DNA of 64,000 bases. Origin: a virus. A program made the translations under genes and the position numbers. The stretch covers positions 64,001 to 128,000 of the IMG/VR virus record IMGVR_UViG_3300020477_000001, one strand, 5' to 3'. The notes beneath the pieces are model-generated. The model saw nothing but the letters and a program-made list of their open reading frames with translations, made no database searches and was not told the origin of the DNA. Numbering within the stretch: the first letter of the stretch is position 1; every line of letters begins with the position of its first letter. This document shows, one piece after another, positions 1 through 64,000 of the stretch.

Positions 1-104
1 GATAGATGATTAAAGAGGCCCGCTATCATCCTCTGCTTGCAATCTTGCGTAAGGCTCTAAATCGAAACCAGTACGCCCCCGTTAAGGTTTACACTTTTTA
101 AATT

Positions 105-1199
105 TTATTTTTTTAAAACTTCTCTAAACTTATTAAACAAATACTTACCTATCTCTTCATTATCTTCGAAGAATTTTTTAAAATTGTCAATCCCTTGGTG
201 CTGTTTGGGCATTTCTAGGTTAAGCTCGTTTTTGATTTCTTTAATTAATTCATCTGAGACTGACACCCATGCGCCACTTTTTTTTGCCATATCAAAGGCT
301 AGCAGCGTTTCTACTACCTCATATTCAGCCCAAATACTTTTACCTCCGGTTCTGCCGTATCTGATCGGATACTTCACTACGGTTCCTGTTTTTTCGTTGG
401 GTGTTTTTTTGAAGGTCACTTTACACCAGTGGCCTACCGTTTCTTCTTTGTCGCCGCTCCCCTTGGTAATTAAATCTTTTTTGAATCTTTCTTGAAATTC
501 TAAAATCCAGTCACTGTAATGAAGCAGCGCGTTCCCTCCAGAAGCGTTGGTGACTCTTGGGTCTGTTTTTTCGTAGGGGTTTAGTGAAACCTTTGTTCTT
601 ACTTGTGAGACCATGTAGCAAATATGACCCCTAGTTGTCATTGCGAGTGCCATTTTACGCAAGAAGTCAGAGCTTAGCAACGCTCCAGCGGCAACTTTAT
701 TGGCGTCTTCTGGGCCTTTTTGTAAGTCTGCTTTCGGTACTAGGGAATCCATGGAGTCAATAATGAACATATATTTAATTTTGTTCTTATTGTTTTTTAC
801 TAAATCTCTAATTAGATTAATAACGGATTCATAGGTATTGCTTCTATATTCGAGCCATTTATCTTCGCTTTCGTCTATTCCAGCCCTTTGAAGCATTTCT
901 TTGGAGAGTCTACCTTCCGATTTTACATAAACAACCATGCTCTTTTCTAGTTTTTGAAAATTTCTACCAAACGCTAGGGCGCATGAAGTTTTTCCGCCTT
1001 CAGTTACGCCACTCGCTCTGATAATACCCGGTCTGATGCCACCACTCATTTCAATGTCCAAAACCAAGCTACCGCTAGAGACAACGTAGTTAGTCTCTTC
1101 TTCGAAATTGTAATGATCGTCTTTGTTGTTTTGTAGATACGCTTTTATTTGGTCTACATGACTTACTTCTTCTGTTTGTTCTTTCGCTTTTCTAGGCAT
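105..1199 (-). CDS. uvsX: UvsX/RecA-like recombinase
   Basis: SSGSLVLD...GGIRPG, Walker A GVTEGGKTS, Walker B MFIIDSMDSL, SQVR and SGGNALLHYSD RecA motifs; divergent phage-type sequence. Confidence 0.85.
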   Translation of the reverse strand: MPRKAKEQTEEVSHVDQIKAYLQNNKDDHYNFEEETNYVVSSGSLVLDIEMSGGIRPGIIRASGVTEGGKTSCALAFGRNFQKLEKSMVVYVKSEGRLSKEMLQRAGIDESEDKWLEYRSNTYESVINLIRDLVKNNKNKIKYMFIIDSMDSLVPKADLQKGPEDANKVAAGALLSSDFLRKMALAMTTRGHICYMVSQVRTKVSLNPYEKTDPRVTNASGGNALLHYSDWILEFQERFKKDLITKGSGDKEETVGHWCKVTFKKTPNEKTGTVVKYPIRYGRTGGKSIWAEYEVVETLLAFDMAKKSGAWVSVSDELIKEIKNELNLEMPKQHQGIDNFKKFFEDNEEIGKYLFNKFREVLKK

Positions 1200-1551
1200 C
1201 GTTCAACCAATCTTTTATCGTTTTTGGCTTTTTTTCTTCTACTTTAAAATCTTCTCCAAATTTTTCTTTGCCGACTTCGTTTATAGTTTGCTCTCGAAGG
1301 TTAACTTTTTTAGTTAGCGTGATGTTTTTAATTACTGATTTACCTTCTTCTGTAAAGAACCAACTCAAGTCATTACAGTTTTCGTGAACAGGGAATTCTT
1401 CCCAGAACTTTTCGTCTGGTATCATTTCTAGCATTTTTTTTGCTAGAAACATATTTGTTTTAATTTGCTTAGGGCTGGCCCAAGCACTTGCTTTATCTTT
1501 GTAGAATCTCCCAATAATTTTTTGATATTTATTGGGCTTCCTTTTCTTCAT
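1192..1551 (-). CDS. hypothetical protein
   Basis: ORF overlapping both neighbours in operon; ATG at 1551 preferred. Confidence 0.6.
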   Translation of the reverse strand: MKKRKPNKYQKIIGRFYKDKASAWASPKQIKTNMFLAKKMLEMIPDEKFWEEFPVHENCNDLSWFFTEEGKSVIKNITLTKKVNLREQTINEVGKEKFGEDFKVEEKKPKTIKDWLNDA

Positions 1552-2584
1552 TAAGGTCAAACTCTACCATCTTTTTGATAAGCATGTCAAAGGAAATCTT
1601 TCTTTCCCAGCCTAATTTTTCTTCAGCTTCACTTGGGTCTCCCAGCAATAGTTCAACTTCTGCTGGTCTATAGAATTTGGGATTTATTTTAATTAAATTT
1701 TGCCCTTTTGGGGAATTATTGTAAAATTTTGTTTTAGTGGGTTCTCCTTCTATTTCTGTCCAGCTTCCAGAAATACCAGCATACTTAAAAGCTTTGCTTG
1801 CGAACTCTTTGATGGTGTGGGTTTCTCCGCTAGCTAAAACGTAATCTTCTGGCTTTTCTTGATTTAGCATTAGCCATACGCCTTTCACGAAGTCCTCGCT
1901 GTCGCTCCAGTCTCTTTGGGAGTAGATGTTGCCGAGTTCTATTGGTTCGATTTTTTCTTCTCTATCTATGCATTTTTTAATTCTGGCGACACCTTTGGTT
2001 ATTTTTCTTGTCACAAATTCTTCGCCTCTTTTGGTTCCTTCATGGTTAAAGAGTATTCCGTGTACCGCGTACATATCATACGACTCTCTGTAAACCTTGA
2101 TGATGTGCCTCGCTGAGCATTTAGAAGCTCCATATGGGCTTCTGGGTCTTAGCGGGTGCTTTATGTCTTGCGGTGTGTATGCCACGTCACCGAATTCTTC
2201 ACTGCTGCCCGCGCTGTAGAATCTGCAATTTGGCTGGAAGTGACGTATTGCTTCTAGGCATCTTGTTACTCCATTGGTGTTTACATCGAAAACGTGAAGA
2301 GGCATGTCCCAGCTAATTCCAACAAAAGAGTTTGCTGCAAAATTAATGAAGTAATCTGGTTGAATTTCTTTTACTAATTTTTGTAAGCTTATTTCGTCTG
2401 TTAGGTCGCCGTATACAAGTTGGAAGTTTGGGTGGTTGAGAAATTTTTTGCAGTTTTTAAAATTTGGATTAGCCACCCGCCTAATCATTCCAAATACCTT
2501 AATGTCATTAAATTCACCTAGCAGGTACTCGCACATATTGGCTCCATCTTGGCCAAGCACACCCGTAACTAAAACTTTTTTCAT
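1529..2584 (-). CDS. gmd: GDP-mannose 4,6-dehydratase
   Basis: TGVLGQDG, SSEEFG, PRSPYGASK, GILFNHE, EFVTRKIT, FYRPAEVELLLGDP. Confidence 0.95.
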   Translation of the reverse strand: MKKVLVTGVLGQDGANMCEYLLGEFNDIKVFGMIRRVANPNFKNCKKFLNHPNFQLVYGDLTDEISLQKLVKEIQPDYFINFAANSFVGISWDMPLHVFDVNTNGVTRCLEAIRHFQPNCRFYSAGSSEEFGDVAYTPQDIKHPLRPRSPYGASKCSARHIIKVYRESYDMYAVHGILFNHEGTKRGEEFVTRKITKGVARIKKCIDREEKIEPIELGNIYSQRDWSDSEDFVKGVWLMLNQEKPEDYVLASGETHTIKEFASKAFKYAGISGSWTEIEGEPTKTKFYNNSPKGQNLIKINPKFYRPAEVELLLGDPSEAEEKLGWERKISFDMLIKKMVEFDLNEEKEAQ

Positions 2585-3546
2585 ACGCTTCTTAAATTAA
2601 GTTCATTTTTCTGAAACCAATTATAAGTCGATTTTAATCCTTCTTTTAAATTGGTTTTATGATGCCATCCTAGTTTATGTAGTCTCGAACAGTCTAGCAC
2701 CCTTTTTAGAGTACCATCTGGTTTTGATAGATCAAATTTTATTTTTCCTTTATACCCCACCACTTCAGCAATTAGGTGGGCTAGGTTTTTGATCGAGATT
2801 TCTTCGCCAGTTCCTATGTTTATTTGGGACACTCCTTGGTCGTATATATCTTTAAAATTACAATTTTCAAGAATATGCACACATGCGTCAGCTAGGTCTT
2901 TAACGTGCATAAACTCTCTCATCGCTTCGCCAGTACCCCAAACCTCTACTTCTTCTAGTTCTTTTCCTTTAGCTTCGTGAAACCTCCTCATTAAAGCAGG
3001 TAATACGTGTGAGTTTCTTGGGTGGAAGTTGTCGTTTTCTCCGTATAGGTTTGCTGGCATTACTGACAGGAACTCGTCGGCGTGTTGCCTGTGGTAGCTT
3101 TCGCACATCTTGATTCCTGCTATTTTAGCTATAGCATATGGCTCGTTCGTGGGTTCTAGCGGAGACCTTAGTAGGTATTCTTCTTTGATCGGTTGGTCTG
3201 TGAACTTAGGGTAAATGCAAACGCTGCCCAAAAATAAAAGTTTGTCTATCTGGTATTCGTGTGAGTAGTGGATTAAATTATTTTGTATTTGTAGGTTATC
3301 GTAGATAAACTCAGCGCGATATACATTATTAGAATGTATTCCTCCTACTTTAGCGGCGCAGTCTATAACAACGCTGGGCCAATACTGCTTAAAAAAGCCC
3401 TCAGTTTCTGATTGGTTTGTTAGGTCTAGCTCTTGCCGCGTTTTGGTTATTAAGTTTTCGTAACCTTTAGATTTTAGGTTTTCTAGTACGGCAGAGCCGA
3501 CCATACCCTTATGCCCAGCAACAAAAATTTTAGAGTCTTTTTGCAT
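2581..3546 (-). CDS. fcl: GDP-L-fucose synthase
   Basis: AGHKGMVGSA, AAKVGGI, LEPTNEPYAIAKIAG, MPANLYG, SHVLPAL, KPDGT. Confidence 0.95.
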   Translation of the reverse strand: MQKDSKIFVAGHKGMVGSAVLENLKSKGYENLITKTRQELDLTNQSETEGFFKQYWPSVVIDCAAKVGGIHSNNVYRAEFIYDNLQIQNNLIHYSHEYQIDKLLFLGSVCIYPKFTDQPIKEEYLLRSPLEPTNEPYAIAKIAGIKMCESYHRQHADEFLSVMPANLYGENDNFHPRNSHVLPALMRRFHEAKGKELEEVEVWGTGEAMREFMHVKDLADACVHILENCNFKDIYDQGVSQINIGTGEEISIKNLAHLIAEVVGYKGKIKFDLSKPDGTLKRVLDCSRLHKLGWHHKTNLKEGLKSTYNWFQKNELNLRSV

Positions 3547-3547
3547 C

Positions 3548-4108
3548 TTATTCTTTCTCGTAAACAGCGATTATGTCGTCTCCTCTTCCTTTTATTTCTC
3601 TTATATCATGCACGGTGAACCTTTCGTCTTTTTGGTATAATTCAAGATACTCTGGGTAGACATCTTCAATTATATAAACGGCTCCAGAGTTTAACTTGGG
3701 TTCTAGTAATTCGAATGTAGCTATAGAAAGGTGGTGTACGTGGGATGCATCTTCTATGACTAAATCTAGCCCAGACTCTGGGAACAGGGGGTCTTCTAGG
3801 ATTTTAGGGCTAGTTTGATCGCTGGGAGAAAGCAGTATAAGATTGTTGGTTTCAGCTTGGTTGATTTCAAGTCTGTGGTAACTTTGATCTAAGCCGTATA
3901 TTTTCGCTTTCTTGAAAGCTCTGCAAAGAAAATGAAGACCTCCGCCTCTTTCCGTTCCGACTTCAAGAATGTTCACTTCTTTGTCGTAAAACTTTTCTAA
4001 GAGTTGTGGGTAGATGTGTTCGTATGCATGGTAGCCAGCTTTGTCTGTTAAGTCTAGTTCGCTTGCCGTAATCATGCATTTCTTGATTTCCTCTTGAACT
4101 TCACTCAT
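3548..4108 (-). CDS. class I SAM-dependent (sugar O-) methyltransferase
   Basis: ILEVGT..GGG, DLVIEDASH, GAVYIIEDV. Confidence 0.75.
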   Translation of the reverse strand: MSEVQEEIKKCMITASELDLTDKAGYHAYEHIYPQLLEKFYDKEVNILEVGTERGGGLHFLCRAFKKAKIYGLDQSYHRLEINQAETNNLILLSPSDQTSPKILEDPLFPESGLDLVIEDASHVHHLSIATFELLEPKLNSGAVYIIEDVYPEYLELYQKDERFTVHDIREIKGRGDDIIAVYEKE

Positions 4109-5060
4109 TTTCTTTTATAACTCCTTCAATGGTTCTAACGTATTCTTTTGCTAGTTTTTTCCATTCGAAATTTTCTTTTGCATATTTCACGATTTCTTTT
4201 CTGTTTTCAACCGAAACTTTTCTGTTTCTTTCTATAATGCCTCTCAGTTGATCAGTGTTGTTCATTTCCTCTTCGCTTACTACGTCAATGAAGGGAAGCG
4301 AAAGGTCTAGGTTGGCGGTTGCTTGTTCAGATATTACTAAGCCTAGTCCAGCCATAAGACCCTCTAAGCAAGAAAGAGAGTGAGCTTCTCCGTCGCTTAG
4401 CAGAACCATGTTCGCGTAATCTGTTAGGCTTTCATAGACTTTACTCTTTTCCCATTCCCCTAGGTAGTCTGGGCTACCGTAGTCAAAGTCTGGGTCTTGT
4501 TCGTTCCCTGCAAAGTCAATATTAAGGTTTTTGCCTTGCAGGAAGGACTGTTTTTTTCTTGGGTCGATTTTCGCCAAGCAAATTGACCTGTCTGGTTTCT
4601 GGCATTTCGAATCAAAAAGAAACATATTTGAATTAGCGCCATTTGGCGTTATCTTAATTTTTTCTTCTGGTATTGACAGTTCTCGGATGTATGTCTCCTT
4701 GATTCCCTCTGATAATGCAAATATATGATAATCTATGTTTTTGTAGGCATTGAAGATTTGATTATAGGCTCCGTGCTTTTCTGGTTGCTCTAGGTATGCA
4801 TAGTGACTTGTGACTGCTTTGTTTTTACAGTTAATGAATCTCATCATCGGTACATAGTCATCGTATTGCAAATGTACAAAATCCAAGTCTCTCGAATTAA
4901 TACTCTCTATTACTCCTTGAAAGTCTCTTGAGTTATATATATAGACCTCGTGCCCAAGGTCGATCAAAGCCTCTGAGTAGTCCCAGATTAAAGACTCTAT
5001 GGCTCCCCAGCCTTTTGGTGGGATAGGCATAAAACCCGGTCCGATGATTCCTATTTTCAT
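4101..5060 (-). CDS. GT-B (GT4-like) glycosyltransferase
   Basis: IPPKGWGAIE N-terminus, LVLLSxGE motif, GLGLVISE. Confidence 0.8.
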   Translation of the reverse strand: MKIGIIGPGFMPIPPKGWGAIESLIWDYSEALIDLGHEVYIYNSRDFQGVIESINSRDLDFVHLQYDDYVPMMRFINCKNKAVTSHYAYLEQPEKHGAYNQIFNAYKNIDYHIFALSEGIKETYIRELSIPEEKIKITPNGANSNMFLFDSKCQKPDRSICLAKIDPRKKQSFLQGKNLNIDFAGNEQDPDFDYGSPDYLGEWEKSKVYESLTDYANMVLLSDGEAHSLSCLEGLMAGLGLVISEQATANLDLSLPFIDVVSEEEMNNTDQLRGIIERNRKVSVENRKEIVKYAKENFEWKKLAKEYVRTIEGVIKENE

Positions 5061-6016
5061 TTTTTAATTTTATTTATATTATCTATGTAGACATCAACTA
5101 GGCCGTCCCAAGAAAAATTCTCTAAAGCATATTTTCTTATGTCATTTCTTATGGGTATACATCTTTCTCTGTTTTCTTTAATAACTGAGTTTATGTAATC
5201 TAGGTCGTCTATCTTTGCCTCTGGTATTAAGTCGATAAATGGTAAGTCAAGATTTAATTCAGAACAAGCATATTCTGAGAAAACTATACCTAATCCACAG
5301 GCCAGAGCCTCTTTGATTACTAAGGGCGTGCCATTTTCTCCTGTACTTAACAAAACCATATTCGCGTAGTTTGTGAGCATCGAGAAAAGTTTTTCCCTAG
5401 GCTTGATTTCTCCAAGGTAGTTTGGATTGGAGGTGTCAAAGCTGGTGTTGTGGAATTTGCCAATAAAATCCACGCCTTCTAGGGATTGAAATTTGTATTG
5501 CCTTTTTCTTTCTTCTATTTTTGCTAAATAAACAGATTTATTTGGTAATTCGCAGTGAGTATTAAACGACCAGTTATCGAAGTTGACACCATTTTCTAGG
5601 ATTGAGCATGAATTCGCTTTTGCCCCGCACTCTACGAAGGCATCTCTATCCTTCTTAGAGATACAGAAATTATGAAAACCCTCGTTTCTGGTTAGGAAAT
5701 AAAAAATATGCCCATAGTTATCGGCTTCGTGCTTTTCGAGTTGATCTACATACGGGTAGTGGCTGCTTATGCCTTTGCTTTCGCATTCAATGTGGGGTAT
5801 TAGGTCGTAGAATTGATCATAGTGAACGTGAACAAAGTCCCAGTTTTCAGCGTTGCATTCATTTAGTATTTCATTTCTGTCTGGGGTGTTAATAATCTTT
5901 ACTTCGTGCCCCTTCTTCTCTAGCGTGCAGTAATAGTCCCACATCAAGGATTCAACTGCACCCCATCCATCTGGTGGTATTGGTAATATACCCGGTCCTA
6001 TCAAGCAGATTTTCAT
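5057..6016 (-). CDS. GT-B (GT4-like) glycosyltransferase, paralog of 4101-5060
   Basis: IPPDGWGAVE, ENGTPLVIKEALACG; colinear similarity to neighbour. Confidence 0.8.
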   Translation of the reverse strand: MKICLIGPGILPIPPDGWGAVESLMWDYYCTLEKKGHEVKIINTPDRNEILNECNAENWDFVHVHYDQFYDLIPHIECESKGISSHYPYVDQLEKHEADNYGHIFYFLTRNEGFHNFCISKKDRDAFVECGAKANSCSILENGVNFDNWSFNTHCELPNKSVYLAKIEERKRQYKFQSLEGVDFIGKFHNTSFDTSNPNYLGEIKPREKLFSMLTNYANMVLLSTGENGTPLVIKEALACGLGIVFSEYACSELNLDLPFIDLIPEAKIDDLDYINSVIKENRERCIPIRNDIRKYALENFSWDGLVDVYIDNINKIKK

Positions 6017-6864
6017 AATCTAAATAATTCTTTTATTTTAGTTTTTGTTGGTTCTTCGTAGTGCTCGCTTGGGTCTCTTCTATGTGGGTCCGCATGTAGG
6101 AATATTACGTCCTTCATTTCCTCTTCGAACGGGTTCTTGCCTTTTAGGGTTCCGTCAGTGACTTCTAATTCCATGTGCTCTGGACCCATTGAGCAGTGAT
6201 TTAGTCTGCCACCTAGATCAACTATTTCTTTTTCCGCTATCGCGCTCAAAAAGACTTCATCAGTGATTCCCCGAATGTATTCTTTATAGTTACCATCTGA
6301 ATCTTTATAAACAGAATCGTAGGACTCAAGGACTTTTGAAATTAGTTCTCTGTTTTTGTCTGAGTTTTTATATAGAAATACTCCCCCCGCGTAAAAATTA
6401 CTGTTTATATCTGCGTTGAATGTTAGGAATAGTTCGTGGAAAAAATCTTTGTTTTCTGAAGGCACTGCTTTTTCAAAGAAATCTCTTAGCGTAGGTACGT
6501 AAAAATGCTTTGCTGCTCCTACCCCCTCTCCAATTTCTTCAAACAGTTCCTCAAATCTATTGTTTGCAAGAGCGGTGTCTGTGTCTACATAAACTACGTA
6601 TTCTGTTTCTGCCTCCAGTACGGCTACGTACTTCTGCCTCCAGAACTGGAAGCCGACTTTTTTCTGCGACAAATCTAAGTTGTCTTTCGACTCTAAGATT
6701 TTAACGTTGGGGTAATCGACTGGAAACTTATTGTTTAAATCCAAAACCAAAAAGTTAGTTTCACCTAGAAGGTCCGTTATACTATCTATGCTTGTTTTAA
6801 GGTTCGAATAATGCTCGTCACCTCCTCCGACTATATATACAAATGTGATTTTTTTAGAGTCCAT
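6013..6864 (-). CDS. GT-A (GT8-like) glycosyltransferase
   Basis: VYVDTDT DXD motif, YAGGVFLY, TDEVFL. Confidence 0.65.
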   Translation of the reverse strand: MDSKKITFVYIVGGGDEHYSNLKTSIDSITDLLGETNFLVLDLNNKFPVDYPNVKILESKDNLDLSQKKVGFQFWRQKYVAVLEAETEYVVYVDTDTALANNRFEELFEEIGEGVGAAKHFYVPTLRDFFEKAVPSENKDFFHELFLTFNADINSNFYAGGVFLYKNSDKNRELISKVLESYDSVYKDSDGNYKEYIRGITDEVFLSAIAEKEIVDLGGRLNHCSMGPEHMELEVTDGTLKGKNPFEEEMKDVIFLHADPHRRDPSEHYEEPTKTKIKELFRL

Positions 6865-7835
6865 TATAAGACCTTTAATATTGATTCGATTCTGTTTAGA
6901 TATGTATGATTGTCTTTAACGTATTTCATGCATTCTTCAATAAAAGCGTAGTCTTCTCTTTGAGCCATAGCGTCATGAAAAAGCTGGGCTGGGTCTTCCT
7001 GTAACAGGCAGTGCCCCTCTAGTTCACTGTGAATCTCCTTGGAGTTTGTGATCGGTAGGTGACCCCAGCTAGCTGACTTGAATACCCTACACGGAACGTA
7101 GCCGTTTCTCAAGTGCTCTGGACCCCTTACGTCTGCCGCTAGTATTGATAACTTTGTTCTTTTTTGAACATCTTCCTCTGGGAGTGGATGTCTGAATGGG
7201 TCGTTATGGTAAAAGGGTATACCTGCTTTCCTGCATTCCATTATGAATTGAGAGAATGTGCTAAAGTTTTCGCATCTACCGTCTGGGCTCAGATTTCCGC
7301 AAAAATGTATAACTCTTTCTCTTTCTCTTTTAATTTCTTTAAAATTAAATTCATGAGGTAATAGACTTGCTCCCCAAGTTATGTAGAACTTGTCGTAGTC
7401 TGCGATTTCATACTCATGGTAGTCATTTTTGTATTTTATGGATTTGTTTGACTTTGGCTCGAAGTAGCAAGAGTTCCCGACTTTTTGCGCTTTGGATTTA
7501 TCTAAGGTAAAATCGTATATGTGGTCTTTATGCCATATGTGATTATATCTGAAGTCTATAAATCTCTTTACTTCAGCGTTGATGTATTTTGCTGGGTCTG
7601 GGGGGCCATGTACTAGGTAGGTGCTTGATTTGACTAGCGGAATTTTTGAGTCAGCAAATCCCTCAGTCCAAAAAATACAGTCCTCCCAGTCGAAGTCTTT
7701 GGGGTAGTCCTTGTCGTGGAACCAGAACACTTCGTAGCCTAGGTACGAGAACGCTTTAAAGAAAGCTTCTTGTATGTAGGACATCGTGTGGGAGTGAAGC
7801 GGATGTCCCCAAATAATTATTTTTTGCTTATGCAT
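6864..7835 (-). CDS. putative glycosyltransferase
   Basis: C-terminal GYVPCRVFK..SWG..PITN and HTYLNR resemble CgeB/GT-B proteins; cluster context. Confidence 0.55.
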   Translation of the reverse strand: MHKQKIIIWGHPLHSHTMSYIQEAFFKAFSYLGYEVFWFHDKDYPKDFDWEDCIFWTEGFADSKIPLVKSSTYLVHGPPDPAKYINAEVKRFIDFRYNHIWHKDHIYDFTLDKSKAQKVGNSCYFEPKSNKSIKYKNDYHEYEIADYDKFYITWGASLLPHEFNFKEIKRERERVIHFCGNLSPDGRCENFSTFSQFIMECRKAGIPFYHNDPFRHPLPEEDVQKRTKLSILAADVRGPEHLRNGYVPCRVFKSASWGHLPITNSKEIHSELEGHCLLQEDPAQLFHDAMAQREDYAFIEECMKYVKDNHTYLNRIESILKVL

Positions 7836-8585
7836 TTAGAATCTAGGTAGTGCTAGGGGCCAGTTATGGCCTTGTATTTTAATGCCAAAGAAATCCAAGG
7901 TCTTCCGAATTAATAGCTCATTGCAGTAAGCCCCTGTGTCCTTAACGCATTCTTGCAACGCGAATTCAAACGTGTTAAAAACGCTGGCGTAAGCATCCAT
8001 GTTTTTACTGGAGCTTAGGTTGAGCCAGTCTGAGATCATGCCGTCTGGTTGATTCATGTCCTTGTAATGGACAAGATTAGGGTCGTAGTCTGGAGCATTA
8101 ATTTTTATATACGATATCACGTCTGTTCTTATTTTAATTACGTAATCATATTTAAAGTCATTTTCTAATTCATATGTTTTCTTAAGAATGCTGCTTTTAA
8201 GTAAGCTATACTTAGCGCTGTAATTGTCTCTTATTGTTCTGAATCTGAAGTTTGGTTCTTCTGGGTTGTCTATGGCTCCCTCGAAATATCTTTGTAATGA
8301 TTCATCGAAGTTAATAGTGGAATTCAAAAAGGTCTTGGGCTTTTCTACTTTTAGTGATATTGGCTTGTATAGCTCTTTAAATTTCTCTATAGAGTCGTTT
8401 TTGATTCTTTGATTCTTCCAGCCTCCAGCGCCTCCGTGTTTGTAGGGCTCTGTGCATAGTTCTTCGCTGAACCAAAGGTGAGCAAATACGTCTGCATTAT
8501 TAGGGTCTATCACGTTTTCCTTCATTAATGGGAAACATTCTTCAATAAACCTAGGTTGACCGCAAACTATTATAGCTGTTTTCAT
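7836..8585 (-). CDS. putative glycosyltransferase-like protein (GQPR...RTD family)
   Basis: MKTAIIVCGQPR, DVFAHLW, YDYVIKIRTD; one of three tandem paralogs. Confidence 0.55.
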   Translation of the reverse strand: MKTAIIVCGQPRFIEECFPLMKENVIDPNNADVFAHLWFSEELCTEPYKHGGAGGWKNQRIKNDSIEKFKELYKPISLKVEKPKTFLNSTINFDESLQRYFEGAIDNPEEPNFRFRTIRDNYSAKYSLLKSSILKKTYELENDFKYDYVIKIRTDVISYIKINAPDYDPNLVHYKDMNQPDGMISDWLNLSSSKNMDAYASVFNTFEFALQECVKDTGAYCNELLIRKTLDFFGIKIQGHNWPLALPRF

Positions 8586-9515
8586 TTAAAACTTATTGTC
8601 TCCTTTAAAACCTCTTTTAGTTTTATTTGATCGTCTTTCTTCTGCATCTCTAGGGAATTTGAAGGTTTTTTTGCCTAGAGGAAAAACGTAATTTGGCCAA
8701 ATAAAATTTAACTCCTTAAATAAATAGTAGGGCAATGCAGTGATTTTTTTAACGTCGCATTGTATTTTACTGTTTACAGATAGATGCTTTTCAAGTTGTA
8801 AATGTATTGGTAATTCAATGTAGTCATAGATGTTATCAAAAAACCTCGTATATGAATCCATATTTTTTAAATTTCCGCAAGCAAATAAATCAGAAAATGG
8901 ATAATCTGAACCTAAGTAGCCACCTGTCCCTCCAAAAACGATGCCATTTGAGCAGTATAGGGTATCTTTATCGAGTTTATCGTATTCTAGTCTGTATTTT
9001 ATTGCTAGGTCTGTTCTTGCTAGGATGTAAAAGTCATATTTTTCTTCTGATTTAATCGCTAGTTCTAAGCTGTTTTTTTTTGATTTCCATTGGCTGTATT
9101 CGTTAAAAAAAACTCTATTAGTTCTAACGCCGCTCCAAAGAGGCCCGTTTAGGTCTCTTCCAAGGACTCCAAAATCAGTAATAGGATTCGGGGATTCGCG
9201 CTTTTGTGCATCTTCGTACTGTGAGAAATCAAATTCTTCGATGTCTAAAGGTTTTTCGGTGAGTATTTTTTGGGGTAAATAAAGGTCTTCAAAAATTTTA
9301 TTTTCATTTTCTTGAAATTTTCTCATTAATCGCCCTTCTCTGGCATGTGGGCTTTTTTCGTGGTAGGCTGTTTTTCCGAGCCTATCTTCCCACCAGAGGT
9401 GAGCGTAAACGTCCACCTTTACACCTTCTGTACTTCTTATTATAGTATCAAAGATGTTCACGTAACAAGCTTCTACCTCTCTTGGGAAGCCAAAAAAACA
9501 AAGCGCTACTTTCAT
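8586..9515 (-). CDS. putative glycosyltransferase-like protein (paralog)
   Basis: MKVALCFFGFPR, DVYAHLW, YDFYILARTD, SDLFACG. Confidence 0.55.
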   Translation of the reverse strand: MKVALCFFGFPREVEACYVNIFDTIIRSTEGVKVDVYAHLWWEDRLGKTAYHEKSPHAREGRLMRKFQENENKIFEDLYLPQKILTEKPLDIEEFDFSQYEDAQKRESPNPITDFGVLGRDLNGPLWSGVRTNRVFFNEYSQWKSKKNSLELAIKSEEKYDFYILARTDLAIKYRLEYDKLDKDTLYCSNGIVFGGTGGYLGSDYPFSDLFACGNLKNMDSYTRFFDNIYDYIELPIHLQLEKHLSVNSKIQCDVKKITALPYYLFKELNFIWPNYVFPLGKKTFKFPRDAEERRSNKTKRGFKGDNKF

Positions 9516-10255
9516 TTTTTATCAAAAAATATCCTCCTAGGCATCCCGTCTAGATTGACGAACTCGTCTTTCTTAGGCATGAAGTAGTATATTTCTGGTC
9601 CTATTGCGTAGGTGTCACATCTTGTGTCTTCTAAGTGGAACCTAATCAAGTCGTGCATATGCGGGAATCCTCTTTCAATATAGCTGTCAAACTCTTCGTA
9701 AATTTGGCAATACTTCTGCATGTTTGATTTGGAGCCACAAGCAAACCAGTCTGAGAAAAATCTGTCCCAGCCAGCGGTTCTGCCATCACCAATATATAGA
9801 ATGTCAGAGTTTAGCTCTTCGTATTTGAACTTCTTGGGGAAAAGTAGGTCAGTGCGGCATCTTACATAAAAGTCATAACTTTCATTCGAAGATAGTGCTA
9901 AATCAAAGCTTTTTGCTATCGAATAGTACGCGCTCTTCATATTGAAGTAGCATTTTTCTAAGTCTGACAGCGTCGGGCAGACTCCTATCCTGTCGGAATT
10001 ACAAAATGAGGTGTCGAATTTTATTTGGTTTTCGAATACGCTTTTTTCGGGTTTATAAAGTTTTGCGAATTCTTCATTTGCTTTTTCTAAAAACTTTACC
10101 GAGTTGGGCTTGTACTCTGTGCCAGCCATGTCCTCGCTCCACCAAAAATGGGCATAAACATCTACATCGTAACCATCAATTAAGTTTCTATTGATGTTTT
10201 CGTAGCATTCCTTTAGGTCTCTGGGCTGACCCGAAAAACAAAGAGCTATTTTCAA
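9512..10255 (-). CDS. putative glycosyltransferase-like protein (paralog)
   Basis: MKIALCFSGQPR, DVYAHFW, YDFYVRCRTD, SDWFACG. Confidence 0.55.
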   Translation of the reverse strand: MKIALCFSGQPRDLKECYENINRNLIDGYDVDVYAHFWWSEDMAGTEYKPNSVKFLEKANEEFAKLYKPEKSVFENQIKFDTSFCNSDRIGVCPTLSDLEKCYFNMKSAYYSIAKSFDLALSSNESYDFYVRCRTDLLFPKKFKYEELNSDILYIGDGRTAGWDRFFSDWFACGSKSNMQKYCQIYEEFDSYIERGFPHMHDLIRFHLEDTRCDTYAIGPEIYYFMPKKDEFVNLDGMPRRIFFDKK

Positions 10256-11304
10256 AGTAAGTCCTCCAAGTTTGAGTCGTTTCTTTTAATGTTAATGGCT
10301 TCGCAGCTAGGGTACGGATTACTTTTAGCGTAATCATTAATTATGTATCTTTTGCAATGAAATAGATCGAAGATGATTTTGTGATACTTCAACCCGATCC
10401 TTTCTAGTTGGGATTTGGTTTCTTTTTTGTATCCCCTTTTTCTGGATGTTGTGATTACAACTTGGGCTTTTCCAGAATCGTATAGCTCATTAATTTTTTT
10501 GACGTTAGCAGGAATCGCATCCGTTTCTCCCCAGTATGGAGGAAAGTGTTGTGCGCTATTTTCCACAAGGGTTCCGTCTAAGTCAATGAAGATGCACTTA
10601 TATTTAGATTTAAAATGATTCCAGTCGTCTATTGTCCCCCAGTCGATGAAGTTATTAGTATCGATAGTGGTAAAGCTTTCGCCCTCAATTATCATTTTAT
10701 AAATAACATGAGAGACATAGAGGTCGTCGTAGTGCTTAATCTTGTTGTAGTATTTTCTGAAGTCTCTTGCGTTTTTAAATCCGTAGCACCCCGTGCAGAA
10801 GTCGCTGCTGATTACCTGTTTTTCAACTATGTTGTTAATGTTGTTGTTTTCATCGCAAGAAACGTAGCTTTTGTTGCATGGGTTAAGTAATGTGTGGTTA
10901 TTTAGGTTAGATGTAGATACGAAATTAGAGGCGGTGATTTTAATTTCAAAAAAATTGTCGCAATCTTTAGAGCAGAAAAAGCCTGTTATTTTTTCTTTTT
11001 TTATTGCCTCGAATATTGTCTCTGGTTGACTTAGGGTTGGCTTGCTTAAGTAAGTAATCTTAAAGTTCTTAATGTTGAGTCTAGAGAATTCTTTTTTGAT
11101 TCCTTCGCTAAATTTATATTTACGCTCGTGTTCTTTAAGGCAAACTAGGTACACGCAATCAAAGAAGTCTAAGTTCAGACCTTTGATCGATTCGGTTATC
11201 ATTAGGCTCCCACTGGGGTGAGTGGAGAGCCATTTGGGTTTTACGTCGGGATACCTGCTGGATTTACCCGCTACCGGAAGGATTAAGCTTCTCATGTTTC
11301 TCAT
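10252..11304 (-). CDS. nucleotidyltransferase fused to HAD phosphatase
   Basis: ILPVAGKSSRY..KP NTP-transferase motif, DWGT; C-terminal FIDLDGTL HAD motif I. Confidence 0.75.
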   Translation of the reverse strand: MRNMRSLILPVAGKSSRYPDVKPKWLSTHPSGSLMITESIKGLNLDFFDCVYLVCLKEHERKYKFSEGIKKEFSRLNIKNFKITYLSKPTLSQPETIFEAIKKEKITGFFCSKDCDNFFEIKITASNFVSTSNLNNHTLLNPCNKSYVSCDENNNINNIVEKQVISSDFCTGCYGFKNARDFRKYYNKIKHYDDLYVSHVIYKMIIEGESFTTIDTNNFIDWGTIDDWNHFKSKYKCIFIDLDGTLVENSAQHFPPYWGETDAIPANVKKINELYDSGKAQVVITTSRKRGYKKETKSQLERIGLKYHKIIFDLFHCKRYIINDYAKSNPYPSCEAINIKRNDSNLEDLL

Positions 11305-12323
11305 TTTATATTCTCTAGTACGTAGTTGTACACCCTGCTAATCCCCTCCTCAATGTTGAATTTCGGCTCCCAGTTTAGCTCTTTTTTACACTTTGACATA
11401 TCTGCTATAGAGTTTTTGTGTACTTCCTGTTGTATTCTGTGGGTAGAAAGTTGATTGGTGCAGTTGAATAAAGATTCATATTTATCCCAGTAGTTTTCGG
11501 GTTTTTTGAATTTAGCTTCAATATCTTTACCAGAAACTTCTAAAAATATTTGGTACAGCTTCGGTACTGAGAACCCTGCTCCCGTTCCTATGTTGTAGAT
11601 TCCCATTTGATCGCTTTTAGCGGCTATCTCTGTGACGAGGGATATTAGGTCTTCTACAAAAATATAGTCTCTCTCTGCTGTCGATTGATTGTATAACGTA
11701 GGGGCTTCGTTCTTTGCTAGGCATTTTGCTACGTATCCAGTGAATGGCGGTTGCTTTCTTAGGAAATCTTGGTGGGCTCCGTAGACATTAAAGAATCTGA
11801 GTACAGCTATGCTCATTCCGTAGTTATTAATGTAAGATAGGCATAGATTTTCCCCCGCCCTTTTAGTCATTGCGTAGGTAAGGTCTGGATTTACTGGGTC
11901 GTGTTCGGCGTACCCTGTACTGTACCCTCTTTTCTGTGTTGACTTGGTGTTTTCGTAAACCGCTGAAGTTGACGCGAAGAGGATTCGCGGTACGTTCTTT
12001 TTTCTGCAAGCTTCTAGCACGCTCGCTAGCCCACCTACATTTACACTATAGGCTCTCTGGGGGTCTGTTTGGCAGTCGGGTAGGGGTGCGATTCCAGCTA
12101 GGTGAATAACTAGCTCGCAGTCAGAAAGGGTATTTTCTAGCTCTGGCTGATTTCTTACGTCGCATTCGTGTAGCGTTCCGAAAGTTTTACCATCTATCGT
12201 GAGGTTGTCTTTTTGCCCGTAGCTAAAGTCGTCCAAAAGATGAACGTCGTGACCTAAGTTGTGGTAGTAATGGCCTAGTTGGGAGCCTATAAACCCTGCA
12301 CCTCCTGTGATAACTACCTTCAT
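11301..12323 (-). CDS. NAD-dependent sugar epimerase/dehydratase
   Basis: TGGAGFIG, ASTSAVY, YAMTK, RFFNVYG. Confidence 0.9.
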   Translation of the reverse strand: MKVVITGGAGFIGSQLGHYYHNLGHDVHLLDDFSYGQKDNLTIDGKTFGTLHECDVRNQPELENTLSDCELVIHLAGIAPLPDCQTDPQRAYSVNVGGLASVLEACRKKNVPRILFASTSAVYENTKSTQKRGYSTGYAEHDPVNPDLTYAMTKRAGENLCLSYINNYGMSIAVLRFFNVYGAHQDFLRKQPPFTGYVAKCLAKNEAPTLYNQSTAERDYIFVEDLISLVTEIAAKSDQMGIYNIGTGAGFSVPKLYQIFLEVSGKDIEAKFKKPENYWDKYESLFNCTNQLSTHRIQQEVHKNSIADMSKCKKELNWEPKFNIEEGISRVYNYVLENIK

Positions 12324-13111
12324 AACTTGCTAACTATATCAGAGAGAACGCCTCTTAGGTAGTTAATTTTTTTAAGTTTTCTGGTGTACGGAAGAATTCT
12401 GGCGAAGTTTAAAAATTGAAATAAAAGGTAGTATTTCTTATAGCTTTTGATACTTAAAAAACTGTCATGTAGTCTGACATCCAAGTAGTCTAGGCTTATA
12501 TTTATTTTATTTTTATCGAAGCTTTTTTGGTATAGGTCTAGTGACCACTTATAGCGAGTGTCCTGTCTTAATTTGGCTACATCTATTAGTGGCGTTTCAA
12601 TGAATCCATCTAAGAAGTCAATTAGTATTAGCTTGTTTTTTTGGAATATTATATTACTTAGAGTTAGGTCTCCATGGCATGTGCCTATTGGAATCTCTAG
12701 TTTGTCCGGTAGGAGGTCTATGAACTTTAGTAGGCAGAGTATTTTTTTCTTGTTGTATATTTGTAGTATTTTATTCTTGATTACTTTAGAGTCGATCTCT
12801 TGAGTCTCGGAAAAAGATATGCTCTCTTGCACATAAGAGAATATATCCTCTGAAAATTTGTCTATTTCTTTTTTACCCGCTTCGGAGAGGAACGAGACGA
12901 AGTCCTTACCTGCTGCGTACTCCATGGAAAAAGAGTTTTCGGTGCTGTCTAGCACTTTGGGTGTGCTTAGGAATTTAAGGCCGCTTTTGAATTTGCTTTG
13001 CTTGAGCCTTTGCTTCTTGAGTCTGTCGTTGTACTGGAAACTTGGCGAGGTTTTAATTACCTTGCCATTTTTAAGTTCTACTTCGCATCCAGAAAAACCC
13101 TTGAGGTTCAT
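12320..13111 (-). CDS. APH/choline-kinase-like phosphotransferase
   Basis: CHGDLTLSNI Brenner motif, LIDF, DVAKLRQD. Confidence 0.75.
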   Translation of the reverse strand: MNLKGFSGCEVELKNGKVIKTSPSFQYNDRLKKQRLKQSKFKSGLKFLSTPKVLDSTENSFSMEYAAGKDFVSFLSEAGKKEIDKFSEDIFSYVQESISFSETQEIDSKVIKNKILQIYNKKKILCLLKFIDLLPDKLEIPIGTCHGDLTLSNIIFQKNKLILIDFLDGFIETPLIDVAKLRQDTRYKWSLDLYQKSFDKNKINISLDYLDVRLHDSFLSIKSYKKYYLLFQFLNFARILPYTRKLKKINYLRGVLSDIVSKL

Positions 13112-13833
13112 TTTACTCCTTTAAACCTAGGGTAGTCCTTCATGTTTTTGTCCTTGTGTATGAGTAGTTTTGGGAAAACCATTTCCCAGTTCTCTGGGTA
13201 TGCGAACCCGCTGTGGAAAACCGTTACCCTGTCTTTAAAGTCTATGAATCCTTTGTTTAGGTGAGATTCGTCGTGCCACCTCGCTACAACGTTAACCGAC
13301 AGGTCGTCGTCAATTCTTTGCTTCATTAAATTAATGAATTCTAATATGTCTGGGTTCTTGCCACCCCAGAAGCAGCCTTGCTTGTAAGCTGTGTTTTCAT
13401 TCGTTGTGCCAGCGGGCACGCAAGCCAGAGACTCTTCATTTGTTTCGAAATCTGCTAAACCGTATATGGCTTGACCGGGGTGCTGGACTCCAAATAGGCT
13501 ATGATACATGGAGAGCCAGTCTTCTGATATTTCATCGACGGCCTCCATGTCTGAGTCAATGAAAATTATATCTGAGTACTCTTTAAGTTTTTCTTCCTGT
13601 TTTAGTATGTAGTGAAACCTTTTAAGTGTTACGTATGGCCATTCTTCGTGTTCTATTTCAGTGATGATTAAGTTGTCTACCTTTAGTGAGTCGTGCTCTG
13701 GCTGATCTGTGAACACAAAAAAATCTTTGTGAGTTTTGGGTAGAAAAAATTTATTAATAGAACTGTAATAAGATTCAAAAAAATCTATATACTTCTTAGT
13801 TCCGATGAAGATTATGGCTATACGAGGTTCCAT
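13108..13833 (-). CDS. GT6 family glycosyltransferase (alpha-1,3-Gal/GalNAc transferase-like)
   Basis: IGTKKY, FVFTD, WP.VTL.RF, FIDSD, QGCFWGG, WHDESHLN. Confidence 0.85.
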   Translation of the reverse strand: MEPRIAIIFIGTKKYIDFFESYYSSINKFFLPKTHKDFFVFTDQPEHDSLKVDNLIITEIEHEEWPYVTLKRFHYILKQEEKLKEYSDIIFIDSDMEAVDEISEDWLSMYHSLFGVQHPGQAIYGLADFETNEESLACVPAGTTNENTAYKQGCFWGGKNPDILEFINLMKQRIDDDLSVNVVARWHDESHLNKGFIDFKDRVTVFHSGFAYPENWEMVFPKLLIHKDKNMKDYPRFKGVK

Positions 13834-14657
13834 GTTGTCGGTATTAGGTCTTTTATGTAGTTATACCCGTTGTCTAGGTTGTATATTTTGGGGGTATGTT
13901 CGTCTGTAAACCAGTTCTTGGGGGCGCATACCTTCTTGTTCGTGTTCTTATTTAGGTATGCTGCCCACCAGCTAAAGCTAGAGTTGCATATGATTGAGTC
14001 TTTGAATTTACTCATAAGCGCAAACTCAATTAAATCCTCTCTGAGGAAGTGCTGTGACTCATTTTCGGAGTCTTGAGTGGTAGGGTTTTTTGAGTGTTCT
14101 CTTTCAGATATGAATTCGCAGTTGTATGAAGAGAAGGTTTCTTTGCACCAGTCTATATCATCAGAGAATACGGCAAATTTACTGCACCCGATGAAGTTGA
14201 GACAGTTATTGTAATAGTCTACACTTTGTGATTCATATACCGCCGAAAGGGTTTCGTAGTCACCTCTTCTTACATGGACGAACGCTGAGCATTCTCTTAG
14301 TGTGTCTGAGTACTTTTCGGAAATATAGTTTTCTATTTCGCTAGAGAATTCGAAAATTTTTCTAATTTCTTTTTCTGAGTTTTCAAAATACTTATAAGAT
14401 TGAAAGTATCCATTAAGACCTATTGGCCTAACTGGCTCTGGTAACTTTATCTCTTGGTAGTTGCAGTATTTTTCTTGTAGAATGTCTCTTACTAGTATTT
14501 TCGCTGTTGGGAGGCGATTTTTAAAAAATTGCTGATAATCCCATTCGGGAAAAATAGCTAACTGGTTGCTGGTTTTAGCAATACCAATTGTGGAGGATAT
14601 TTGGAATAATTGATTACCAAGTCTTCCTAATTTTCCTAGGTTTGGAAAGGATATCAT
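13818..14657 (-). CDS. GT11 alpha-1,2-fucosyltransferase
   Basis: GRLGNQLFQ, GYFQSYKYF, HVRRGDY, FSDDIDWCK, NSSFSWWAAYL. Confidence 0.9.
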   Translation of the reverse strand: MISFPNLGKLGRLGNQLFQISSTIGIAKTSNQLAIFPEWDYQQFFKNRLPTAKILVRDILQEKYCNYQEIKLPEPVRPIGLNGYFQSYKYFENSEKEIRKIFEFSSEIENYISEKYSDTLRECSAFVHVRRGDYETLSAVYESQSVDYYNNCLNFIGCSKFAVFSDDIDWCKETFSSYNCEFISEREHSKNPTTQDSENESQHFLREDLIEFALMSKFKDSIICNSSFSWWAAYLNKNTNKKVCAPKNWFTDEHTPKIYNLDNGYNYIKDLIPTTWNLV

Positions 14658-14658
14658 T

Positions 14659-15612
14659 TTAGATGTTCTCCTCTATCCATTTAAATAGCTCGCACTTCGG
14701 TTCCCAGCCAAGCATTTTTTTTGCCTTGGAGTTGTCGCACAACGTTTTCCTTGGTTCAAATCTTGGGTCTATGTGTTTAATTTCTCCTCCAATTTTTTTT
14801 GCAATGTCGAGAATCTTGTAGTCTTTTCCGTTACCTATATTGAATACGTGGAAGCCTTCGTCTGTTTCTGGTCGCGTTGCGGCTAGTATATTCGCGTCAC
14901 AGATATCTCTGACATTAACGAAGTCTCTGGACTGTAGGCCATCCCCAGTAATAGTTAAAGGTTTGCCTTCATTCTTCAATCTCTTAAAAATACCCATAAT
15001 TGGGACATATGGACCTTCAGTCGGCTGTCTGTATCCGTAGGCATTAAAGTACCTCAAAGCTACGCTGTTTAATTTAAATAAATTAAAAAATAATTGCAAG
15101 TATACCTCCCCGATGAGCTTGTGTGCAGCGTATGGGCTAAGCGGGTCACTCGGCATGTCTTCTGGTGTGGGGAGCGTTTTTGCGTCACCGAGTACTGCGC
15201 TTGTCGAGCTAAAGATAACTTTTTGTACTTGCGCTTTTTTTGCAGCCAAGAAAACATTTAGTGAGCCGTTGACATTGACATCATGGAATGTGACGGGGTC
15301 TTGTATTGACTGCTCAACCCTTGGTCTGGCAGCTAAGTGGAAAACGTATTTTGAGTTGCGGAAAACCTTGTATAGCTCTTGAACGCCGTCTCTTATGTCC
15401 ATTTTGTGGATAGTGACCATATCTGGATCGCTCTCTGACTCTTTTATATTTGCACCTAGCACTACTTGATTCGGGAAGTGCAAGGGCAAGCCTTCGTAAG
15501 TTGAGTAATCGTCAACCACATGTACGTCGTACCCTAGGTCAAAGAGTTTTTTCGTGAGGTTACTTCCTATGAATCCGCAGCCTCCAGTAACTATAACCTT
15601 GTCTTTAGCCAT
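14659..15612 (-). CDS. NAD-dependent epimerase (UDP-hexose/HexNAc 4-epimerase-like)
   Basis: TGGCGFIG, SPYAAHK, RYFNAYG, GDGLQSRDFV. Confidence 0.9.
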   Translation of the reverse strand: MAKDKVIVTGGCGFIGSNLTKKLFDLGYDVHVVDDYSTYEGLPLHFPNQVVLGANIKESESDPDMVTIHKMDIRDGVQELYKVFRNSKYVFHLAARPRVEQSIQDPVTFHDVNVNGSLNVFLAAKKAQVQKVIFSSTSAVLGDAKTLPTPEDMPSDPLSPYAAHKLIGEVYLQLFFNLFKLNSVALRYFNAYGYRQPTEGPYVPIMGIFKRLKNEGKPLTITGDGLQSRDFVNVRDICDANILAATRPETDEGFHVFNIGNGKDYKILDIAKKIGGEIKHIDPRFEPRKTLCDNSKAKKMLGWEPKCELFKWIEENI

Positions 15613-16564
15613 ATTTCTTTACCATTTTGTTGTATAGGGGGCATCCACTTTCATACCAGTCTACAGAGTCTCTAAGTATGCCTCCGTATTTGGAAAGTAG
15701 ATTTTGGTATGCTATTGTTATGAAAAAGTTTCCGAAATGGACTCTCAGCCCATATCTTAGTACGTCTGCACATTCCGCTTCCATTCCCTTGTGTAGGAAA
15801 GATTCTGCAAATTTAGCTATATCTTCTGGTGTGTTTTCCCAGTTTAGCTGGGTTACCCAGTTTTGACTTCTGTTTTCTCTTCTGTATCTAACCACCCTGC
15901 CGACAGATGTGTATTTGGCGTCATCGTGAAAGGATACCATTTTGTGATTGTGTTTGATTTTGAATCCAGATTCCCTGCACCTTAAAGCGAAGTCAGTATC
16001 TTCGTTGTGCTTACCCTTCCTGTAATCTTCCATGTTTGACATGTTGTAGAATCCGTAAGTCTCAGAATCCCACTGTAACCTTTCGAATACATGCCTTTTC
16101 ATGACCCAAGCCATACCTCCAGACATGTAGATATAATCTGAATCCTCTTCTGGCTCCAGCATTACGTGACCCCTTTCGGGGTCTAAATAGCAGCAGTGAT
16201 CCCAGAATCTAGTGCCATCTGGTAGCTTTACTCGCGATGTTAGTATGTCGAAGTCGTTTCCGTATTTAGTGAACTCAGAATACCAATCTTCAGACAAAAA
16301 CATGTCATCGTCTAAAACCAGAATATTATCAAATTTGGCTGCTGAGCACGCTAGGTTTCTCATTTCTGCCAGATTTCCAGAATCAGCAGCTTTTTTAGCG
16401 TTAACGAATTTATACTCTCCTTTTTGCTTCCAGATTCCAGAGATTATGATTTCAAAGTTAGGAATATTTTGGGAAATTATGGAGTTTATTACCCTGTTTG
16501 TTTGTACGGGTTTTTTTCCATTCGTTATGATTATGCAAGATAAATCCATAAATGTATAGCTCAA
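15605..16564 (-). CDS. GT2 family glycosyltransferase
   Basis: RNLAC..AKFD.ILVLDDD, EDTDFALR. Confidence 0.75.
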   Translation of the reverse strand: MSYTFMDLSCIIITNGKKPVQTNRVINSIISQNIPNFEIIISGIWKQKGEYKFVNAKKAADSGNLAEMRNLACSAAKFDNILVLDDDMFLSEDWYSEFTKYGNDFDILTSRVKLPDGTRFWDHCCYLDPERGHVMLEPEEDSDYIYMSGGMAWVMKRHVFERLQWDSETYGFYNMSNMEDYRKGKHNEDTDFALRCRESGFKIKHNHKMVSFHDDAKYTSVGRVVRYRRENRSQNWVTQLNWENTPEDIAKFAESFLHKGMEAECADVLRYGLRVHFGNFFITIAYQNLLSKYGGILRDSVDWYESGCPLYNKMVKKYG

Positions 16565-16608
16565 GGCTGATACATTATATAGGATTTTTTAAGGAAAGCA
16601 ACAGCGTT

Positions 16609-16908
16609 TTAGCTGCGATTATTGGTTAAATGATCGATTTTTTCTTCGATTCTATCAAACCTGTGGTGGACTACTTTTACTAGGTCTTGGAAGTCTGACT
16701 TAGATACGTATTTTTCTGGAAGGCTGAGCGCTAGGTCGTTTATTTTTTGCCTAGCTTCCTTAAGGTCGTTCTCGTGGTGTTCCCATAGTTTATCTATGTC
16801 TTTGGCGTTTTCTTGGGTTTTAGCCCACACCACTTTAAGAATCCAACCACCAAAGAAGGTTATTAATCCTATCACTACATTCATGAAGAACTGAAAATCA
16901 ACTTCCAT
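16609..16908 (-). CDS. small membrane-anchored coiled-coil protein (holin-like?)
   Basis: N-terminal TM helix then coiled coil ending FDRIEEKID; preceded by GTGTAATT motif. Confidence 0.5.
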   Translation of the reverse strand: MEVDFQFFMNVVIGLITFFGGWILKVVWAKTQENAKDIDKLWEHHENDLKEARQKINDLALSLPEKYVSKSDFQDLVKVVHHRFDRIEEKIDHLTNNRS

Positions 16909-16991
16909 ACTTTTAATTACACATTTTTAAGGTTTTTAAATTTTTTTTTTTTAATAATAGGGTGTAAGTATCTTGTGTGTGAAGCTTTTTT

Positions 16992-17843
16992 ATGCTCATT
17001 TCTGTGGAAGAATTCATGACTAATATAAAAAAATACCTAGCTAAATACCAAGGAATTAAGGTCAAGTATGTGCCAAACTCCGGTAACGCTGGGGATTCTT
17101 TTATAGGATTTGCTACCGTGCAGATGTTCAAGGAGTTGAATCTCGATTACAAAATCTGCAAGCATGACGAGGTATTTGAAGGGGATAGTATAATTTACGG
17201 AGGCGGTGGAAGCCTAATACGTAAGTATAGTGGTTCTAGGAATTTTTTGTTAAAAAACCACGAGAAGAATGATATCGTAGTTCTTCCCCATTCTTTCCAT
17301 GATTGCGATGATTTGCTAGCTTCTCTCTCGGAGAGAGTTACCTTGATCGCTAGAGAAAAAATTTCTTATAATTATATAAAGTCCAAGGCTAATTATTTGA
17401 GTAATTGTTTATTGTCGCATGACATGGCTTTCCACATCAAAGATATAAGTAGATACAGGGACAGGAGTTGCGTCGGTGTATGTAACTCGTTTAGGGTTGA
17501 TGACGAGCTTAGAGACAGTAAAGATCGAGTTAAAGTCCCAGAAGGCAACAAGGACATATCAATAGACTTTCAACGACCAATGTTCATGAGGAATTGGGGT
17601 ATTCCTAATGATACAAATACTCAAGTAGAAAAAAATCTGAGCGTTGCAACTGATAATATGTTTTCTTATCTTTCGAAATTTGAGAAAATTAATACTAATC
17701 GTTTGCACGTTGGAATTGCCGCAGCGCTAATAGGTAAGGAGGTTAATTTGTATCGGGGTTCTTATCATAAGATTGTGGGGATATATGAATTTTCTATCGC
17801 AGGTAAGTTTGATAACGTTGTATTTCATAATAGTAATCCATGA
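16992..17843 (+). CDS. polysaccharide pyruvyl transferase family protein
   Basis: GNAGD, GGGGS, LPHS, ARE..SY, HDMAF, TNRLHVGI. Confidence 0.8.
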   Translation: MLISVEEFMTNIKKYLAKYQGIKVKYVPNSGNAGDSFIGFATVQMFKELNLDYKICKHDEVFEGDSIIYGGGGSLIRKYSGSRNFLLKNHEKNDIVVLPHSFHDCDDLLASLSERVTLIAREKISYNYIKSKANYLSNCLLSHDMAFHIKDISRYRDRSCVGVCNSFRVDDELRDSKDRVKVPEGNKDISIDFQRPMFMRNWGIPNDTNTQVEKNLSVATDNMFSYLSKFEKINTNRLHVGIAAALIGKEVNLYRGSYHKIVGIYEFSIAGKFDNVVFHNSNP

Positions 17844-18763
17844 AGTATTATCTGTCAGCAGCTTTAACAATAAAAACGAAGTGGTTCGACTCCCTCAAAG
17901 AGTGGTTTCTGTGGAATAAGTTCATAGGTGTAGAGCATTTTTATATTGTTGATGACAATAAAGGTAAGCCTCTGAGAGACTTTTTTAGAAACTTCTCTAG
18001 TGATATTACTTTTATAGAAGATGTCGAGGCTGATAGCAACATCCCCCAAAGAGATTTATTTAAAAAGATATATAACGAGTACAATCATGAATCGCACTGG
18101 TTGGCATTTGTAGACGATGATGAATACATAATGTCTTTGCAGGAGTTAAGCTTTTTAGATTTCTTAAGGTCTGTGGAGAACAGGAACGGTGTAGAATTAG
18201 CTTCTAGGTTTTTCGGGCCTCATGGTTATGAAAAGCACGAAGGGTTAAAGTGTCATGAGAATACATTAACTCTAGACAGGTATTGGCTTTATGAGTCTAA
18301 ACCTATTCTGAAAACCATAGTAAACTCTAGGATCGTTGGGAATTTAAGTGATGGCGGAAGTGTTCATAGATTGCTATCCGAGGGTGCAGTTGACTGTTTC
18401 GGGAATCAAGTAGAGTCCATTAATGAAACTCAAATACATAATAACTGGGGCTTCGATGACAAGGTGGTTAATGACGCAGGGAGGATTCATAATCCTAGAT
18501 TTGTAATCAATCATTATGGTCTTAGGAGTCTGGAAGAAATAGAATACAAGTTGTTTGAAAGAGGCTTTGCGGAAGGGGAGAGAATCTCGGATGGAGGAGT
18601 GACGTATAGGGCTCATAAACTACTCAAGCAACTCTTTTCTACAACTAAGCATAATAATTTAAACCATAGGGGCAATTTTAATAATTTTTATTTTAAATCA
18701 TGTCTACCTAACACTAGGTCTGAGTTTCTTGATTACTATAATAAGAATCGAGGTAAATTCTAA
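17840..18763 (+). CDS. GT92/GT2-like glycosyltransferase
   Basis: LKEW...GVEHFYI.DD, WLAFVDDDEY, INHY. Confidence 0.7.
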   Translation: MKYYLSAALTIKTKWFDSLKEWFLWNKFIGVEHFYIVDDNKGKPLRDFFRNFSSDITFIEDVEADSNIPQRDLFKKIYNEYNHESHWLAFVDDDEYIMSLQELSFLDFLRSVENRNGVELASRFFGPHGYEKHEGLKCHENTLTLDRYWLYESKPILKTIVNSRIVGNLSDGGSVHRLLSEGAVDCFGNQVESINETQIHNNWGFDDKVVNDAGRIHNPRFVINHYGLRSLEEIEYKLFERGFAEGERISDGGVTYRAHKLLKQLFSTTKHNNLNHRGNFNNFYFKSCLPNTRSEFLDYYNKNRGKF

Positions 18764-19771
18764 CTAAAAATCATCTACTAGCACCCCAGAGCTCTGATAA
18801 TCTTTAACTTTTCTCTCAAAGAAGTTAGTCATAGCTCCGGTATCTACAACTTCAGACAGCCAAGGGAACGGGTTGTTATCGCTGTCGAAGCGATAGTCAA
18901 TCCCGATACCCTCAAGCCGCCTGTTGCCGATATATTGCATATAGTCAACGAACATATCTGCATTTAGTCCAAGGATGCCACGAGGCAGGACATCGTGAGC
19001 GTATTTAATTTCAAGCTCTACGGCTTTTTTAATATGCTCTACTGTTTCTTCCTCGAACTTTTTCGTCCACACCGATGAGTATTGTTCTTTAATTGTGTTA
19101 ATTAAGTATGTGCCGAACTTAATGTGTAGGCTTTCATCCCTTAACGTGTATCTGATTTGATCGGAAAGACCGGGTAATTTGTTTTGACGACCAAGGGCGA
19201 GTAACATCGCGAAGCCGCTAAAGAAAAATGTTCCTTCGCATACAATATAGTAAGTAATTAAGTTCCTTAAGAATTCTTTTTTGCCTTCTGTTGTTTTAGT
19301 TGAGAAATCTTGCCTGTTGACATCAGACGTTATGCTAATTAAAAAGTCGTCTTTAGCTTTTATTGACTCTATGTTGTTGTAAGCTTCGTATACTTCAGAT
19401 ACTTTGAGTCCGTAGCTATCACAGCATGTGACTACGGTCCAGTTATGTAGTGATTCTTCATATGCTTGGCGCATTATGTATTGACCGCACTCCGCGTCAG
19501 TTATCCATTTTGCGACATTAAGTAGTAAATTATTGCCAACCAAGGACTCACTTCCAGCGAAAAAGCCAAGGCATCTTTTAACGAGTAGTTTTTCATCTTT
19601 TGATAGCGTTCCGTCTTTCCATTGTTCGATATCATTGGACATGTTTATTTCTGCTGGGGACCAACTATTGGCTACTCCCTTAAGAAACAAGTCCCAAGCA
19701 AATTGATGTTTATGAGGGAGTATTTGGTTTACTCCAGTCGTGTTCTCCTCTAATAATAATCCACTTTTCAT
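18764..19771 (-). CDS. nrdB: ribonucleotide reductase small subunit (class Ic-like R2)
   Basis: FFAGSE, EESLHNWTV, EGTFFFSGF, RDESLH, NFFERKV.DY. Confidence 0.92.
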   Translation of the reverse strand: MKSGLLLEENTTGVNQILPHKHQFAWDLFLKGVANSWSPAEINMSNDIEQWKDGTLSKDEKLLVKRCLGFFAGSESLVGNNLLLNVAKWITDAECGQYIMRQAYEESLHNWTVVTCCDSYGLKVSEVYEAYNNIESIKAKDDFLISITSDVNRQDFSTKTTEGKKEFLRNLITYYIVCEGTFFFSGFAMLLALGRQNKLPGLSDQIRYTLRDESLHIKFGTYLINTIKEQYSSVWTKKFEEETVEHIKKAVELEIKYAHDVLPRGILGLNADMFVDYMQYIGNRRLEGIGIDYRFDSDNNPFPWLSEVVDTGAMTNFFERKVKDYQSSGVLVDDF

Positions 19772-19808
19772 TCGTGTCGCATCCGTGTTGATTCTGTGTT
19801 TTAGTTCC

Positions 19809-22265
19809 TCATTGGCAGCTTTCGCATGTTGGGTCTAATATGCTACAAGCAGTTTGACCGCTTAGAGCTTCGTGTTTGCTTGCTATTTGATCCGCCATTT
19901 GTGTGTTGGTGGACTTTTCAATTTTGCTTGCCGATTTATTTCTTAGATAATAAGTGCTCTTCAGACCTCTATTCCTCGCATGAATATAGAGATCATTCAA
20001 ATATTTTAAAGATGTTTCTTTATTAAATAAATTTAAAGATTGCCCCATGTCGATCCATTTTTGCTTAGCGGCAGCTAAGTCAACTAATTTAAATTGGTCG
20101 TGATTAAAGGCAGTACAATATCGCTCTTTGAGGTCTTCTGGGATTTCACCATTAAGCATCGATAAGTCCCCGTCAACTGACTTAATGGCTTCAACCATGG
20201 ATTGATTCCATATTCCCCTGTCTTTGCATTCCTTAATGAACCATTCATTTACTATCGTAAGATTTCCGCTTTTATTCTCGTAAACAAAAAGTACTGAAAA
20301 GTCTGGCTCAATGCATGGGGAGCATCCTTGGATGTAAGAAATAGTAGCAGTTGGTGCTATTGCCATTGTGTTGCTGTTTCTCATTCCAGACTCCGAAATA
20401 GAATCCCTAACGACCTTCCAGTCTAGCTCTGGGCAGAATTTTTTACCTCTGTGAATGATTGGTTTTTCACCGAGGTACTCCATGAGGTTTTTGTATGTGT
20501 CAATTGGCAGAACGTTTTGACTCCATAGTGAGCCTTCATAGGTGGGGTACGTTCCTCGTTCTTTGGCTAGCTTGCTTGAATTAAAGATACAGTGGTAAGA
20601 GATAAACTCGTATAATTCATCTGAAAACTTAACTGCCTCGTCTGAGGAGAAGTTTACTTTGTAAGAGTGAAACACATCAGCCCAACCCATGCTGCCAGCG
20701 CCGACTGGTCTGTGCTTTAAGTTGGAGTTTTCTGCTTCCTTGGTTGGGTAAAAGTTTAGATCGATTACGTTGTCAAGCATCCTCATCTGGGTTTTGATAG
20801 TCTTGGCGAGGAGCTTAAAGTCTAGTGTTCCGTTCTCTTTTAGATGTTGTTTTAAGTTTACTGAGCTTAAGTTGCAGACGGCTGTTTCTCCTACTTCAGA
20901 CTTTTCTCCCTCGTTGAATAAGGATGGTTTGGTGTGTAGGAATATTTCAGTGCATAGATTAGAACTATGAACGATGCCTTCGTGGATGTTTGAGTATCGG
21001 AAGTTAGCATTGTCTTTAAAGGTCATCCAAGGGTGACCTGTTTCGAACAGAACTCTTAACATTTTTTTCCAGAGTTCTTTTGCTTTTATTTTTTTAAAAT
21101 TATTTAATTCTCCCTTATCTGCCATCTTGCAGTACTTCTTGTATTTTTTGTCAAACTCCGTACCGTAGCATTCATGTAGGTCTCTCGTGTCGGATGGAGA
21201 GAACAAGTACCAGTCTTCATCTGATTTGATTTTCCTAATGAAAAGGTCTGGTATCCAGTTAGCGGTGTTCATGTCATGACACCTTCTTCTTTCATCTCCC
21301 GTGTTCTTCTTTAGGTCTAGGAAGTCTTCGATATCTAAGTGCCAAGGCTCAAGATAGGCGCACCCAGCACCCGGTCTTTTTCCGCCTTGATCAACCGCTA
21401 TGAGTGTATCGTTATAAATCTTTAGCCAAGGAATTAGGCCAGAAGATTTTCCATTAGTGCCTTTGACATAAGAATTAGAAGCCCTAAAGTTGCTAACATC
21501 GAAACCCAAACCTCCAGCGAACTTACTTTTTCTGGCTTCCTGCCAGAGACCCTCAAAAATACCATCAATGGAATCATCAAAAGTATTAAGATAGCAGCTA
21601 GAAAGCTGGCTATGAGTGCTGCCGCTGTTGAAAAGAGTAGGAGTAGAGCAGCACAAGCGAAAAGTAGAAAGTACATCGTAGAATTCGATAGCTTTTTCAT
21701 TTTTATTATCCTCGTTTATAGCTAGACCCATTGCTACTCTCATCCAGAATGCTTGAGGTGTTTCTACCCTAATCTCGTCAATGCAATGAAGGTATCTGTC
21801 GTAAATTGTTTGTAAGCCTAGGTACTTAAACATTAAGTCTCTGCTTGGATCAATAGCCTCAGAGAGTCGCTTGAGGTCAAAGTCTAGGAGTTCTTCGGAA
21901 ATTATATCTTCTTTTGTGAGTTTTTTTAAATTTGATACAAAACAAACTCTATATTGCTCATTAAAGTTTTCCGCATTTCTGCTCTCTCTAAATACCTCCT
22001 TGTGTATCGTGCCTAACAAAAGCTTTGAAGCGACATAGGCGTAATTTGGTTCTTTTTCTATCTTTTGCCTCGCGCTCATGATGAGGGCAGAGTCTATTTC
22101 CTTTGTTGTAATCTTATCGTAAAGTTGAACGTGGGCATCTAATACTACTTCGCTCGCTGAAACATTCTCTAGGTCTTCACAAGACCTTTCGGCGCATAAG
22201 TTAATTTTGTTAATGTTGAGGGGCTGAAGTCTTCCATTTCTCTTCTTTACGTTGATTGAGCTCAT
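19809..22265 (-). CDS. nrdA: ribonucleotide reductase large subunit with ATP cone
   Basis: VKKRNG ATP cone, STPTLFN, LSSCY, SNLCTEI, AIAPTAT, GLKSTYY, C-terminal CESCQ. Confidence 0.95.
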   Translation of the reverse strand: MSSINVKKRNGRLQPLNINKINLCAERSCEDLENVSASEVVLDAHVQLYDKITTKEIDSALIMSARQKIEKEPNYAYVASKLLLGTIHKEVFRESRNAENFNEQYRVCFVSNLKKLTKEDIISEELLDFDLKRLSEAIDPSRDLMFKYLGLQTIYDRYLHCIDEIRVETPQAFWMRVAMGLAINEDNKNEKAIEFYDVLSTFRLCCSTPTLFNSGSTHSQLSSCYLNTFDDSIDGIFEGLWQEARKSKFAGGLGFDVSNFRASNSYVKGTNGKSSGLIPWLKIYNDTLIAVDQGGKRPGAGCAYLEPWHLDIEDFLDLKKNTGDERRRCHDMNTANWIPDLFIRKIKSDEDWYLFSPSDTRDLHECYGTEFDKKYKKYCKMADKGELNNFKKIKAKELWKKMLRVLFETGHPWMTFKDNANFRYSNIHEGIVHSSNLCTEIFLHTKPSLFNEGEKSEVGETAVCNLSSVNLKQHLKENGTLDFKLLAKTIKTQMRMLDNVIDLNFYPTKEAENSNLKHRPVGAGSMGWADVFHSYKVNFSSDEAVKFSDELYEFISYHCIFNSSKLAKERGTYPTYEGSLWSQNVLPIDTYKNLMEYLGEKPIIHRGKKFCPELDWKVVRDSISESGMRNSNTMAIAPTATISYIQGCSPCIEPDFSVLFVYENKSGNLTIVNEWFIKECKDRGIWNQSMVEAIKSVDGDLSMLNGEIPEDLKERYCTAFNHDQFKLVDLAAAKQKWIDMGQSLNLFNKETSLKYLNDLYIHARNRGLKSTYYLRNKSASKIEKSTNTQMADQIASKHEALSGQTACSILDPTCESCQ

Positions 22266-22376
22266 TATACTTTACAGGATAGGTAGATTAGATTACATCT
22301 TTTTTTAATGGAGGAAAAGAAAAAAAACCTTGTTGGGGAATTTTGTTGAAGAGCAACTTAAATATGTGTAATTAAG

Positions 22377-22721
22377 TTAAGTATTTGTATCGTTTTGGTG
22401 CTTCATTCCGTTCCTTTTGGCTGAGTAGTTTTTAAAGTGCTTTTCTTTAACGCTATCTTTACCCTCGCTCTTAGTTCTTGCTTCGCTTGCTTCTCTGGAT
22501 GCGTCCCAAAGGTCACCGAAAGTTCCTTTTTTATTTTCGGTTTTCCTCATGAAGCTTTCAAGTGATCCATCTACTCGTGTGTCTATTGAGCTATTTGGGG
22601 AAGTAAATACTCTGCGCCATTCTACTCCATCTGGGCTAGTGTACGAGTGGTCGTCTTTCATGGATTGAACTATTTCAATTATTTCTCCTGTTTCTGGATT
22701 TTCAAATTCGTAGATAGGCAT
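22377..22721 (-). CDS. FmdB-like small protein (zinc-ribbon Cys absent)
   Basis: MPIYEF..P.TG...E N-terminus, RRVFTSP. Confidence 0.55.
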   Translation of the reverse strand: MPIYEFENPETGEIIEIVQSMKDDHSYTSPDGVEWRRVFTSPNSSIDTRVDGSLESFMRKTENKKGTFGDLWDASREASEARTKSEGKDSVKEKHFKNYSAKRNGMKHQNDTNT

Positions 22722-22722
22722 C

Positions 22723-23802
22723 TTATTTTATCCTAATATATACATCTTCATAATCAAGTAAATCATCCAGCCTGTCTTTGGCTGATTTATAATTAAAGAA
22801 GCAGTATTCTTTCATGTACCAGTAGAGGAATTTGTCGCTGAGCTCCTTGTCGAACCAAGATTCCGTGTCTATGGCTCTATGTAGGTCGCAGATTTTCCTT
22901 AAGTCGTAAGTTATCCAGTGGTATTCTGGCTGACAAAAGGATATAATTGGCTTAGAGTGCATCATCGCTTCAAATCCCGCTCCAGAGTTTCCTACTATTA
23001 CACATTTACTATTGGGTAGAAAGTCATGTATTGATCGAAAGCCAGTGTGAACTTCAATGCTTGGGCTTATTTTTTCAAGTTCGTATTTTATTTTATTATC
23101 TAACTGCTCATCTTCACTACAGAATTCACCTTTTTCTTTGCCATTCATGTATGGGTGAAGTTTTACAATTATTTTGTCTTTAGAGATTTTAGAAAGCTTT
23201 TCGCATATACCTCTTAGTTTGTAATAATAGGTGAATTCAAAATCCTGTTCGGATACCACCGTATCCCCAAAGCACTGGCCTACTATTAAGAAATAATCAG
23301 TATCTCGTATTGAGCCTTTCTTCTCTAAGGTATTTCTGCAAAACTTTGAGTCGTTTTTCGTCACCCACTCGTAAACGTCTTTGTGAAAGAACTTGTATAC
23401 GTCTTCGTAACTCACGTCCTCAAAGTCTGGCCTGTGGTATGTGATTGAAGAGTATGAGCCGTATCCAAGCTCATCCAGAGTCGCTTGATTTAGGTCCGGT
23501 ACTGTGGGTTTTAAAAATAAATTTAAATTAGAATTTATTTTAAAATTAGATACTTCATCTACTGTGGAGTGATTGTATATGCAAACGTCGAACTGAATAC
23601 TCTTTGCTTCTTCTGTTGAGATGCTTCGTATATGTCGCGGAGACAGTGACTCGAATTTATTGCAGTCTATGCTTAGGTCGTTTAGCTTATATATCTCATA
23701 CCCTTTGTCTGCTAAGGATTTGCATAGCCATTCGTACCTACATGCCCAGTCGATTAAGATGACATCAATCTTGTGACTGTGTAAGAGAGCCTTTGGTTTC
23801 AT
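22723..23802 (-). CDS. KpsS/KpsC-like capsular polysaccharide glycosyltransferase
   Basis: GQCFGD, IVKLHP, NSGAGFEAMMHSKP. Confidence 0.6.
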   Translation of the reverse strand: MKPKALLHSHKIDVILIDWACRYEWLCKSLADKGYEIYKLNDLSIDCNKFESLSPRHIRSISTEEAKSIQFDVCIYNHSTVDEVSNFKINSNLNLFLKPTVPDLNQATLDELGYGSYSSITYHRPDFEDVSYEDVYKFFHKDVYEWVTKNDSKFCRNTLEKKGSIRDTDYFLIVGQCFGDTVVSEQDFEFTYYYKLRGICEKLSKISKDKIIVKLHPYMNGKEKGEFCSEDEQLDNKIKYELEKISPSIEVHTGFRSIHDFLPNSKCVIVGNSGAGFEAMMHSKPIISFCQPEYHWITYDLRKICDLHRAIDTESWFDKELSDKFLYWYMKEYCFFNYKSAKDRLDDLLDYEDVYIRIK

Positions 23803-23820
23803 TTCGTCGGCCTCTTTTCA

Positions 23821-24897
23821 TTAAAGGTGAGAAAGTATTTGGTCTAGGGTCTTGGAGTAGGTGAATTCTTCTTTTAACTTTACCCCTTCTTCGTTAATTG
23901 GGTTGCTTTTATACCTCTTAACCGCTTCTTCGCAAGCAGAAATAAATTCGTCTTCGTTGAAATCGAATATATTGCCTTGATTGAAGGGGGAGTCTTTTTT
24001 GAAGAATACGCCGTCTTCTGCTGGTATTTTGCCTGTAGGATTTACTAGTACTGAGTTGCTTTCATTTGCCCACATCTTGTATGAGTGAGCGTTCAGTATG
24101 ACCGCGTGTTTACCTAAGCAGACTGACTGAAACTCTGGTAAGCCCCAGCCTTCACCGCCAGACATGCCAACTACAATGTTTCCGCAGTTTAGGTAGTCAT
24201 TGTACATCGTATTAAGGGGCATAAAGCCGAGCATGTTGACGTTAAAGTATTCTTTTCCGCCTAAGCTCCTCTTGATTAATTCTGAATTTTTCGCTGGATC
24301 AAGGAACGTATTGAATACAGCGCAGTTTAGGTAGTAATTTTTATTGTTACCAAACTTCTTGACCCAAGAACTAATTACTTTTTCGTGGTGCTTGCGTTTC
24401 TCGAACTTGCCTACTAGGTTGAATACTATCTTTTTATCGACGAAGTAATCTCTGTTTGTGTTGTGGAAATTTACATCATCGAACCCAAGTTTGACTACGC
24501 TTGATTCAACTCCAGATTTTGCGAAGGTATTTTTTGAGTAGTCGGATGTGAATAGTAGCCTATGATTATTCTTAGCTATGTTTACTTCTGTCTCCGTAGG
24601 TTTATCTAGCTCATGGAATGTAATTAAGATTTGCTTTTCGCTAAAAGATTCTAGTGAGCCGTTTAGATGCCATAGCTTAATTACCGGAGTGGACCTGTCA
24701 TGTTCTTTTGAGGACTTATTTATACATGATTGAATCCATTCGAAGAATTCTTTGTCTTGCGGTTGGGACGAGAGGTCCACGTTGCCAACAGGAAACAGAC
24801 AAGGATGCATATCCCTTTTGTACATCTCCCTCAAAAGGGATACACAAACTTGCCCGAACGAGACGGAATTAATTGGGAAGTTTAGCGAGAAGTCCAT
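23821..24897 (-). CDS. GT4-like glycosyltransferase
   Basis: VGKFEKRK, SGGEGWGLPEFQS; start taken at MDFSL. Confidence 0.75.
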   Translation of the reverse strand: MDFSLNFPINSVSFGQVCVSLLREMYKRDMHPCLFPVGNVDLSSQPQDKEFFEWIQSCINKSSKEHDRSTPVIKLWHLNGSLESFSEKQILITFHELDKPTETEVNIAKNNHRLLFTSDYSKNTFAKSGVESSVVKLGFDDVNFHNTNRDYFVDKKIVFNLVGKFEKRKHHEKVISSWVKKFGNNKNYYLNCAVFNTFLDPAKNSELIKRSLGGKEYFNVNMLGFMPLNTMYNDYLNCGNIVVGMSGGEGWGLPEFQSVCLGKHAVILNAHSYKMWANESNSVLVNPTGKIPAEDGVFFKKDSPFNQGNIFDFNEDEFISACEEAVKRYKSNPINEEGVKLKEEFTYSKTLDQILSHL

Positions 24898-24904
24898 AGG
24901 TGAC

Positions 24905-25198
24905 CTATAGTAGTTCCTCGCATTCCTCCGTCTCCTCAACAGATTCTTTCACTACTTGAACCTTCTGTTGTTGGTTGTTGTTTCTCTGGGTGGATTCGTA
25001 GATTCTAAGAAAGGGTTGGTTACTGCCTTCAGTGTGGTACTTATTGTTGAAGACGGTAAGTTTTACCTCACCTGCTTCAACCCACTTTTTTGCCAGTTCC
25101 TTAGTTACCTTGATGTTTCCACCATAGTACTCTTCCTTGCTGTCGTTTCTCATTTCTCTTTTCCAGAGAGCCCCTAGTTCATTTTCTTTATTTGCCAT
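24905..25198 (-). CDS. hypothetical protein (ELGALW motif, acidic tail; possible ssDNA-binding)
   Basis: ELGALWK..., QP.LRIY, acidic C-terminus. Confidence 0.45.
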   Translation of the reverse strand: MANKENELGALWKREMRNDSKEEYYGGNIKVTKELAKKWVEAGEVKLTVFNNKYHTEGSNQPFLRIYESTQRNNNQQQKVQVVKESVEETEECEELL

Positions 25199-25221
25199 AG
25201 CTACGAACTTTATTGCGTTTT

Positions 25222-25824
25222 TTAATTGTTGTCAATTTCTTTCTTGTACTGCTGTAAGAAATTTTTAATATGATTTTCTAGGGACTCGTTAAGCCCTTCA
25301 CTGACAGTTTTCCATTGAACTTTGTAGTCAGAGTTCATAAACAGGTGAGGGTCGTTCCTTAACTCTTCTTCGTTTGCGCCTTTTAAAAATATTTTAAAAT
25401 TATCTTCATTAAGGTCATACCTACCTATGTAAACTAGCTTTCCTTTGAGTTCGTGCTTGAGCCAAGAAAGCTCGTCATGTTCATAATCGCAGTACCTTAT
25501 GTCGGTTATTACTGCAATTGTTTTAGGTGAATCAAATTCTTTTATTTCTTTTTCTATTCTAGAAATCCAGTATCTGCCTTCTGTCTCTTCCCTTTTCCTT
25601 TTCGCATGAGCCACGAGGGTGTTTCTGATTTTATTTTTATCTTCAATCGAGCAATTAGTTGGATCGATTCCGTATTTACTAACACAGTAATCCTTGCATT
25701 CTTCCTTTAGTTTATCAGCCAAACTAAACCTCTTGACTTCAAAACTTGTACTTGCAAGTCTCTTTAAAATGCTAAAAAAAGTATCTTTTCCTGCTCCAGC
25801 AACACCAGTAATTCCAAGTATCAT
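25222..25824 (-). CDS. deoxynucleoside monophosphate kinase (T4 gp1-like)
   Basis: GITGVAGAGKDT P-loop, SLADKLK, VITDIRY. Confidence 0.75.
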   Translation of the reverse strand: MILGITGVAGAGKDTFFSILKRLASTSFEVKRFSLADKLKEECKDYCVSKYGIDPTNCSIEDKNKIRNTLVAHAKRKREETEGRYWISRIEKEIKEFDSPKTIAVITDIRYCDYEHDELSWLKHELKGKLVYIGRYDLNEDNFKIFLKGANEEELRNDPHLFMNSDYKVQWKTVSEGLNESLENHIKNFLQQYKKEIDNN

Positions 25825-26045
25825 TTAACTTCCCATTTGTATTTCATTAATTTTTCAAGTATCTTGTCCCTCTTTACCCTAGCGCTTTCTACATCATCAA
25901 CCCTTAAGCTTTTTCTAATTCTCTCGGAAGTCCCGTCGTCGTACTGGACCATAAAGTGAATCCACCAATACCTCCCGTTCCTCCAGATATGGTGGTTAAG
26001 GTTGGACTCATCTACCTTTACTGAACCTTTGAATCTTCTACTCAT
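25821..26045 (-). CDS. hypothetical protein
   Basis: NLNHHIWRNGRYWWIHF...RIRKSL...AR.KRD. Confidence 0.55.
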   Translation of the reverse strand: MSRRFKGSVKVDESNLNHHIWRNGRYWWIHFMVQYDDGTSERIRKSLRVDDVESARVKRDKILEKLMKYKWEVK

Positions 26046-26100
26046 TATTGTATCATTAACTGCTTTGCATATCCTAACTTTCTTTAGGATAAATTAGATA

Positions 26101-26124
26101 CAAAACCCCCCGCGAAGGGGGGCT
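26101..26124 (-). terminator. intrinsic terminator
   Basis: AGCCCCCC TTCG CGGGGGGTTTT on - strand. Confidence 0.6.
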
Positions 26125-26410
26125 TGCATATCCAACTTTCTTCTAGGGCTTTTTTTGTTAAGGTGTAAGCATCACCGATACGCATCGATAATATCGAAGT
26201 CATCTCCCATACAGGGTGAGAAACTGTGCTTAAAAACTCATTACAATGACTAACCACAACACGCCGGGGTATTGCGATGGGAATTACCCATCAGTTTTTT
26301 GTTAAAGCCGCCTTTCGAATGAAGCTGATGGCGCAGCTACCGCGATGGTCATTCTTAGGAAACCCTACCGTTTACTCTCGGCGGGCTAAAGGAGGTTCTG
26401 ACCCCTTGAT
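26101..26410 (-). ncRNA. unidentified ~300-nt structured RNA
   Basis: Phage-type promoter TTGACT-N17-TACCTT (26444-26416, - strand), several hairpins, GC-rich terminator at 26101-26124, no sense ORF of credible length. Confidence 0.6.
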
Positions 26411-26436
26411 GGCCGAAGGTATATGTTTTTTTAATG

Positions 26437-26880
26437 TCAGTCAATATCATTTTCGTCTTCTTCCTCTTTTTCTTTTTTAGCTAAAGTATTCTTGAAATGA
26501 GAATACATAATTAAGAGGTTCTTAACGTCTTTTTCTTTTATGTCTGTTGATTGACAGTAATCAGAGTGGTCATTAATCATGTCACAAAATTCGTTTATCT
26601 CCCTAGCAATAGCCATACATAAAGTTTCATTTAACTCTACTGTCTGTTTATAAGATTCTATTCTTTTTTCAAGAACCCAAAAATCCCTACTCTCGTGATT
26701 TACTTTTTTAATTAATTTATATTCTTCTAAAGAATCCAAAGCACCCCTCACCACTGCGTCCCTCTCCTCGGTATCTTCCACAATAGGCTCCAGAATTTCC
26801 GAAGATTTTTTCATAGTAAACACAGCCTCGTTTTCCCTAAACCAAGAAAGAAGCTTGTCTGAGCAATCAGAAATATTCAT
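26437..26880 (-). CDS. hypothetical protein
   Basis: ORF; ATG at 26880 follows a TTGACT promoter on the - strand. Confidence 0.6.
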   Translation of the reverse strand: MNISDCSDKLLSWFRENEAVFTMKKSSEILEPIVEDTEERDAVVRGALDSLEEYKLIKKVNHESRDFWVLEKRIESYKQTVELNETLCMAIAREINEFCDMINDHSDYCQSTDIKEKDVKNLLIMYSHFKNTLAKKEKEEEDENDID

Positions 26881-26965
26881 GCCTCGAACTATATGTTTAA
26901 ATTTTAAAAAAGTCAAAAAATGGATATTGACCACTTTAAAAAGTATGTTACTCTTAACTTAAATT

Positions 26966-27193
26966 ATGAGTAATAAAGCCACCAAGGAAAGAAAACAAAG
27001 AGTAGTAATCGATTGGCCAGAGAACCAGTTTTCTGCGGAAGAGGTCTACGAAGCCTTCAAACAAAGAATTTCTAGGGTTTCCGTCCACAGCAAAATCAAT
27101 AAAGCGGTGTCGAACGGAGAGCTCGAAGTCGTAGGTAAGTCCCAGCCACGCACGGGTCGCCCTCGAACCATCTATAAGAAGAGTAATGGATAA
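26966..27193 (+). CDS. small winged-helix-like DNA-binding protein
   Basis: SRVSVHSKINKAV..G.LE...TGRPRTIY. Confidence 0.5.
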   Translation: MSNKATKERKQRVVIDWPENQFSAEEVYEAFKQRISRVSVHSKINKAVSNGELEVVGKSQPRTGRPRTIYKKSNG

Positions 27194-27614
27194 AGACTCC
27201 TCCGGTAGATTATCTTGGGAAAACTATGCGCTGAAGCTGGCTAAAACAGCGAGCGAAAGAAGTGAAGACCCCTACGTAAAAGTAGGGGCTTGCGCGTTAG
27301 GTTGGAGCCATGAGGTCTTAGGTCTGGGTTACAATGGCTTAATGTCGGGTAAAGATGTTGAGCCCTCGTTCTGGGAGGACAGAGATTCACGCAGACCATA
27401 CATGATTCACGCCGAAGTTAATTGCCTTGCTGGAGTCGAAAGAAATAAATGTAAAGTCTTAGCAGTGACACTCTTACCTTGCGCGTATTGCGCCACCTTA
27501 ATAGCTGCACATGAAATACGACACGTAGTTTATGGAGATACTTACGACAGAGACACCAAGGCTTTAGAAATTTTTGATTTTTATGGAATTAAATTACTTA
27601 AATTGGATTTATGA
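27186..27614 (+). CDS. dCMP deaminase family protein
   Basis: RSEDP..KVGAC, GYNG, HAEVN, PCAYC. Confidence 0.85.
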   Translation: MDKDSSGRLSWENYALKLAKTASERSEDPYVKVGACALGWSHEVLGLGYNGLMSGKDVEPSFWEDRDSRRPYMIHAEVNCLAGVERNKCKVLAVTLLPCAYCATLIAAHEIRHVVYGDTYDRDTKALEIFDFYGIKLLKLDL

Positions 27615-27963
27615 CTTTATACTATTTGCATCCTTAAACTTATTGCTGCTTATAGTATGGTTCCAGACGAATGCCTTCATCGAGTACGCCAAGATTCTTG
27701 TCGTAGGAAATAAATTTCTTAAAACTGAAGAGTTCGAAAAGGAGTCACAAATGACTGGAATCAACTATCCAGAGTTTCTTCAATTAAATTATAATTGCTT
27801 TTTAACAAGATTAATGTCTTGCCCCTATTGTATTGTATTTTGGCTTTGCGTGTTTCAATCAATAATGATAGATAAACCCCTAATTGGAGTAGTCGTTTAC
27901 TACCCAACGATACTACTATATTTTTTATTACAATTAATTCTAAAAAAAATTAACGAGGAATAA
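27574..27963 (+). CDS. membrane protein with CPYC motif
   Basis: Hydrophobic helices, LMSCPYCIVFW. Confidence 0.5.
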   Translation: MIFMELNYLNWIYDFILFASLNLLLLIVWFQTNAFIEYAKILVVGNKFLKTEEFEKESQMTGINYPEFLQLNYNCFLTRLMSCPYCIVFWLCVFQSIMIDKPLIGVVVYYPTILLYFLLQLILKKINEE

Positions 27964-27966
27964 AAG

Positions 27967-28254
27967 GTGAAAAAACTAGACCAAGAATCCTTAGTGAGAC
28001 TAATGGAAAAGAATCCAGAGCTTACCGAAGTGCTACCTTGGTCAGAAATGCTAATTAAATACCACAACGGAATCAATAAAGGTTGCTCATGCAATAAAAC
28101 CAAAAGAGCTAAAGCAGCAGAGAATCTTTATGTAGACATAGTAACAAACTTCGTTTCACCGAATAATGACGTAAAAGACTACTTAAAAGACTTCTTTACA
28201 GGTGACAAAATTTTATTTACAAAAGGCGACGAAATTCTACTCACCATTGAATGA
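27967..28254 (+). CDS. hypothetical protein
   Basis: ORF in operon; GCSCNK. Confidence 0.5.
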   Translation: MKKLDQESLVRLMEKNPELTEVLPWSEMLIKYHNGINKGCSCNKTKRAKAAENLYVDIVTNFVSPNNDVKDYLKDFFTGDKILFTKGDEILLTIE

Positions 28255-28711
28255 TGCCCAAAAAGAAGCAAAGTAAAAACAAGCAAAAAAAACCTTCTGG
28301 CGCTGGCAAAGGTGATAAAGCAAGAAATTGTTATAGCAAAAATTTCAAAGACAACTATGACTCCATAGATTGGGGGAAGAAAAAGAAAAAAAGTAAATGA
28401 AAAAAATAATTATTGTCAGTTTATTGATTTGCATTGGATGCGTAAATAACAGCAAATATCGCTACGAGGTTCACCTTAAAGATGGTGACGGAATGATGCA
28501 TCTTTATACAGGTGAAAACTACAAAGACGCAATATCATACATCAAAGAGTATGAAAAAAGCCATGGAGACATGACCCTAATCAAAATGGTGAAAGACTAA
28601 AATAAACATGCAATCCATTCTAACGCTTGCAATTATACTTTTCCCTTTTGCAATTTTATTTTTAACCGCATTTCTCATAATTGATTTATTCGTGGACTTG
28701 TTTAATGATTT

Positions 28712-28788
28712 GGGAAAGTAGCTCAACTGGATAGAGCAACGGTCTTCTAAACCGTAGGTTCTGGGTTCAAGTCCCAGCTTTCCTGCCA
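28712..28788 (+). tRNA. tRNA-Arg(TCT)
   Basis: Acceptor GGGAAAG/CTTTCCT, anticodon arm ACGGT-CTTCTAA-ACCGT, GTTCAA T-loop, encoded CCA. Confidence 0.93.
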
Positions 28789-28795
28789 GACTTGC

Positions 28796-28870
28796 GGGCG
28801 GTTAACTCAGCGGTAGAGTGTCTCGTTTACACCGAGGTTGTCGGGGGTTCGAATCCCTCACCGCCTACCA
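28796..28870 (+). tRNA. tRNA-Val(TAC)
   Basis: Acceptor GGGCGGT/ACCGCCT, anticodon loop TTTACAC, GTTCGAATC, encoded CCA. Confidence 0.93.
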
Positions 28871-28878
28871 TTTTTAAA

Positions 28879-29301
28879 ATGAAAGTTAAATACAAAAAAC
28901 TAAACGACGACGCAATCACTCCAGTTCAAGCGACTAGCGGTGACGCGGGTAATGACTTGTTCTCCACCGAAACAGTTGAGCTAGACCCGCTTCAAAGGAA
29001 GATCGTTAAAACTGGAATTTCTGTAGCCATCCCAGAAGGATACTATGGAAGAGTAGCGCCTCGCAGCGGGCTAGCAGTTAAGCATGGAATAGATGTTTTA
29101 GCTGGCGTGATAGACGCTGGCTACCGAGGCGAAGTCGGAGTAGTGCTAATTAACTTTTCCTCAGATAAAGTAATCTTTGAAAAAGGCTCTAAAATAGCTC
29201 AGCTAATAATAGAAAAGTGCCACGCAACAGAATGGGAAGAAGTTAGCAACCTTTCTGAAACCGAAAGGCTTGATGCAGGTTTTGGTAGCACTGGAGTTTA
29301 A
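28879..29301 (+). CDS. dut: dUTPase (trimeric)
   Basis: AGNDL, PRSGLA, GVIDAGYRGE, KIAQL, GFGSTG; start at ATG 28879 after the tRNA. Confidence 0.93.
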   Translation: MKVKYKKLNDDAITPVQATSGDAGNDLFSTETVELDPLQRKIVKTGISVAIPEGYYGRVAPRSGLAVKHGIDVLAGVIDAGYRGEVGVVLINFSSDKVIFEKGSKIAQLIIEKCHATEWEEVSNLSETERLDAGFGSTGV

Positions 29302-29320
29302 ATAAGTGTAATAACTATAT

Positions 29321-29584
29321 GTGAAAGATATAATTGAAGACTACACCGATGTCTTTGAATCGAATATCTGCGACCCAGACGCCTCTTGGGAAAAATGCTT
29401 CAATAATTTCTGTGACATCATTGCTCTACTCAGAAGCAACAGATACGATGAGAAAAGAATATCAAAATTTTTAATTTGGGCCTCCCAGCTTTTACAAATG
29501 AAAAAAACCATCACCACCCCAGTCGGCACTAGCTTTGTTAACTGGAGAAAAGATTATTCTAGAAAAAATATCTGGAAAGAGTAA
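29321..29584 (+). CDS. hypothetical protein
   Basis: ORF preceded by GTGTAATA motif. Confidence 0.5.
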   Translation: MKDIIEDYTDVFESNICDPDASWEKCFNNFCDIIALLRSNRYDEKRISKFLIWASQLLQMKKTITTPVGTSFVNWRKDYSRKNIWKE

Positions 29585-29614
29585 TAATAGTGTAATTCTT
29601 TCTGGAGGCGAAAA

Positions 29615-29842
29615 ATGAGAACGCCGTTAAAAAAAATTTTTATTAATGATTTAGAAATTAGAGTTTACAGCTTGTCGGAAGCGCTAGGCTCCCCTGTTGC
29701 AGAATCAGTAACCATAATTGACCACTTTAACGATGTTTCCTATGAAGAAGCTGAGCTTATATTTGATTACTTAATTCATGAAGGCTTCATAGAGTCACAA
29801 AACGCTAAATTAGAAATAGCTAAAAATTCTTATTTTAATTAA
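29615..29842 (+). CDS. hypothetical protein
   Basis: ORF with GGAGG SD and upstream GTGTAATT. Confidence 0.55.
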   Translation: MRTPLKKIFINDLEIRVYSLSEALGSPVAESVTIIDHFNDVSYEEAELIFDYLIHEGFIESQNAKLEIAKNSYFN

Positions 29843-29896
29843 AATTTAAAAGTTATAAGCTTGCCGTAACTTAAAAAGTTTCATATAATAGAACAC

Positions 29897-30130
29897 ATGA
29901 AAGACATCAAAGCACTCCACGACAGGATAAACCTACTCAACGAGTCCATACTGTTTGCCGACAAAGAAATCGACAGGTGTGCCACAGAGCTAGAAAAAAT
30001 CGAAGTACTACCAGACACAGATTACATAATGGCTAAAAGAGAAAAGTTTGTTAATTGTGTGACACTCATGTTCAAAAGGGTTAGGATGGATAAAGAAGAA
30101 CTCAGAAAAATAGAGAAGTCTCTTGGATAA
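29897..30130 (+). CDS. hypothetical protein
   Basis: ORF after sigma70-like promoter. Confidence 0.5.
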   Translation: MKDIKALHDRINLLNESILFADKEIDRCATELEKIEVLPDTDYIMAKREKFVNCVTLMFKRVRMDKEELRKIEKSLG

Positions 30131-30743
30131 AGACTTAACCCAATTACCGGAAAAAAATCTAGTCGCCCTCTCAAAAAAGGGCGACTGTTTTGCGTTTGAG
30201 GAGCTACTCAAAAGAAATAAAGATTTAGTTTTCGCCACCATTATCAGAAGACTCACGACAATAAGGCTCCCCCACATCAACAGAGGCAGTTCAGACGAAG
30301 AAGACATTTTTAGCATCTCGTCGTTTAAAGCTTGGAAGAATATAAAAAAGTTCAAAGGAGACTCCAAGTTTTCTACTTGGTTAACCCGTATAGCGATAAA
30401 TGAGATCACAGATGAAACCAGAAAAAATCTTAGAAAGCACTCACTCTCCCTCGACTCCCTAATTGAATCCACTGGAGACAAATCTGCGCTTCAATATTGC
30501 GAACAATCAACCAACCAAGCATTCGACAATTTATCGCATAAAGATATCAGAAAAATTTACGAAAAAGCTTTAACCAAATTATCCCCACAGCAAAGAATGG
30601 CGATCCATCTTTTTGTAAACGATGGTTTAACCTACGGAGAGATTTCTAAGGTCTGCTGCGTCCCAATAGGGACAATAATGTCTAGGCTTTTCTATTCTAG
30701 AAAAAAACTAAAAAAAGAAATAGAATTGCTTCTCAATAAATAA
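30123..30743 (+). CDS. ECF (RpoE-like) RNA polymerase sigma factor
   Basis: AFEEL, FKGDSKFSTWLTRIAIN region 2, GLTYGEIS...PIGTIMSRLFYSRKKL region 4. Confidence 0.9.
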   Translation: MDKDLTQLPEKNLVALSKKGDCFAFEELLKRNKDLVFATIIRRLTTIRLPHINRGSSDEEDIFSISSFKAWKNIKKFKGDSKFSTWLTRIAINEITDETRKNLRKHSLSLDSLIESTGDKSALQYCEQSTNQAFDNLSHKDIRKIYEKALTKLSPQQRMAIHLFVNDGLTYGEISKVCCVPIGTIMSRLFYSRKKLKKEIELLLNK

Positions 30744-30762
30744 TTAAAAAAAGTGTAATTAT

Positions 30763-31104
30763 ATGTTGAAGAAGATGACTCAAAAACTACTATCTAAGGT
30801 ACGTGATATCATGGGCACATGCGATACGCTAGACAACCCACTTGATAGAACTCTTTCTGTAGACGGAGACTCTTTCATACTTAAAAACCGACAAAACGGT
30901 AAAAGTATATTAATAGGCGAGGCTTACATAATACCCAAAAAAGAAGGCGGGCATAAACACATACTAGCTTTCAAAATAAATTCTAAAAAATGGAAGTGGG
31001 CAGAAAGCGAAGGCTTTACTAGGGACGAAATAATTGATATATTCGCAAATGAGATTTTTGAAGAACTGCATATCGATGACGCAACAGACTACTTAACGTC
31101 TTAA
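30763..31104 (+). CDS. hypothetical protein
   Basis: ORF directly after GTGTAATT motif. Confidence 0.55.
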   Translation: MLKKMTQKLLSKVRDIMGTCDTLDNPLDRTLSVDGDSFILKNRQNGKSILIGEAYIIPKKEGGHKHILAFKINSKKWKWAESEGFTRDEIIDIFANEIFEELHIDDATDYLTS

Positions 31105-31277
31105 AATGAAAGACCCGAAAATAAAGAATTTGAAAAAGTTGATCGGTCACTTACTTGAGAAGGCCCAACAAGAAGATTTGATTCACAAAAAGAAATCACT
31201 AGAATCAAATAAAGCCTCAGAAGCAATAGGTGATAGCTTCTGGGTGTTTCACTTAAAGGAAGCTCAACGACTCATAA

Positions 31278-32006
31278 ATGATATCGAAAGATAAAAACAT
31301 ATACCTCTTTGACATAGATGGCACACTCACTGAGCCTCTATCCAAGATGGATTCCAGTTTTACTTATTCTTTTCTTTCATGGATGGCCGATAAAAAAGTG
31401 TTCTTAGTAGGGGGCAGCGATTTTAAAAAAATATCATTACAAGTTCCTCAAAGCGTAATTAGCAGATGTTCTGGAATTTTTTCTTGCATGGGAAATGAAC
31501 TTAGAACTAAAGAAGGAATAAAATATCAAAAAGAATGGAAAGCCCCAGTTAAGTTGCTCGACGAATTACTAGAGATAAGGAAGTCTTCTAGATACGAAAA
31601 CAAACGTTCCAAATATATAGAATCAAGGCGCGGCATGATTAATTTCTCTGTGGCTGGCCGAGACTCAAGCGAGGAAGAAAGAAAAGATTACTTTCTCTGG
31701 GACCAGAAAAGTAAAGAAAGAATAGTAATTTCGAAAAATTTAAAACGCAAATTCCCAGAGCTAGATATCTGCATAGGCGGCATGATAAGCTTAGACATCC
31801 AACCTCGCGGATGGGATAAAGCCCAAGCTGTAGACTGGATAAAAAGTCAAAGACAGTACGAAAACTGCAAAATGTTTTTCTTCGGAGATAAGTGTCACAA
31901 CGGGGGCAACGACGAGTCCCTGTTTAAGAGGGTTACGAAAGAAGGCGGGGAAGCATACAATGTAGAAGGCCCGAAAGAGACACTAGAAATAATCAGCAGA
32001 CTTTAG
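31278..32006 (+). CDS. phosphomannomutase-like HAD (eukaryotic PMM-type)
   Basis: FDIDGTLT, VGGSD, RRGMINFS..GR, IGG.IS.DI.P.GWDK, FFGDK..GGND. Confidence 0.8.
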   Translation: MISKDKNIYLFDIDGTLTEPLSKMDSSFTYSFLSWMADKKVFLVGGSDFKKISLQVPQSVISRCSGIFSCMGNELRTKEGIKYQKEWKAPVKLLDELLEIRKSSRYENKRSKYIESRRGMINFSVAGRDSSEEERKDYFLWDQKSKERIVISKNLKRKFPELDICIGGMISLDIQPRGWDKAQAVDWIKSQRQYENCKMFFFGDKCHNGGNDESLFKRVTKEGGEAYNVEGPKETLEIISRL

Positions 32007-32313
32007 AGAGACTCTTTATTTGGCCTGTTAGATTTAAGGCGTTCTCGCAGCTAATAGAACTTGTTCTAATTGTCATTGGGTAGTTTAATTCCGTATCCAA
32101 TCGTATTCCTTCAATTTTCCATTCTGGATAAACAAAGTCATCAACGAAATCTATCCATCCCTTAGACTTCAAGGTCTTATAGTATGCATCTACTTCCTTC
32201 TGCCTAGCCTCAACCAGAACGTCTAGACCGATTTCCTCCTTAGATATCATTGTAACGTACCTAAAAAACAAACCCTCATTGCAAGTCAAATTTGACACAA
32301 CAATCAGATTCAT
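31993..32313 (-). CDS. hypothetical protein
   Basis: ORF; ATG 32313 follows GTGTAAAA motif. Confidence 0.5.
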   Translation of the reverse strand: MNLIVVSNLTCNEGLFFRYVTMISKEEIGLDVLVEARQKEVDAYYKTLKSKGWIDFVDDFVYPEWKIEGIRLDTELNYPMTIRTSSISCENALNLTGQIKSLSKVC

Positions 32314-32332
32314 ATAGTATTTTACACTGAAA

Positions 32333-32593
32333 ATGGACCAAATTAACAGCTTTTTCATATCAGTTGCAGGAATTTTTTATTTTTTAAATTTATTTAAATT
32401 ATACAAAGACAAAGACGTAAAAGGTATTAGTGTCCTAAGTATTATGTTCTTTAGTTTTTGGAATTTCTGGACTTTATATTTTTTCTGGGGCACAGAATTT
32501 CTGTTAACTAAGTATGCATACATAGTCGTCTCCTTCGCCAACTTTCTTTACCTTTGCTTACTTTTTCGATACAAAGTGCTTGACAAGGATTAA
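32333..32593 (+). CDS. PQ-loop/SemiSWEET-like 3-TM membrane protein
   Basis: Three hydrophobic helices, KLYKDKDVKGIS. Confidence 0.5.
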   Translation: MDQINSFFISVAGIFYFLNLFKLYKDKDVKGISVLSIMFFSFWNFWTLYFFWGTEFLLTKYAYIVVSFANFLYLCLLFRYKVLDKD

Positions 32594-32616
32594 AAAAAAC
32601 ATTTTAATTCCCTCAC

Positions 32617-32820
32617 ATGACAGAAGTAAAAATCGAAAAAGGAATGACAGTAGACAGAGCGCTCAAACTTCTCAAGAAAAAATTAGACAGAGAAGGCACT
32701 CTAAAAGAAGTAAAAGAGAGAAAGCATTTTACCCCGAAAAGCAGGATTAGATACGACAAAAAAAGAACCGCCAAGTACAACGCGAAGCAGCAAGCGATTA
32801 GAGATAAGTACTGGAGATAG
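32617..32820 (+). CDS. rpsU: ribosomal protein bS21
   Basis: VDRALKLLKKKLDREG.LKEVKERKHF.PKS. Confidence 0.85.
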   Translation: MTEVKIEKGMTVDRALKLLKKKLDREGTLKEVKERKHFTPKSRIRYDKKRTAKYNAKQQAIRDKYWR

Positions 32821-32828
32821 ACGCCTAC

Positions 32829-33374
32829 ATGAGCCACCCCAACCTGCTTGAAAAAACTAAGACCTACCTCGTGGGTCATATGCAGTACGCCAGCGGTAGA
32901 GATTGGCGAACACAGGTGGAGCTAGAGCTTGAAAAGCTAAACATCACAACTTTCAATCCCTACAGGAAGCCCTTCGTAAAAGACGTAGATGAAGCCGAGG
33001 GTGCTCGCGAAAAGCTGCACGAAGATATGGAGAATGGCTTTTACAATGATGTTGCTAGCTATATGAGCGTAATTAGGAGCTATGATTTAAATCTAGTCGA
33101 TAGATCAGACTTCATTATTGCTCACTTATTGCCAGATGTTGCAAGTTGGGGTAGCGCAGAAGAGCTAGTCACCGCAGTCAGAATGAAAAAACCCATATTC
33201 ATCTCCATGGAAGGCGGCAAAAACAAAACCCCTCTCTGGATGATGGGAATGATTCCACATAACTATATCTACAATAGCATCGAAGAAGTCTTAAAAATAA
33301 TTAAACAAATTGACTCTGGAGAAAAAACAATAGATAGCGACAGATGGAGGCTTTTGAGGAAAGATTTACGTTAA
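32829..33374 (+). CDS. nucleoside 2-deoxyribosyltransferase-like protein
   Basis: YLVGHM...DWR, FNP, DLNLVDRSD, GSAEE, KPI. Confidence 0.65.
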   Translation: MSHPNLLEKTKTYLVGHMQYASGRDWRTQVELELEKLNITTFNPYRKPFVKDVDEAEGAREKLHEDMENGFYNDVASYMSVIRSYDLNLVDRSDFIIAHLLPDVASWGSAEELVTAVRMKKPIFISMEGGKNKTPLWMMGMIPHNYIYNSIEEVLKIIKQIDSGEKTIDSDRWRLLRKDLR

Positions 33375-33420
33375 TTTTTTTTGACTTAATTAAAAACATA
33401 TATTACAGTTAATTAAGAAA

Positions 33421-33702
33421 ATGAGAATGGATAAGATAGTACTGGGTAGGTTTTACTTTGATAAAGAGGAAGAGCACGTTGTACAGGCTCGACAGAAAGC
33501 GAATACGTCGTCAATTTTAGCCACTAGACACAGCCCAACGCCTTTTTTTGTGAAAGCCTCGACTTTGAGGGAAGCCTCAAAACAAGAAGTAGATCAGTAC
33601 AAAGAAGAGACAGAGCAAAGAAAAAACAATAACTTTAAACTCCAGAAGCGCACAGCTAAAGTCAAATCTATTAAGAAGAAGAAGAAGGAGGAGGTTGCTT
33701 AA
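33421..33702 (+). CDS. hypothetical protein
   Basis: ORF with upstream TTGACT promoter and downstream terminator. Confidence 0.55.
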   Translation: MRMDKIVLGRFYFDKEEEHVVQARQKANTSSILATRHSPTPFFVKASTLREASKQEVDQYKEETEQRKNNNFKLQKRTAKVKSIKKKKKEEVA

Positions 33703-33730
33703 AGGGTGGAGTCGAAGTGGTAACCACGAA

Positions 33731-33769
33731 CCCCCGTCGTCTCCCCCACTTAGGACGGCGGGGGTTTTT
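33731..33769 (+). terminator. intrinsic terminator
   Basis: CCCCCGTCGTC...GACGGCGGGGG followed by TTTTT. Confidence 0.6.
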
Positions 33770-33800
33770 AGTTTAGAGACAACAGTACGCACAAGAAATA

Positions 33801-34898
33801 ATGGTAAAAGATAACGAAATAAATATATCCCCAGAAGAGTGGCTGCGGTTAAATGAGTCTTTCCCTAAAGAGGAAATTAAGAAAATGATCTCTGACGCCA
33901 TAGGAGACAATAACTTACCTATGCCCATGAGAAAAATCTCCGAGATGGACTCTATCTCAGACTTCGACAAACTAATCTCCTTTGACGATAAAGAAATAAT
34001 TAAAAAAGAAGAGTGGTTCACTAGGTACGATTATAGCAGTAAGTATCCATTGTCGAATGTTCTTTTTTCGACATGTAATACTGGCAACAAAGCCTCCGAC
34101 TACTACCAGCAAGAAAACCGTTGGCGATGCGATAGCATAAACTCCCCAAGCCCATACAGAACTTGGACCACGGAAAAATTTAGAATGACGCTCCTAAACG
34201 CCCTATGGAGTCTTAAGCTAGAAGAGGTAAACTCAAAAAATCTTAGAGCGTGTATCGCACTTAGAAAATACATAGCAAACCAGTTTAGACCTTCCGCAGC
34301 CAAAGCAATTTACAACTATTTCGGTGCTCAAAAAACATTAGATTTTAGCTCTGGGTGGGGAGACAGATTGTGTGGCTTTTTGGCTAGTGACGCAGAATCT
34401 TATGTAGGAATAGACCCCAATGAAAAATTATTTTCTGGCTATGAAAATATGTACGACATGTTCCTAGGGGAAAAGGAAATAGAAATCATAAATTGCTGCG
34501 CGGAAGATGTAAAGCTACCCGATAATGATTTTGACTTGGTATTTACATCTCCTCCATACTTTAATATAGAAAGATACACCCAAGAAGATAATCAATCTTG
34601 GAAGAAATACAGGAAAATTAATTCTTGGCTTGAAAACTTTTTATTCGTAGCACTGCAAAAGTCTTGGGATAGCTTGATAAATGGAGGATACTTGGCTATA
34701 AATATAAGTGATGTATACTCAAATCATACTATAAATAAAATTTGTGACCCAATGAACGATTTTATATCTGAATTAAAAAATTCTAAATACATTGGCTGCT
34801 ACGGGTATCAAATGAGAAAAAGGCCGAGTAGTGGAGCGTTAAAGGGCAAAAAAGGTAAATTCGCTGAGCCGATTTGGGTTTGGCAAAAAATAAAATGA
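33801..34898 (+). CDS. amino (N4-C/N6-A) DNA methyltransferase
   Basis: LDFSSGWG SAM motif, YVGIDPN, FTSPPY catalytic motif; no cognate restriction enzyme adjacent. Confidence 0.8.
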   Translation: MVKDNEINISPEEWLRLNESFPKEEIKKMISDAIGDNNLPMPMRKISEMDSISDFDKLISFDDKEIIKKEEWFTRYDYSSKYPLSNVLFSTCNTGNKASDYYQQENRWRCDSINSPSPYRTWTTEKFRMTLLNALWSLKLEEVNSKNLRACIALRKYIANQFRPSAAKAIYNYFGAQKTLDFSSGWGDRLCGFLASDAESYVGIDPNEKLFSGYENMYDMFLGEKEIEIINCCAEDVKLPDNDFDLVFTSPPYFNIERYTQEDNQSWKKYRKINSWLENFLFVALQKSWDSLINGGYLAINISDVYSNHTINKICDPMNDFISELKNSKYIGCYGYQMRKRPSSGALKGKKGKFAEPIWVWQKIK

Positions 34899-35209
34899 GA
34901 TTATTTTTATTTAAATTACTATTTAAGATAACTTGGTGGATCGCGCCCGATCAACGCCGCGTAAATAGGCTATTTGAAATGTACTTAGAGTACATTAAAG
35001 CAGAAGAAGATTACATTGCTTGCCAGAAAAGACAAGCCGAAATGGATGCTTGCATCCAGCCCAGAACCGAGACTTACGAGCATCTCACCACTAAAAAACA
35101 AAGAGACCTATATCGCGCAAGTATGCCCCCTAGGTCTTCTGATTCGAGTCAACCAAGAAGCCATTATTCTGACTATGAAGAAGCGAAAGCCTACCATGAA
35201 GGCCGATAA
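34895..35209 (+). CDS. hypothetical protein
   Basis: ORF coupled to the MTase stop. Confidence 0.45.
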   Translation: MRLFLFKLLFKITWWIAPDQRRVNRLFEMYLEYIKAEEDYIACQKRQAEMDACIQPRTETYEHLTTKKQRDLYRASMPPRSSDSSQPRSHYSDYEEAKAYHEGR

Positions 35210-35552
35210 AATGTCCAAAGATTTTGAAGATATTAAGTACTACATCAAACAAGCAGAAGAATATGGCCTCCTGCAAGAAGTAATAATTACTGCGATTAAA
35301 ACTGCACAAGTAAACCCCAACTACGAACCAGAGGTTATAATGGACATGGCCTGTGACGACTGGGATATCTAAAGCTACTTCTTTCCTACCCTAAAAGCTA
35401 TCACGCACACACCGATTGCCGTAGCGAGCTTACACAAAGAATCCAAAATGGCCATAGTTAATGCTAGTTCATTCATAAATATAATTACACTTAAAAAAGT
35501 TATACAATTAAAAATATTATATTGATAACCGCAACACGGTGTATATATTTAT

Positions 35553-35780
35553 ATGGCCTCGAAAGAAGACAAGTACGAAGACAATGTAGCTGGTAAATTT
35601 TACGTTGATACGGAATGCATTGATTGTAATTTATGCCGAGAATTAGCGCCAGAAAATTTCACCAACCACGAAGACGGATACTCTTACGTCTACAAACAAC
35701 CGAAAGAACAAGGTGAAGCAGACGCTTGCTTAGAAGCAATGGATAACTGCCCCGTCGAAGCCATAGGTGACGATGGATAA
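35553..35780 (+). CDS. single-cluster [4Fe-4S] ferredoxin
   Basis: CIDCNLC...CPVEAI. Confidence 0.9.
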   Translation: MASKEDKYEDNVAGKFYVDTECIDCNLCRELAPENFTNHEDGYSYVYKQPKEQGEADACLEAMDNCPVEAIGDDG

Positions 35781-35851
35781 AAGAAGCTCAAAACTTACGC
35801 CACAGAAGCCTTAAAGAAGTGTAATTAATTTTAATTAAAAAAGGAATTAAC

Positions 35852-37078
35852 ATGCCCCTTCCGTCTCCAAATAAAGGACAAAAAAAAGAAGAATTCGTAA
35901 ACATCTGTATGGACAATACTAAAATGCTAAACGAATTCCCAGACGACAAACAAAGAGCCGCTGTATGCTACTCCCAGTGGGACAAGTCAAATGGCTCCGT
36001 AGAGATGGATTTTTCGGGGCAGTACGTTCAAGCCAAGGAAGGCAAAACCCTAAACAAGCCATTCAGAACGCCAAAGGGTCCAAAGAAATTTTCTGTGTAC
36101 GTTAAGAACGAAAAAGGCAACGTAGTAAAGGTTAACTTTGGCGATCCGAACATGGAGATTAAGAGGGACGACCCGAAACGCAGAAAGAACTTCAGAGCAA
36201 GACATAACTGCGAAAACCCCGGTCCTAAAACCAAAGCTAGATACTGGTCCTGCAAGATGTGGAGCAAGAAGAGCGTTACCAAAATGACCAAGGGCTCAGA
36301 AGACTGCGAATGGGATGGCGAAACTTTTTTCGATCACGACGAACTATTAACCCTTAACCCATCATTAGCCTTCGTAGAAACAGAAATCACCGAAAATGAC
36401 GACATCTGCGAGTGCGAACCCAATGAGGCTACTCTCGCCAAGAAGGAAAAAACCCTTCCGCCCGCCCTCCAAAAACAAATCTTAAAGAAAAAGGGCAAGA
36501 AAAAAGAAGAGAATTCTAAAGAGGAAGAAGAGAAAGCTGAGAATAAATCCAAGGCAGACGAAGACGATAAAGTAGTGCTTCCATACTTGAGGCAGAAAAA
36601 AACTGCCGACGCTTACGAAATGAGTTACAATGAGTACAATCAAGTAATGAATTTCAATGACGCAGTAGAGACTAGGGATGACTTGCCAGTAGAAGACCTA
36701 GAAGAGGCTATTTCTGCGAAGCGTAGAGGACCAAAGTCTTCAGCGCAAACACCAGCTAAGCCCAGTGAAAGAAAAAAAGGTTCATCCAAAAATAAAAAAG
36801 GTAGCGCTGGCAAGAGCGGACCCGCAATTACTTTCTCAGCAAAAGTAACTGAGTCTCTAAAAAACAAAGTAAAAGAACACAACTCAAAATACCCTAAAAA
36901 AGTAACACTAAGCCAACTTAAAAAAGTATACAGAAGAGGTGCAGGAGCTTTCTCTTCATCGCACAGACCGGGTAAAACAAGAGGTCAATGGGCTATGGCC
37001 AGAGTCAACATGTTCTTAAAAATGAAAGCTGGTAAAAAAGTAAAAGACAGCTACAGAGCGGCTGACGGAGACATATAG
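35852..37078 (+). CDS. multidomain basic phage protein
   Basis: N-terminal MPLPSP...QRAAVCYSQW module, central KPFRTP.GPKKF.VYV...VNFGDP...RARHNC...ARYWSC module, C-terminal VYRRG.GA...SHRPG...QWAMARVN module. Confidence 0.55.
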   Translation: MPLPSPNKGQKKEEFVNICMDNTKMLNEFPDDKQRAAVCYSQWDKSNGSVEMDFSGQYVQAKEGKTLNKPFRTPKGPKKFSVYVKNEKGNVVKVNFGDPNMEIKRDDPKRRKNFRARHNCENPGPKTKARYWSCKMWSKKSVTKMTKGSEDCEWDGETFFDHDELLTLNPSLAFVETEITENDDICECEPNEATLAKKEKTLPPALQKQILKKKGKKKEENSKEEEEKAENKSKADEDDKVVLPYLRQKKTADAYEMSYNEYNQVMNFNDAVETRDDLPVEDLEEAISAKRRGPKSSAQTPAKPSERKKGSSKNKKGSAGKSGPAITFSAKVTESLKNKVKEHNSKYPKKVTLSQLKKVYRRGAGAFSSSHRPGKTRGQWAMARVNMFLKMKAGKKVKDSYRAADGDI

Positions 37079-37079
37079 A

Positions 37080-37517
37080 ATGATATACTTGCTCTACGGT
37101 CAGCCAGCTTCTGGTAAGACGACCCTAGGCAAATTACTATCCGAATATTTAGACTCTCCGTTTTTCATAGACGGAGACGAGTTTCGCTCTTTATTTTCCA
37201 ATGAAGACTATGGCCCAAGCGGGCGGTATTCTAACATCAAAAACGCAAACGCAGCTTGTACGTATTTAAACAAAGGTTTAAATTATGACGTGGTATTATC
37301 TTTGGTCAACCCATACGAAAGCCTCAGAAAAGAACTAAAGGAAAACAACCCAGACGAAGTTCTTGAGATTTTTTTACACTCAGAAAGAGAACTCAGAAAA
37401 GAATTCCACGTACAAGAATTCGAAATAGGTAATCCAGACATAACAATCAGTACTGATAAGCCTACAGAGATCACCTTCGTAAGCTTACTAGCTTACATAT
37501 CTGTCACTCTAAATTGA
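37080..37517 (+). CDS. adenylyl-sulfate kinase-like P-loop kinase
   Basis: GQPASGKTT, IDGDEFR, SLVNPY...R. Confidence 0.7.
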   Translation: MIYLLYGQPASGKTTLGKLLSEYLDSPFFIDGDEFRSLFSNEDYGPSGRYSNIKNANAACTYLNKGLNYDVVLSLVNPYESLRKELKENNPDEVLEIFLHSERELRKEFHVQEFEIGNPDITISTDKPTEITFVSLLAYISVTLN

Positions 37518-37566
37518 TTTTTTAATTGACTTAAATTAAAAAACAAAATACCTTGTTACGCACGAC

Positions 37567-37914
37567 ATGGAAAAAGAGAAATGCGACAAGTGTGACTGCG
37601 AGGTGACAACTGAGAACTGCGCCATAACTATGCACGCAATTGCATGGGACGAGCCTTACGCTGGGTTATTTGCTAGGCGTAGGTGCATCAACTGCTCTCC
37701 ATCAAGAGCGCAGCACATTGTTCACCCAGACTTTCCGCCAGTAGTAGACGACAGGGAGCAGTTCGACAAACGCAATCGGGAAGTATTCCCCGCAGAGGAA
37801 AAGGTAAGAGAGTTTGAAAAACGATGGACCGCTGCATGGCTTATGTGCCAACACCCAGAGGTAGCGGAAGCGCAACTACAAAAACTCGCAGCGACATGGA
37901 AGTCGCCCGATTAA
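37567..37914 (+). CDS. hypothetical Zn-finger protein
   Basis: CDKC and CINC pairs; own promoter. Confidence 0.5.
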   Translation: MEKEKCDKCDCEVTTENCAITMHAIAWDEPYAGLFARRRCINCSPSRAQHIVHPDFPPVVDDREQFDKRNREVFPAEEKVREFEKRWTAAWLMCQHPEVAEAQLQKLAATWKSPD

Positions 37915-38125
37915 TTATGAACGGAATCGAAATAAATGGAAAATACGTGCGAGCCTTTAAGTCTGGCAAGTTACCGAACGGCAAGCCTAGATGGGCCGTA
38001 GGTCTATGGGAGTTCGGGGATAGTGAAACAGAATACACGTACCCTAAAAGTTTTGAGAGTAAGGAAGACGCCCAAGTCTTCATAGCAGAACTAAACATAA
38101 GAGAATCGTAGAATTAGATTATAGA

Positions 38126-38473
38126 ATGAAAGACTTAGCCCCCGATATATGTAGACAGAGGATCGTTATTGAAGGTACTCTTTATAACGCTTTCAGCCCA
38201 GAAGACATGGACAGGTACTGCCGCGAAATGACCAAAGTCTTAGGTATGACTGAAGTCACCGCCCCATTCTGCAATCATGACCCCCAGTATGGATGGTGTG
38301 CTTACGCACACTGGAAAGAAAGCGGAATGCATGTTTATGCATGGGACAACAGAAAGCCTCCGTTTTTCTCTGTTGATGTTTATACCTGCAAGCCATTTAA
38401 CCCAGATCATGCAGTAAACTTCACAAGAGAGTTTCTTGGGGAGAATCTAATTGAGCTAGCATGGAAAGAGTAA
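38126..38473 (+). CDS. speD: S-adenosylmethionine decarboxylase proenzyme
   Basis: W.ESG.H.Y.W self-cleavage motif, SVDVYTCKPF. Confidence 0.75.
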   Translation: MKDLAPDICRQRIVIEGTLYNAFSPEDMDRYCREMTKVLGMTEVTAPFCNHDPQYGWCAYAHWKESGMHVYAWDNRKPPFFSVDVYTCKPFNPDHAVNFTREFLGENLIELAWKE

Positions 38474-38735
38474 CAAAAAAATACTGGAACCATGACGGTC
38501 CTCCCTCCCATTATCATGTTGAGGTAGATGGAGAGTTGGCCTTTAGAGGTAGCTATGACCAAGGGATACTGTTCATAAAGTCGCTCGACAACAATGGCAT
38601 GATAAACTTTAAAGACGACTTCATTCCCTATGCTGATATGCTTTGCAAAAGATATTACAGAGCCTTGATGTGCGAAAGGGAATTAAGGCGAGAAATAATT
38701 AAATTAAAAAAAGAAATAAAAAATAAAGCATCGTA

Positions 38736-39650
38736 ATGTCTTTAGTTAGATACAAAATTTATTACAAAGGAAAGCCTTGTCACGAGGTTAATGCACTTAA
38801 CAGACAAGACGCTGCCAGAAAGGCAAAATACTGGTTTTACAAACGTGTCGATAGAGGTGAGCTCAGCGGTAAGGTAAGAATGGTACTAACCATAGATGAC
38901 CCAAATAAAGAGGGCGAGTTTGTCCCGAACTTTAACGTACAGTTAGCTAAAAATAACTTCTTCCTAAAAGAAGACGCCGATAGGATAATCCAGCAGTCCA
39001 ATGGAATGCTAAGATACTCCACCAAAAGAGAAATAGAAAAAGCTTCTCAAAAAATCGGACACATAACGCAGTTTACTCGCATAAAAAGGCACAGGGTATT
39101 ACCTAAAAAAGTTAAAGGAATCCCTTACCTCTATAAATGGTACGATAATTACTACTACAATATTACTTTCAAAAATCAAAAAACCGTAGGCACAGTTTGG
39201 AGGAAAGGCGGCTCCCTAAATGTTGAGAGTAGCCCCAGATGGGAAGGTGACGGAAGAAAAGTTTGGAATAGCAAATCAATTAAAAAATCACCTGCTTGCA
39301 TCAAAAAAGGCAAAATGACCAGCAAGCACCGGAGTAAGCTACTGAGATTACAATCACCCACGGAGCTTGAGGCCATTTCCGAAATCCTAGACAAAAGACT
39401 TTACGAACTAGACAAATCTAGGGATGTAAAGAAGAAGATCGAAAAGATCAGAGACGCTAAATTAGAACTACAATTAAAAGAGGCGTTATCCTTCTTCCCT
39501 AATCTATGCAATATGCAAACCTCAGCCATCCTAAAAGATGGTATGAAAATCATAAATAATAAAGTATTCTACAGTAAAGACTGGCTTAGATTAATTGTAA
39601 ACGACGAACAACAACTCTACTCTGCTATCCGCAGCTTAATCAGACCATGA
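38736..39650 (+). CDS. hypothetical basic protein
   Basis: 304-aa ORF in operon. Confidence 0.55.
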   Translation: MSLVRYKIYYKGKPCHEVNALNRQDAARKAKYWFYKRVDRGELSGKVRMVLTIDDPNKEGEFVPNFNVQLAKNNFFLKEDADRIIQQSNGMLRYSTKREIEKASQKIGHITQFTRIKRHRVLPKKVKGIPYLYKWYDNYYYNITFKNQKTVGTVWRKGGSLNVESSPRWEGDGRKVWNSKSIKKSPACIKKGKMTSKHRSKLLRLQSPTELEAISEILDKRLYELDKSRDVKKKIEKIRDAKLELQLKEALSFFPNLCNMQTSAILKDGMKIINNKVFYSKDWLRLIVNDEQQLYSAIRSLIRP

Positions 39651-39997
39651 TAAAATATACAATTCAAGAAAGATTCTTCATTTTCCTAGGTTTAGTGTGT
39701 CTCGGCATGGTGTCTATTAATCACTATTACTTAAACAAGTACGATAAAGATATACAGGAGTCCTTAAATGAAAATTACGATATCTCTAAAAGACATATAG
39801 CAAACTCAATCAACAAAAGCATGGCCATAGAACACTGGAAATCCATGTACCTTGGCCAAAAAAGTTACTGCGAAATGCTAGAAAAACAGGTCAACGTAAT
39901 AAATGACTACTGGGGCAAAGAAAATTTAAAATTGAAAGATGAGCTTTTCGATCTAAAACACTCAAATACAAACAACTCAACCACCCCTAAAAAATGA
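39647..39997 (+). CDS. membrane-anchored coiled-coil protein
   Basis: N-terminal TM helix. Confidence 0.45.
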   Translation: MIKYTIQERFFIFLGLVCLGMVSINHYYLNKYDKDIQESLNENYDISKRHIANSINKSMAIEHWKSMYLGQKSYCEMLEKQVNVINDYWGKENLKLKDELFDLKHSNTNNSTTPKK

Positions 39998-40503
39998 ATC
40001 GTAGAGACTTTATAAAGTCAACAAGTGCGAGCGCGGTAGCACTCGCAACAGTACCCGCATCTATAGCAAGCGAATCAGAGCACTCTCCTCCAAGGCTAAA
40101 GCCAGAGTATCCTTATTTTGTAAATTGCTATATTCAAAATCAAAGATATTGGCCCCTAGAGGAATACAAAGATGGTATTTTTGGCGGTGATCATGAAGGT
40201 ATAAAAGATGAGGGGTACATGGGAGAAAAATGGATTGACGGTCAATTACGTTTTAATAGTTTCGGTGCAGCGGTTGAGTTTATAGATGTTCATAGCTTGG
40301 TAGTTCCTTTTTATAATGAAATTATGTATGAAGTATTTCATGAGAGAGTAAAAGACCAAATGGTTCCGCCAAAACATATTTTTAATTACTGGGTTAAATT
40401 AATGCCCGATGGTTTGGTGGATAACTTTCCAGAAACTATTAGGTGGATTCACCCAGACTATATTGATCACACTGCTGATGGAGCCTTAATTGAATATGTA
40501 TAG
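39994..40503 (+). CDS. protein with twin-arginine (Tat) signal peptide
   Basis: MNRRDFIKSTSASAVALATVPASIA. Confidence 0.6.
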   Translation: MNRRDFIKSTSASAVALATVPASIASESEHSPPRLKPEYPYFVNCYIQNQRYWPLEEYKDGIFGGDHEGIKDEGYMGEKWIDGQLRFNSFGAAVEFIDVHSLVVPFYNEIMYEVFHERVKDQMVPPKHIFNYWVKLMPDGLVDNFPETIRWIHPDYIDHTADGALIEYV

Positions 40504-40518
40504 AAGTTAAAGATCGCA

Positions 40519-41058
40519 TTATTTAGCTTCGCCCTCAATGTTGTCTTTGTATATTACCCCATACCAAGAATCAGACCTGTTATCCCCAATTACCCAATAT
40601 TCGTCTTTCTTTAGTTTGGCGAATTTTACATTTTCATTTTCATATACGATTTGATTCGTTCTCCAATCTCTTAAAGGGATTCCTGCTGCGCCGACAAGCA
40701 TTACTCTTATTTTTTGGTGACTGAATTCGTCTTTGTGCAAAATCCCGTCTATATATATATCGCCATCAATTATTTCAATCACTTCATTAGGTAAACCTAT
40801 TATTCTTTTGATCATGTACTCATCATCTTTCCTGCTAACGAAAACAACCACATCCCCACGTTTAATTTGATTCATTTTGTGAGTAGTTTTATCCACCATA
40901 ACAGTCTCGCCATCGGCATAACTCCCCTTCATGCTTCCACCCACTACTTTAAATTTTTTATAACCTACATTTATTATCACGCCGAATACTAAAAGCAGAA
41001 CAAAAAGCCTAAAATATTTATTTTTAAAATTTATTTGATTTAAAACGTCTTTTTTCAT
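40519..41058 (-). CDS. lepB: signal peptidase I
   Basis: TM anchor, GGSM (catalytic Ser), RGDVVVF, IKRIIGLP (catalytic Lys), GDNR..S. Confidence 0.85.
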   Translation of the reverse strand: MKKDVLNQINFKNKYFRLFVLLLVFGVIINVGYKKFKVVGGSMKGSYADGETVMVDKTTHKMNQIKRGDVVVFVSRKDDEYMIKRIIGLPNEVIEIIDGDIYIDGILHKDEFSHQKIRVMLVGAAGIPLRDWRTNQIVYENENVKFAKLKKDEYWVIGDNRSDSWYGVIYKDNIEGEAK

Positions 41059-41126
41059 AGCTATACCCCTAAGCTGTACATTTTTATTCCGGTACTTTAA
41101 TTACACTTGTATTGAGTTTTTTGCTA

Positions 41127-41915
41127 TTAAATTGATTCGCGTTTTATATTTGGAAATGGTTTGAAGTAATTTTTTTCGTAATTCCACATTAATTGGTCTA
41201 CATCTTCAATAGTATTTACTTTTGAATCATTTTTGCACATTTTGATAAACATATCTCTATCGTTGCTCCATCTAGTGCCGTCCCAAAATTCGAATCCTTG
41301 AAAGGAGCTTTTGTAAACGCAAATGTTTTCGTATGCGGGCATTATATATACATAGTTTAAACCTTTTTCCTTCGCCACTTCCAGTTCTTTTATCATACTG
41401 TATTTGCCTAAGAACATTTTGGGTTTATGATAATCCCAACAAAATTGTATCGAAGTCATCGCCTTTGAGTTGCGATGCATTCTACAAATAGTAAAAGCCC
41501 TAAGAATCCCTTCGTCCCTGTGCTCTAGGATATATTTGTCTTCGATGTCTAAATCATATAAATCTTTTATTTCCATATCATGACCAAAGCCACGTAGGTT
41601 TTGATATTTCTCATGTATGCGACTCAAGTCTTTTAAATTTGATTCTTTAAGTGGTTTGAATTCGGACTTTATATTTGCACAAGGCTTTAGCATTTTTCTT
41701 GTTTTTTTATTATATTTTAATTCAGAAACTTTTAATCTGGTTTGCCTACCTTGAATCCAAACTCTTTGCCTTTCATCTTTGGCCCACTCGTATATAAACC
41801 ACCCATTGTCCAGAGCGTACTCTTCTTCTTCTGGGTCGAAGTAAGCGCATACCTCGCAAAAAATGACGCTGGCATTCGACATCTTCCCACAGACGTGTTG
41901 AAAAAATAGTTTCAT
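41127..41915 (-). CDS. aminoacyl-tRNA--protein transferase (ATE1/Bpt-like)
   Basis: ALDNGW...R.RL; C-terminal WDY..P...LGKYS...E.E.AKE.GL.YVY.......YKS.F...E. Confidence 0.65.
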   Translation of the reverse strand: MKLFFQHVCGKMSNASVIFCEVCAYFDPEEEEYALDNGWFIYEWAKDERQRVWIQGRQTRLKVSELKYNKKTRKMLKPCANIKSEFKPLKESNLKDLSRIHEKYQNLRGFGHDMEIKDLYDLDIEDKYILEHRDEGILRAFTICRMHRNSKAMTSIQFCWDYHKPKMFLGKYSMIKELEVAKEKGLNYVYIMPAYENICVYKSSFQGFEFWDGTRWSNDRDMFIKMCKNDSKVNTIEDVDQLMWNYEKNYFKPFPNIKRESI

Positions 41916-42227
41916 TTATTTGGGGCAGCAAATGGGGCACTGTTCGCCTTTAGTTTTATCGCAGTCACATTCTTTATTATCTTTCATTTTTTTACTCCAA
42001 GGTCTGGGGTTAGTTTTGGGTTTTTCATGATAAGGTATCCCGAAAGTCTCATTCCCGCAGACCCTCAAATCGTTAGAATCGAAATGTTTGACCATTCCAG
42101 AATCAGTTAAAAAAACCACCCAGATAGTATTAAAATCTGGACTATAATCTATAACTAATTGAGCCCACCCCTCGCCCAGCGGGGTTTCTACTGGTATAGG
42201 CGGATTAAGCTGAAGCATGTTCATCAA
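41916..42227 (-). CDS. hypothetical phage protein
   Basis: QLNPPIPV.TP.G.GWA..VIDY; preceded by GTGTAATT. Confidence 0.55.
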   Translation of the reverse strand: MMNMLQLNPPIPVETPLGEGWAQLVIDYSPDFNTIWVVFLTDSGMVKHFDSNDLRVCGNETFGIPYHEKPKTNPRPWSKKMKDNKECDCDKTKGEQCPICCPK

Positions 42228-42315
42228 TAATAATTACACCTAAATAAAAAAAGGTATTGACCTTTGCTAAAAATCTGTATATTATGCATTTCCTCCCATT
42301 GAGAGGAACATATAT

Positions 42316-42537
42316 ATGAAAACCATTAAATACCTAGTATTAGGCGCTGTTATTGCCACTTTTTCGGTGGGATGCGCCTTTACCAACAAGCTCCCCTCCG
42401 TTACAGTTGGTGGAGCAGCAAACAAAGATGCGGTCTTAGACGCAAAAGTTAACAAGCAAGGCGCTGCTTTGACATTGCCCCTAGTTAACGTGGATGTCCC
42501 ATTCCCGTCTGTTAAAACTGGTGACGACGTTAAGTAA
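42316..42537 (+). CDS. lipoprotein
   Basis: Signal peptide with lipobox SVGC; SD GAGG; own promoter and terminator. Confidence 0.65.
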   Translation: MKTIKYLVLGAVIATFSVGCAFTNKLPSVTVGGAANKDAVLDAKVNKQGAALTLPLVNVDVPFPSVKTGDDVK

Positions 42538-42562
42538 AACTAACGTCTATTTCCCCTTAGCA

Positions 42563-42592
42563 CCCCCCCTTTACAGGGGGGCTTTTTTTTTT
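42563..42592 (+). terminator. intrinsic terminator
   Basis: CCCCCCT TTAC AGGGGGG followed by poly-T. Confidence 0.7.
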
Positions 42593-42639
42593 GCTATATA
42601 TTAAATTAGAAAATGAGCTAATTATGTGTAATTAAATAA

Positions 42640-42780
42640 GTGAGAATACAACCGACAACCCCCATAACCCCCATGAATTCTAACGACAAAAAATCCTGTC
42701 AATGTGGCTGCGGCTGTAAAACTTGCAATGATAGCTGCTCTTGTAAAGAGGGTTGTTCTTGCAAAAAACAAGAGGAATAA
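42640..42780 (+). CDS. metallothionein-like Cys-rich peptide (not in ORF track)
   Basis: GTG 42640 or ATG 42673 to TAA 42780: MNSNDKKSCQCGCGCKTCNDSCSCKEGCSCKKQEE; GTGTAATT motif just upstream. Confidence 0.6.
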   Translation: MRIQPTTPITPMNSNDKKSCQCGCGCKTCNDSCSCKEGCSCKKQEE

Positions 42781-42893
42781 ATGATCCTACCACACGACGC
42801 AGACAAAGGGAAGCCGCCCAAAGACGCAAAAGCGTTTGGCTTTTTTGTTGTTTTAGTTATTGTTATTATAGGTGTAGTAATCTACAACATGTG

Positions 42894-43286
42894 ATGGCTA
42901 AAAAAGATAAAATAACTTACAATAGCGAGCTAGACTACTTAGATATACAGGTAGACAGAAAACAGTGCAGCGATGTTTTTATTTCTAAGCCCCATCAAAA
43001 TGTTAGCCTAACTTTCAACAAAGACACGGGCGGTCTCATACAAGTAATGATTTCCGACTTCTTTGAAGTGATAAAACACTCTGATGGCGCTGTCAATTGG
43101 GACATGGACTCTGACTCGCTATCCGTTAGTTTAACAAAAGATCACACAGTCGATGCTCTTTGCGACTTGGTTTATTTCGATGACAAGACCCAGACAATGG
43201 TAACCTTAAACAGAAATGAATATGGAAACCTAACGGGCATGGAAATAATTAATGTCCACAAACTCATCAAAAAATTCTCGACTTAA
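42894..43286 (+). CDS. tandem DUF2283-like domain protein
   Basis: Internal duplication Y.S.LDYL.I...G.LI.V.I / WD.DSDSL.V...G.L.G.EI; start at ATG 42894. Confidence 0.5.
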   Translation: MAKKDKITYNSELDYLDIQVDRKQCSDVFISKPHQNVSLTFNKDTGGLIQVMISDFFEVIKHSDGAVNWDMDSDSLSVSLTKDHTVDALCDLVYFDDKTQTMVTLNRNEYGNLTGMEIINVHKLIKKFST

Positions 43287-43324
43287 TAATTGACTTAAAT
43301 TAAAAAAAGCCTCTTAATGTTTTC

Positions 43325-43801
43325 ATGAGGTTTATGAAAGTCATTTTATTTATTTTATTTTTTAATTTCAGCTTACAAGCTCAAGACTTAACGCCTCAGC
43401 AGCGCATACTTACAGAGACGATTCTCGGAGAAGCGCGTGGCGAGGGGGAAGCTGGTATGTATGCAATCGCCTGTATTGTGAAGCGTCGTATGGAGCTAAA
43501 GAGCTACCCCAACACAGCAATTGGAGTTTGCCTTGAGCCTAGCCAGTTTGATTACTGGACACAGCACAAGCGTGTAAAGTGGGACGACCAAAACCGCGCT
43601 AACGTGCGCCGACTCATGAAGGGCAACAATAAGCTTGTGCGCTATGCTAAGATGCTTGCCGTTAATATAGATAAAGTAGACTTAAACTATATAAACAACG
43701 CTGATCACTACTGCGCTCTAAGGACTCATAATTATTGGACTAAAAAAAATAAACCTGTAAAGATCATTGGTAATCATAAATTCTTTAAATTAAGAAACTA
43801 A
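43325..43801 (+). CDS. SleB-like cell wall hydrolase (lytic transglycosylase)
   Basis: Signal peptide, TILGEARGE..AGM.A.A, YP.....V, QF, IGNHKFF. Confidence 0.85.
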   Translation: MRFMKVILFILFFNFSLQAQDLTPQQRILTETILGEARGEGEAGMYAIACIVKRRMELKSYPNTAIGVCLEPSQFDYWTQHKRVKWDDQNRANVRRLMKGNNKLVRYAKMLAVNIDKVDLNYINNADHYCALRTHNYWTKKNKPVKIIGNHKFFKLRN

Positions 43802-43880
43802 TTGATATTATAACAATGTATACTATATTGTGGTGGCTTTCTGTGTTGGGTTGTTTCAAGAGCACAGTCGTCGCCAGTGA

Positions 43881-43913
43881 AGGGAGCGGGCTTTTGCCCG
43901 CTCTCTTTTTTTT
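43881..43913 (+). terminator. intrinsic terminator insulating the RNA-guided effector unit
   Basis: AGGGAGCGGGC TTTT GCCCGCTCTCT followed by T-run. Confidence 0.75.
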
Positions 43914-43922
43914 AAAAACTTC

Positions 43923-43951
43923 TTGACCGAAATTAAAAAACCATATAGCAT
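43923..43951 (+). promoter_or_regulatory. sigma70-type phage promoter for scaffold RNA and effector
   Basis: TTGACC-gaaaTTAAAAAAccata(17)-TAGCAT; predicted +1 near 43958. Confidence 0.7.
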
Positions 43952-43957
43952 AATCCC

Positions 43958-44120
43958 CAGTCGCTAACAGACTGCTACGGTGGGTTGCACCGGAAGGGGA
44001 GGGAAACCTCCAAATGCCGAATAGGTATGGTTCGCTTGCGAAGCAGATTCGGAAAGTTCCTAGGGGTCAACGGGGGGAGGATCATCCCGATCCTCCTCCC
44101 GCCCCCAAACCCTACAACAC
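43958..44120 (+). ncRNA. putative tracr/omega-like scaffold RNA of the TnpB/Cas12f-like effector
   Basis: Hairpins CAGTC/GACTG, CGGTG-GGTTG-CACCG, GGAGG-GAAA-CCTCC, CCGAAT/ATTCGG enclosing TTCG-CTTG-CGAA, long GC stem 44071-44101; ends in repeat-like CTACAACAC. Confidence 0.7.
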
Positions 44121-44129
44121 ATCTTTAAA

Positions 44130-45638
44130 ATGAAAAAAAAATCTAAACTTCAAAAGGTTGAACAAGAAACTATTCCTGTTAAATACCGAATCTACCCAAA
44201 CCTTAAGCAACGCAAATACCTTGACAGATGCTTTCTTTCCAGCCGAATCGTATGGAACTGGCTGCTAGGAGTACAGAAAGATTATGACCGTGGTCTTACT
44301 GAATGGGTAAAAGAAAAGTATGCCAAAGAGCTACAGAAATTCTGCAAGAAAGAAGGCTTCGAATTAAGCAGTCCATTTGAGCACGAAAAAATAAAAGAAT
44401 TAAAAAAAGGAGAAGCGAAAAAATTTCACACGGAAGTCATTCGCCTCAAGAAGGAGGAAGTTTTCCCCTCTGTCTTAGGGATAGAACTCCTTAAAGCCAT
44501 TATTCCTAATGCAGAAGAAGACGAAATCAAGAAGATGATAGTCAACAAAAAGAATCCTTCCGCTTCTAACAAGACTATCAACATCATGGACTTAAAAAGG
44601 CAAGTAAAAAACCTTCGAGAAGATAAACCAATCTTAAACCAAGTCGCATCCCAAGGAATCCATCACGTACCGCTTAACCTAGCTAAAGCTTGGAAGGCGT
44701 GCTACGACAAGAACCGCCCAGATTCCGGTGAGCCTAAATTCAAGAACAAATTCGCGAAGCAGTCATTCACTTTTGACACAGCAAAGCTTCAAGGAAATAA
44801 GTTATTCCTCCCGCCTAAAAGCAAAAACATTTTCATTAAAACAAAAGTCCATCGAGAGATGGAGGGTGAGCAAAAAACAATTACTGTTACTAAAAGCAAA
44901 ACAGGAGAATACTACGCCTCAGTTAACTTTAGGCAAGATGTATTCTTCCCGAAGCCCAAAAGTTTTAGTAAATCGAGCACGGTTGGCATTGACCTAGGAA
45001 TTAAAGATGACTACATCATTATGTCTAACGACATGGGGTCAATCAAAAACCCAAAATTTTTCAAGAAGCATGAGCGCAAAATCGCAATGCTAAATCGAAA
45101 ATTATCGCGCTCCCAGCCGAATAGCAATTCACGCAACAAAGTTCTACACGAGCTTAACCGCGAGTACGAGAAGCTCTCTAAAGCAAGGGAAGATTTTCAG
45201 CATAAGGTAACACACCAGATCGTAACTAACCCAAACATCAAGGCGGTGGCTGTCGAGGACTTGAATGTGAAGGGCATGACAGCTAAGAACAAACCAAAGG
45301 AGGGCGAAAATGGCCACTACTTACCAAACAATCAGTGCGCCAAACGAGGACAAAACAAAGCCACTCTGGACGCTGGGTTTGGAAGAGTTAGGCAGATGCT
45401 TGACTACAAATGTAAGCGCAATGGCAAAACGTTTGGAAAAGTTGACAGGTTCTTTGCATCCTCCAAAACATGCAACAACTGCGGTCATATCAATAAAGAG
45501 CTCAAAGTTTCCGACCAGTACTGGACCTGCGAAAAATGTGGCGAGCATCACGAGAGGAACTTTAATGCGGCAAATAACGTGCGAGATGAATTTATACGCG
45601 CAAGCAAGCAGAAAAAGAAAACCAAGAACTCGAAATAA
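44130..45638 (+). CDS. tnpB: TnpB/Cas12f-like RNA-guided protein, RuvC-III Asp replaced by Asn
   Basis: YRIYP...SRIVWNW N-terminus, GIDLG (D288), VEDL (E376), SSKTC..C, C..C zinc ribbon, HERNFNAANN (N477); no tnpA nearby. Confidence 0.85.
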   Translation: MKKKSKLQKVEQETIPVKYRIYPNLKQRKYLDRCFLSSRIVWNWLLGVQKDYDRGLTEWVKEKYAKELQKFCKKEGFELSSPFEHEKIKELKKGEAKKFHTEVIRLKKEEVFPSVLGIELLKAIIPNAEEDEIKKMIVNKKNPSASNKTINIMDLKRQVKNLREDKPILNQVASQGIHHVPLNLAKAWKACYDKNRPDSGEPKFKNKFAKQSFTFDTAKLQGNKLFLPPKSKNIFIKTKVHREMEGEQKTITVTKSKTGEYYASVNFRQDVFFPKPKSFSKSSTVGIDLGIKDDYIIMSNDMGSIKNPKFFKKHERKIAMLNRKLSRSQPNSNSRNKVLHELNREYEKLSKAREDFQHKVTHQIVTNPNIKAVAVEDLNVKGMTAKNKPKEGENGHYLPNNQCAKRGQNKATLDAGFGRVRQMLDYKCKRNGKTFGKVDRFFASSKTCNNCGHINKELKVSDQYWTCEKCGEHHERNFNAANNVRDEFIRASKQKKKTKNSK

Positions 45639-45649
45639 TTTTTGCCCAA

Positions 45650-45703
45650 GTGGCTGGCGGCGGCAGAGACTTTTATCTCTTCGGTCCTTGCTCCGCCAGC
45701 CAC
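45650..45703 (+). terminator. long GC-rich hairpin after the effector gene
   Basis: GTGGCTGGCGG...CCGCCAGCCAC followed by ATTTT. Confidence 0.45.
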
Positions 45704-45839
45704 ATTTTAAAATAAATAAAAATGAAAAGCGACAATCCAAACCGAGGCAACGGCAAGCACATTCATAAGTCACCAATCAATATGGACAATCCACAAAAAA
45801 AAGAGGATAGTGACTGGTGGGCAGAATTGTGTAAAAAAC

Positions 45840-46412
45840 ATGGAGCAAAAAACGCTTGGAAAAAAGAGAACAAAAAGAAGGTATGACTACGCTCATGGCT
45901 CTGAATCAGCAGTGATCGCCAGAGATGAATACCTCGAAAGAATAAAATGGAAGCCGCACGAATATGAAGTCATAAAAAACAATTACAATAATCATTCTGA
46001 TGCGGAAATAAGCCTCAAGTTCCTGCCTCACCGCACACCCGAATCAATAAGAAGATGTAGGCGCTCAATGAAATGTCACAGAAAGCCGAGCCACCAAATT
46101 TGGACAGAAGAAGAATTAGAATTACTGTATATCCATTGGAGAGACTACGACCAGAGGGAGCTTAAGGAAAAATTCTTCCCAAACAAAACCGTTGAGCAGG
46201 TTAGGAATGCTAAAATGCATCGCGGGCTAAAGAAGCCCCCAGTCTGGACCAATGAAGAGAGAGGCTTGCTGATAGACCACGGAGCGAACTATGACAGAGG
46301 ACAGCTACAGAAGCTGTTTTTCCCAAATAAAACCAAGGACCAAATAAGCCACATGAGAAAGCACCTCGGAATCAGAAGAAACCTAGGCGATAAAGAGATT
46401 AAAAAAGTGTAA
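45840..46412 (+). CDS. Myb/SANT-like repeat protein
   Basis: Three ~48-aa repeats: W.P.E..., WTEEE.ELL...FP.KT..Q, WTNEE..LL...FP.KT..Q. Confidence 0.65.
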   Translation: MEQKTLGKKRTKRRYDYAHGSESAVIARDEYLERIKWKPHEYEVIKNNYNNHSDAEISLKFLPHRTPESIRRCRRSMKCHRKPSHQIWTEEELELLYIHWRDYDQRELKEKFFPNKTVEQVRNAKMHRGLKKPPVWTNEERGLLIDHGANYDRGQLQKLFFPNKTKDQISHMRKHLGIRRNLGDKEIKKV

Positions 46413-46742
46413 TTGATATTGATGAAATCAGAGTATTTCCCTATTCTAATGCTTCTGTCATTTTTATTTTTATTATTTTTTGTCTTGAGATGGAATCGAA
46501 TTAAGATGAAGAATTTCCCAGAGGATATCTCCTTCAAGGATACGCTTAAACAAGTTTTCTTCATTGAGTCTTGACATAGATTAAAAAATCCCCCACCCTA
46601 CACTCCTTGAAAGAAAAAGACAGCCGCATTAAAAGTTGCGAAAAATGTGGCGTATCAATGCTAAAGATGTTTAATGCTTGCCCGTACTGCGGTTTCTGCC
46701 AAAAGCAAAAAACTAAATTAGCGCAGACAACTAAGGAGAAAC

Positions 46743-47177
46743 ATGAGGAAAAACAAGATTTCATTAGTAAGCGGCGGATTTGATCCAATTCACGTTGGAC
46801 ACATAGAACTCTTTAACAGGGCTAGAGAAATCTCTGACGGGCTATTCGTGATCTTGAATAGTGATAGGTTCCTCACAGAAAAGAAGGGCAAGCCCTTCAT
46901 GCAGCAACCAGAAAGAAAAGTCATTATTGAAAACTTACAGATGGTTGACTTGGTTATACCTTCAATAGACGAAGACCAAACGGTTTGTGCTACCCTGCGA
47001 AAACTAGCTAGCCTCAAGGACGCAGTTGACTCTGAATTATATTTCTGCAATGGTGGAGACAGGACGGACGGCGAGAACACGCCAGAACACAAAGTCTGCG
47101 AAGAAGTCGGAATACACAACGTTTATGGATTAGGTGAAAAAATCCAAAGCAGTAGTTGGCTTACGAAAGGGAACTGA
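46743..47177 (+). CDS. cytidyltransferase-like (HIGH) protein
   Basis: SGGFDPIHVGH, NGGDR, KIQSSSWL. Confidence 0.8.
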   Translation: MRKNKISLVSGGFDPIHVGHIELFNRAREISDGLFVILNSDRFLTEKKGKPFMQQPERKVIIENLQMVDLVIPSIDEDQTVCATLRKLASLKDAVDSELYFCNGGDRTDGENTPEHKVCEEVGIHNVYGLGEKIQSSSWLTKGN

Positions 47178-47199
47178 AACACATAAAATCACCGTCGCG

Positions 47200-47751
47200 A
47201 TGAAGAATTTAACCTGCGATAGCAAGAAGGGGAGAGAGTATGAAGCTCACGAAGAGAAAGCTATACTCTATATACAAGAGAAAAGAAATGTTGTAATAAC
47301 CTCTACGAGGTCAGAGCTCAATGAGGAATCAAAAATCCTAGAACAAGATATCTTAATCTCCAAAAAAGATGAAAGAGGAATCTTCAGACTAAGGGCGGTA
47401 GGCGAATTTAAGAACAGGAATGAATTCAAAAGAGGCTCTGGAATCCCGTTGACGCTAGAGAAGCTAAAAGGAGATAGACCTAATGACGGCTACATGATTA
47501 GCCTCAGAAAGCTAAAGAGTGGCCAAGCAATGTCTACGTCCCTAAAGGTTCCTTTCGTTGTTATTGTTAATTTAATGAATGATAAATACATTCTCTGCTG
47601 GAAGCTGACCAACGAGAAAGGTCAATGGGTTAAAAGACCGGAATCACTCAAACAAGAGACGCAGAAGAACATTGCAGGGGGAAATAAGCTTGACGACGTA
47701 GTTTATCTTAAATTATCAGAAACAGCTTTTCAACTTGAAAAAAACTACTAA
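47200..47751 (+). CDS. putative PD-(D/E)XK-like nuclease
   Basis: QDILI...VGEFKNR. Confidence 0.4.
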   Translation: MKNLTCDSKKGREYEAHEEKAILYIQEKRNVVITSTRSELNEESKILEQDILISKKDERGIFRLRAVGEFKNRNEFKRGSGIPLTLEKLKGDRPNDGYMISLRKLKSGQAMSTSLKVPFVVIVNLMNDKYILCWKLTNEKGQWVKRPESLKQETQKNIAGGNKLDDVVYLKLSETAFQLEKNY

Positions 47752-47780
47752 TAGGTTAAACTGAGAAAACTTAAAAAATT

Positions 47781-48143
47781 ATGAGCGAAGATAACAATAA
47801 CTCTAATACCGAAGAAACTACAAAAAACTCCAAAGACTTTTCGAGGCAAGAGGAAAACTGGAAAATTATGATTTTCTGTAATATTTCTTGGGAAGAGGCT
47901 TCGAAGGTAGAAGGCGACGACAGGGAGTTCCTTTTGCTGAAGGCTGACGAGCAGAAAGTAGAAGTACTCAAAAGGAAAAAAGAGTTGGCCGAGCAACAGA
48001 TGGCAGAGCAGCAGCAACAGGCCATGATGCAACAGCAAGCCTTGATGCAACAGCAGCAAATGATGCCCCAGCAGATGCCAATGCAGCAGCAAATGCCTAT
48101 GAACGGCGGCGGTATGCCTCCCCAGATGCCCCAGAGAGTCTAG
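47781..48143 (+). CDS. protein with Q/M/P-rich low-complexity C-terminus
   Basis: QQQQAMMQQQ...QQMPMQQQMPMNGGGMPPQMP. Confidence 0.55.
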   Translation: MSEDNNNSNTEETTKNSKDFSRQEENWKIMIFCNISWEEASKVEGDDREFLLLKADEQKVEVLKRKKELAEQQMAEQQQQAMMQQQALMQQQQMMPQQMPMQQQMPMNGGGMPPQMPQRV

Positions 48144-48150
48144 AGGGAGC

Positions 48151-48468
48151 ATGGATGGCCATTTAAAGCTTCTAAATCCGAAAAGGATAAGAGTTAAGTC
48201 GCTGTGCTGCTCTTATTGTGATCTTTCTTATAACAGAGAACACTATAAGGCTTTATTCGAGGCTAAAAAATTAATTTATTTTAAATCTCTAGATACAAAC
48301 ATATTTAGAGAGAAGGAAATAATTTGCCATGACTGTTTAGTTAATCTAGCAGACAAAGAGTCACTTTCATTCAAAGTAGAAACAGATACACATATTCTTA
48401 AATTAGATATAGACCCAACGATAGGCAATAAAGGCGACACAGATGACTTTTTAGATGATTTAATATAG
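48151..48468 (+). CDS. hypothetical Zn-binding protein
   Basis: CSYC / CHDC. Confidence 0.45.
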   Translation: MDGHLKLLNPKRIRVKSLCCSYCDLSYNREHYKALFEAKKLIYFKSLDTNIFREKEIICHDCLVNLADKESLSFKVETDTHILKLDIDPTIGNKGDTDDFLDDLI

Positions 48469-48506
48469 ACTTGACTTAACTTAAAAAACTCTATATCTTC
48501 CTATGC

Positions 48507-49430
48507 ATGTACAATTTGTGCTGCATATCAAATTCATTAGCCAAAGAGGGTCACAAGTTTCAGACCATGACTTGGGCTAGGTTCTCCAAGTTACCCCGCG
48601 AAGAAGCTATTGCAATCGTTTCTGCTCGCACTCTTAACAATCTGAAAGTTACGCGCAAGATTCTTGAGCAGTGTGCAGAGCATGGCTGGGGCTATCGCGT
48701 TAGCTCTGCTTTATTTCCACTTCTTACTTACGATGTAGCAGAACTCAAAATTCAAGACTACCCAGACTGGATTGACATACAAGCTGCATTTGCAGACTGC
48801 AATATGTTCATCAATGACAATCGTATCCGCATCTCATGTCATCCAGATCAGTTCAATGTTCTTGCAAGCTTGGGTAAAGCGCAGGTAGAAAAGACTATCA
48901 AAGAACTCAATCATCATGGTTGGTTCATGGATATGCTTGGTGCTCCTCGCGACTATCGCGCACCCATCAACATTCATGTCAACAACACCAAAGGCGAGCC
49001 TTCAGAAATTGCTGACCGTTTTATGCTCAACCTTTACAAGTGCGACCAATCTGTACGCTCACGACTAGTCATAGAGAACGAAGACAAAGGCATCTGGACT
49101 CCAGCGTTACTTGTCGAGCATTTCACCACATTGCCCATTACTTACGACAACCTACACCACAAATGCTTACCCGATGGCCTCACAGAGGATGAAGCCTATC
49201 GCTTGTGCTATAACACATGGCAAGATAACGGTTACTTCAAACCACTGTTTCATTACTCAGAGTCTCACCCAGACAAAAACAATCCACGTAGCCATGCCGA
49301 CACACCCACCGAGATACCGCTGGACGGCGGACATTCTTTCCCTGTTGACTACGACATAGAACTCAAGTCAAAAGATGACGCCATTAAAGAGATACAAAGA
49401 TTAGAACTGAAGGGGTTAATAAATGGATAA
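48507..49430 (+). CDS. uvsE: UV damage endonuclease
   Basis: LCCI, RVSS.LFP, HPDQF.VL.S, INIH, RLVIENED, YDNLHH, HYSES, HAD, IELKSKD. Confidence 0.9.
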   Translation: MYNLCCISNSLAKEGHKFQTMTWARFSKLPREEAIAIVSARTLNNLKVTRKILEQCAEHGWGYRVSSALFPLLTYDVAELKIQDYPDWIDIQAAFADCNMFINDNRIRISCHPDQFNVLASLGKAQVEKTIKELNHHGWFMDMLGAPRDYRAPINIHVNNTKGEPSEIADRFMLNLYKCDQSVRSRLVIENEDKGIWTPALLVEHFTTLPITYDNLHHKCLPDGLTEDEAYRLCYNTWQDNGYFKPLFHYSESHPDKNNPRSHADTPTEIPLDGGHSFPVDYDIELKSKDDAIKEIQRLELKGLING

Positions 49431-50340
49431 AAAAGAGAAAACAAAATCGACAGATAGAAATATAGTTTGCATAGATTGCGGGGAGGAGTTTACAGGATGC
49501 TATAGAACCAAGAGATGCAAACCCTGCGCGAAAGAGAGGGCGAACGCTTTAGCTAGAAAGAGGAGGGCAGCTAACCCAGAGAAATATCGCACTTACGATA
49601 GAGCTAGATATGCCGCCTCCCCGAAGAGACGTGAGCAATCGCTTGCAAGTCAGCATCGCAATATAGAGAGAACTAGAGCAACCAGAAGAAAGAGTTACAA
49701 TAATAATAGAGATAAAATTTTAGCCAAAGCAAAATCGGATCGCGAGGCTAACCCAGAGAAATATCGTGAACGGAAGAGGGTTGCTTACCGCGCTAACCCA
49801 GAGAAACACCGAAAAGAGGCAAGAGACCGAAGGGCGGCTAATCCAGAAAAGTACCGCGCCCAAGCTAAGGCTAGGTATCATGCCAACCCGCAAAAATTCC
49901 GCGATCAAAGGAAAAAGTCTTTTGAAAACAACCGAGAGGAAGTAAACAGACGAGCTAAGGAGAAAAGGGCAGCTAACCTAGAGAAATATCGCGCTAGAGA
50001 CAAAGAGGCTGAAAAAAGACGACCTGCTGGGCAAGCACTGGCGAAATCCAATGCGAGAAAAGCACTTAAACAGTCTGCAATCTTACCTACAACAGATTTT
50101 GATAAAATAAAAAATCTTTACAAAGAAAGGACTAGACTAACAAAAAAAACAGGCATAGAGCATCACGTTGATCATATAATCCAATTAACCCTAGGAGGCG
50201 CACACCATCAAGACAATTTGCGCGTGATAACAGCAAAAGAAAACCTCACAAGGGGTTACGACTACGACCCCACTCTTGGTGGTGTATGGGCAAACAATGA
50301 CCGAGCAAGGAAAACTAAGAAAAAATTAGGAATCAAATAA
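49423..50340 (+). CDS. HNH endonuclease with N-terminal Zn finger and helical repeats
   Basis: CIDC/CKPC, repeated (R)AANPEKYR, HVDHII....GG.H...NL.VI...EN. Confidence 0.8.
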   Translation: MDKKEKTKSTDRNIVCIDCGEEFTGCYRTKRCKPCAKERANALARKRRAANPEKYRTYDRARYAASPKRREQSLASQHRNIERTRATRRKSYNNNRDKILAKAKSDREANPEKYRERKRVAYRANPEKHRKEARDRRAANPEKYRAQAKARYHANPQKFRDQRKKSFENNREEVNRRAKEKRAANLEKYRARDKEAEKRRPAGQALAKSNARKALKQSAILPTTDFDKIKNLYKERTRLTKKTGIEHHVDHIIQLTLGGAHHQDNLRVITAKENLTRGYDYDPTLGGVWANNDRARKTKKKLGIK

Positions 50341-50508
50341 TGATAACGCCCCCGAAGATCATAGGTTTTATATGGGTAGCATTCTTAACACTGTTTTACT
50401 TCTTCGCCTCAATAGCTGTTTTTATTGTTACTTCAATCGCTAATATTTTTAAAAAAGAATAAATAAAAAACCTTGACTAAAGTTAAAAAACTCTCTATTA
50501 TATTACCC

Positions 50509-51390
50509 ATGAAGAGAATTGATACTTATTTCGCAAAAGAGTACGAGGCAGACACACCCACTGCCTCTATGCGTAAGTTGCGCCCAGTGGCTGAAGCAGC
50601 TAGTGCTGCTGGTTACGCAAACATCTTGAAGACATCCTCCAGCGAAGGCGTTAGCGACAAGCTAAAAAAAATTCACAATGCAGATTACGTGGAAGCCTTC
50701 TCTAACGGTACTTATCCGCTCAGCGAAAGCAATGGATGGGGCTGGAGCAAAGAGATTAGGGACGGCGTTTTCAGAATTAACACAGGGCAGCTTGACGCTG
50801 CTAAAGCTGCGTTAAGCAACGGCATTGCAGCAAATGTAGCGCAGGGGTTTCACCATGCTGGAATCGAAAGAGGCTGCGGTTATTGTACCTTCAATGGGTT
50901 AGCACTAGTCGCTAATGAATACAAGACCAAGAAAGTATTCGTTTTAGACTGCGATGAGCATGGAGGCAATGGTACGGCTGAGTTTACCAACATACTGGAC
51001 AACTTATCGCAGGTAACCATCAACGGCTCTAATTTCGGAACCGAAGAGAACCCCCGCAGCCGATGCATTACTCTTCCTCGAATCACTAACCGATTTGAGC
51101 TTTACGAAGATGCACTGGAAGAAGGCTTCTCTATAATGGATAGGTTCGAGCCCGACTTGGTTATCTACCAAGCTGGTGCTGATCCTCACATTGACGATCC
51201 CTTGGGCTCTCTGGGTATGACAACCGAACAAATGTACAACAGAGACAAGAAAGTATTTACGAAGCTCAAAGCTTCAAATATACCGACAATGTTCGTACTG
51301 GCGGGGGGCTATCAAACCCCGATTGAGGAAAAACTTGTACCGCTGCACTTGAACACCTTCAAGGCTGCTCACGAAGTATACAACAATTAA
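50509..51390 (+). CDS. histone deacetylase family (Zn-dependent deacetylase)
   Basis: GFHHA, GYCTFN, LDCDEHGGNGT, QAGADP..DDPLG, LAGGY. Confidence 0.88.
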   Translation: MKRIDTYFAKEYEADTPTASMRKLRPVAEAASAAGYANILKTSSSEGVSDKLKKIHNADYVEAFSNGTYPLSESNGWGWSKEIRDGVFRINTGQLDAAKAALSNGIAANVAQGFHHAGIERGCGYCTFNGLALVANEYKTKKVFVLDCDEHGGNGTAEFTNILDNLSQVTINGSNFGTEENPRSRCITLPRITNRFELYEDALEEGFSIMDRFEPDLVIYQAGADPHIDDPLGSLGMTTEQMYNRDKKVFTKLKASNIPTMFVLAGGYQTPIEEKLVPLHLNTFKAAHEVYNN

Positions 51391-51435
51391 AGGAACAACA
51401 ACACAGCACCAAAGATACTATCTCCGTAGCATACT

Positions 51436-51846
51436 ATGAACATCAAAAGAGAAACAACAACAGCATGGGTAGTTTTCCCAGAATATACCCAATGGGAAAA
51501 CAAGGACAATAAAATGTTCTGGGATGAAGATTACGACCTAGAAGCTGCCGCAGATGCTGCCGTAAAACATTCATGGAAAAAGCCCATAATGACTAGAAAA
51601 TGGCCTCGGCCTGTCACTTTCGGTGACTTTGTGCTTGTTACCAATAGCAATTCAAGCGAGTGGTTTAAGATGATTCGCTGTAAAGGCGGATGTAATGGCT
51701 ATGAGTGGCAAGTCTCATCTTGGGAAGAGGTTTTTGGCGAAGAGGCGGCAGTTAGGAAAGACATGAAAGGATACCTTGAAGACGCTGCTAAAGTAAATGA
51801 CGCCCTAACTGAATTTGAGGAGAAACAATGCACAACGGAAAAGTAG
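51436..51846 (+). CDS. hypothetical protein
   Basis: ORF in operon. Confidence 0.5.
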   Translation: MNIKRETTTAWVVFPEYTQWENKDNKMFWDEDYDLEAAADAAVKHSWKKPIMTRKWPRPVTFGDFVLVTNSNSSEWFKMIRCKGGCNGYEWQVSSWEEVFGEEAAVRKDMKGYLEDAAKVNDALTEFEEKQCTTEK

Positions 51847-52262
51847 GATTTACTTGTAGCTGCTTTGACCTTTTACACGCTGGCCACTGCTTGATGCTGA
51901 AGGACTGCAAAGAGCAGTGCGACTGGCTTGTCGTTGGCCTCCAAACCGACCCCAGCGTCGATAGACCAGAGAAAAACAAACCAGTCCAGTCACTTGAAGA
52001 AAGAAAGATACAATTAGAAAGCATAAAGTACGTTGATCAAGTGCAAATATACGAAACAGAATCAGACCTAGTAAAACTGATTGAGGATGTCCATCCAGAC
52101 GTAAGGATACTCGGTAGCGATTATATAAATAAAAAATTCACTGGCGATCACCTAGACATTCCCGTATACTACCACGAAAGAAACCACGATTGGTCCACTA
52201 GCGATTTAAGAAAAAGAATCAAAGGGGAATGGCCTCACCATACAGACTATCTGGATGACTAA
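51828..52262 (+). CDS. glycerol-3-phosphate cytidylyltransferase-like protein
   Basis: FDLLHAGH, VGLQTDP..DRPEKNKP, RNH.WSTS.LR. Confidence 0.8.
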   Translation: MHNGKVGFTCSCFDLLHAGHCLMLKDCKEQCDWLVVGLQTDPSVDRPEKNKPVQSLEERKIQLESIKYVDQVQIYETESDLVKLIEDVHPDVRILGSDYINKKFTGDHLDIPVYYHERNHDWSTSDLRKRIKGEWPHHTDYLDD

Positions 52263-52490
52263 CCAGCGTACTGCAACACAATAAAAAAACGCGATTAATA
52301 AAATAATGAAAGCCTTTCCTTTAGTTCTTTTAATTTTATTTATTTTTATTTCTGGCCCTTTAGTTACCATTTGGATGCTTAATACTCTATTTTCTGTAGA
52401 TATTCCATACACTTTGGAAACTTGGGCTGCTGCTTTTGTATTAGGAGCCGCGCTTTACGGTCCTAACGCAAGGAAAGAACTACGCGATAA

Positions 52491-52769
52491 ATGAAGAGAG
52501 TAGATATACAAAATCATATAAATGAACACTACCCAGAAATGGATGAAGATATTCTTTTAGCTGATGGATTCGAGAAAGCTTTTTTGGGGATTGCTAATAG
52601 TTATTGCTCCGCGCCCAGAGCTTGCTATGATGCTGATAAATGTATAGAAATCCTAGAAAAGAGAGACGGAATGAGTCATGAGGAAGCTATTGAATTTTTT
52701 AATTTTAATGTTTCTTCTGCTTATGTCGGGGAGTTTACGCCAGCATTTATGAAATTGGCGCATAGTTGA
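52491..52769 (+). CDS. conserved hypothetical phage protein
   Basis: LLADGF..AF.G...YD..KCI..L...GM..EEA.EFF.FNV..AY.G..TP. Confidence 0.6.
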   Translation: MKRVDIQNHINEHYPEMDEDILLADGFEKAFLGIANSYCSAPRACYDADKCIEILEKRDGMSHEEAIEFFNFNVSSAYVGEFTPAFMKLAHS

Positions 52770-53039
52770 TATTTCTTGACACTGTTTTTGTTTATGTTAT
52801 TTTTTCGGCCATGAGAATGGCCGACTTCGTGAAAGGGCATAATAAGCTGAAAATTAGCAGTTTTCAGTACCTTTGTGCGTTTCAAGCTGGCCACTTAGAT
52901 AAAGACAAGGATGATTCTTATTGTCCTTATACATTTCCGCCGCAAATAGAAGCATATTTTCAAGGTAAAAAAAATAAAAACAAAAAAATTATTAACAAAT
53001 TCTTGACTTAATTAAAAATGAATGGAATAGTGGGACTCC

Positions 53040-53993
53040 ATGAGTAGCTACCTAGAAGAAAAGTCGTCGGAAGATTTATATTTTAATGAAATTTCAAGAT
53101 ACGATTTAATCTCCTCGGATCGAGAAAAAGAGTTAGCAAAAAAAATAAAAAAAGGCGGAAGAACTGGCAAAAAAGCCCTTGAAGAATTAGTTAATGCTAA
53201 TTTAAGATTAGTCGTAAAGATAGCTGGAGAGTTCAAAGGCTTTGGGTTGGATTCTGGCGATTTAATCAACGAGGGAAACCTCGGATTGATGAGGGCCGCT
53301 GAAAAGTATGATGGCCGCGAAGGCGTTAAGTTTTCAACATATTCCGCGTATTGGATAAGGCAAAGTATCTACAGAGCCCTCTCGAATAAGAGCAGAACAA
53401 TTAGGCTTCCCGTTCATGTTTGCGCTGCTAATTCTAAAATAATTAAATTTATTTCAAAATACCAAGAATCCAACAATGGAAAAAAGCCTTCAGTTAAGCA
53501 GATAGCGAAAGCCACCAACGCAACAGAAAGATTGGTGTCGGATGTAATAAATGGTGGAGTGACCAACGTAAACTCTCTAGACAGAGAAATCGGAACTGAT
53601 GACAGCGGCTCTAAAGAGACCCTAGGGAACATAATTGAGGACCAAAACGCTGAATCCCCCGACCAAATCTGGAAAAACGTGGAAGATGTTAGTATTCTAT
53701 TAAAATTGATACAAAAATTAAATAATAGAGAAAGATACATAATTTGCAATAGATATGGAATAGGAACCAAGACCCCAAAAACTCTAGAAGAAATTGGGGA
53801 ACACTTCGGCGTTACTAGGGAAAGAATAAGGCAGGTACAAAAAGTAGCAATGATGAAGTTAAAAAACTACATGGATAAGTATTATAGATACAAGCCAGAG
53901 GTTGAGGATCATTATGTTGAAGGCCGAAGATTTGTAGCAAGGGTTAAAAGAGAAGAAAAAGCCAGAGAAAAGAAAAAAAAGGTTAAAAAATAG
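53040..53993 (+). CDS. sigma-70 family (RpoD/RpoS-like) sigma factor
   Basis: ANLRLVVKIA, DLINEGNLGL, KFSTY..YWIRQ, RTIRLPVH, TLEEIG...VTRERIRQ. Confidence 0.92.
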   Translation: MSSYLEEKSSEDLYFNEISRYDLISSDREKELAKKIKKGGRTGKKALEELVNANLRLVVKIAGEFKGFGLDSGDLINEGNLGLMRAAEKYDGREGVKFSTYSAYWIRQSIYRALSNKSRTIRLPVHVCAANSKIIKFISKYQESNNGKKPSVKQIAKATNATERLVSDVINGGVTNVNSLDREIGTDDSGSKETLGNIIEDQNAESPDQIWKNVEDVSILLKLIQKLNNRERYIICNRYGIGTKTPKTLEEIGEHFGVTRERIRQVQKVAMMKLKNYMDKYYRYKPEVEDHYVEGRRFVARVKREEKAREKKKKVKK

Positions 53994-54245
53994 TGTAATT
54001 TTTTTAAGAACTGCTACACTGGTTCAATAATAGAATAACAATCAAACTAAATATGTAAACACAACAACAATAAAGGGGGCGCATGAAAGATTCAGAATTA
54101 TTATTAAGGGAGGTTTCTTTTGAGTTATTAGGCAAGTTGAACGATACTTACGAAAGTGATTCCGAATATGCGGCGGGGCAAAGGTTTGCATACCTTAAAT
54201 CAATTTTAATCATTAAAAAGAAACTATCTGAAACTAGGAATAATA

Positions 54246-54815
54246 ATGCCAAGACACCCAATTGATGATGAGGTTTACACGTTCGACGATATAGGCAAAA
54301 ATGCGCCAAGGTTGAGCTACAATCGTAAAATTAAAAAGATCGTCTTCGAGAACTACGAAGCTTTCTGGCTTTTGCTTCACGCCACAAAACACCCAGATAT
54401 TATTAATGGAGTTATCTTTGAAACAGATGACAACTTCAAGGCTCATTATATAAAACAAACAGGGGATAAAGACTTAAATAATCTTTATATAAATAAATTT
54501 ATTTTAAAAGAGATGATGGAGGCTATGAACATAAGCGACCAGCATGATACCTTCCAAGGGTCATTCCAAGATAAGAATATGCACCTCTGGATGACCAACC
54601 AAAATGAATCCGAGAACATGGAGGATGCCAAGGTTCTCAGCAGTAAGTCTCAGTCAGAGCGGCAGAAGAGATTTGATCAAAAGACCAAGGAGAGAGAGCA
54701 ACAAGGAGAAGAAAGAATGAACGCACAAGAATTCCTTGAGTGGTCATCGGAGCATGTAGAAGAAGACTTAAAAAAGAGAATAGATGCAGGAGACACAAAT
54801 TGGAAATTCTTATAA
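54246..54815 (+). CDS. hypothetical protein
   Basis: 189-aa ORF. Confidence 0.5.
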   Translation: MPRHPIDDEVYTFDDIGKNAPRLSYNRKIKKIVFENYEAFWLLLHATKHPDIINGVIFETDDNFKAHYIKQTGDKDLNNLYINKFILKEMMEAMNISDQHDTFQGSFQDKNMHLWMTNQNESENMEDAKVLSSKSQSERQKRFDQKTKEREQQGEERMNAQEFLEWSSEHVEEDLKKRIDAGDTNWKFL

Positions 54816-55682
54816 TGCAAAAGCCAGACAACAAAATGAAGCGCTGGCTAAACTCTCAGACCAAAGATTTAAAAAAAATTAATTTTAATTCTCTGGTAAA
54901 TTCATTCAAAGACAAGTTTAAGGTCAGTATCAACGATGCTCGTATGTACGTGATGCAATGGGACCACGACAGAAACAAGCATTAAACCGCCGTATTAGAT
55001 GCTTGACATATATTAAAAAACTCCTTATCATATATCTACAGACATACCTTAAGATATATATAGGAACAAACAATGGACTTAATATTTGCGGCAATAGTGA
55101 TATACTTCTTCTGCTTTGCTTTTAAGCAGCTAGTCAAGGATTTGTAAATCGAGGGGGAGCTACAACACAACAAATTGTGAAAACAATAGCCCTGTTTTTA
55201 CGAGCTTTTTACACATTTTTTAAAACACTCACAGTGAACTACAACACTATAAGCTAGTATGGAACTAATAAACACAATAAAGCATTTCAAAAGAATAAAA
55301 TAAAATATTGAAGTGTATTAAAATGGGTTAATGTGGGGTGCATATTATATATATATCCGTCAAGCATTAAATTTAAAAACTATTCACATATTTATTAACA
55401 CTGAAACCACGTCAAGCAAAAACAACAAAAAACAATAAAAAACTTATTAATATTTTCTAAGTCAAGAAAAAACAAACAAAAACTTAAAAAATTATTATTG
55501 ACTATATAGCAAATATATGGGCTTAAAACCAAGAAAAGAAGGAGAAGCAAAAAGAATAGCAACATACATAATATTAATCATATATGGAATTGTTATACTT
55601 ATAGTTTATCTATTAAATAAATTATTTTCTTGACACAGATAAATGGAATTAAAACACAATAAAGAATAGAGGGTTTTTTTTG

Positions 55683-55792
55683 TTGACTTAACTTAAATAA
55701 ATTAGTATAATGTTTCCAAAGGGGCTTCATCACAACAAAGGTAAGATTTTTCTTGACTTAAGTTAAATAATATATTAAAATTTTCCAAAGGG
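55683..55792 (+). promoter_or_regulatory. tandem near-duplicate sigma70 promoters upstream of the repeat field
   Basis: TTGACTtaacttaaataaattagTATAATgtttccaaaggg and TTGACTtaagttaaataatatatTAAAATtttccaaaggg. Confidence 0.7.
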
Positions 55793-56101
55793 ATTTTTTT
55801 TATTTTTTTTAATTCTTATAATAGGAATTATTTTTTTCTTGACAAGTAAATAATGTTTCTTATTCTTATTATGCTTAAGGAGCTACACCACGTTATTAAC
55901 ACCAACGTACACGGAACTACACCACCCATTTGCCGACGATTGATTTTTAAGGAACTAAAGCACGGATTCGAACTCACGTCTGGAACTACGACACCCATTT
56001 ACCAAGGAGCCGCAACACGTCGAATGCAGTGGTATATTTGTGAACGCAATCGAGCCAAATAATAGGAACTAAATACACGAGGTCGGGAGTTCAGAAAAGC
56101 C

Positions 56102-56130
56102 TTGACTCATCTTAAAAAACTCTTCATAAT
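56102..56130 (+). promoter_or_regulatory. promoter of the CRISPR array
   Basis: TTGACT-catcTTAAAAAActctt(17)-CATAAT. Confidence 0.7.
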
Positions 56131-56226
56131 AGTCCCCAGATTAAGAAACTGATCTTTGACATAGGCACTGCAACACACGAGGCCAAAGACATTCAAGGGA
56201 CTACAACACAACATTATGGTATTCCT

Positions 56227-56777
56227 TAGCAATTTAAGGGACTGCAACACAGTAAGGCGATTATAACATCGCGCTCGACGGTTCGCACTGGTACTAATTT
56301 AAGGGACTGCAACACTGCAACCATGCTAACTAACGTGGTTACACAGCTTCGCACTGGTAGCAATTTAAGGGACTGCAACACTGTTACACACATCGCTGCG
56401 ATGAAGCGGCGGCTTCGCACTGGTACAGATTTTAGGGACTGCAACACCGTATCAGAACGAGATATCGTCCCGCCTTGGGCTTCGCACTGGTAGCAATTTA
56501 AGGGACTGCAACACTTAGTCGAACCGCATAACGTCGAGTGTCTGCTTCGCACTGATAGCAATTTAAGGGACTGCAACACAATGAGGCAGATAATGGAAGG
56601 GGTAGCTAGCTTCGCACTGATAGCAATTTAAGGGACTGCAACACAAAACTGCACCAACAGGAAGCGGAATCACAGTTTTGCACTGGTACTAATTTAAGGG
56701 ACTGCAACACAAGGGGTGACGTAGTGGAAGCGACCACATAAGCTTCGCACTGGTACAGATTTTAGGGACAACAACAC
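56227..56777 (+). CRISPR. CRISPR array: 8 full 36-nt repeats plus 1 partial, 8 spacers of 29-31 nt
   Basis: Consensus GCTTCGCACTGGTAGCAATTTAAGGGACTGCAACAC at 56280, 56346, 56412, 56479, 56544, 56609, 56675, 56742; unique spacers. Confidence 0.93.
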
Positions 56778-56797
56778 AGTAAAGAACCCTACGTACA

Positions 56798-57659
56798 TAT
56801 TTGTGAATGATTTTTGGACAAATAAAGGAACAACAACACTGAATCTCTAGGCGATATTTGTGAATGATTTTAAGGCAAATAAAGGGAACTACAACACTCT
56901 GTTAAAGTCCGTCCAACACGAGGCGGCGAGAATTGATGCCGATCAAAATACTTAATTATTGATTGACTAATTTTTTTGTCGCTCATTTGTGAACGTCAAA
57001 GAGGCAAATAATATAGGGGAATTAAATTAGATATTTTAGATTAATAGGGACTAATTAAACACGATGCTCAATCCCAATATTGTTAATTTATGAATGATTT
57101 TTTGCCAAATAAGGGTTATTTAACATAAGGGAATTTCGTATACAAGAAAAATGTTGCCCCGGAGAAAACACCCCCTTATAAGAAATATATTAAAGGAACT
57201 AAAACACAACAAAAGTGATGAAGAATTTAATTTTAATTATTATTATTTTAATTATTACTGGTTGTTATACAGCCAAGGAAAGAGTAATGCCTCTTGGTCC
57301 CCATGATGATAGCTATGGTAAGAATTGGGTAAGTAATTAAGGAACTGTAACACCAAATCCAGCATGGCGTTTAGATATTTTGGGAACTAAAACACGGGTA
57401 TAGCTCATTTGAAATAGGAACTAGAACACATGTGGTGCGCCATTATATTTGTGAACGCGATTTTTGCAAATAAAGGAACTACAACACCAGCGGTTTCAGA
57501 AGCTATCTGTGAACGCGATTTTTGCAAATAAAGGAACTACAACACCCGTCATGGAATTATAACACTAACTCCTCAGATGGAACTACAACACGTTGAGATA
57601 CTGCTTTCGCGGGAGCTATCTGTGAACACAATTTTTGCAAATATAGGGAACTACAACAC
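56798..57659 (+). repeat. second repeat class: hairpin TATTTGTGAA..TTTTGCAAATA followed by GGAACTACAACAC
   Basis: Copies near 56035, 56798, 56856, 57446, 57504, 57617; degenerate copies near 56984 and 57085. Confidence 0.75.
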
Positions 57660-57890
57660 GACGGGAACTCACGACGGAGAGTTAATCAAGGAACAACAAC
57701 ACGAAAACTTTTTCTGTATTCTTGATCTTGTAATGGAACTACAACACTCAAGGGCGGCTCATTTTAATTTAAAATAAAAAAGGGAACTACGACACTTGCT
57801 ATTATTAATTGTATCTTTAATTAGTGTAATTATTATTGTCTATAAGTTTTTATTGACTGTAATTAAATTGCTCTATATAAAAGGATACAC

Positions 57891-58127
57891 ATGAAAAAAA
57901 AGAAACTATCCCCGCAAGCCCAAATATACGAGAAGGCTTGGAACGACGTAGTGTCCGAAATGAGTGACCATAAAAGAAATATTATTATTAATAATTTTAC
58001 TGTTGTCAGTGGTCATCATGTATATGAGAATAAATATGATCAAAGGGTAGCAGATGAAGCAGCTAAGGAAGCCCGTATACGAGGTGACCAACAAATAGAA
58101 GCACTGTTTCCAACTGGCAAGTATTAA
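57891..58127 (+). CDS. hypothetical protein
   Basis: ORF with promoter and AAGGA SD; mini-repeat follows the stop. Confidence 0.55.
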   Translation: MKKKKLSPQAQIYEKAWNDVVSEMSDHKRNIIINNFTVVSGHHVYENKYDQRVADEAAKEARIRGDQQIEALFPTGKY

Positions 58128-58278
58128 AGGTACTACAACACGAGCGGGCACTACAGTGGTAGGAACAACAACACAGTCCCCTGCTATAATCTATGGAACT
58201 AAAGCACGAGTGCATATAGTAGAAAAAAATAAAAAAAAATAATTGACTTAAATTAAAAAAAACTTCATACTGGTCGCC

Positions 58279-58521
58279 ATGAAGAGAAAAGGTTCTGGCA
58301 AAACAAAGGGAGCGACCAGCTTCGTACAAGTGACACTGGGAGAGCTCAACCGCGTACTCAAAGAGGGTGCAGTGGTTGTGGTCAGTCGCAAGTACGCCGA
58401 GCAACTGGAGCTCGATTCTAAGCCCATGTATTCTAATTACAAGAATCTTGAGGCCCACTCAAACCAAATCGATGTCAAGATCGATGAACCGGAGGACACA
58501 ATTGATTTCAAAGTAGAATAA
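58279..58521 (+). CDS. hypothetical protein
   Basis: Leaderless-type start after TTGACT promoter. Confidence 0.6.
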   Translation: MKRKGSGKTKGATSFVQVTLGELNRVLKEGAVVVVSRKYAEQLELDSKPMYSNYKNLEAHSNQIDVKIDEPEDTIDFKVE

Positions 58522-58594
58522 TGGAATAACAACACGAACGAAAAGACTTCATAAAAGTCTTGACCTAACTTAAAAAACTATATAATATATCCCT

Positions 58595-59554
58595 ATGACG
58601 AACGAACGAACTATCCCCAACCCTTTCGAGGGTATCATTGGCCAAAAGAAGGCTAAGAAACAGATAAACTTTTACAGGCGAGGCTACAATGCCACAGGTA
58701 TTCTTCCTCACCTATTGTTTGTTGCTCCGAAAGGATGCGGCAAGACCATGCTGGCTAAGGCTGTTAAAGACACTCTTATGTCCAGAGAGAACCCAGAGAA
58801 AGCTAAGAAGTTTCTGGAGATTAACTGCTCTACGCTTCGCAACGTCAAGCAGTTCTTTAATCAAATCATGATTCCTCATGTTCAACACGAGGAAGTCACA
58901 ATCTTATTCGATGAATCCTCTGAGATTCCTCACGATGTTTCGATGGCACTGCTTACGTGCTTAAACCCGAACAAGCATAATCGTAACGAGTTCTCTTACG
59001 AGGACTATACGGTAGAGATTGACTTCTCGCGACACACTTTCATGTTCGCCACCACCGAGGTGCAGACCATGTTCCACGCTCTTATTGACCGATGCAAGCG
59101 CATCGATCTACAGGAGTACTCTTTAAAGCAACTCGGACAGATTCTCAAGGTTAACCTTGAGGGTATCGAGTTCGAGGAGGGTCTGATGCCCGACATCGCC
59201 TCTACTCTTAGGGGCAATGCTCGTAAAGCAGTTCAGACTGCCAACGACATTTCCTCGTACATGGCGGCGGAGGAGCGAGGTTACTTCACTCGCAAGGACT
59301 GGAACCTGTTCAAAGATGAGCTAGGAATCGAGCCACTCGGATTGTCTCCGATTGAGATTCAACTCTTAGAGATTCTCAACGACAAACCAGAGTGCAGCTT
59401 GACCTACCTGTCAGCCAAGACTGGCATGACCAAGGCGGCAGTACAGAGGGACATTGAGATGTACCTTCTCAAGAACGATCTAATGGAGATCGGCACTGGC
59501 GGACGCAAGATCACCAACAATGGACGTGAGACCTTGGAGGTCATCAATGGATAA
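58595..59554 (+). CDS. ruvB: RuvB-like AAA+ ATPase (Holliday junction branch migration)
   Basis: IIGQ..AK, PHLLF.AP.GCGKT, LFDE, ATT, RGNAR, GL...E...L, C-terminal E.YL.....I...GR.IT. Confidence 0.75.
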   Translation: MTNERTIPNPFEGIIGQKKAKKQINFYRRGYNATGILPHLLFVAPKGCGKTMLAKAVKDTLMSRENPEKAKKFLEINCSTLRNVKQFFNQIMIPHVQHEEVTILFDESSEIPHDVSMALLTCLNPNKHNRNEFSYEDYTVEIDFSRHTFMFATTEVQTMFHALIDRCKRIDLQEYSLKQLGQILKVNLEGIEFEEGLMPDIASTLRGNARKAVQTANDISSYMAAEERGYFTRKDWNLFKDELGIEPLGLSPIEIQLLEILNDKPECSLTYLSAKTGMTKAAVQRDIEMYLLKNDLMEIGTGGRKITNNGRETLEVING

Positions 59555-59885
59555 AGTTACTGCGGAACAGCTTAAGAGAGAGCCATCGGCTCCCTTCGAT
59601 AGAATCGTTCGTCATATGGAGGATTTCCTCGCTGCGCGGATGTGCAGCGAGGAGTCCTTCAACCAAGTGAAGCGTAACACCTACAAGTACACAGACTGCG
59701 GCGCTTGGATTGACGAGGACGAGAACGGTATTACTGTAGGAAGTATTGTCGAAGGAGCAGACTACGGAACCTCGACTTACGTTTTAATCTACCCATTCAA
59801 GATTCAAGAATTCTGGGATGCATTGAATGAAGTAGAGATGGAGGCTAAACAAATCTGGGAGGAGGTCAATGGAGAAGAACAATGA
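59547..59885 (+). CDS. hypothetical protein
   Basis: ORF coupled to ruvB; YKYTDCGAW, GSIVEG. Confidence 0.55.
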   Translation: MDKVTAEQLKREPSAPFDRIVRHMEDFLAARMCSEESFNQVKRNTYKYTDCGAWIDEDENGITVGSIVEGADYGTSTYVLIYPFKIQEFWDALNEVEMEAKQIWEEVNGEEQ

Positions 59886-60216
59886 CATAGACTTCGCAAT
59901 ATTAAACCAAAAAAGATATGAAAAATATAAAGGAATTAATTTAAGTACTTGTTTCTTAGTACATGAATCAGAAAAGGGACACATGAAGGACTGGACTTGT
60001 ATCACGCGGAATGATGACTTCTTTAGAGTAAACATTATCGCAGGTATGGTCTCAATGATGAGAGGAGAAACAGAGTACGACATTACGGGACCAGCAACAA
60101 ATATACTAAACCCCGTACTAGGATTACAGAACAAAGAAGATTTGGAAAAATGTAAATTCTCTGATATAAAGAAGTTTATGAAATGGAGAATCAATAAAGA
60201 TAACTATATAGAATAA
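59869..60216 (+). CDS. hypothetical protein
   Basis: ORF in operon. Confidence 0.45.
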   Translation: MEKNNDIDFAILNQKRYEKYKGINLSTCFLVHESEKGHMKDWTCITRNDDFFRVNIIAGMVSMMRGETEYDITGPATNILNPVLGLQNKEDLEKCKFSDIKKFMKWRINKDNYIE

Positions 60217-60405
60217 GATTATGAATAAGAAAGATACAAATACATATGTTGTTAAGATGACCGAAACCAGCAACGGAGTGGTCGTAGACTCAGTGCAGCA
60301 ACTCGTACAAGTGCTCGGTGTAGATCGTGAGAAGTATAAGACTATCGACAAGCGCGACTTCACCAGCAAGCATCTCAATACTGTTACTAAATTCACAGCG
60401 CGTTA

Positions 60406-60633
60406 ATGAAGAAGTCTCACTGGAAAGAAGGTCTTGAAATACCCAAGCCACCAAAGGGAATCACTCACGCCCAAATAAAGTGTGGCAAGAAGAAGTCTAC
60501 CGTAACTATAAACGACTTCGACACTTTCCGAGGGGTAGAGGGAATGGTGCGCTGGGGTAAGCAAAAGAAGAACAGTAAAACAATTGAATTAATAGGAGAA
60601 GAATTCTTTTGGGACGGATTTAAAGTAGAATAG
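60406..60633 (+). CDS. hypothetical protein
   Basis: ORF; its stop overlaps a mini-repeat. Confidence 0.5.
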   Translation: MKKSHWKEGLEIPKPPKGITHAQIKCGKKKSTVTINDFDTFRGVEGMVRWGKQKKNSKTIELIGEEFFWDGFKVE

Positions 60634-61207
60634 GAACTACAACACAACATAATATTCGCGACTCGCAAGGGAACTACAACACGTTCAAGGACTTGGTATA
60701 AAAATTTCCTCCCAAACCGTGGGCTATCCCAACCCCACACCGGAGTCGATGGAATAGAGGCGGAAGAGAGCTCCGCACTAGCGATGGGGATATCGCTACG
60801 TTTAACACCATCGGCTCCTTGACTTCTTTCAAATAACCTCGTATACTAATACCAGCAAACCAAATAATACAATTTTATCTTTCCTGTATTATTGAAAGTT
60901 CAAACTTCTTAATGTCTCTATGCAATTTAGGGACAACTTCTGCCCTTCATCGGCAAACAAAAATGAATCAAATAACACCAAATAAAAGCGAACCATATAC
61001 GAACAAATAATAGACAAATAAAATAGATATAAGAATATAAGAATATAAAATTTGGCGGGTGACCCTATAATAATAGAACAACAATTGTTAATAACTTTTT
61101 AATAATGTTAATAATTTTTTCTTGACTTAAACATACAGAAAAACGGAATAACAATTATTTTTTTCTTGACAAGCAAAATCGTGTAGAAAATTTTTTATAT
61201 TTTTTTG

Positions 61208-61269
61208 TTGACTCGAAAACCTCGGCGCGAGACAATTGCATTGTCGCCCGCCACGTTTTGGCCTGTCAA
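61208..61269. repeat. palindromic intergenic element, copy 1
   Basis: TTGAC..GGCGCGAGACAAT-loop-ATTGTCGCCCGCC..GTCAA. Confidence 0.8.
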
Positions 61270-61686
61270 GCATTTAATTAAATTATTTTACCAAGCCACA
61301 GTACCTTTCGTATTACTATTAATACAAGTAATATTATTATAAGATTATTATAGTTCATTTATTCTAGTGATAAGATTGTCGATTCCGTCTTGCTTCTTTT
61401 GGTAGCTCTCTTTATCTCTGCCTATGTGGGGACTTAAGTCACTAAGGAAAGACACACGCCACCGCTGCCATTCTAATAAAGAAACCTTTAATAATTCTAG
61501 TTCTTGTTTTGATATTTCTATTTTCATTATTGTTATAAGATTCGAAGGGTTTACCCGCCCCCATTACGGGGGCGGGGTGGGCGCAGATACTATCGCGTGA
61601 GCTTTTCCATCTCACAAAACAATACTATCAACACATACGCCCCGATGATGTATCCGAATATTTCGCCACGCATCACCTCCTTCCAA

Positions 61687-62433
61687 CTACTTCCACTCAA
61701 CAAAGCCAGTGATTTGCTCTGGTTGACGTAGAAACTTTTTGATATTCCCAATCTCAGCAATGCTAGGCTTGTATTTAAGGCCCACGATTTTACCAATTGG
61801 GTCTGTAAAGCGCAAGTCTGATTCATCGCCGTTAATCACTTCCCAACCCCCGAAGTCTGTAGCAGGTAGTTCACCCGCGTATACTACAGCAACATTGACG
61901 CCCCAGCCCAGAAATTGCGCTACTTGCTCGTCACTGGTGTTTTCACTGCGGGAATAAGTTAGGTGGTAGTTCTTGGGCAGTTTACCCTGTGCATATTCTA
62001 CAACGCGGGAAATGTGCTTGGTATAATCATAGAACTGTAAATTGGGGAAAGCTTCAAAGATGTTCTGCCCGTCCAGCTTGTAATCCTCCCAACGTAAATC
62101 ACTTGTACCGTTGAGACGTTCGCAGGGAATGAGATTCTTTTTATTGGATAGCTTGATATGATTTGCTGTTTCCTTCCATAGTTGACGCAAAAATGCTTCT
62201 TCATCATTGACAAGAAACTTTGTCTTTTTGATTCGTGCCTCTTGAATTGGATTCATGCGCCCACGGCCAGAAGTAAACAAACACGCCTTGCGGCATTCTT
62301 TGGATGCGCTTGTGCAGGTGTTCGTTACTCCGCTGACGTTACTTGGGGCAAGGTAAATGATGGCGGTGGAGTATTGCTTTTTGCGTCCTTTGACAGTCTT
62401 TGCGTTGTTATCGATACCGAGAATCTTTTGCAT
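61687..62433 (-). CDS. phage gp88-like (Fe-S/radical-SAM-like) protein
   Basis: YLAP....NTC..AS..C...CL..SGRG, RLNGTSD..W, FYDYTK, NYHLT.S.SE, GD.SD.RF.D. Confidence 0.6.
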   Translation of the reverse strand: MQKILGIDNNAKTVKGRKKQYSTAIIYLAPSNVSGVTNTCTSASKECRKACLFTSGRGRMNPIQEARIKKTKFLVNDEEAFLRQLWKETANHIKLSNKKNLIPCERLNGTSDLRWEDYKLDGQNIFEAFPNLQFYDYTKHISRVVEYAQGKLPKNYHLTYSRSENTSDEQVAQFLGWGVNVAVVYAGELPATDFGGWEVINGDESDLRFTDPIGKIVGLKYKPSIAEIGNIKKFLRQPEQITGFVEWK

Positions 62434-62501
62434 GAGTAGATTATAGGGATAAGAATAAAGAGAGTCCAGAATAAAATTTAATTATTTTTAAAATTAAATG
62501 C

Positions 62502-62565
62502 TTGACTCTGAAAACGCGGCGCGAGACAATCTCTGATTGTCGCTCGCCGAGCTTTAGCGTGTCAA
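62502..62565. repeat. palindromic intergenic element, copy 2
   Basis: Same core as 61208-61269. Confidence 0.8.
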
Positions 62566-62916
62566 TAAAAAAAGCCCACCTTTCGGCGGGCTGTGAATTG
62601 CAAGAACTAAATTAAGCCGAGTAGCCTAAGCCAGCTATCTGGATGGTCTGGCTCTACTGGGTCTCCGTCTGGCGTTTCGCATACAGAGTCCCAGACCCAT
62701 TCCTCAATTTGTTCCATGTCGGGAGTCATAAATTCCCGCCCTTGCCATGTTATTACTTTAGGTATCATAATATTTTAGTCCTCCAATCTTTCGTTATCGC
62801 GAGCCATGTTCTCAAGTTTGCCCCGCTTGTCTTCACTGAGTTTCTCCATTTCTTCGCGGTTTAACTCCTCATCCCATAATATGTCTTCTCTTGATACACT
62901 CATTGTTTTCCTTTGG

Positions 62917-63111
62917 TTAGTCGTTAAAAATGTTCATTGCCCTCTCCAAGCCTTGTCGAACTTCGTATGGGTAAGAGCTATGTTGCTCTATGATTCTCTT
63001 GGCTTGATGCTCTACGGTTTCGGCAACCTCAAGTGATATTCTGAGCTTCTGGGTGATTTCTTGCATTTGCCTCACCCTTTCGTCTTGCTTCTCGCGTTCT
63101 TCGTTCGACAT
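62917..63111 (-). CDS. hypothetical protein
   Basis: ATG 63111 follows TATAAT on the - strand. Confidence 0.45.
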   Translation of the reverse strand: MSNEEREKQDERVRQMQEITQKLRISLEVAETVEHQAKRIIEQHSSYPYEVRQGLERAMNIFND

Positions 63112-63188
63112 GGTTCTATTATAGGGACACGAATAAGGAACACAAGAAAAAAAGAAAAAAAGTTTTTTTAAAAAAGAGAAGAATAAGC

Positions 63189-63252
63189 TTGACCCAAAAA
63201 ACGCGGCGCGAGACAATCTTCGATTGTCGCCCGCCGAGCTTTCGCTCGTCAA
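63189..63252. repeat. palindromic intergenic element, copy 3
   Basis: Same core as 61208-61269. Confidence 0.8.
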
Positions 63253-63259
63253 GCTTTTT

Positions 63260-63511
63260 TTATCGCTGCGGCGGAAGTTCTATCGAGTCGCCGCCAGAGA
63301 AGTCAAGATTATCTTCATCTGGGTATGATTGTTGCCACGCGATAAAATCCAGCATTATTTTTTCGGGGTTCGGCGTATTCCGCACAACCCTGCTCAACTT
63401 ACAAGCTACCTCGTATGCGTTGGGGCTTTCGTCTTTTATGATTTTATTGTCAAATTTGTATTCAACTGCGCGAGTTTTGTCATTTAATAGAATTGCAAAG
63501 TGTTTGTCCAT
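63260..63511 (-). CDS. hypothetical protein
   Basis: ORF between a hairpin and a palindromic element. Confidence 0.5.
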   Translation of the reverse strand: MDKHFAILLNDKTRAVEYKFDNKIIKDESPNAYEVACKLSRVVRNTPNPEKIMLDFIAWQQSYPDEDNLDFSGGDSIELPPQR

Positions 63512-63688
63512 AATGTTTCGGGGATTTGCCCCGCCCCGAAAGGGGCGAGGCTTTTGTTTTTGTTTTAATTAAAGGCATCCCAAAAGATTGCCAGCATTAT
63601 TATTAGTAGGAACCACGAGGCATCGCCAACGCATCACCTCCCTTCATCTTAAAAAGTTCCCCGCCCCCGAAGGGGCGGGGTGTGATTG

Positions 63689-64000
63689 TTAAGCCTCGAC
63701 GGCTACGAGTTCCTCCTCTTTAGGAGCCTCGACCTTGAGCACTAGCTCGGAGCGATTCTCTGGAATCGCGAGCCGATTTACTGCCTTGGTGAACCGCTGA
63801 GTCAGCGTGTTCGCTTGCAGGTAGCGACCATCCGCAACGCTGGTTTGGTGCGTGAAGTGCTGAGTGCCAGCATTCAGCAGATTCCACAAGTTGCGGTCAC
63901 TGTCCTCCTCATGGCGAGGATCGTTCCAGACTTGCGCGATGCCCTCGCGGACAACCTCGCTCACCACTTTGTCCTTCACCATGTGCTGAAGGATGTTCAA
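63689..64000 (-). CDS. DUF932-like protein, C-terminal part (truncated by window)
   Basis: NLWNLLNA.T...TH motif. Confidence 0.45.
   Translation of the reverse strand: MNILQHMVKDKVVSEVVREGIAQVWNDPRHEEDSDRNLWNLLNAGTQHFTHQTSVADGRYLQANTLTQRFTKAVNRLAIPENRSELVLKVEAPKEEELVAVEA

Follow-up and report, generated by a model that had tools for sequence, protein, structure and literature searches.

Organization of the locus

The locus lies in the complete 158-kb genome of a marine phage, which carries one CRISPR array together with more than 30 (about 35) further units, spread across 40 kb, each made up of a bare 13-nt repeat remnant, here termed the handle, and an adjoining putative guide. We analyzed a window of 64,000 nucleotides of this genome, in whose coordinates the features are given below and in Table 1. 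The effector encoded in the window, 10.6 kb from the array, belongs to the RuvC-fold proteins of the TnpB/Cas12 type, and its PDB matches are ISDra2 TnpB, Cas12n and LaTranC chains. It has a zinc-finger region and keeps the RuvC-I Asp and the RuvC-II Glu; the intact D-E-D triad of type V and TranC-like effectors is not present, the RuvC-III Asp having been replaced by Asn. This is a property of the whole clade, since all members compared (10/10) have ERN.NA in place of the DRD.NA motif, with DRD being the form found in ordinary TnpBs. Loss of a RuvC residue is shared with the TldR proteins, and loss of activity may be presumed from it; the Asn is not in itself proof of lost activity. Because it occupies the RuvC-III position throughout the clade, the effector complex probably binds DNA without cutting it, as do TldR, dCas12f and Cas12m.

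The effector gene is syntenic across relatives and not mobile, and TnpA (Y1 transposase) is absent from the complete genome. Likewise, neither Cas1 nor Cas2 was found in the complete genome (PF01867 and PF09827 without match, the control genomes being detected). A sigma-70-family factor of the RpoD type, with regions 1.2, 2, 3 and 4, is encoded between the effector and the array. An Rfam scan of the window returned two tRNAs only, and the guide at 55964, considered as a tRNA-like element, was rejected as such, because its T-arm does not close.

Table 1. Features of the window and their positions
Feature	Position	Strand	Remarks
Only minus-strand handle	19796..19808	-	between nrdA and nrdB, 24 nt 5' of the nrdB ATG
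Sigma70-type family promoter	43923..43954	+	TTGACC, 17 nt, CATAAT; upstream of scaffold RNA; conserved in L003-L006
Structured scaffold RNA (tracrRNA-/omegaRNA-like)	43958..44120	+	fold z -3.6; covariation
TnpB/Cas12f-like effector, 502 aa	44130..45638	+	Pfam HTH_OrfB_IS605, OrfB_IS605, Cas12f1-like_TNB
Bare handle	47170..47182	+	overlaps stop codon of cytidylyltransferase-like gene; orthologous copy at L004 3312
Bare handle	51392..51404	+	3' of deacetylase-like gene
Sigma-70-family factor gene	53040..53993		between effector and array
Family promoters, left flank	55003, 55683, 55753, 55839, 56102	+	feed the left-flank units
Left-flank bare handles, ~10	55156, 55235, 55645, 55879, 55913, 55951, 55982, 56006, 56164, 56197	+	
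Degenerate 42-nt repeat, left flank (55156..56209)	56035-56079	+	
CRISPR array	56226..56777	+	5'-truncated first repeat (56226-56250) and 29-nt spacer, then eight full 36-nt repeats (56280-56777) with spacers of 30, 30, 31, 29, 29, 30 and 31 nt
42-nt repeat class	56798..57659	+	good copies at 56798, 56855, 57446, 57504, 57617; bare handles interspersed
Degenerate 42-nt copies within 56798..57659	56985, 57085	+	
Right-flank bare handles (57195..58207)	57195, 57341, 57383, 57417, 57553, 57579	+	interspersed with small genes 57218-57340 and 57891-58127
Further right-flank bare handles (57195..58207)	57690, 57735, 57783, 58129, 58162, 58195	+	
Eroded 36-mer, right flank	58106-58141	+	overlaps ORF end
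Family promoters, downstream	58243, 58560	+	
Bare handle	58523..58535	+	3' of 80-aa ORF, directly upstream of next family promoter
Two bare handles, 24 nt apart	60633..60682	+	downstream of small ORF

A handle common to three kinds of repeat

The 13-mer GGRRCTRMRRCAC forms the 3' end of three types of units, namely the 36-nt repeats of the array (eight full copies), the 42-nt repeats (about 5-8) and the bare copies (about 25-30). It has 26 matches in the window against 0.04 expected from shuffled sequences, and 25 of these are on the + strand. A scan of the whole 158-kb genome, run as pattern counts, yielded 30 copies on the + strand and one on the - strand with a slightly looser pattern, and 49 against two with still looser scoring. 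The lone minus-strand copy found with the pattern lies between the minus-strand genes nrdA and nrdB, so that every copy is co-directional with local transcription. Positions 1-2 (GG) and 11-13 (CAC) are nearly invariant and positions 3, 5, 6 and 7 vary, as read from the lists of motif matches, sequence logos being biased by the detection rule. Thus, the preliminary description of this DNA was right in recognizing three grades of repeat that share one handle, face one way and combine fixed ends with a variable middle. It had placed the units at 55156-58207, where they do occur, but handles are also present outside this range, at 47170, 51392, 58523, 60633, 60670 and 19808 (- strand). It had also limited the sharing to the 13-nt handle, which is indeed common to all units, but the 36-mer and the 42-mer actually share about 22 nt at their 3' ends. 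The spacings of the bare units are mainly 18-35 nt; a single 11-nt spacing (55995-56005) is too short for a guide, and the same holds for some others.

The regular array with 29-31-nt spacers, too, is as first described, combining repeats of constant length with unique spacers of similar length, none of which is common to related arrays. Such related arrays were found in L237, L254, L255, L257 and L258. Taken by itself, the 36-mer does not fold (z +1.3), which fits a helper RNA acting in trans. The 42-nt class is represented in the window by eight copies, five of them with a good handle. These repeats had been described as bearing a hairpin; the class itself is conserved, but its best copy folds only marginally (-5.2 kcal/mol, z -1.4), a sister copy is unfolded and the arms lack covariation. 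The arms are conserved sequence rather than a proven hairpin. AACAC also occurs in one conserved "guide", which starts with GTTATTAAYAC and may be a tail-like handle itself.

That promoters feed the region of the units also holds, as seven + strand promoters of the phage's own family lie between 55003 and 58560. These promoters are directed into the unit clusters, and in one of them (55839-55866) the -10 element ends 12 nt upstream of the handle at 55879.

The scaffold RNA and a possible docking site

The 3' tail of the scaffold ends in CTACAACAC, as the handles do, 9 nt upstream of the effector ATG. This is the end common to scaffold and handles in the phage studied, and AACAC is common to all of the scaffolds compared (6/6). 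In L001 the scaffold is about 93% identical, as against 68% for the protein. Comparison of six lineages gave 36 predicted pairs, 15 of them supported by compensatory changes on both sides, and some sequences have G-U at several of the pairs; on account of these, the scaffold is, as judged by covariation, a real RNA read on the + strand. Its invariant unpaired elements are the loop GGGUUG, the junction GAAAGUYCC and the tail ending in AACAC.

The best predicted duplex of a bare handle is at the GUUCC site of the scaffold in all four phages tested, the complementarity being 5-6 nt (GUYCC to GGRAC) and the duplex energies no stronger than those of shuffled controls. The sole GUCCC scaffold, that of L257, is accompanied by eight GGGAC handles. 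This pairing agrees with docking without being discriminating, since the array-type repeats have GGGAC in every phage. Two further candidate pairings were discarded: one with the 5' half of the 36-mer, whose 8-nt complement is absent from L254 and L255, and one of the scaffold AGUUG with the CAAC of the handle (L254, L255), as this segment is the 3' strand of a covarying stem.

Conservation of putative guides in related phages

Four further lineages of phages encode effectors with about 40% identity to that studied here; in them, the scaffold, effector, array and mini-units (bare or eroded handles with their guides) lie within 0-1.3 kb of each other on one strand. In L254 and L255 the effector gene is followed immediately by the start of the array, in L257 the array is located upstream of the scaffold at a distance of 1.3 kb, and in L256 one eroded 36-mer and several mini-units follow the effector gene. 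In all four, arrays or units share the strand of the effector and have bare handles on their flanks, and L254 additionally has repeats of the 42-nt class (10469-10720). Searches for IMG/VR relatives with the effector, the clamp-loader protein or a scaffold 30-mer as query found none.

These lineages allowed the guides of mini-units to be compared with the spacers of arrays. At least 10 of the first 14 nt are shared in 30 of 1829 cross-phage pairs of mini-unit guides, as against none of 289 pairs of array spacers (maximum 8). The guides of mini-units are thus conserved across phages while array spacers are not, an observation that is new, and the conserved stretch comprises the 11-16 nt or so adjoining the handle. 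Identity between orthologous guides is 0.74-1.0 at nt 1-9 and nt 11, 0.57 at nt 10 and 0.35-0.78 at nt 12-16, and from nt 17 on it is mostly at the background of about 0.3. The middle positions of orthologous handles are more variable than the guide seeds. In the window, the guides behind the handles at 55879, 55913 and 55982 are conserved in L254, L255 and L256.

Also new is that orthologous guides are found behind different grades of repeat depending on the phage. One conserved guide, which begins with TGAATCT, is preceded by a 42-nt repeat in the window, by an eroded 36-mer in L255 and by a bare handle in L254. Eroded 36-mers are present in the window, in L255 (about 4853-4898) and in L256 (2920-2957). 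The earlier suggestion that useful guides are retained as their repeats erode is therefore largely supported by the conservation of mini-unit guides at about 40% effector identity, the interchange of grades and the eroded 36-mers; that erosion is the direction of the change is plausible. A further part of that suggestion, by which spacers would first be acquired in the regular array, is set against a genome in which Cas1, Cas2 and TnpA were not found. The occurrence of the same guide in three repeat states in sister phages makes a path from array spacer to hard-wired regulator directly testable.

A probable guide-RNA unit and its alternatives

We consider it likely that a single kind of guide-RNA unit, present in three repeat grades, serves the phage's TnpB-derived effector and the scaffold. 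Each unit would be read 5'-handle-guide-3' on the + strand, and the anatomy fits a guide placed 3' of a repeat-derived handle. The scaffold, as a structured RNA with its own CAACAC 3' tail, would be omegaRNA-like, and the separate units would represent a split form akin to crRNA. Within the handle, GGRAC may dock by base pairing on the scaffold's unpaired, invariant GUYCC junction; CAACAC, beside the guide, would take the place of the tail built into the scaffold and may contact its invariant loop GGUUG, and the variable middle would serve as a linker. For the handle, the 5' halves of both the 36-nt and the 42-nt repeats would be dispensable, because the 5'-most repeat of every array retains only its 3' 19-25 nt. 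Two kinds of guides would coexist, variable ones in the array and hard-wired ones in the scattered mini-units, the first 11-16 nt of the latter being held by selection while the surrounding repeat changes grade or erodes. Base-pair docking, binding without cleavage, RNA processing and the identity of the targets are the parts of this scheme that we infer. Comparison of the sequences supports the bare handle as the putative minimal form of a guide-RNA unit for a single effector.

Alternatively, the handle could act at the RNA level as an operon signal, either for processing or stability of the transcript or as a place where the scaffold-effector complex lands; the sequences downstream of bare handles would then be UTRs and not guides against other DNA. 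Several handles are indeed 19-31 nt upstream of a start codon (19808 on the - strand, before nrdB; 51392; the scaffold tail, before the effector ATG; and L254 8130, L255 about 4395 and L256 about 2985, before a conserved 80-aa gene), and the co-directionality of the handles with transcription and the failure of searches for external targets (see below) agree with such a role. However, most bare handles precede another handle and not a gene (55879-56018, 57341-57795), the repeats of a regular CRISPR array all end in the handle, and conservation is strongest, in a seed-like manner, in the 11-16 nt beside the handle, even where there is no downstream gene. Hence we regard such a signal as unlikely, and equally so its use to regulate its own mRNA, for instance through blocking of a ribosome-binding site just downstream.

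A further reading takes the units as repeats, or mimics of repeats, of a type II-C CRISPR-Cas9 system of the host. Read on the minus strand, each would be a spacer with a minimal repeat, relying on Cas9 and tracrRNA from the host; read on the + strand, the handles, roughly 35 in number, would resemble anti-repeats and act as decoys that sequester host crRNAs, in the manner of an RNA anti-CRISPR. The reverse complement of the handle corresponds to the 5' end of real type II repeats (GTTGYAG..CC), as in the array of L209, which lies beside Cas9 (1072 aa), Cas1 and Cas2, and in seven further 36-nt arrays from diverse bacteria with the same start (L247-L253). Furthermore, the 36/30 geometry fits type II, a phage without Cas1-Cas2 would need host adaptation machinery, and solitary repeat units are known as RNA anti-CRISPRs (PMC10651486). 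Nevertheless, the likeness to type II repeats stops after 13 nt, and the full repeat of the window was found in none of the genome arrays searched. In five lineages the arrays are found together with a TnpB-like effector and its scaffold, and on the strand that encodes the effector; the scaffold tail has the same end in the + sense, and the family promoters all point in the + direction. Cas9 was found neither among the ten larger window ORFs scanned nor beside the related arrays read, and no handle is followed by a Cas9- or tracrRNA-like tail, which leaves this reading very unlikely, even though the host may possess a Cas9. Searches of IMG/VR and metagenomes with loose two-handle patterns retrieved mainly collagen-like coding repeats, the only informative matches being the related array of L237 and the type II-C array of L209.

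The preliminary description had named a DNA-binding site or promoter element as a finding that would refute its own reading, since GGAAC resembles an ECF -35 box. Among 54 bare handles, from 30 nt upstream to 36 nt downstream, information content peaks at 0.27 bits at position -1, and downstream it is at background or, at a few positions, just above the random 99th percentile (0.17 bits), with no -10-like element at any fixed distance, the 16-17 nt of an ECF promoter included. That the handle is a DNA-level site, whether a phage or ECF sigma promoter element, an operator or a miniature IS200/IS605 end, is highly improbable: the phage does encode a sigma-70-family factor, its effector descends from IS605 TnpB and the 42-nt class has a transposon-end-like inverted repeat near its conserved end, but the sigma factor is not of the ECF class, no clearly conserved position stands at a fixed distance from the handles, TnpA is missing, the units are syntenic across distant phages without the insertion polymorphism of a mobile element with paired ends, and the motif is the 3' end both of a CRISPR repeat and of a covarying RNA.

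Searches for targets and implications

For none of the guides or spacers was a target recognized. BLAST searches of 50,697 phage records with the whole region, the array and the left-flank units gave a best E of about 2, and a 20-mer from one array spacer had no IMG/VR match. In the phage's own genome, matches to handle-anchored guides are no commoner than those to shuffled guides. Separately, nt 6-24 of the spacer of the handle at 51392 are the exact reverse complement of genome positions 134317-134335 (19/19 nt; E 1.3e-5 as a single query). With 13 matches in 301 Pseudomonadota genomes, where about 8 are expected, the TGAATCT guide gave no signal; its single IMG/VR match, in a 2508-aa ORF on an unrelated contig without a homologue here, was set aside, the match being partly built into the pattern. 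TAM-flanked promoter targets, as known for TldR, were found neither in the phage nor in cultured phages or the 301 sampled Pseudomonadota genomes (a weak negative). Two guide families vary with period 3, corresponding to V-I-N-T-(N/D) in sense and (I/M)-(V/I)-G-K-W in antisense; this hints that the guides may be aimed at coding targets.

We tentatively suggest, as a possibility that is somewhat less than even, that the more than 30 split guides, one impaired TnpB and the scaffold make up an RNA-guided DNA-binding network directed against conserved coding genes of hosts or rival elements, to which the array would add strain-specific guides without adaptation genes of the phage. If true, a lytic-type phage would possess a programmable regulator or blocker with multiple targets, and its crRNA handle would be the smallest natural one known for a TnpB/Cas12-type protein. 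A CRISPR repeat could then still load a guide when shortened to two small conserved blocks, about 13 nt in all, the bulk of the scaffold being provided in trans. This would bear on how type V systems originated, for which a split of omegaRNA into crRNA and tracrRNA is debated, and on how very short guide cassettes might be designed. The locus would also be a natural case of fixed, selected guides that coexist with a variable array for one effector. Such systems are probably undercounted in phage genomes, because array finders would report only the 8-repeat array.

Comparison with known systems

The closest parallels are with the compact type V systems and with TranC, which has been described as a transposon-CRISPR intermediate (cited in bioRxiv 10.64898/2026.03.27.714800; PDB 9jfo, 9jfq, 9j09). 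TranC, Cas12f and Cas12n, like the present system, combine a TnpB-sized effector with short arrays (32-38-nt repeats), lack adaptation genes, use a helper RNA of omegaRNA descent and place the guide, putatively so here, 3' of the repeat; some members of these groups are likewise phage-borne. In contrast to them, the phage system has Asn in RuvC-III throughout its clade, a scaffold 5' of the gene with its built-in tail kept, about 35 units cut down to a 13-nt handle and spread over 40 kb, and guides conserved between phages.

TldRs are TnpB-like nuclease-dead repressors that use an adjacently encoded single guide RNA and have lost part of the C-terminal RuvC/zinc-finger region (bioRxiv 10.1101/2023.11.30.569447; PMC13622181). 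Like the effector studied here they are domesticated TnpBs with a damaged RuvC site, some of them phage-borne, with fixed guides of short effective length or seed and proposed binding without cleavage. The present system differs in its zinc-finger region, split handle, real array and dozens of guides.

Nuclease-dead Cas12f acts with sigma-E in RNA-guided transcription, from loci with discontinuous arrays and repeat-like guide RNAs, whose fixed guides have been proposed to come from array spacers (PMC13472631). Common to both systems are a compact type V effector in a dead state, which is presumed here, guides of 14-16 nt and a sigma factor gene, in the phage located between effector and array. 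However, the phage sigma factor is of the RpoD type, not ECF, and does not adjoin the effector, the effector falls in a TnpB clade and not in Cas12f, and activation is known for dCas12f.

In the scoutRNA-dependent Cas12c and Cas12d systems of Harrington et al. (Mol Cell 2020), the helper RNA reportedly contacts the crRNA repeat by a few base pairs. Cas12c and Cas12d are large nuclease-bearing effectors, unlike the one described here, and we know of no scattered minimal units for them.

Finally, degenerate repeats in solitary units are known from crlRNAs (bioRxiv 10.1101/2024.12.27.630466) and Racr (PMC10651486). These share with the phage mini-units an isolated degenerate repeat with a short guide outside arrays and a CRISPR effector as partner, but they belong to cellular class 1, Cas9 or Cas12a systems, or act as inhibitors. 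In the phage, by contrast, the units outnumber the array repeats, lie in a lytic-type phage genome and keep only 13 nt of the repeat.

Three grades of repeat with a common handle

The record that contains the window is a complete, terminally redundant virus genome of 158,301 bp (39.6% G+C), whose encoded functions include a ribonucleotide reductase, a UvsX-like recombinase, a sigma-70-family factor and a clamp loader. The full repeats of its CRISPR array are preceded by a first repeat of which only the 3' 25 nt are left. The last 13 nt of the 36-mer, here termed the handle, fit the pattern GGRRCTRMRRCAC, which has 26 matches in the window versus 0.04 expected, and 30 plus-strand and one minus-strand matches in the whole genome. 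This sole minus-strand copy (19808-) sits between nrdA and nrdB, both minus-strand genes, and therefore every handle copy is oriented with transcription. The preliminary description had recognized three repeat grades sharing this handle, which we confirm, and handles also occur beyond the stretch it had delimited (47170, 51392, 58523, 60633, 60670 and 19808 on the minus strand). The second grade, of ~42 nt, is represented eight times in the window, five times with a good handle, and shares ~22 nt at its 3' end with the 36-mer. The other 25-30 copies are bare handles, spaced mostly 18-35 nt apart and alternating with small genes and plus-strand promoters of the phage's own sigma70-type family. 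"Hairpin", as the 42-nt class had been called, is too strong a word because the AT-rich inverted repeat folds weakly even in its best copy (-5.2 kcal/mol, z -1.4), a sister copy lacks the fold and a search for covariation of the arms found none. The 36-mer shows no structure of its own on folding; eroded 36-mers are seen in the window and in L256, one of the distant lineages with a related effector.

Positions 14-18 of the 36-mer vary (CTAAT, GCAAT, CAGAT), with the variants interleaved inside each array and recurring in the arrays of distant phages. Judging from their sequences, these variants are an old polymorphism and not a simple duplication of the leader-proximal repeat.

Coordinates of the features discussed, in the window or in the compared loci
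Feature	Sequence	Position	Strand	Remarks
Scaffold RNA	window	43958-44120	+	
Effector gene	window	44130-45638	+	
CRISPR array	window	56280-56777	+	36-nt direct repeat in eight full copies; spacers all unique, 29-31 nt
CRISPR array	L254	7780-8075		
CRISPR array	L255	3975-4410		
42-nt repeat before TGAATCT guide	window	56798-56839		
Eroded 36-mer	window	58106-58141		overlaps an ORF end
Lipoprotein-like ORF	window	57218-57340		
Lipoprotein-like ORF	L254	8461-8596		
Lipoprotein-like ORF	L255	4707-4813		
Lipoprotein-like ORF	L256	3507-3638		
tRNA genes adjoining guide units	L257	1960-2990	-	
tRNA genes adjoining guide units	L255	1720-1965		
Histone-deacetylase-family gene (PF00850)	window	50473-51390		stops just short of handle 51392
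Spacer after handle 51392	window	51405-51434		
RpoD-type sigma factor gene	window	53040-53993		regions 1.2, 2, 3 and 4
Fifteen consecutive genes	window	1529-16564	-	each ~250-350 aa
Glycosyltransferase- and capsule-synthesis-like genes	window	22723-24939		
Type II-C locus	L209	1185-8060		Cas9 (1072 aa), Cas1, Cas2; NYN/OST-HTH protein upstream

The effector and its scaffold RNA

The effector gene, ~10.6 kb upstream of the array, encodes a 502-aa protein with three Pfam domains of TnpB/Cas12f, which matches solved chains of ISDra2 TnpB, Cas12n and LaTranC. Its clade (~500 aa) has nine full-length relatives in a large protein database, and in the closest of these the gene is syntenic, among those for an S24 peptidase, a cell-wall hydrolase and ThyX. 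All ten clade members have E-R-N at RuvC-III versus D-R-D in ordinary TnpBs, with the RuvC-I Asp and RuvC-II Glu retained. Together with TldR and dead Cas12f, the precedents for binding without cutting (bioRxiv 10.1101/2023.11.30.569447; PMC13472631), the RuvC-III change suggests that the effector binds rather than cuts. Searches of the complete genome for Cas1, Cas2 and a Y1 transposase found none.

The 163 nt directly 5' of the effector, preceded by a family promoter, are rich in G+C and make up the scaffold, which folds with a z of -3.6 relative to shuffles. Its 3' end, CTACAACAC, equals the final 9 nt of the most frequent handle version and lies 9 nt ahead of the effector ATG. It is ~93% identical in the closest relatives, including where the effector protein is only 68% identical, and shows compensatory changes. 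In an alignment of six scaffolds, 15 of the 36 pairs have double compensatory changes, while the GGGUUG loop, the GAAAGUYCC junction and the tail ending in AACAC are unpaired and invariant.

A sigma factor gene lies between effector and array, and in a similar place in the gene table of contig P0002; this placement recalls the published partnership of a dead Cas12f with sigma-E (PMC13472631), and sigma factor and effector may be functionally linked.

Linkage in distant phages

L254, L255 and L256, with effectors ~40% identical, each have a scaffold ahead of the effector gene. Immediately 3' of that gene, on the same strand, L254 and L255 carry a CRISPR array whose 36-nt repeat is closely related to that of the window; a single eroded 36-mer is left there in L256. 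Bare handles flank all three loci, and the 42-nt class is also present in L254. In a fifth lineage (L257/L258, a 73-kb IMG/VR contig), array, three tRNA genes, scaffold and effector all lie on one strand. The arrays each open with a repeat cut down to its 3' half.

In two lineages tRNA genes adjoin guide units. The first handle of L257 starts 6 nt past a tRNA 3' end, and maturation of the tRNA might set where the first guide RNA begins. A small lipoprotein-like ORF (signal peptide, lipobox Cys) is kept amid the mini-units, the bare handles with their guides, in four phages, with a handle directly after it.

Conservation and possible targets of the guides

We compared the first 14 nt 3' of every handle between phages. 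Among mini-units, 30 of 1829 cross-phage pairs share at least 10/14 nt, as a separate mode, versus a maximum of 8/14 among 289 pairs of array spacers. There are at least six recurrent guide families, with identities of 0.74-1.0 at nt 1-9 and 11 (biased upwards at the first 7-9 positions, by which the families are defined), 0.57 at nt 10 and 0.35-0.78 at nt 12-16; from nt 17 they are mostly at the background level. The middle positions of orthologous handles are more variable than the guide seeds. Depending on the phage, the unit before the guide beginning with TGAATCT is a 42-nt repeat (window), an eroded 36-mer (L255) or a bare handle (L254). The last full 36-mer of the window array is followed by a relative of the GTTATTAA family (~67% identical by hand alignment), the family itself standing after bare handles elsewhere. 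In the earlier proposal, guides would enter through the regular array and their repeats would then erode; its core, that useful guides are retained while the repeat changes grade, is therefore supported, both by the conserved mini-guides and by the varying grade ahead of one guide.

Over nt 1-13, two CCAYTT families vary at sites 4, 7, 10, 12 and 13, with a period of 3 and an antisense frame, (I/M)-(V/I)-G-K-W, in which third-position changes are synonymous. The GTTATTAA family varies at sites 9, 12, 13 and 15, with a sense frame V-I-N-T-(N/D), and may instead be a tail-like handle rather than a coding-type guide. By hand calculation, the chance probability of such a codon-like pattern is ~0.07 per family and ~0.03 combined; the hint of coding targets is suggestive only. 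None of the peptides read from these families is encoded by the phage itself, and no guide or spacer targets were found in cultured phages, its own genome, 301 sampled Pseudomonadota genomes or, with a few patterns, IMG/VR.

In the spacer after handle 51392, nt 6-24 are the exact 19-nt reverse complement of genome positions 134317-134335, outside the window, at the 3' coding end of a plus-strand gene; the -35 box of a family promoter follows 21 nt further downstream. The bases that separate handle and match in the spacer, AGCAC, resemble a handle end. Either a self-directed guide or a chance duplication could account for this match.

Other genes in the window

The run of fifteen minus-strand genes looks, from those sampled (GDP-mannose 4,6-dehydratase, NAD-dependent epimerases, a glycosyltransferase), like a sugar-nucleotide or polysaccharide synthesis block. 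Such a block, ~15 kb in size, is unusual in a phage.

Proposed mechanism and alternative interpretations

The feature is real, and its handle-bearing copies are probably guide-RNA units. Each would be read as 5'-handle-guide-3' on the plus strand, with the handle blocks GGRAC and CAACAC docking on scaffold elements complementary to them, GUYCC and GUUG, which are invariant and single-stranded; the variable handle middle of the preliminary description indeed lies between these conserved blocks. The scaffold's own tail would represent an unsplit, omegaRNA-like state, and the separate units the split state. A short handle read in trans fits, because the arrays open with a 3'-half repeat and the 36-mer is unstructured. 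The best predicted duplex of the bare handle is with the GUUCC junction of the scaffold in 4/4 phages tested, and the lone scaffold reading GUCCC co-occurs with eight GGGAC handles (L257). The predicted duplex energies are no better than those of shuffles, and array-type repeats read GGGAC in all phages, so the GUCCC/GGGAC case is not discriminating; both observations are consistent with docking without amounting to a test of it.

That the handle is an RNA-level signal acting on its carrier mRNA, as its position just ahead of some start codons might indicate, is unlikely, since the tandem clusters and the array do not fit such a role. We consider it very unlikely that the units belong to type II-C CRISPR or act as decoys against a host Cas9. 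Type II-C repeats usually start with the reverse complement of the handle, as at L209, a verified Cas9-Cas1-Cas2 locus, and in seven more arrays; however, the likeness ends after 13 nt, the window's full repeat was found in no genome array, and strand, promoters and linkage all favor the TnpB-like gene. L209 itself came from the motif scan, on an unrelated metagenome contig. Least credible is a promoter, operator or transposon end, as no element lies at a fixed distance from the handles, the phage sigma factor is non-ECF, the genome lacks TnpA and the units are syntenic.

Comparison with known systems

In the literature on related systems we did not find described the combination of a lytic-type marine phage, a 5' scaffold with a built-in tail, a real array and dozens of 13-nt-handle units with guides conserved across phages. 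We do not classify the phage system with TranC, compact type V, TldR or dead Cas12f because its RuvC triad is not intact, cas1-cas2 are absent and there is no known target promoter. Nevertheless, it would work like TranC or those compact type V systems that use a helper RNA, and its damaged nuclease is like those of TldR and dead Cas12f.
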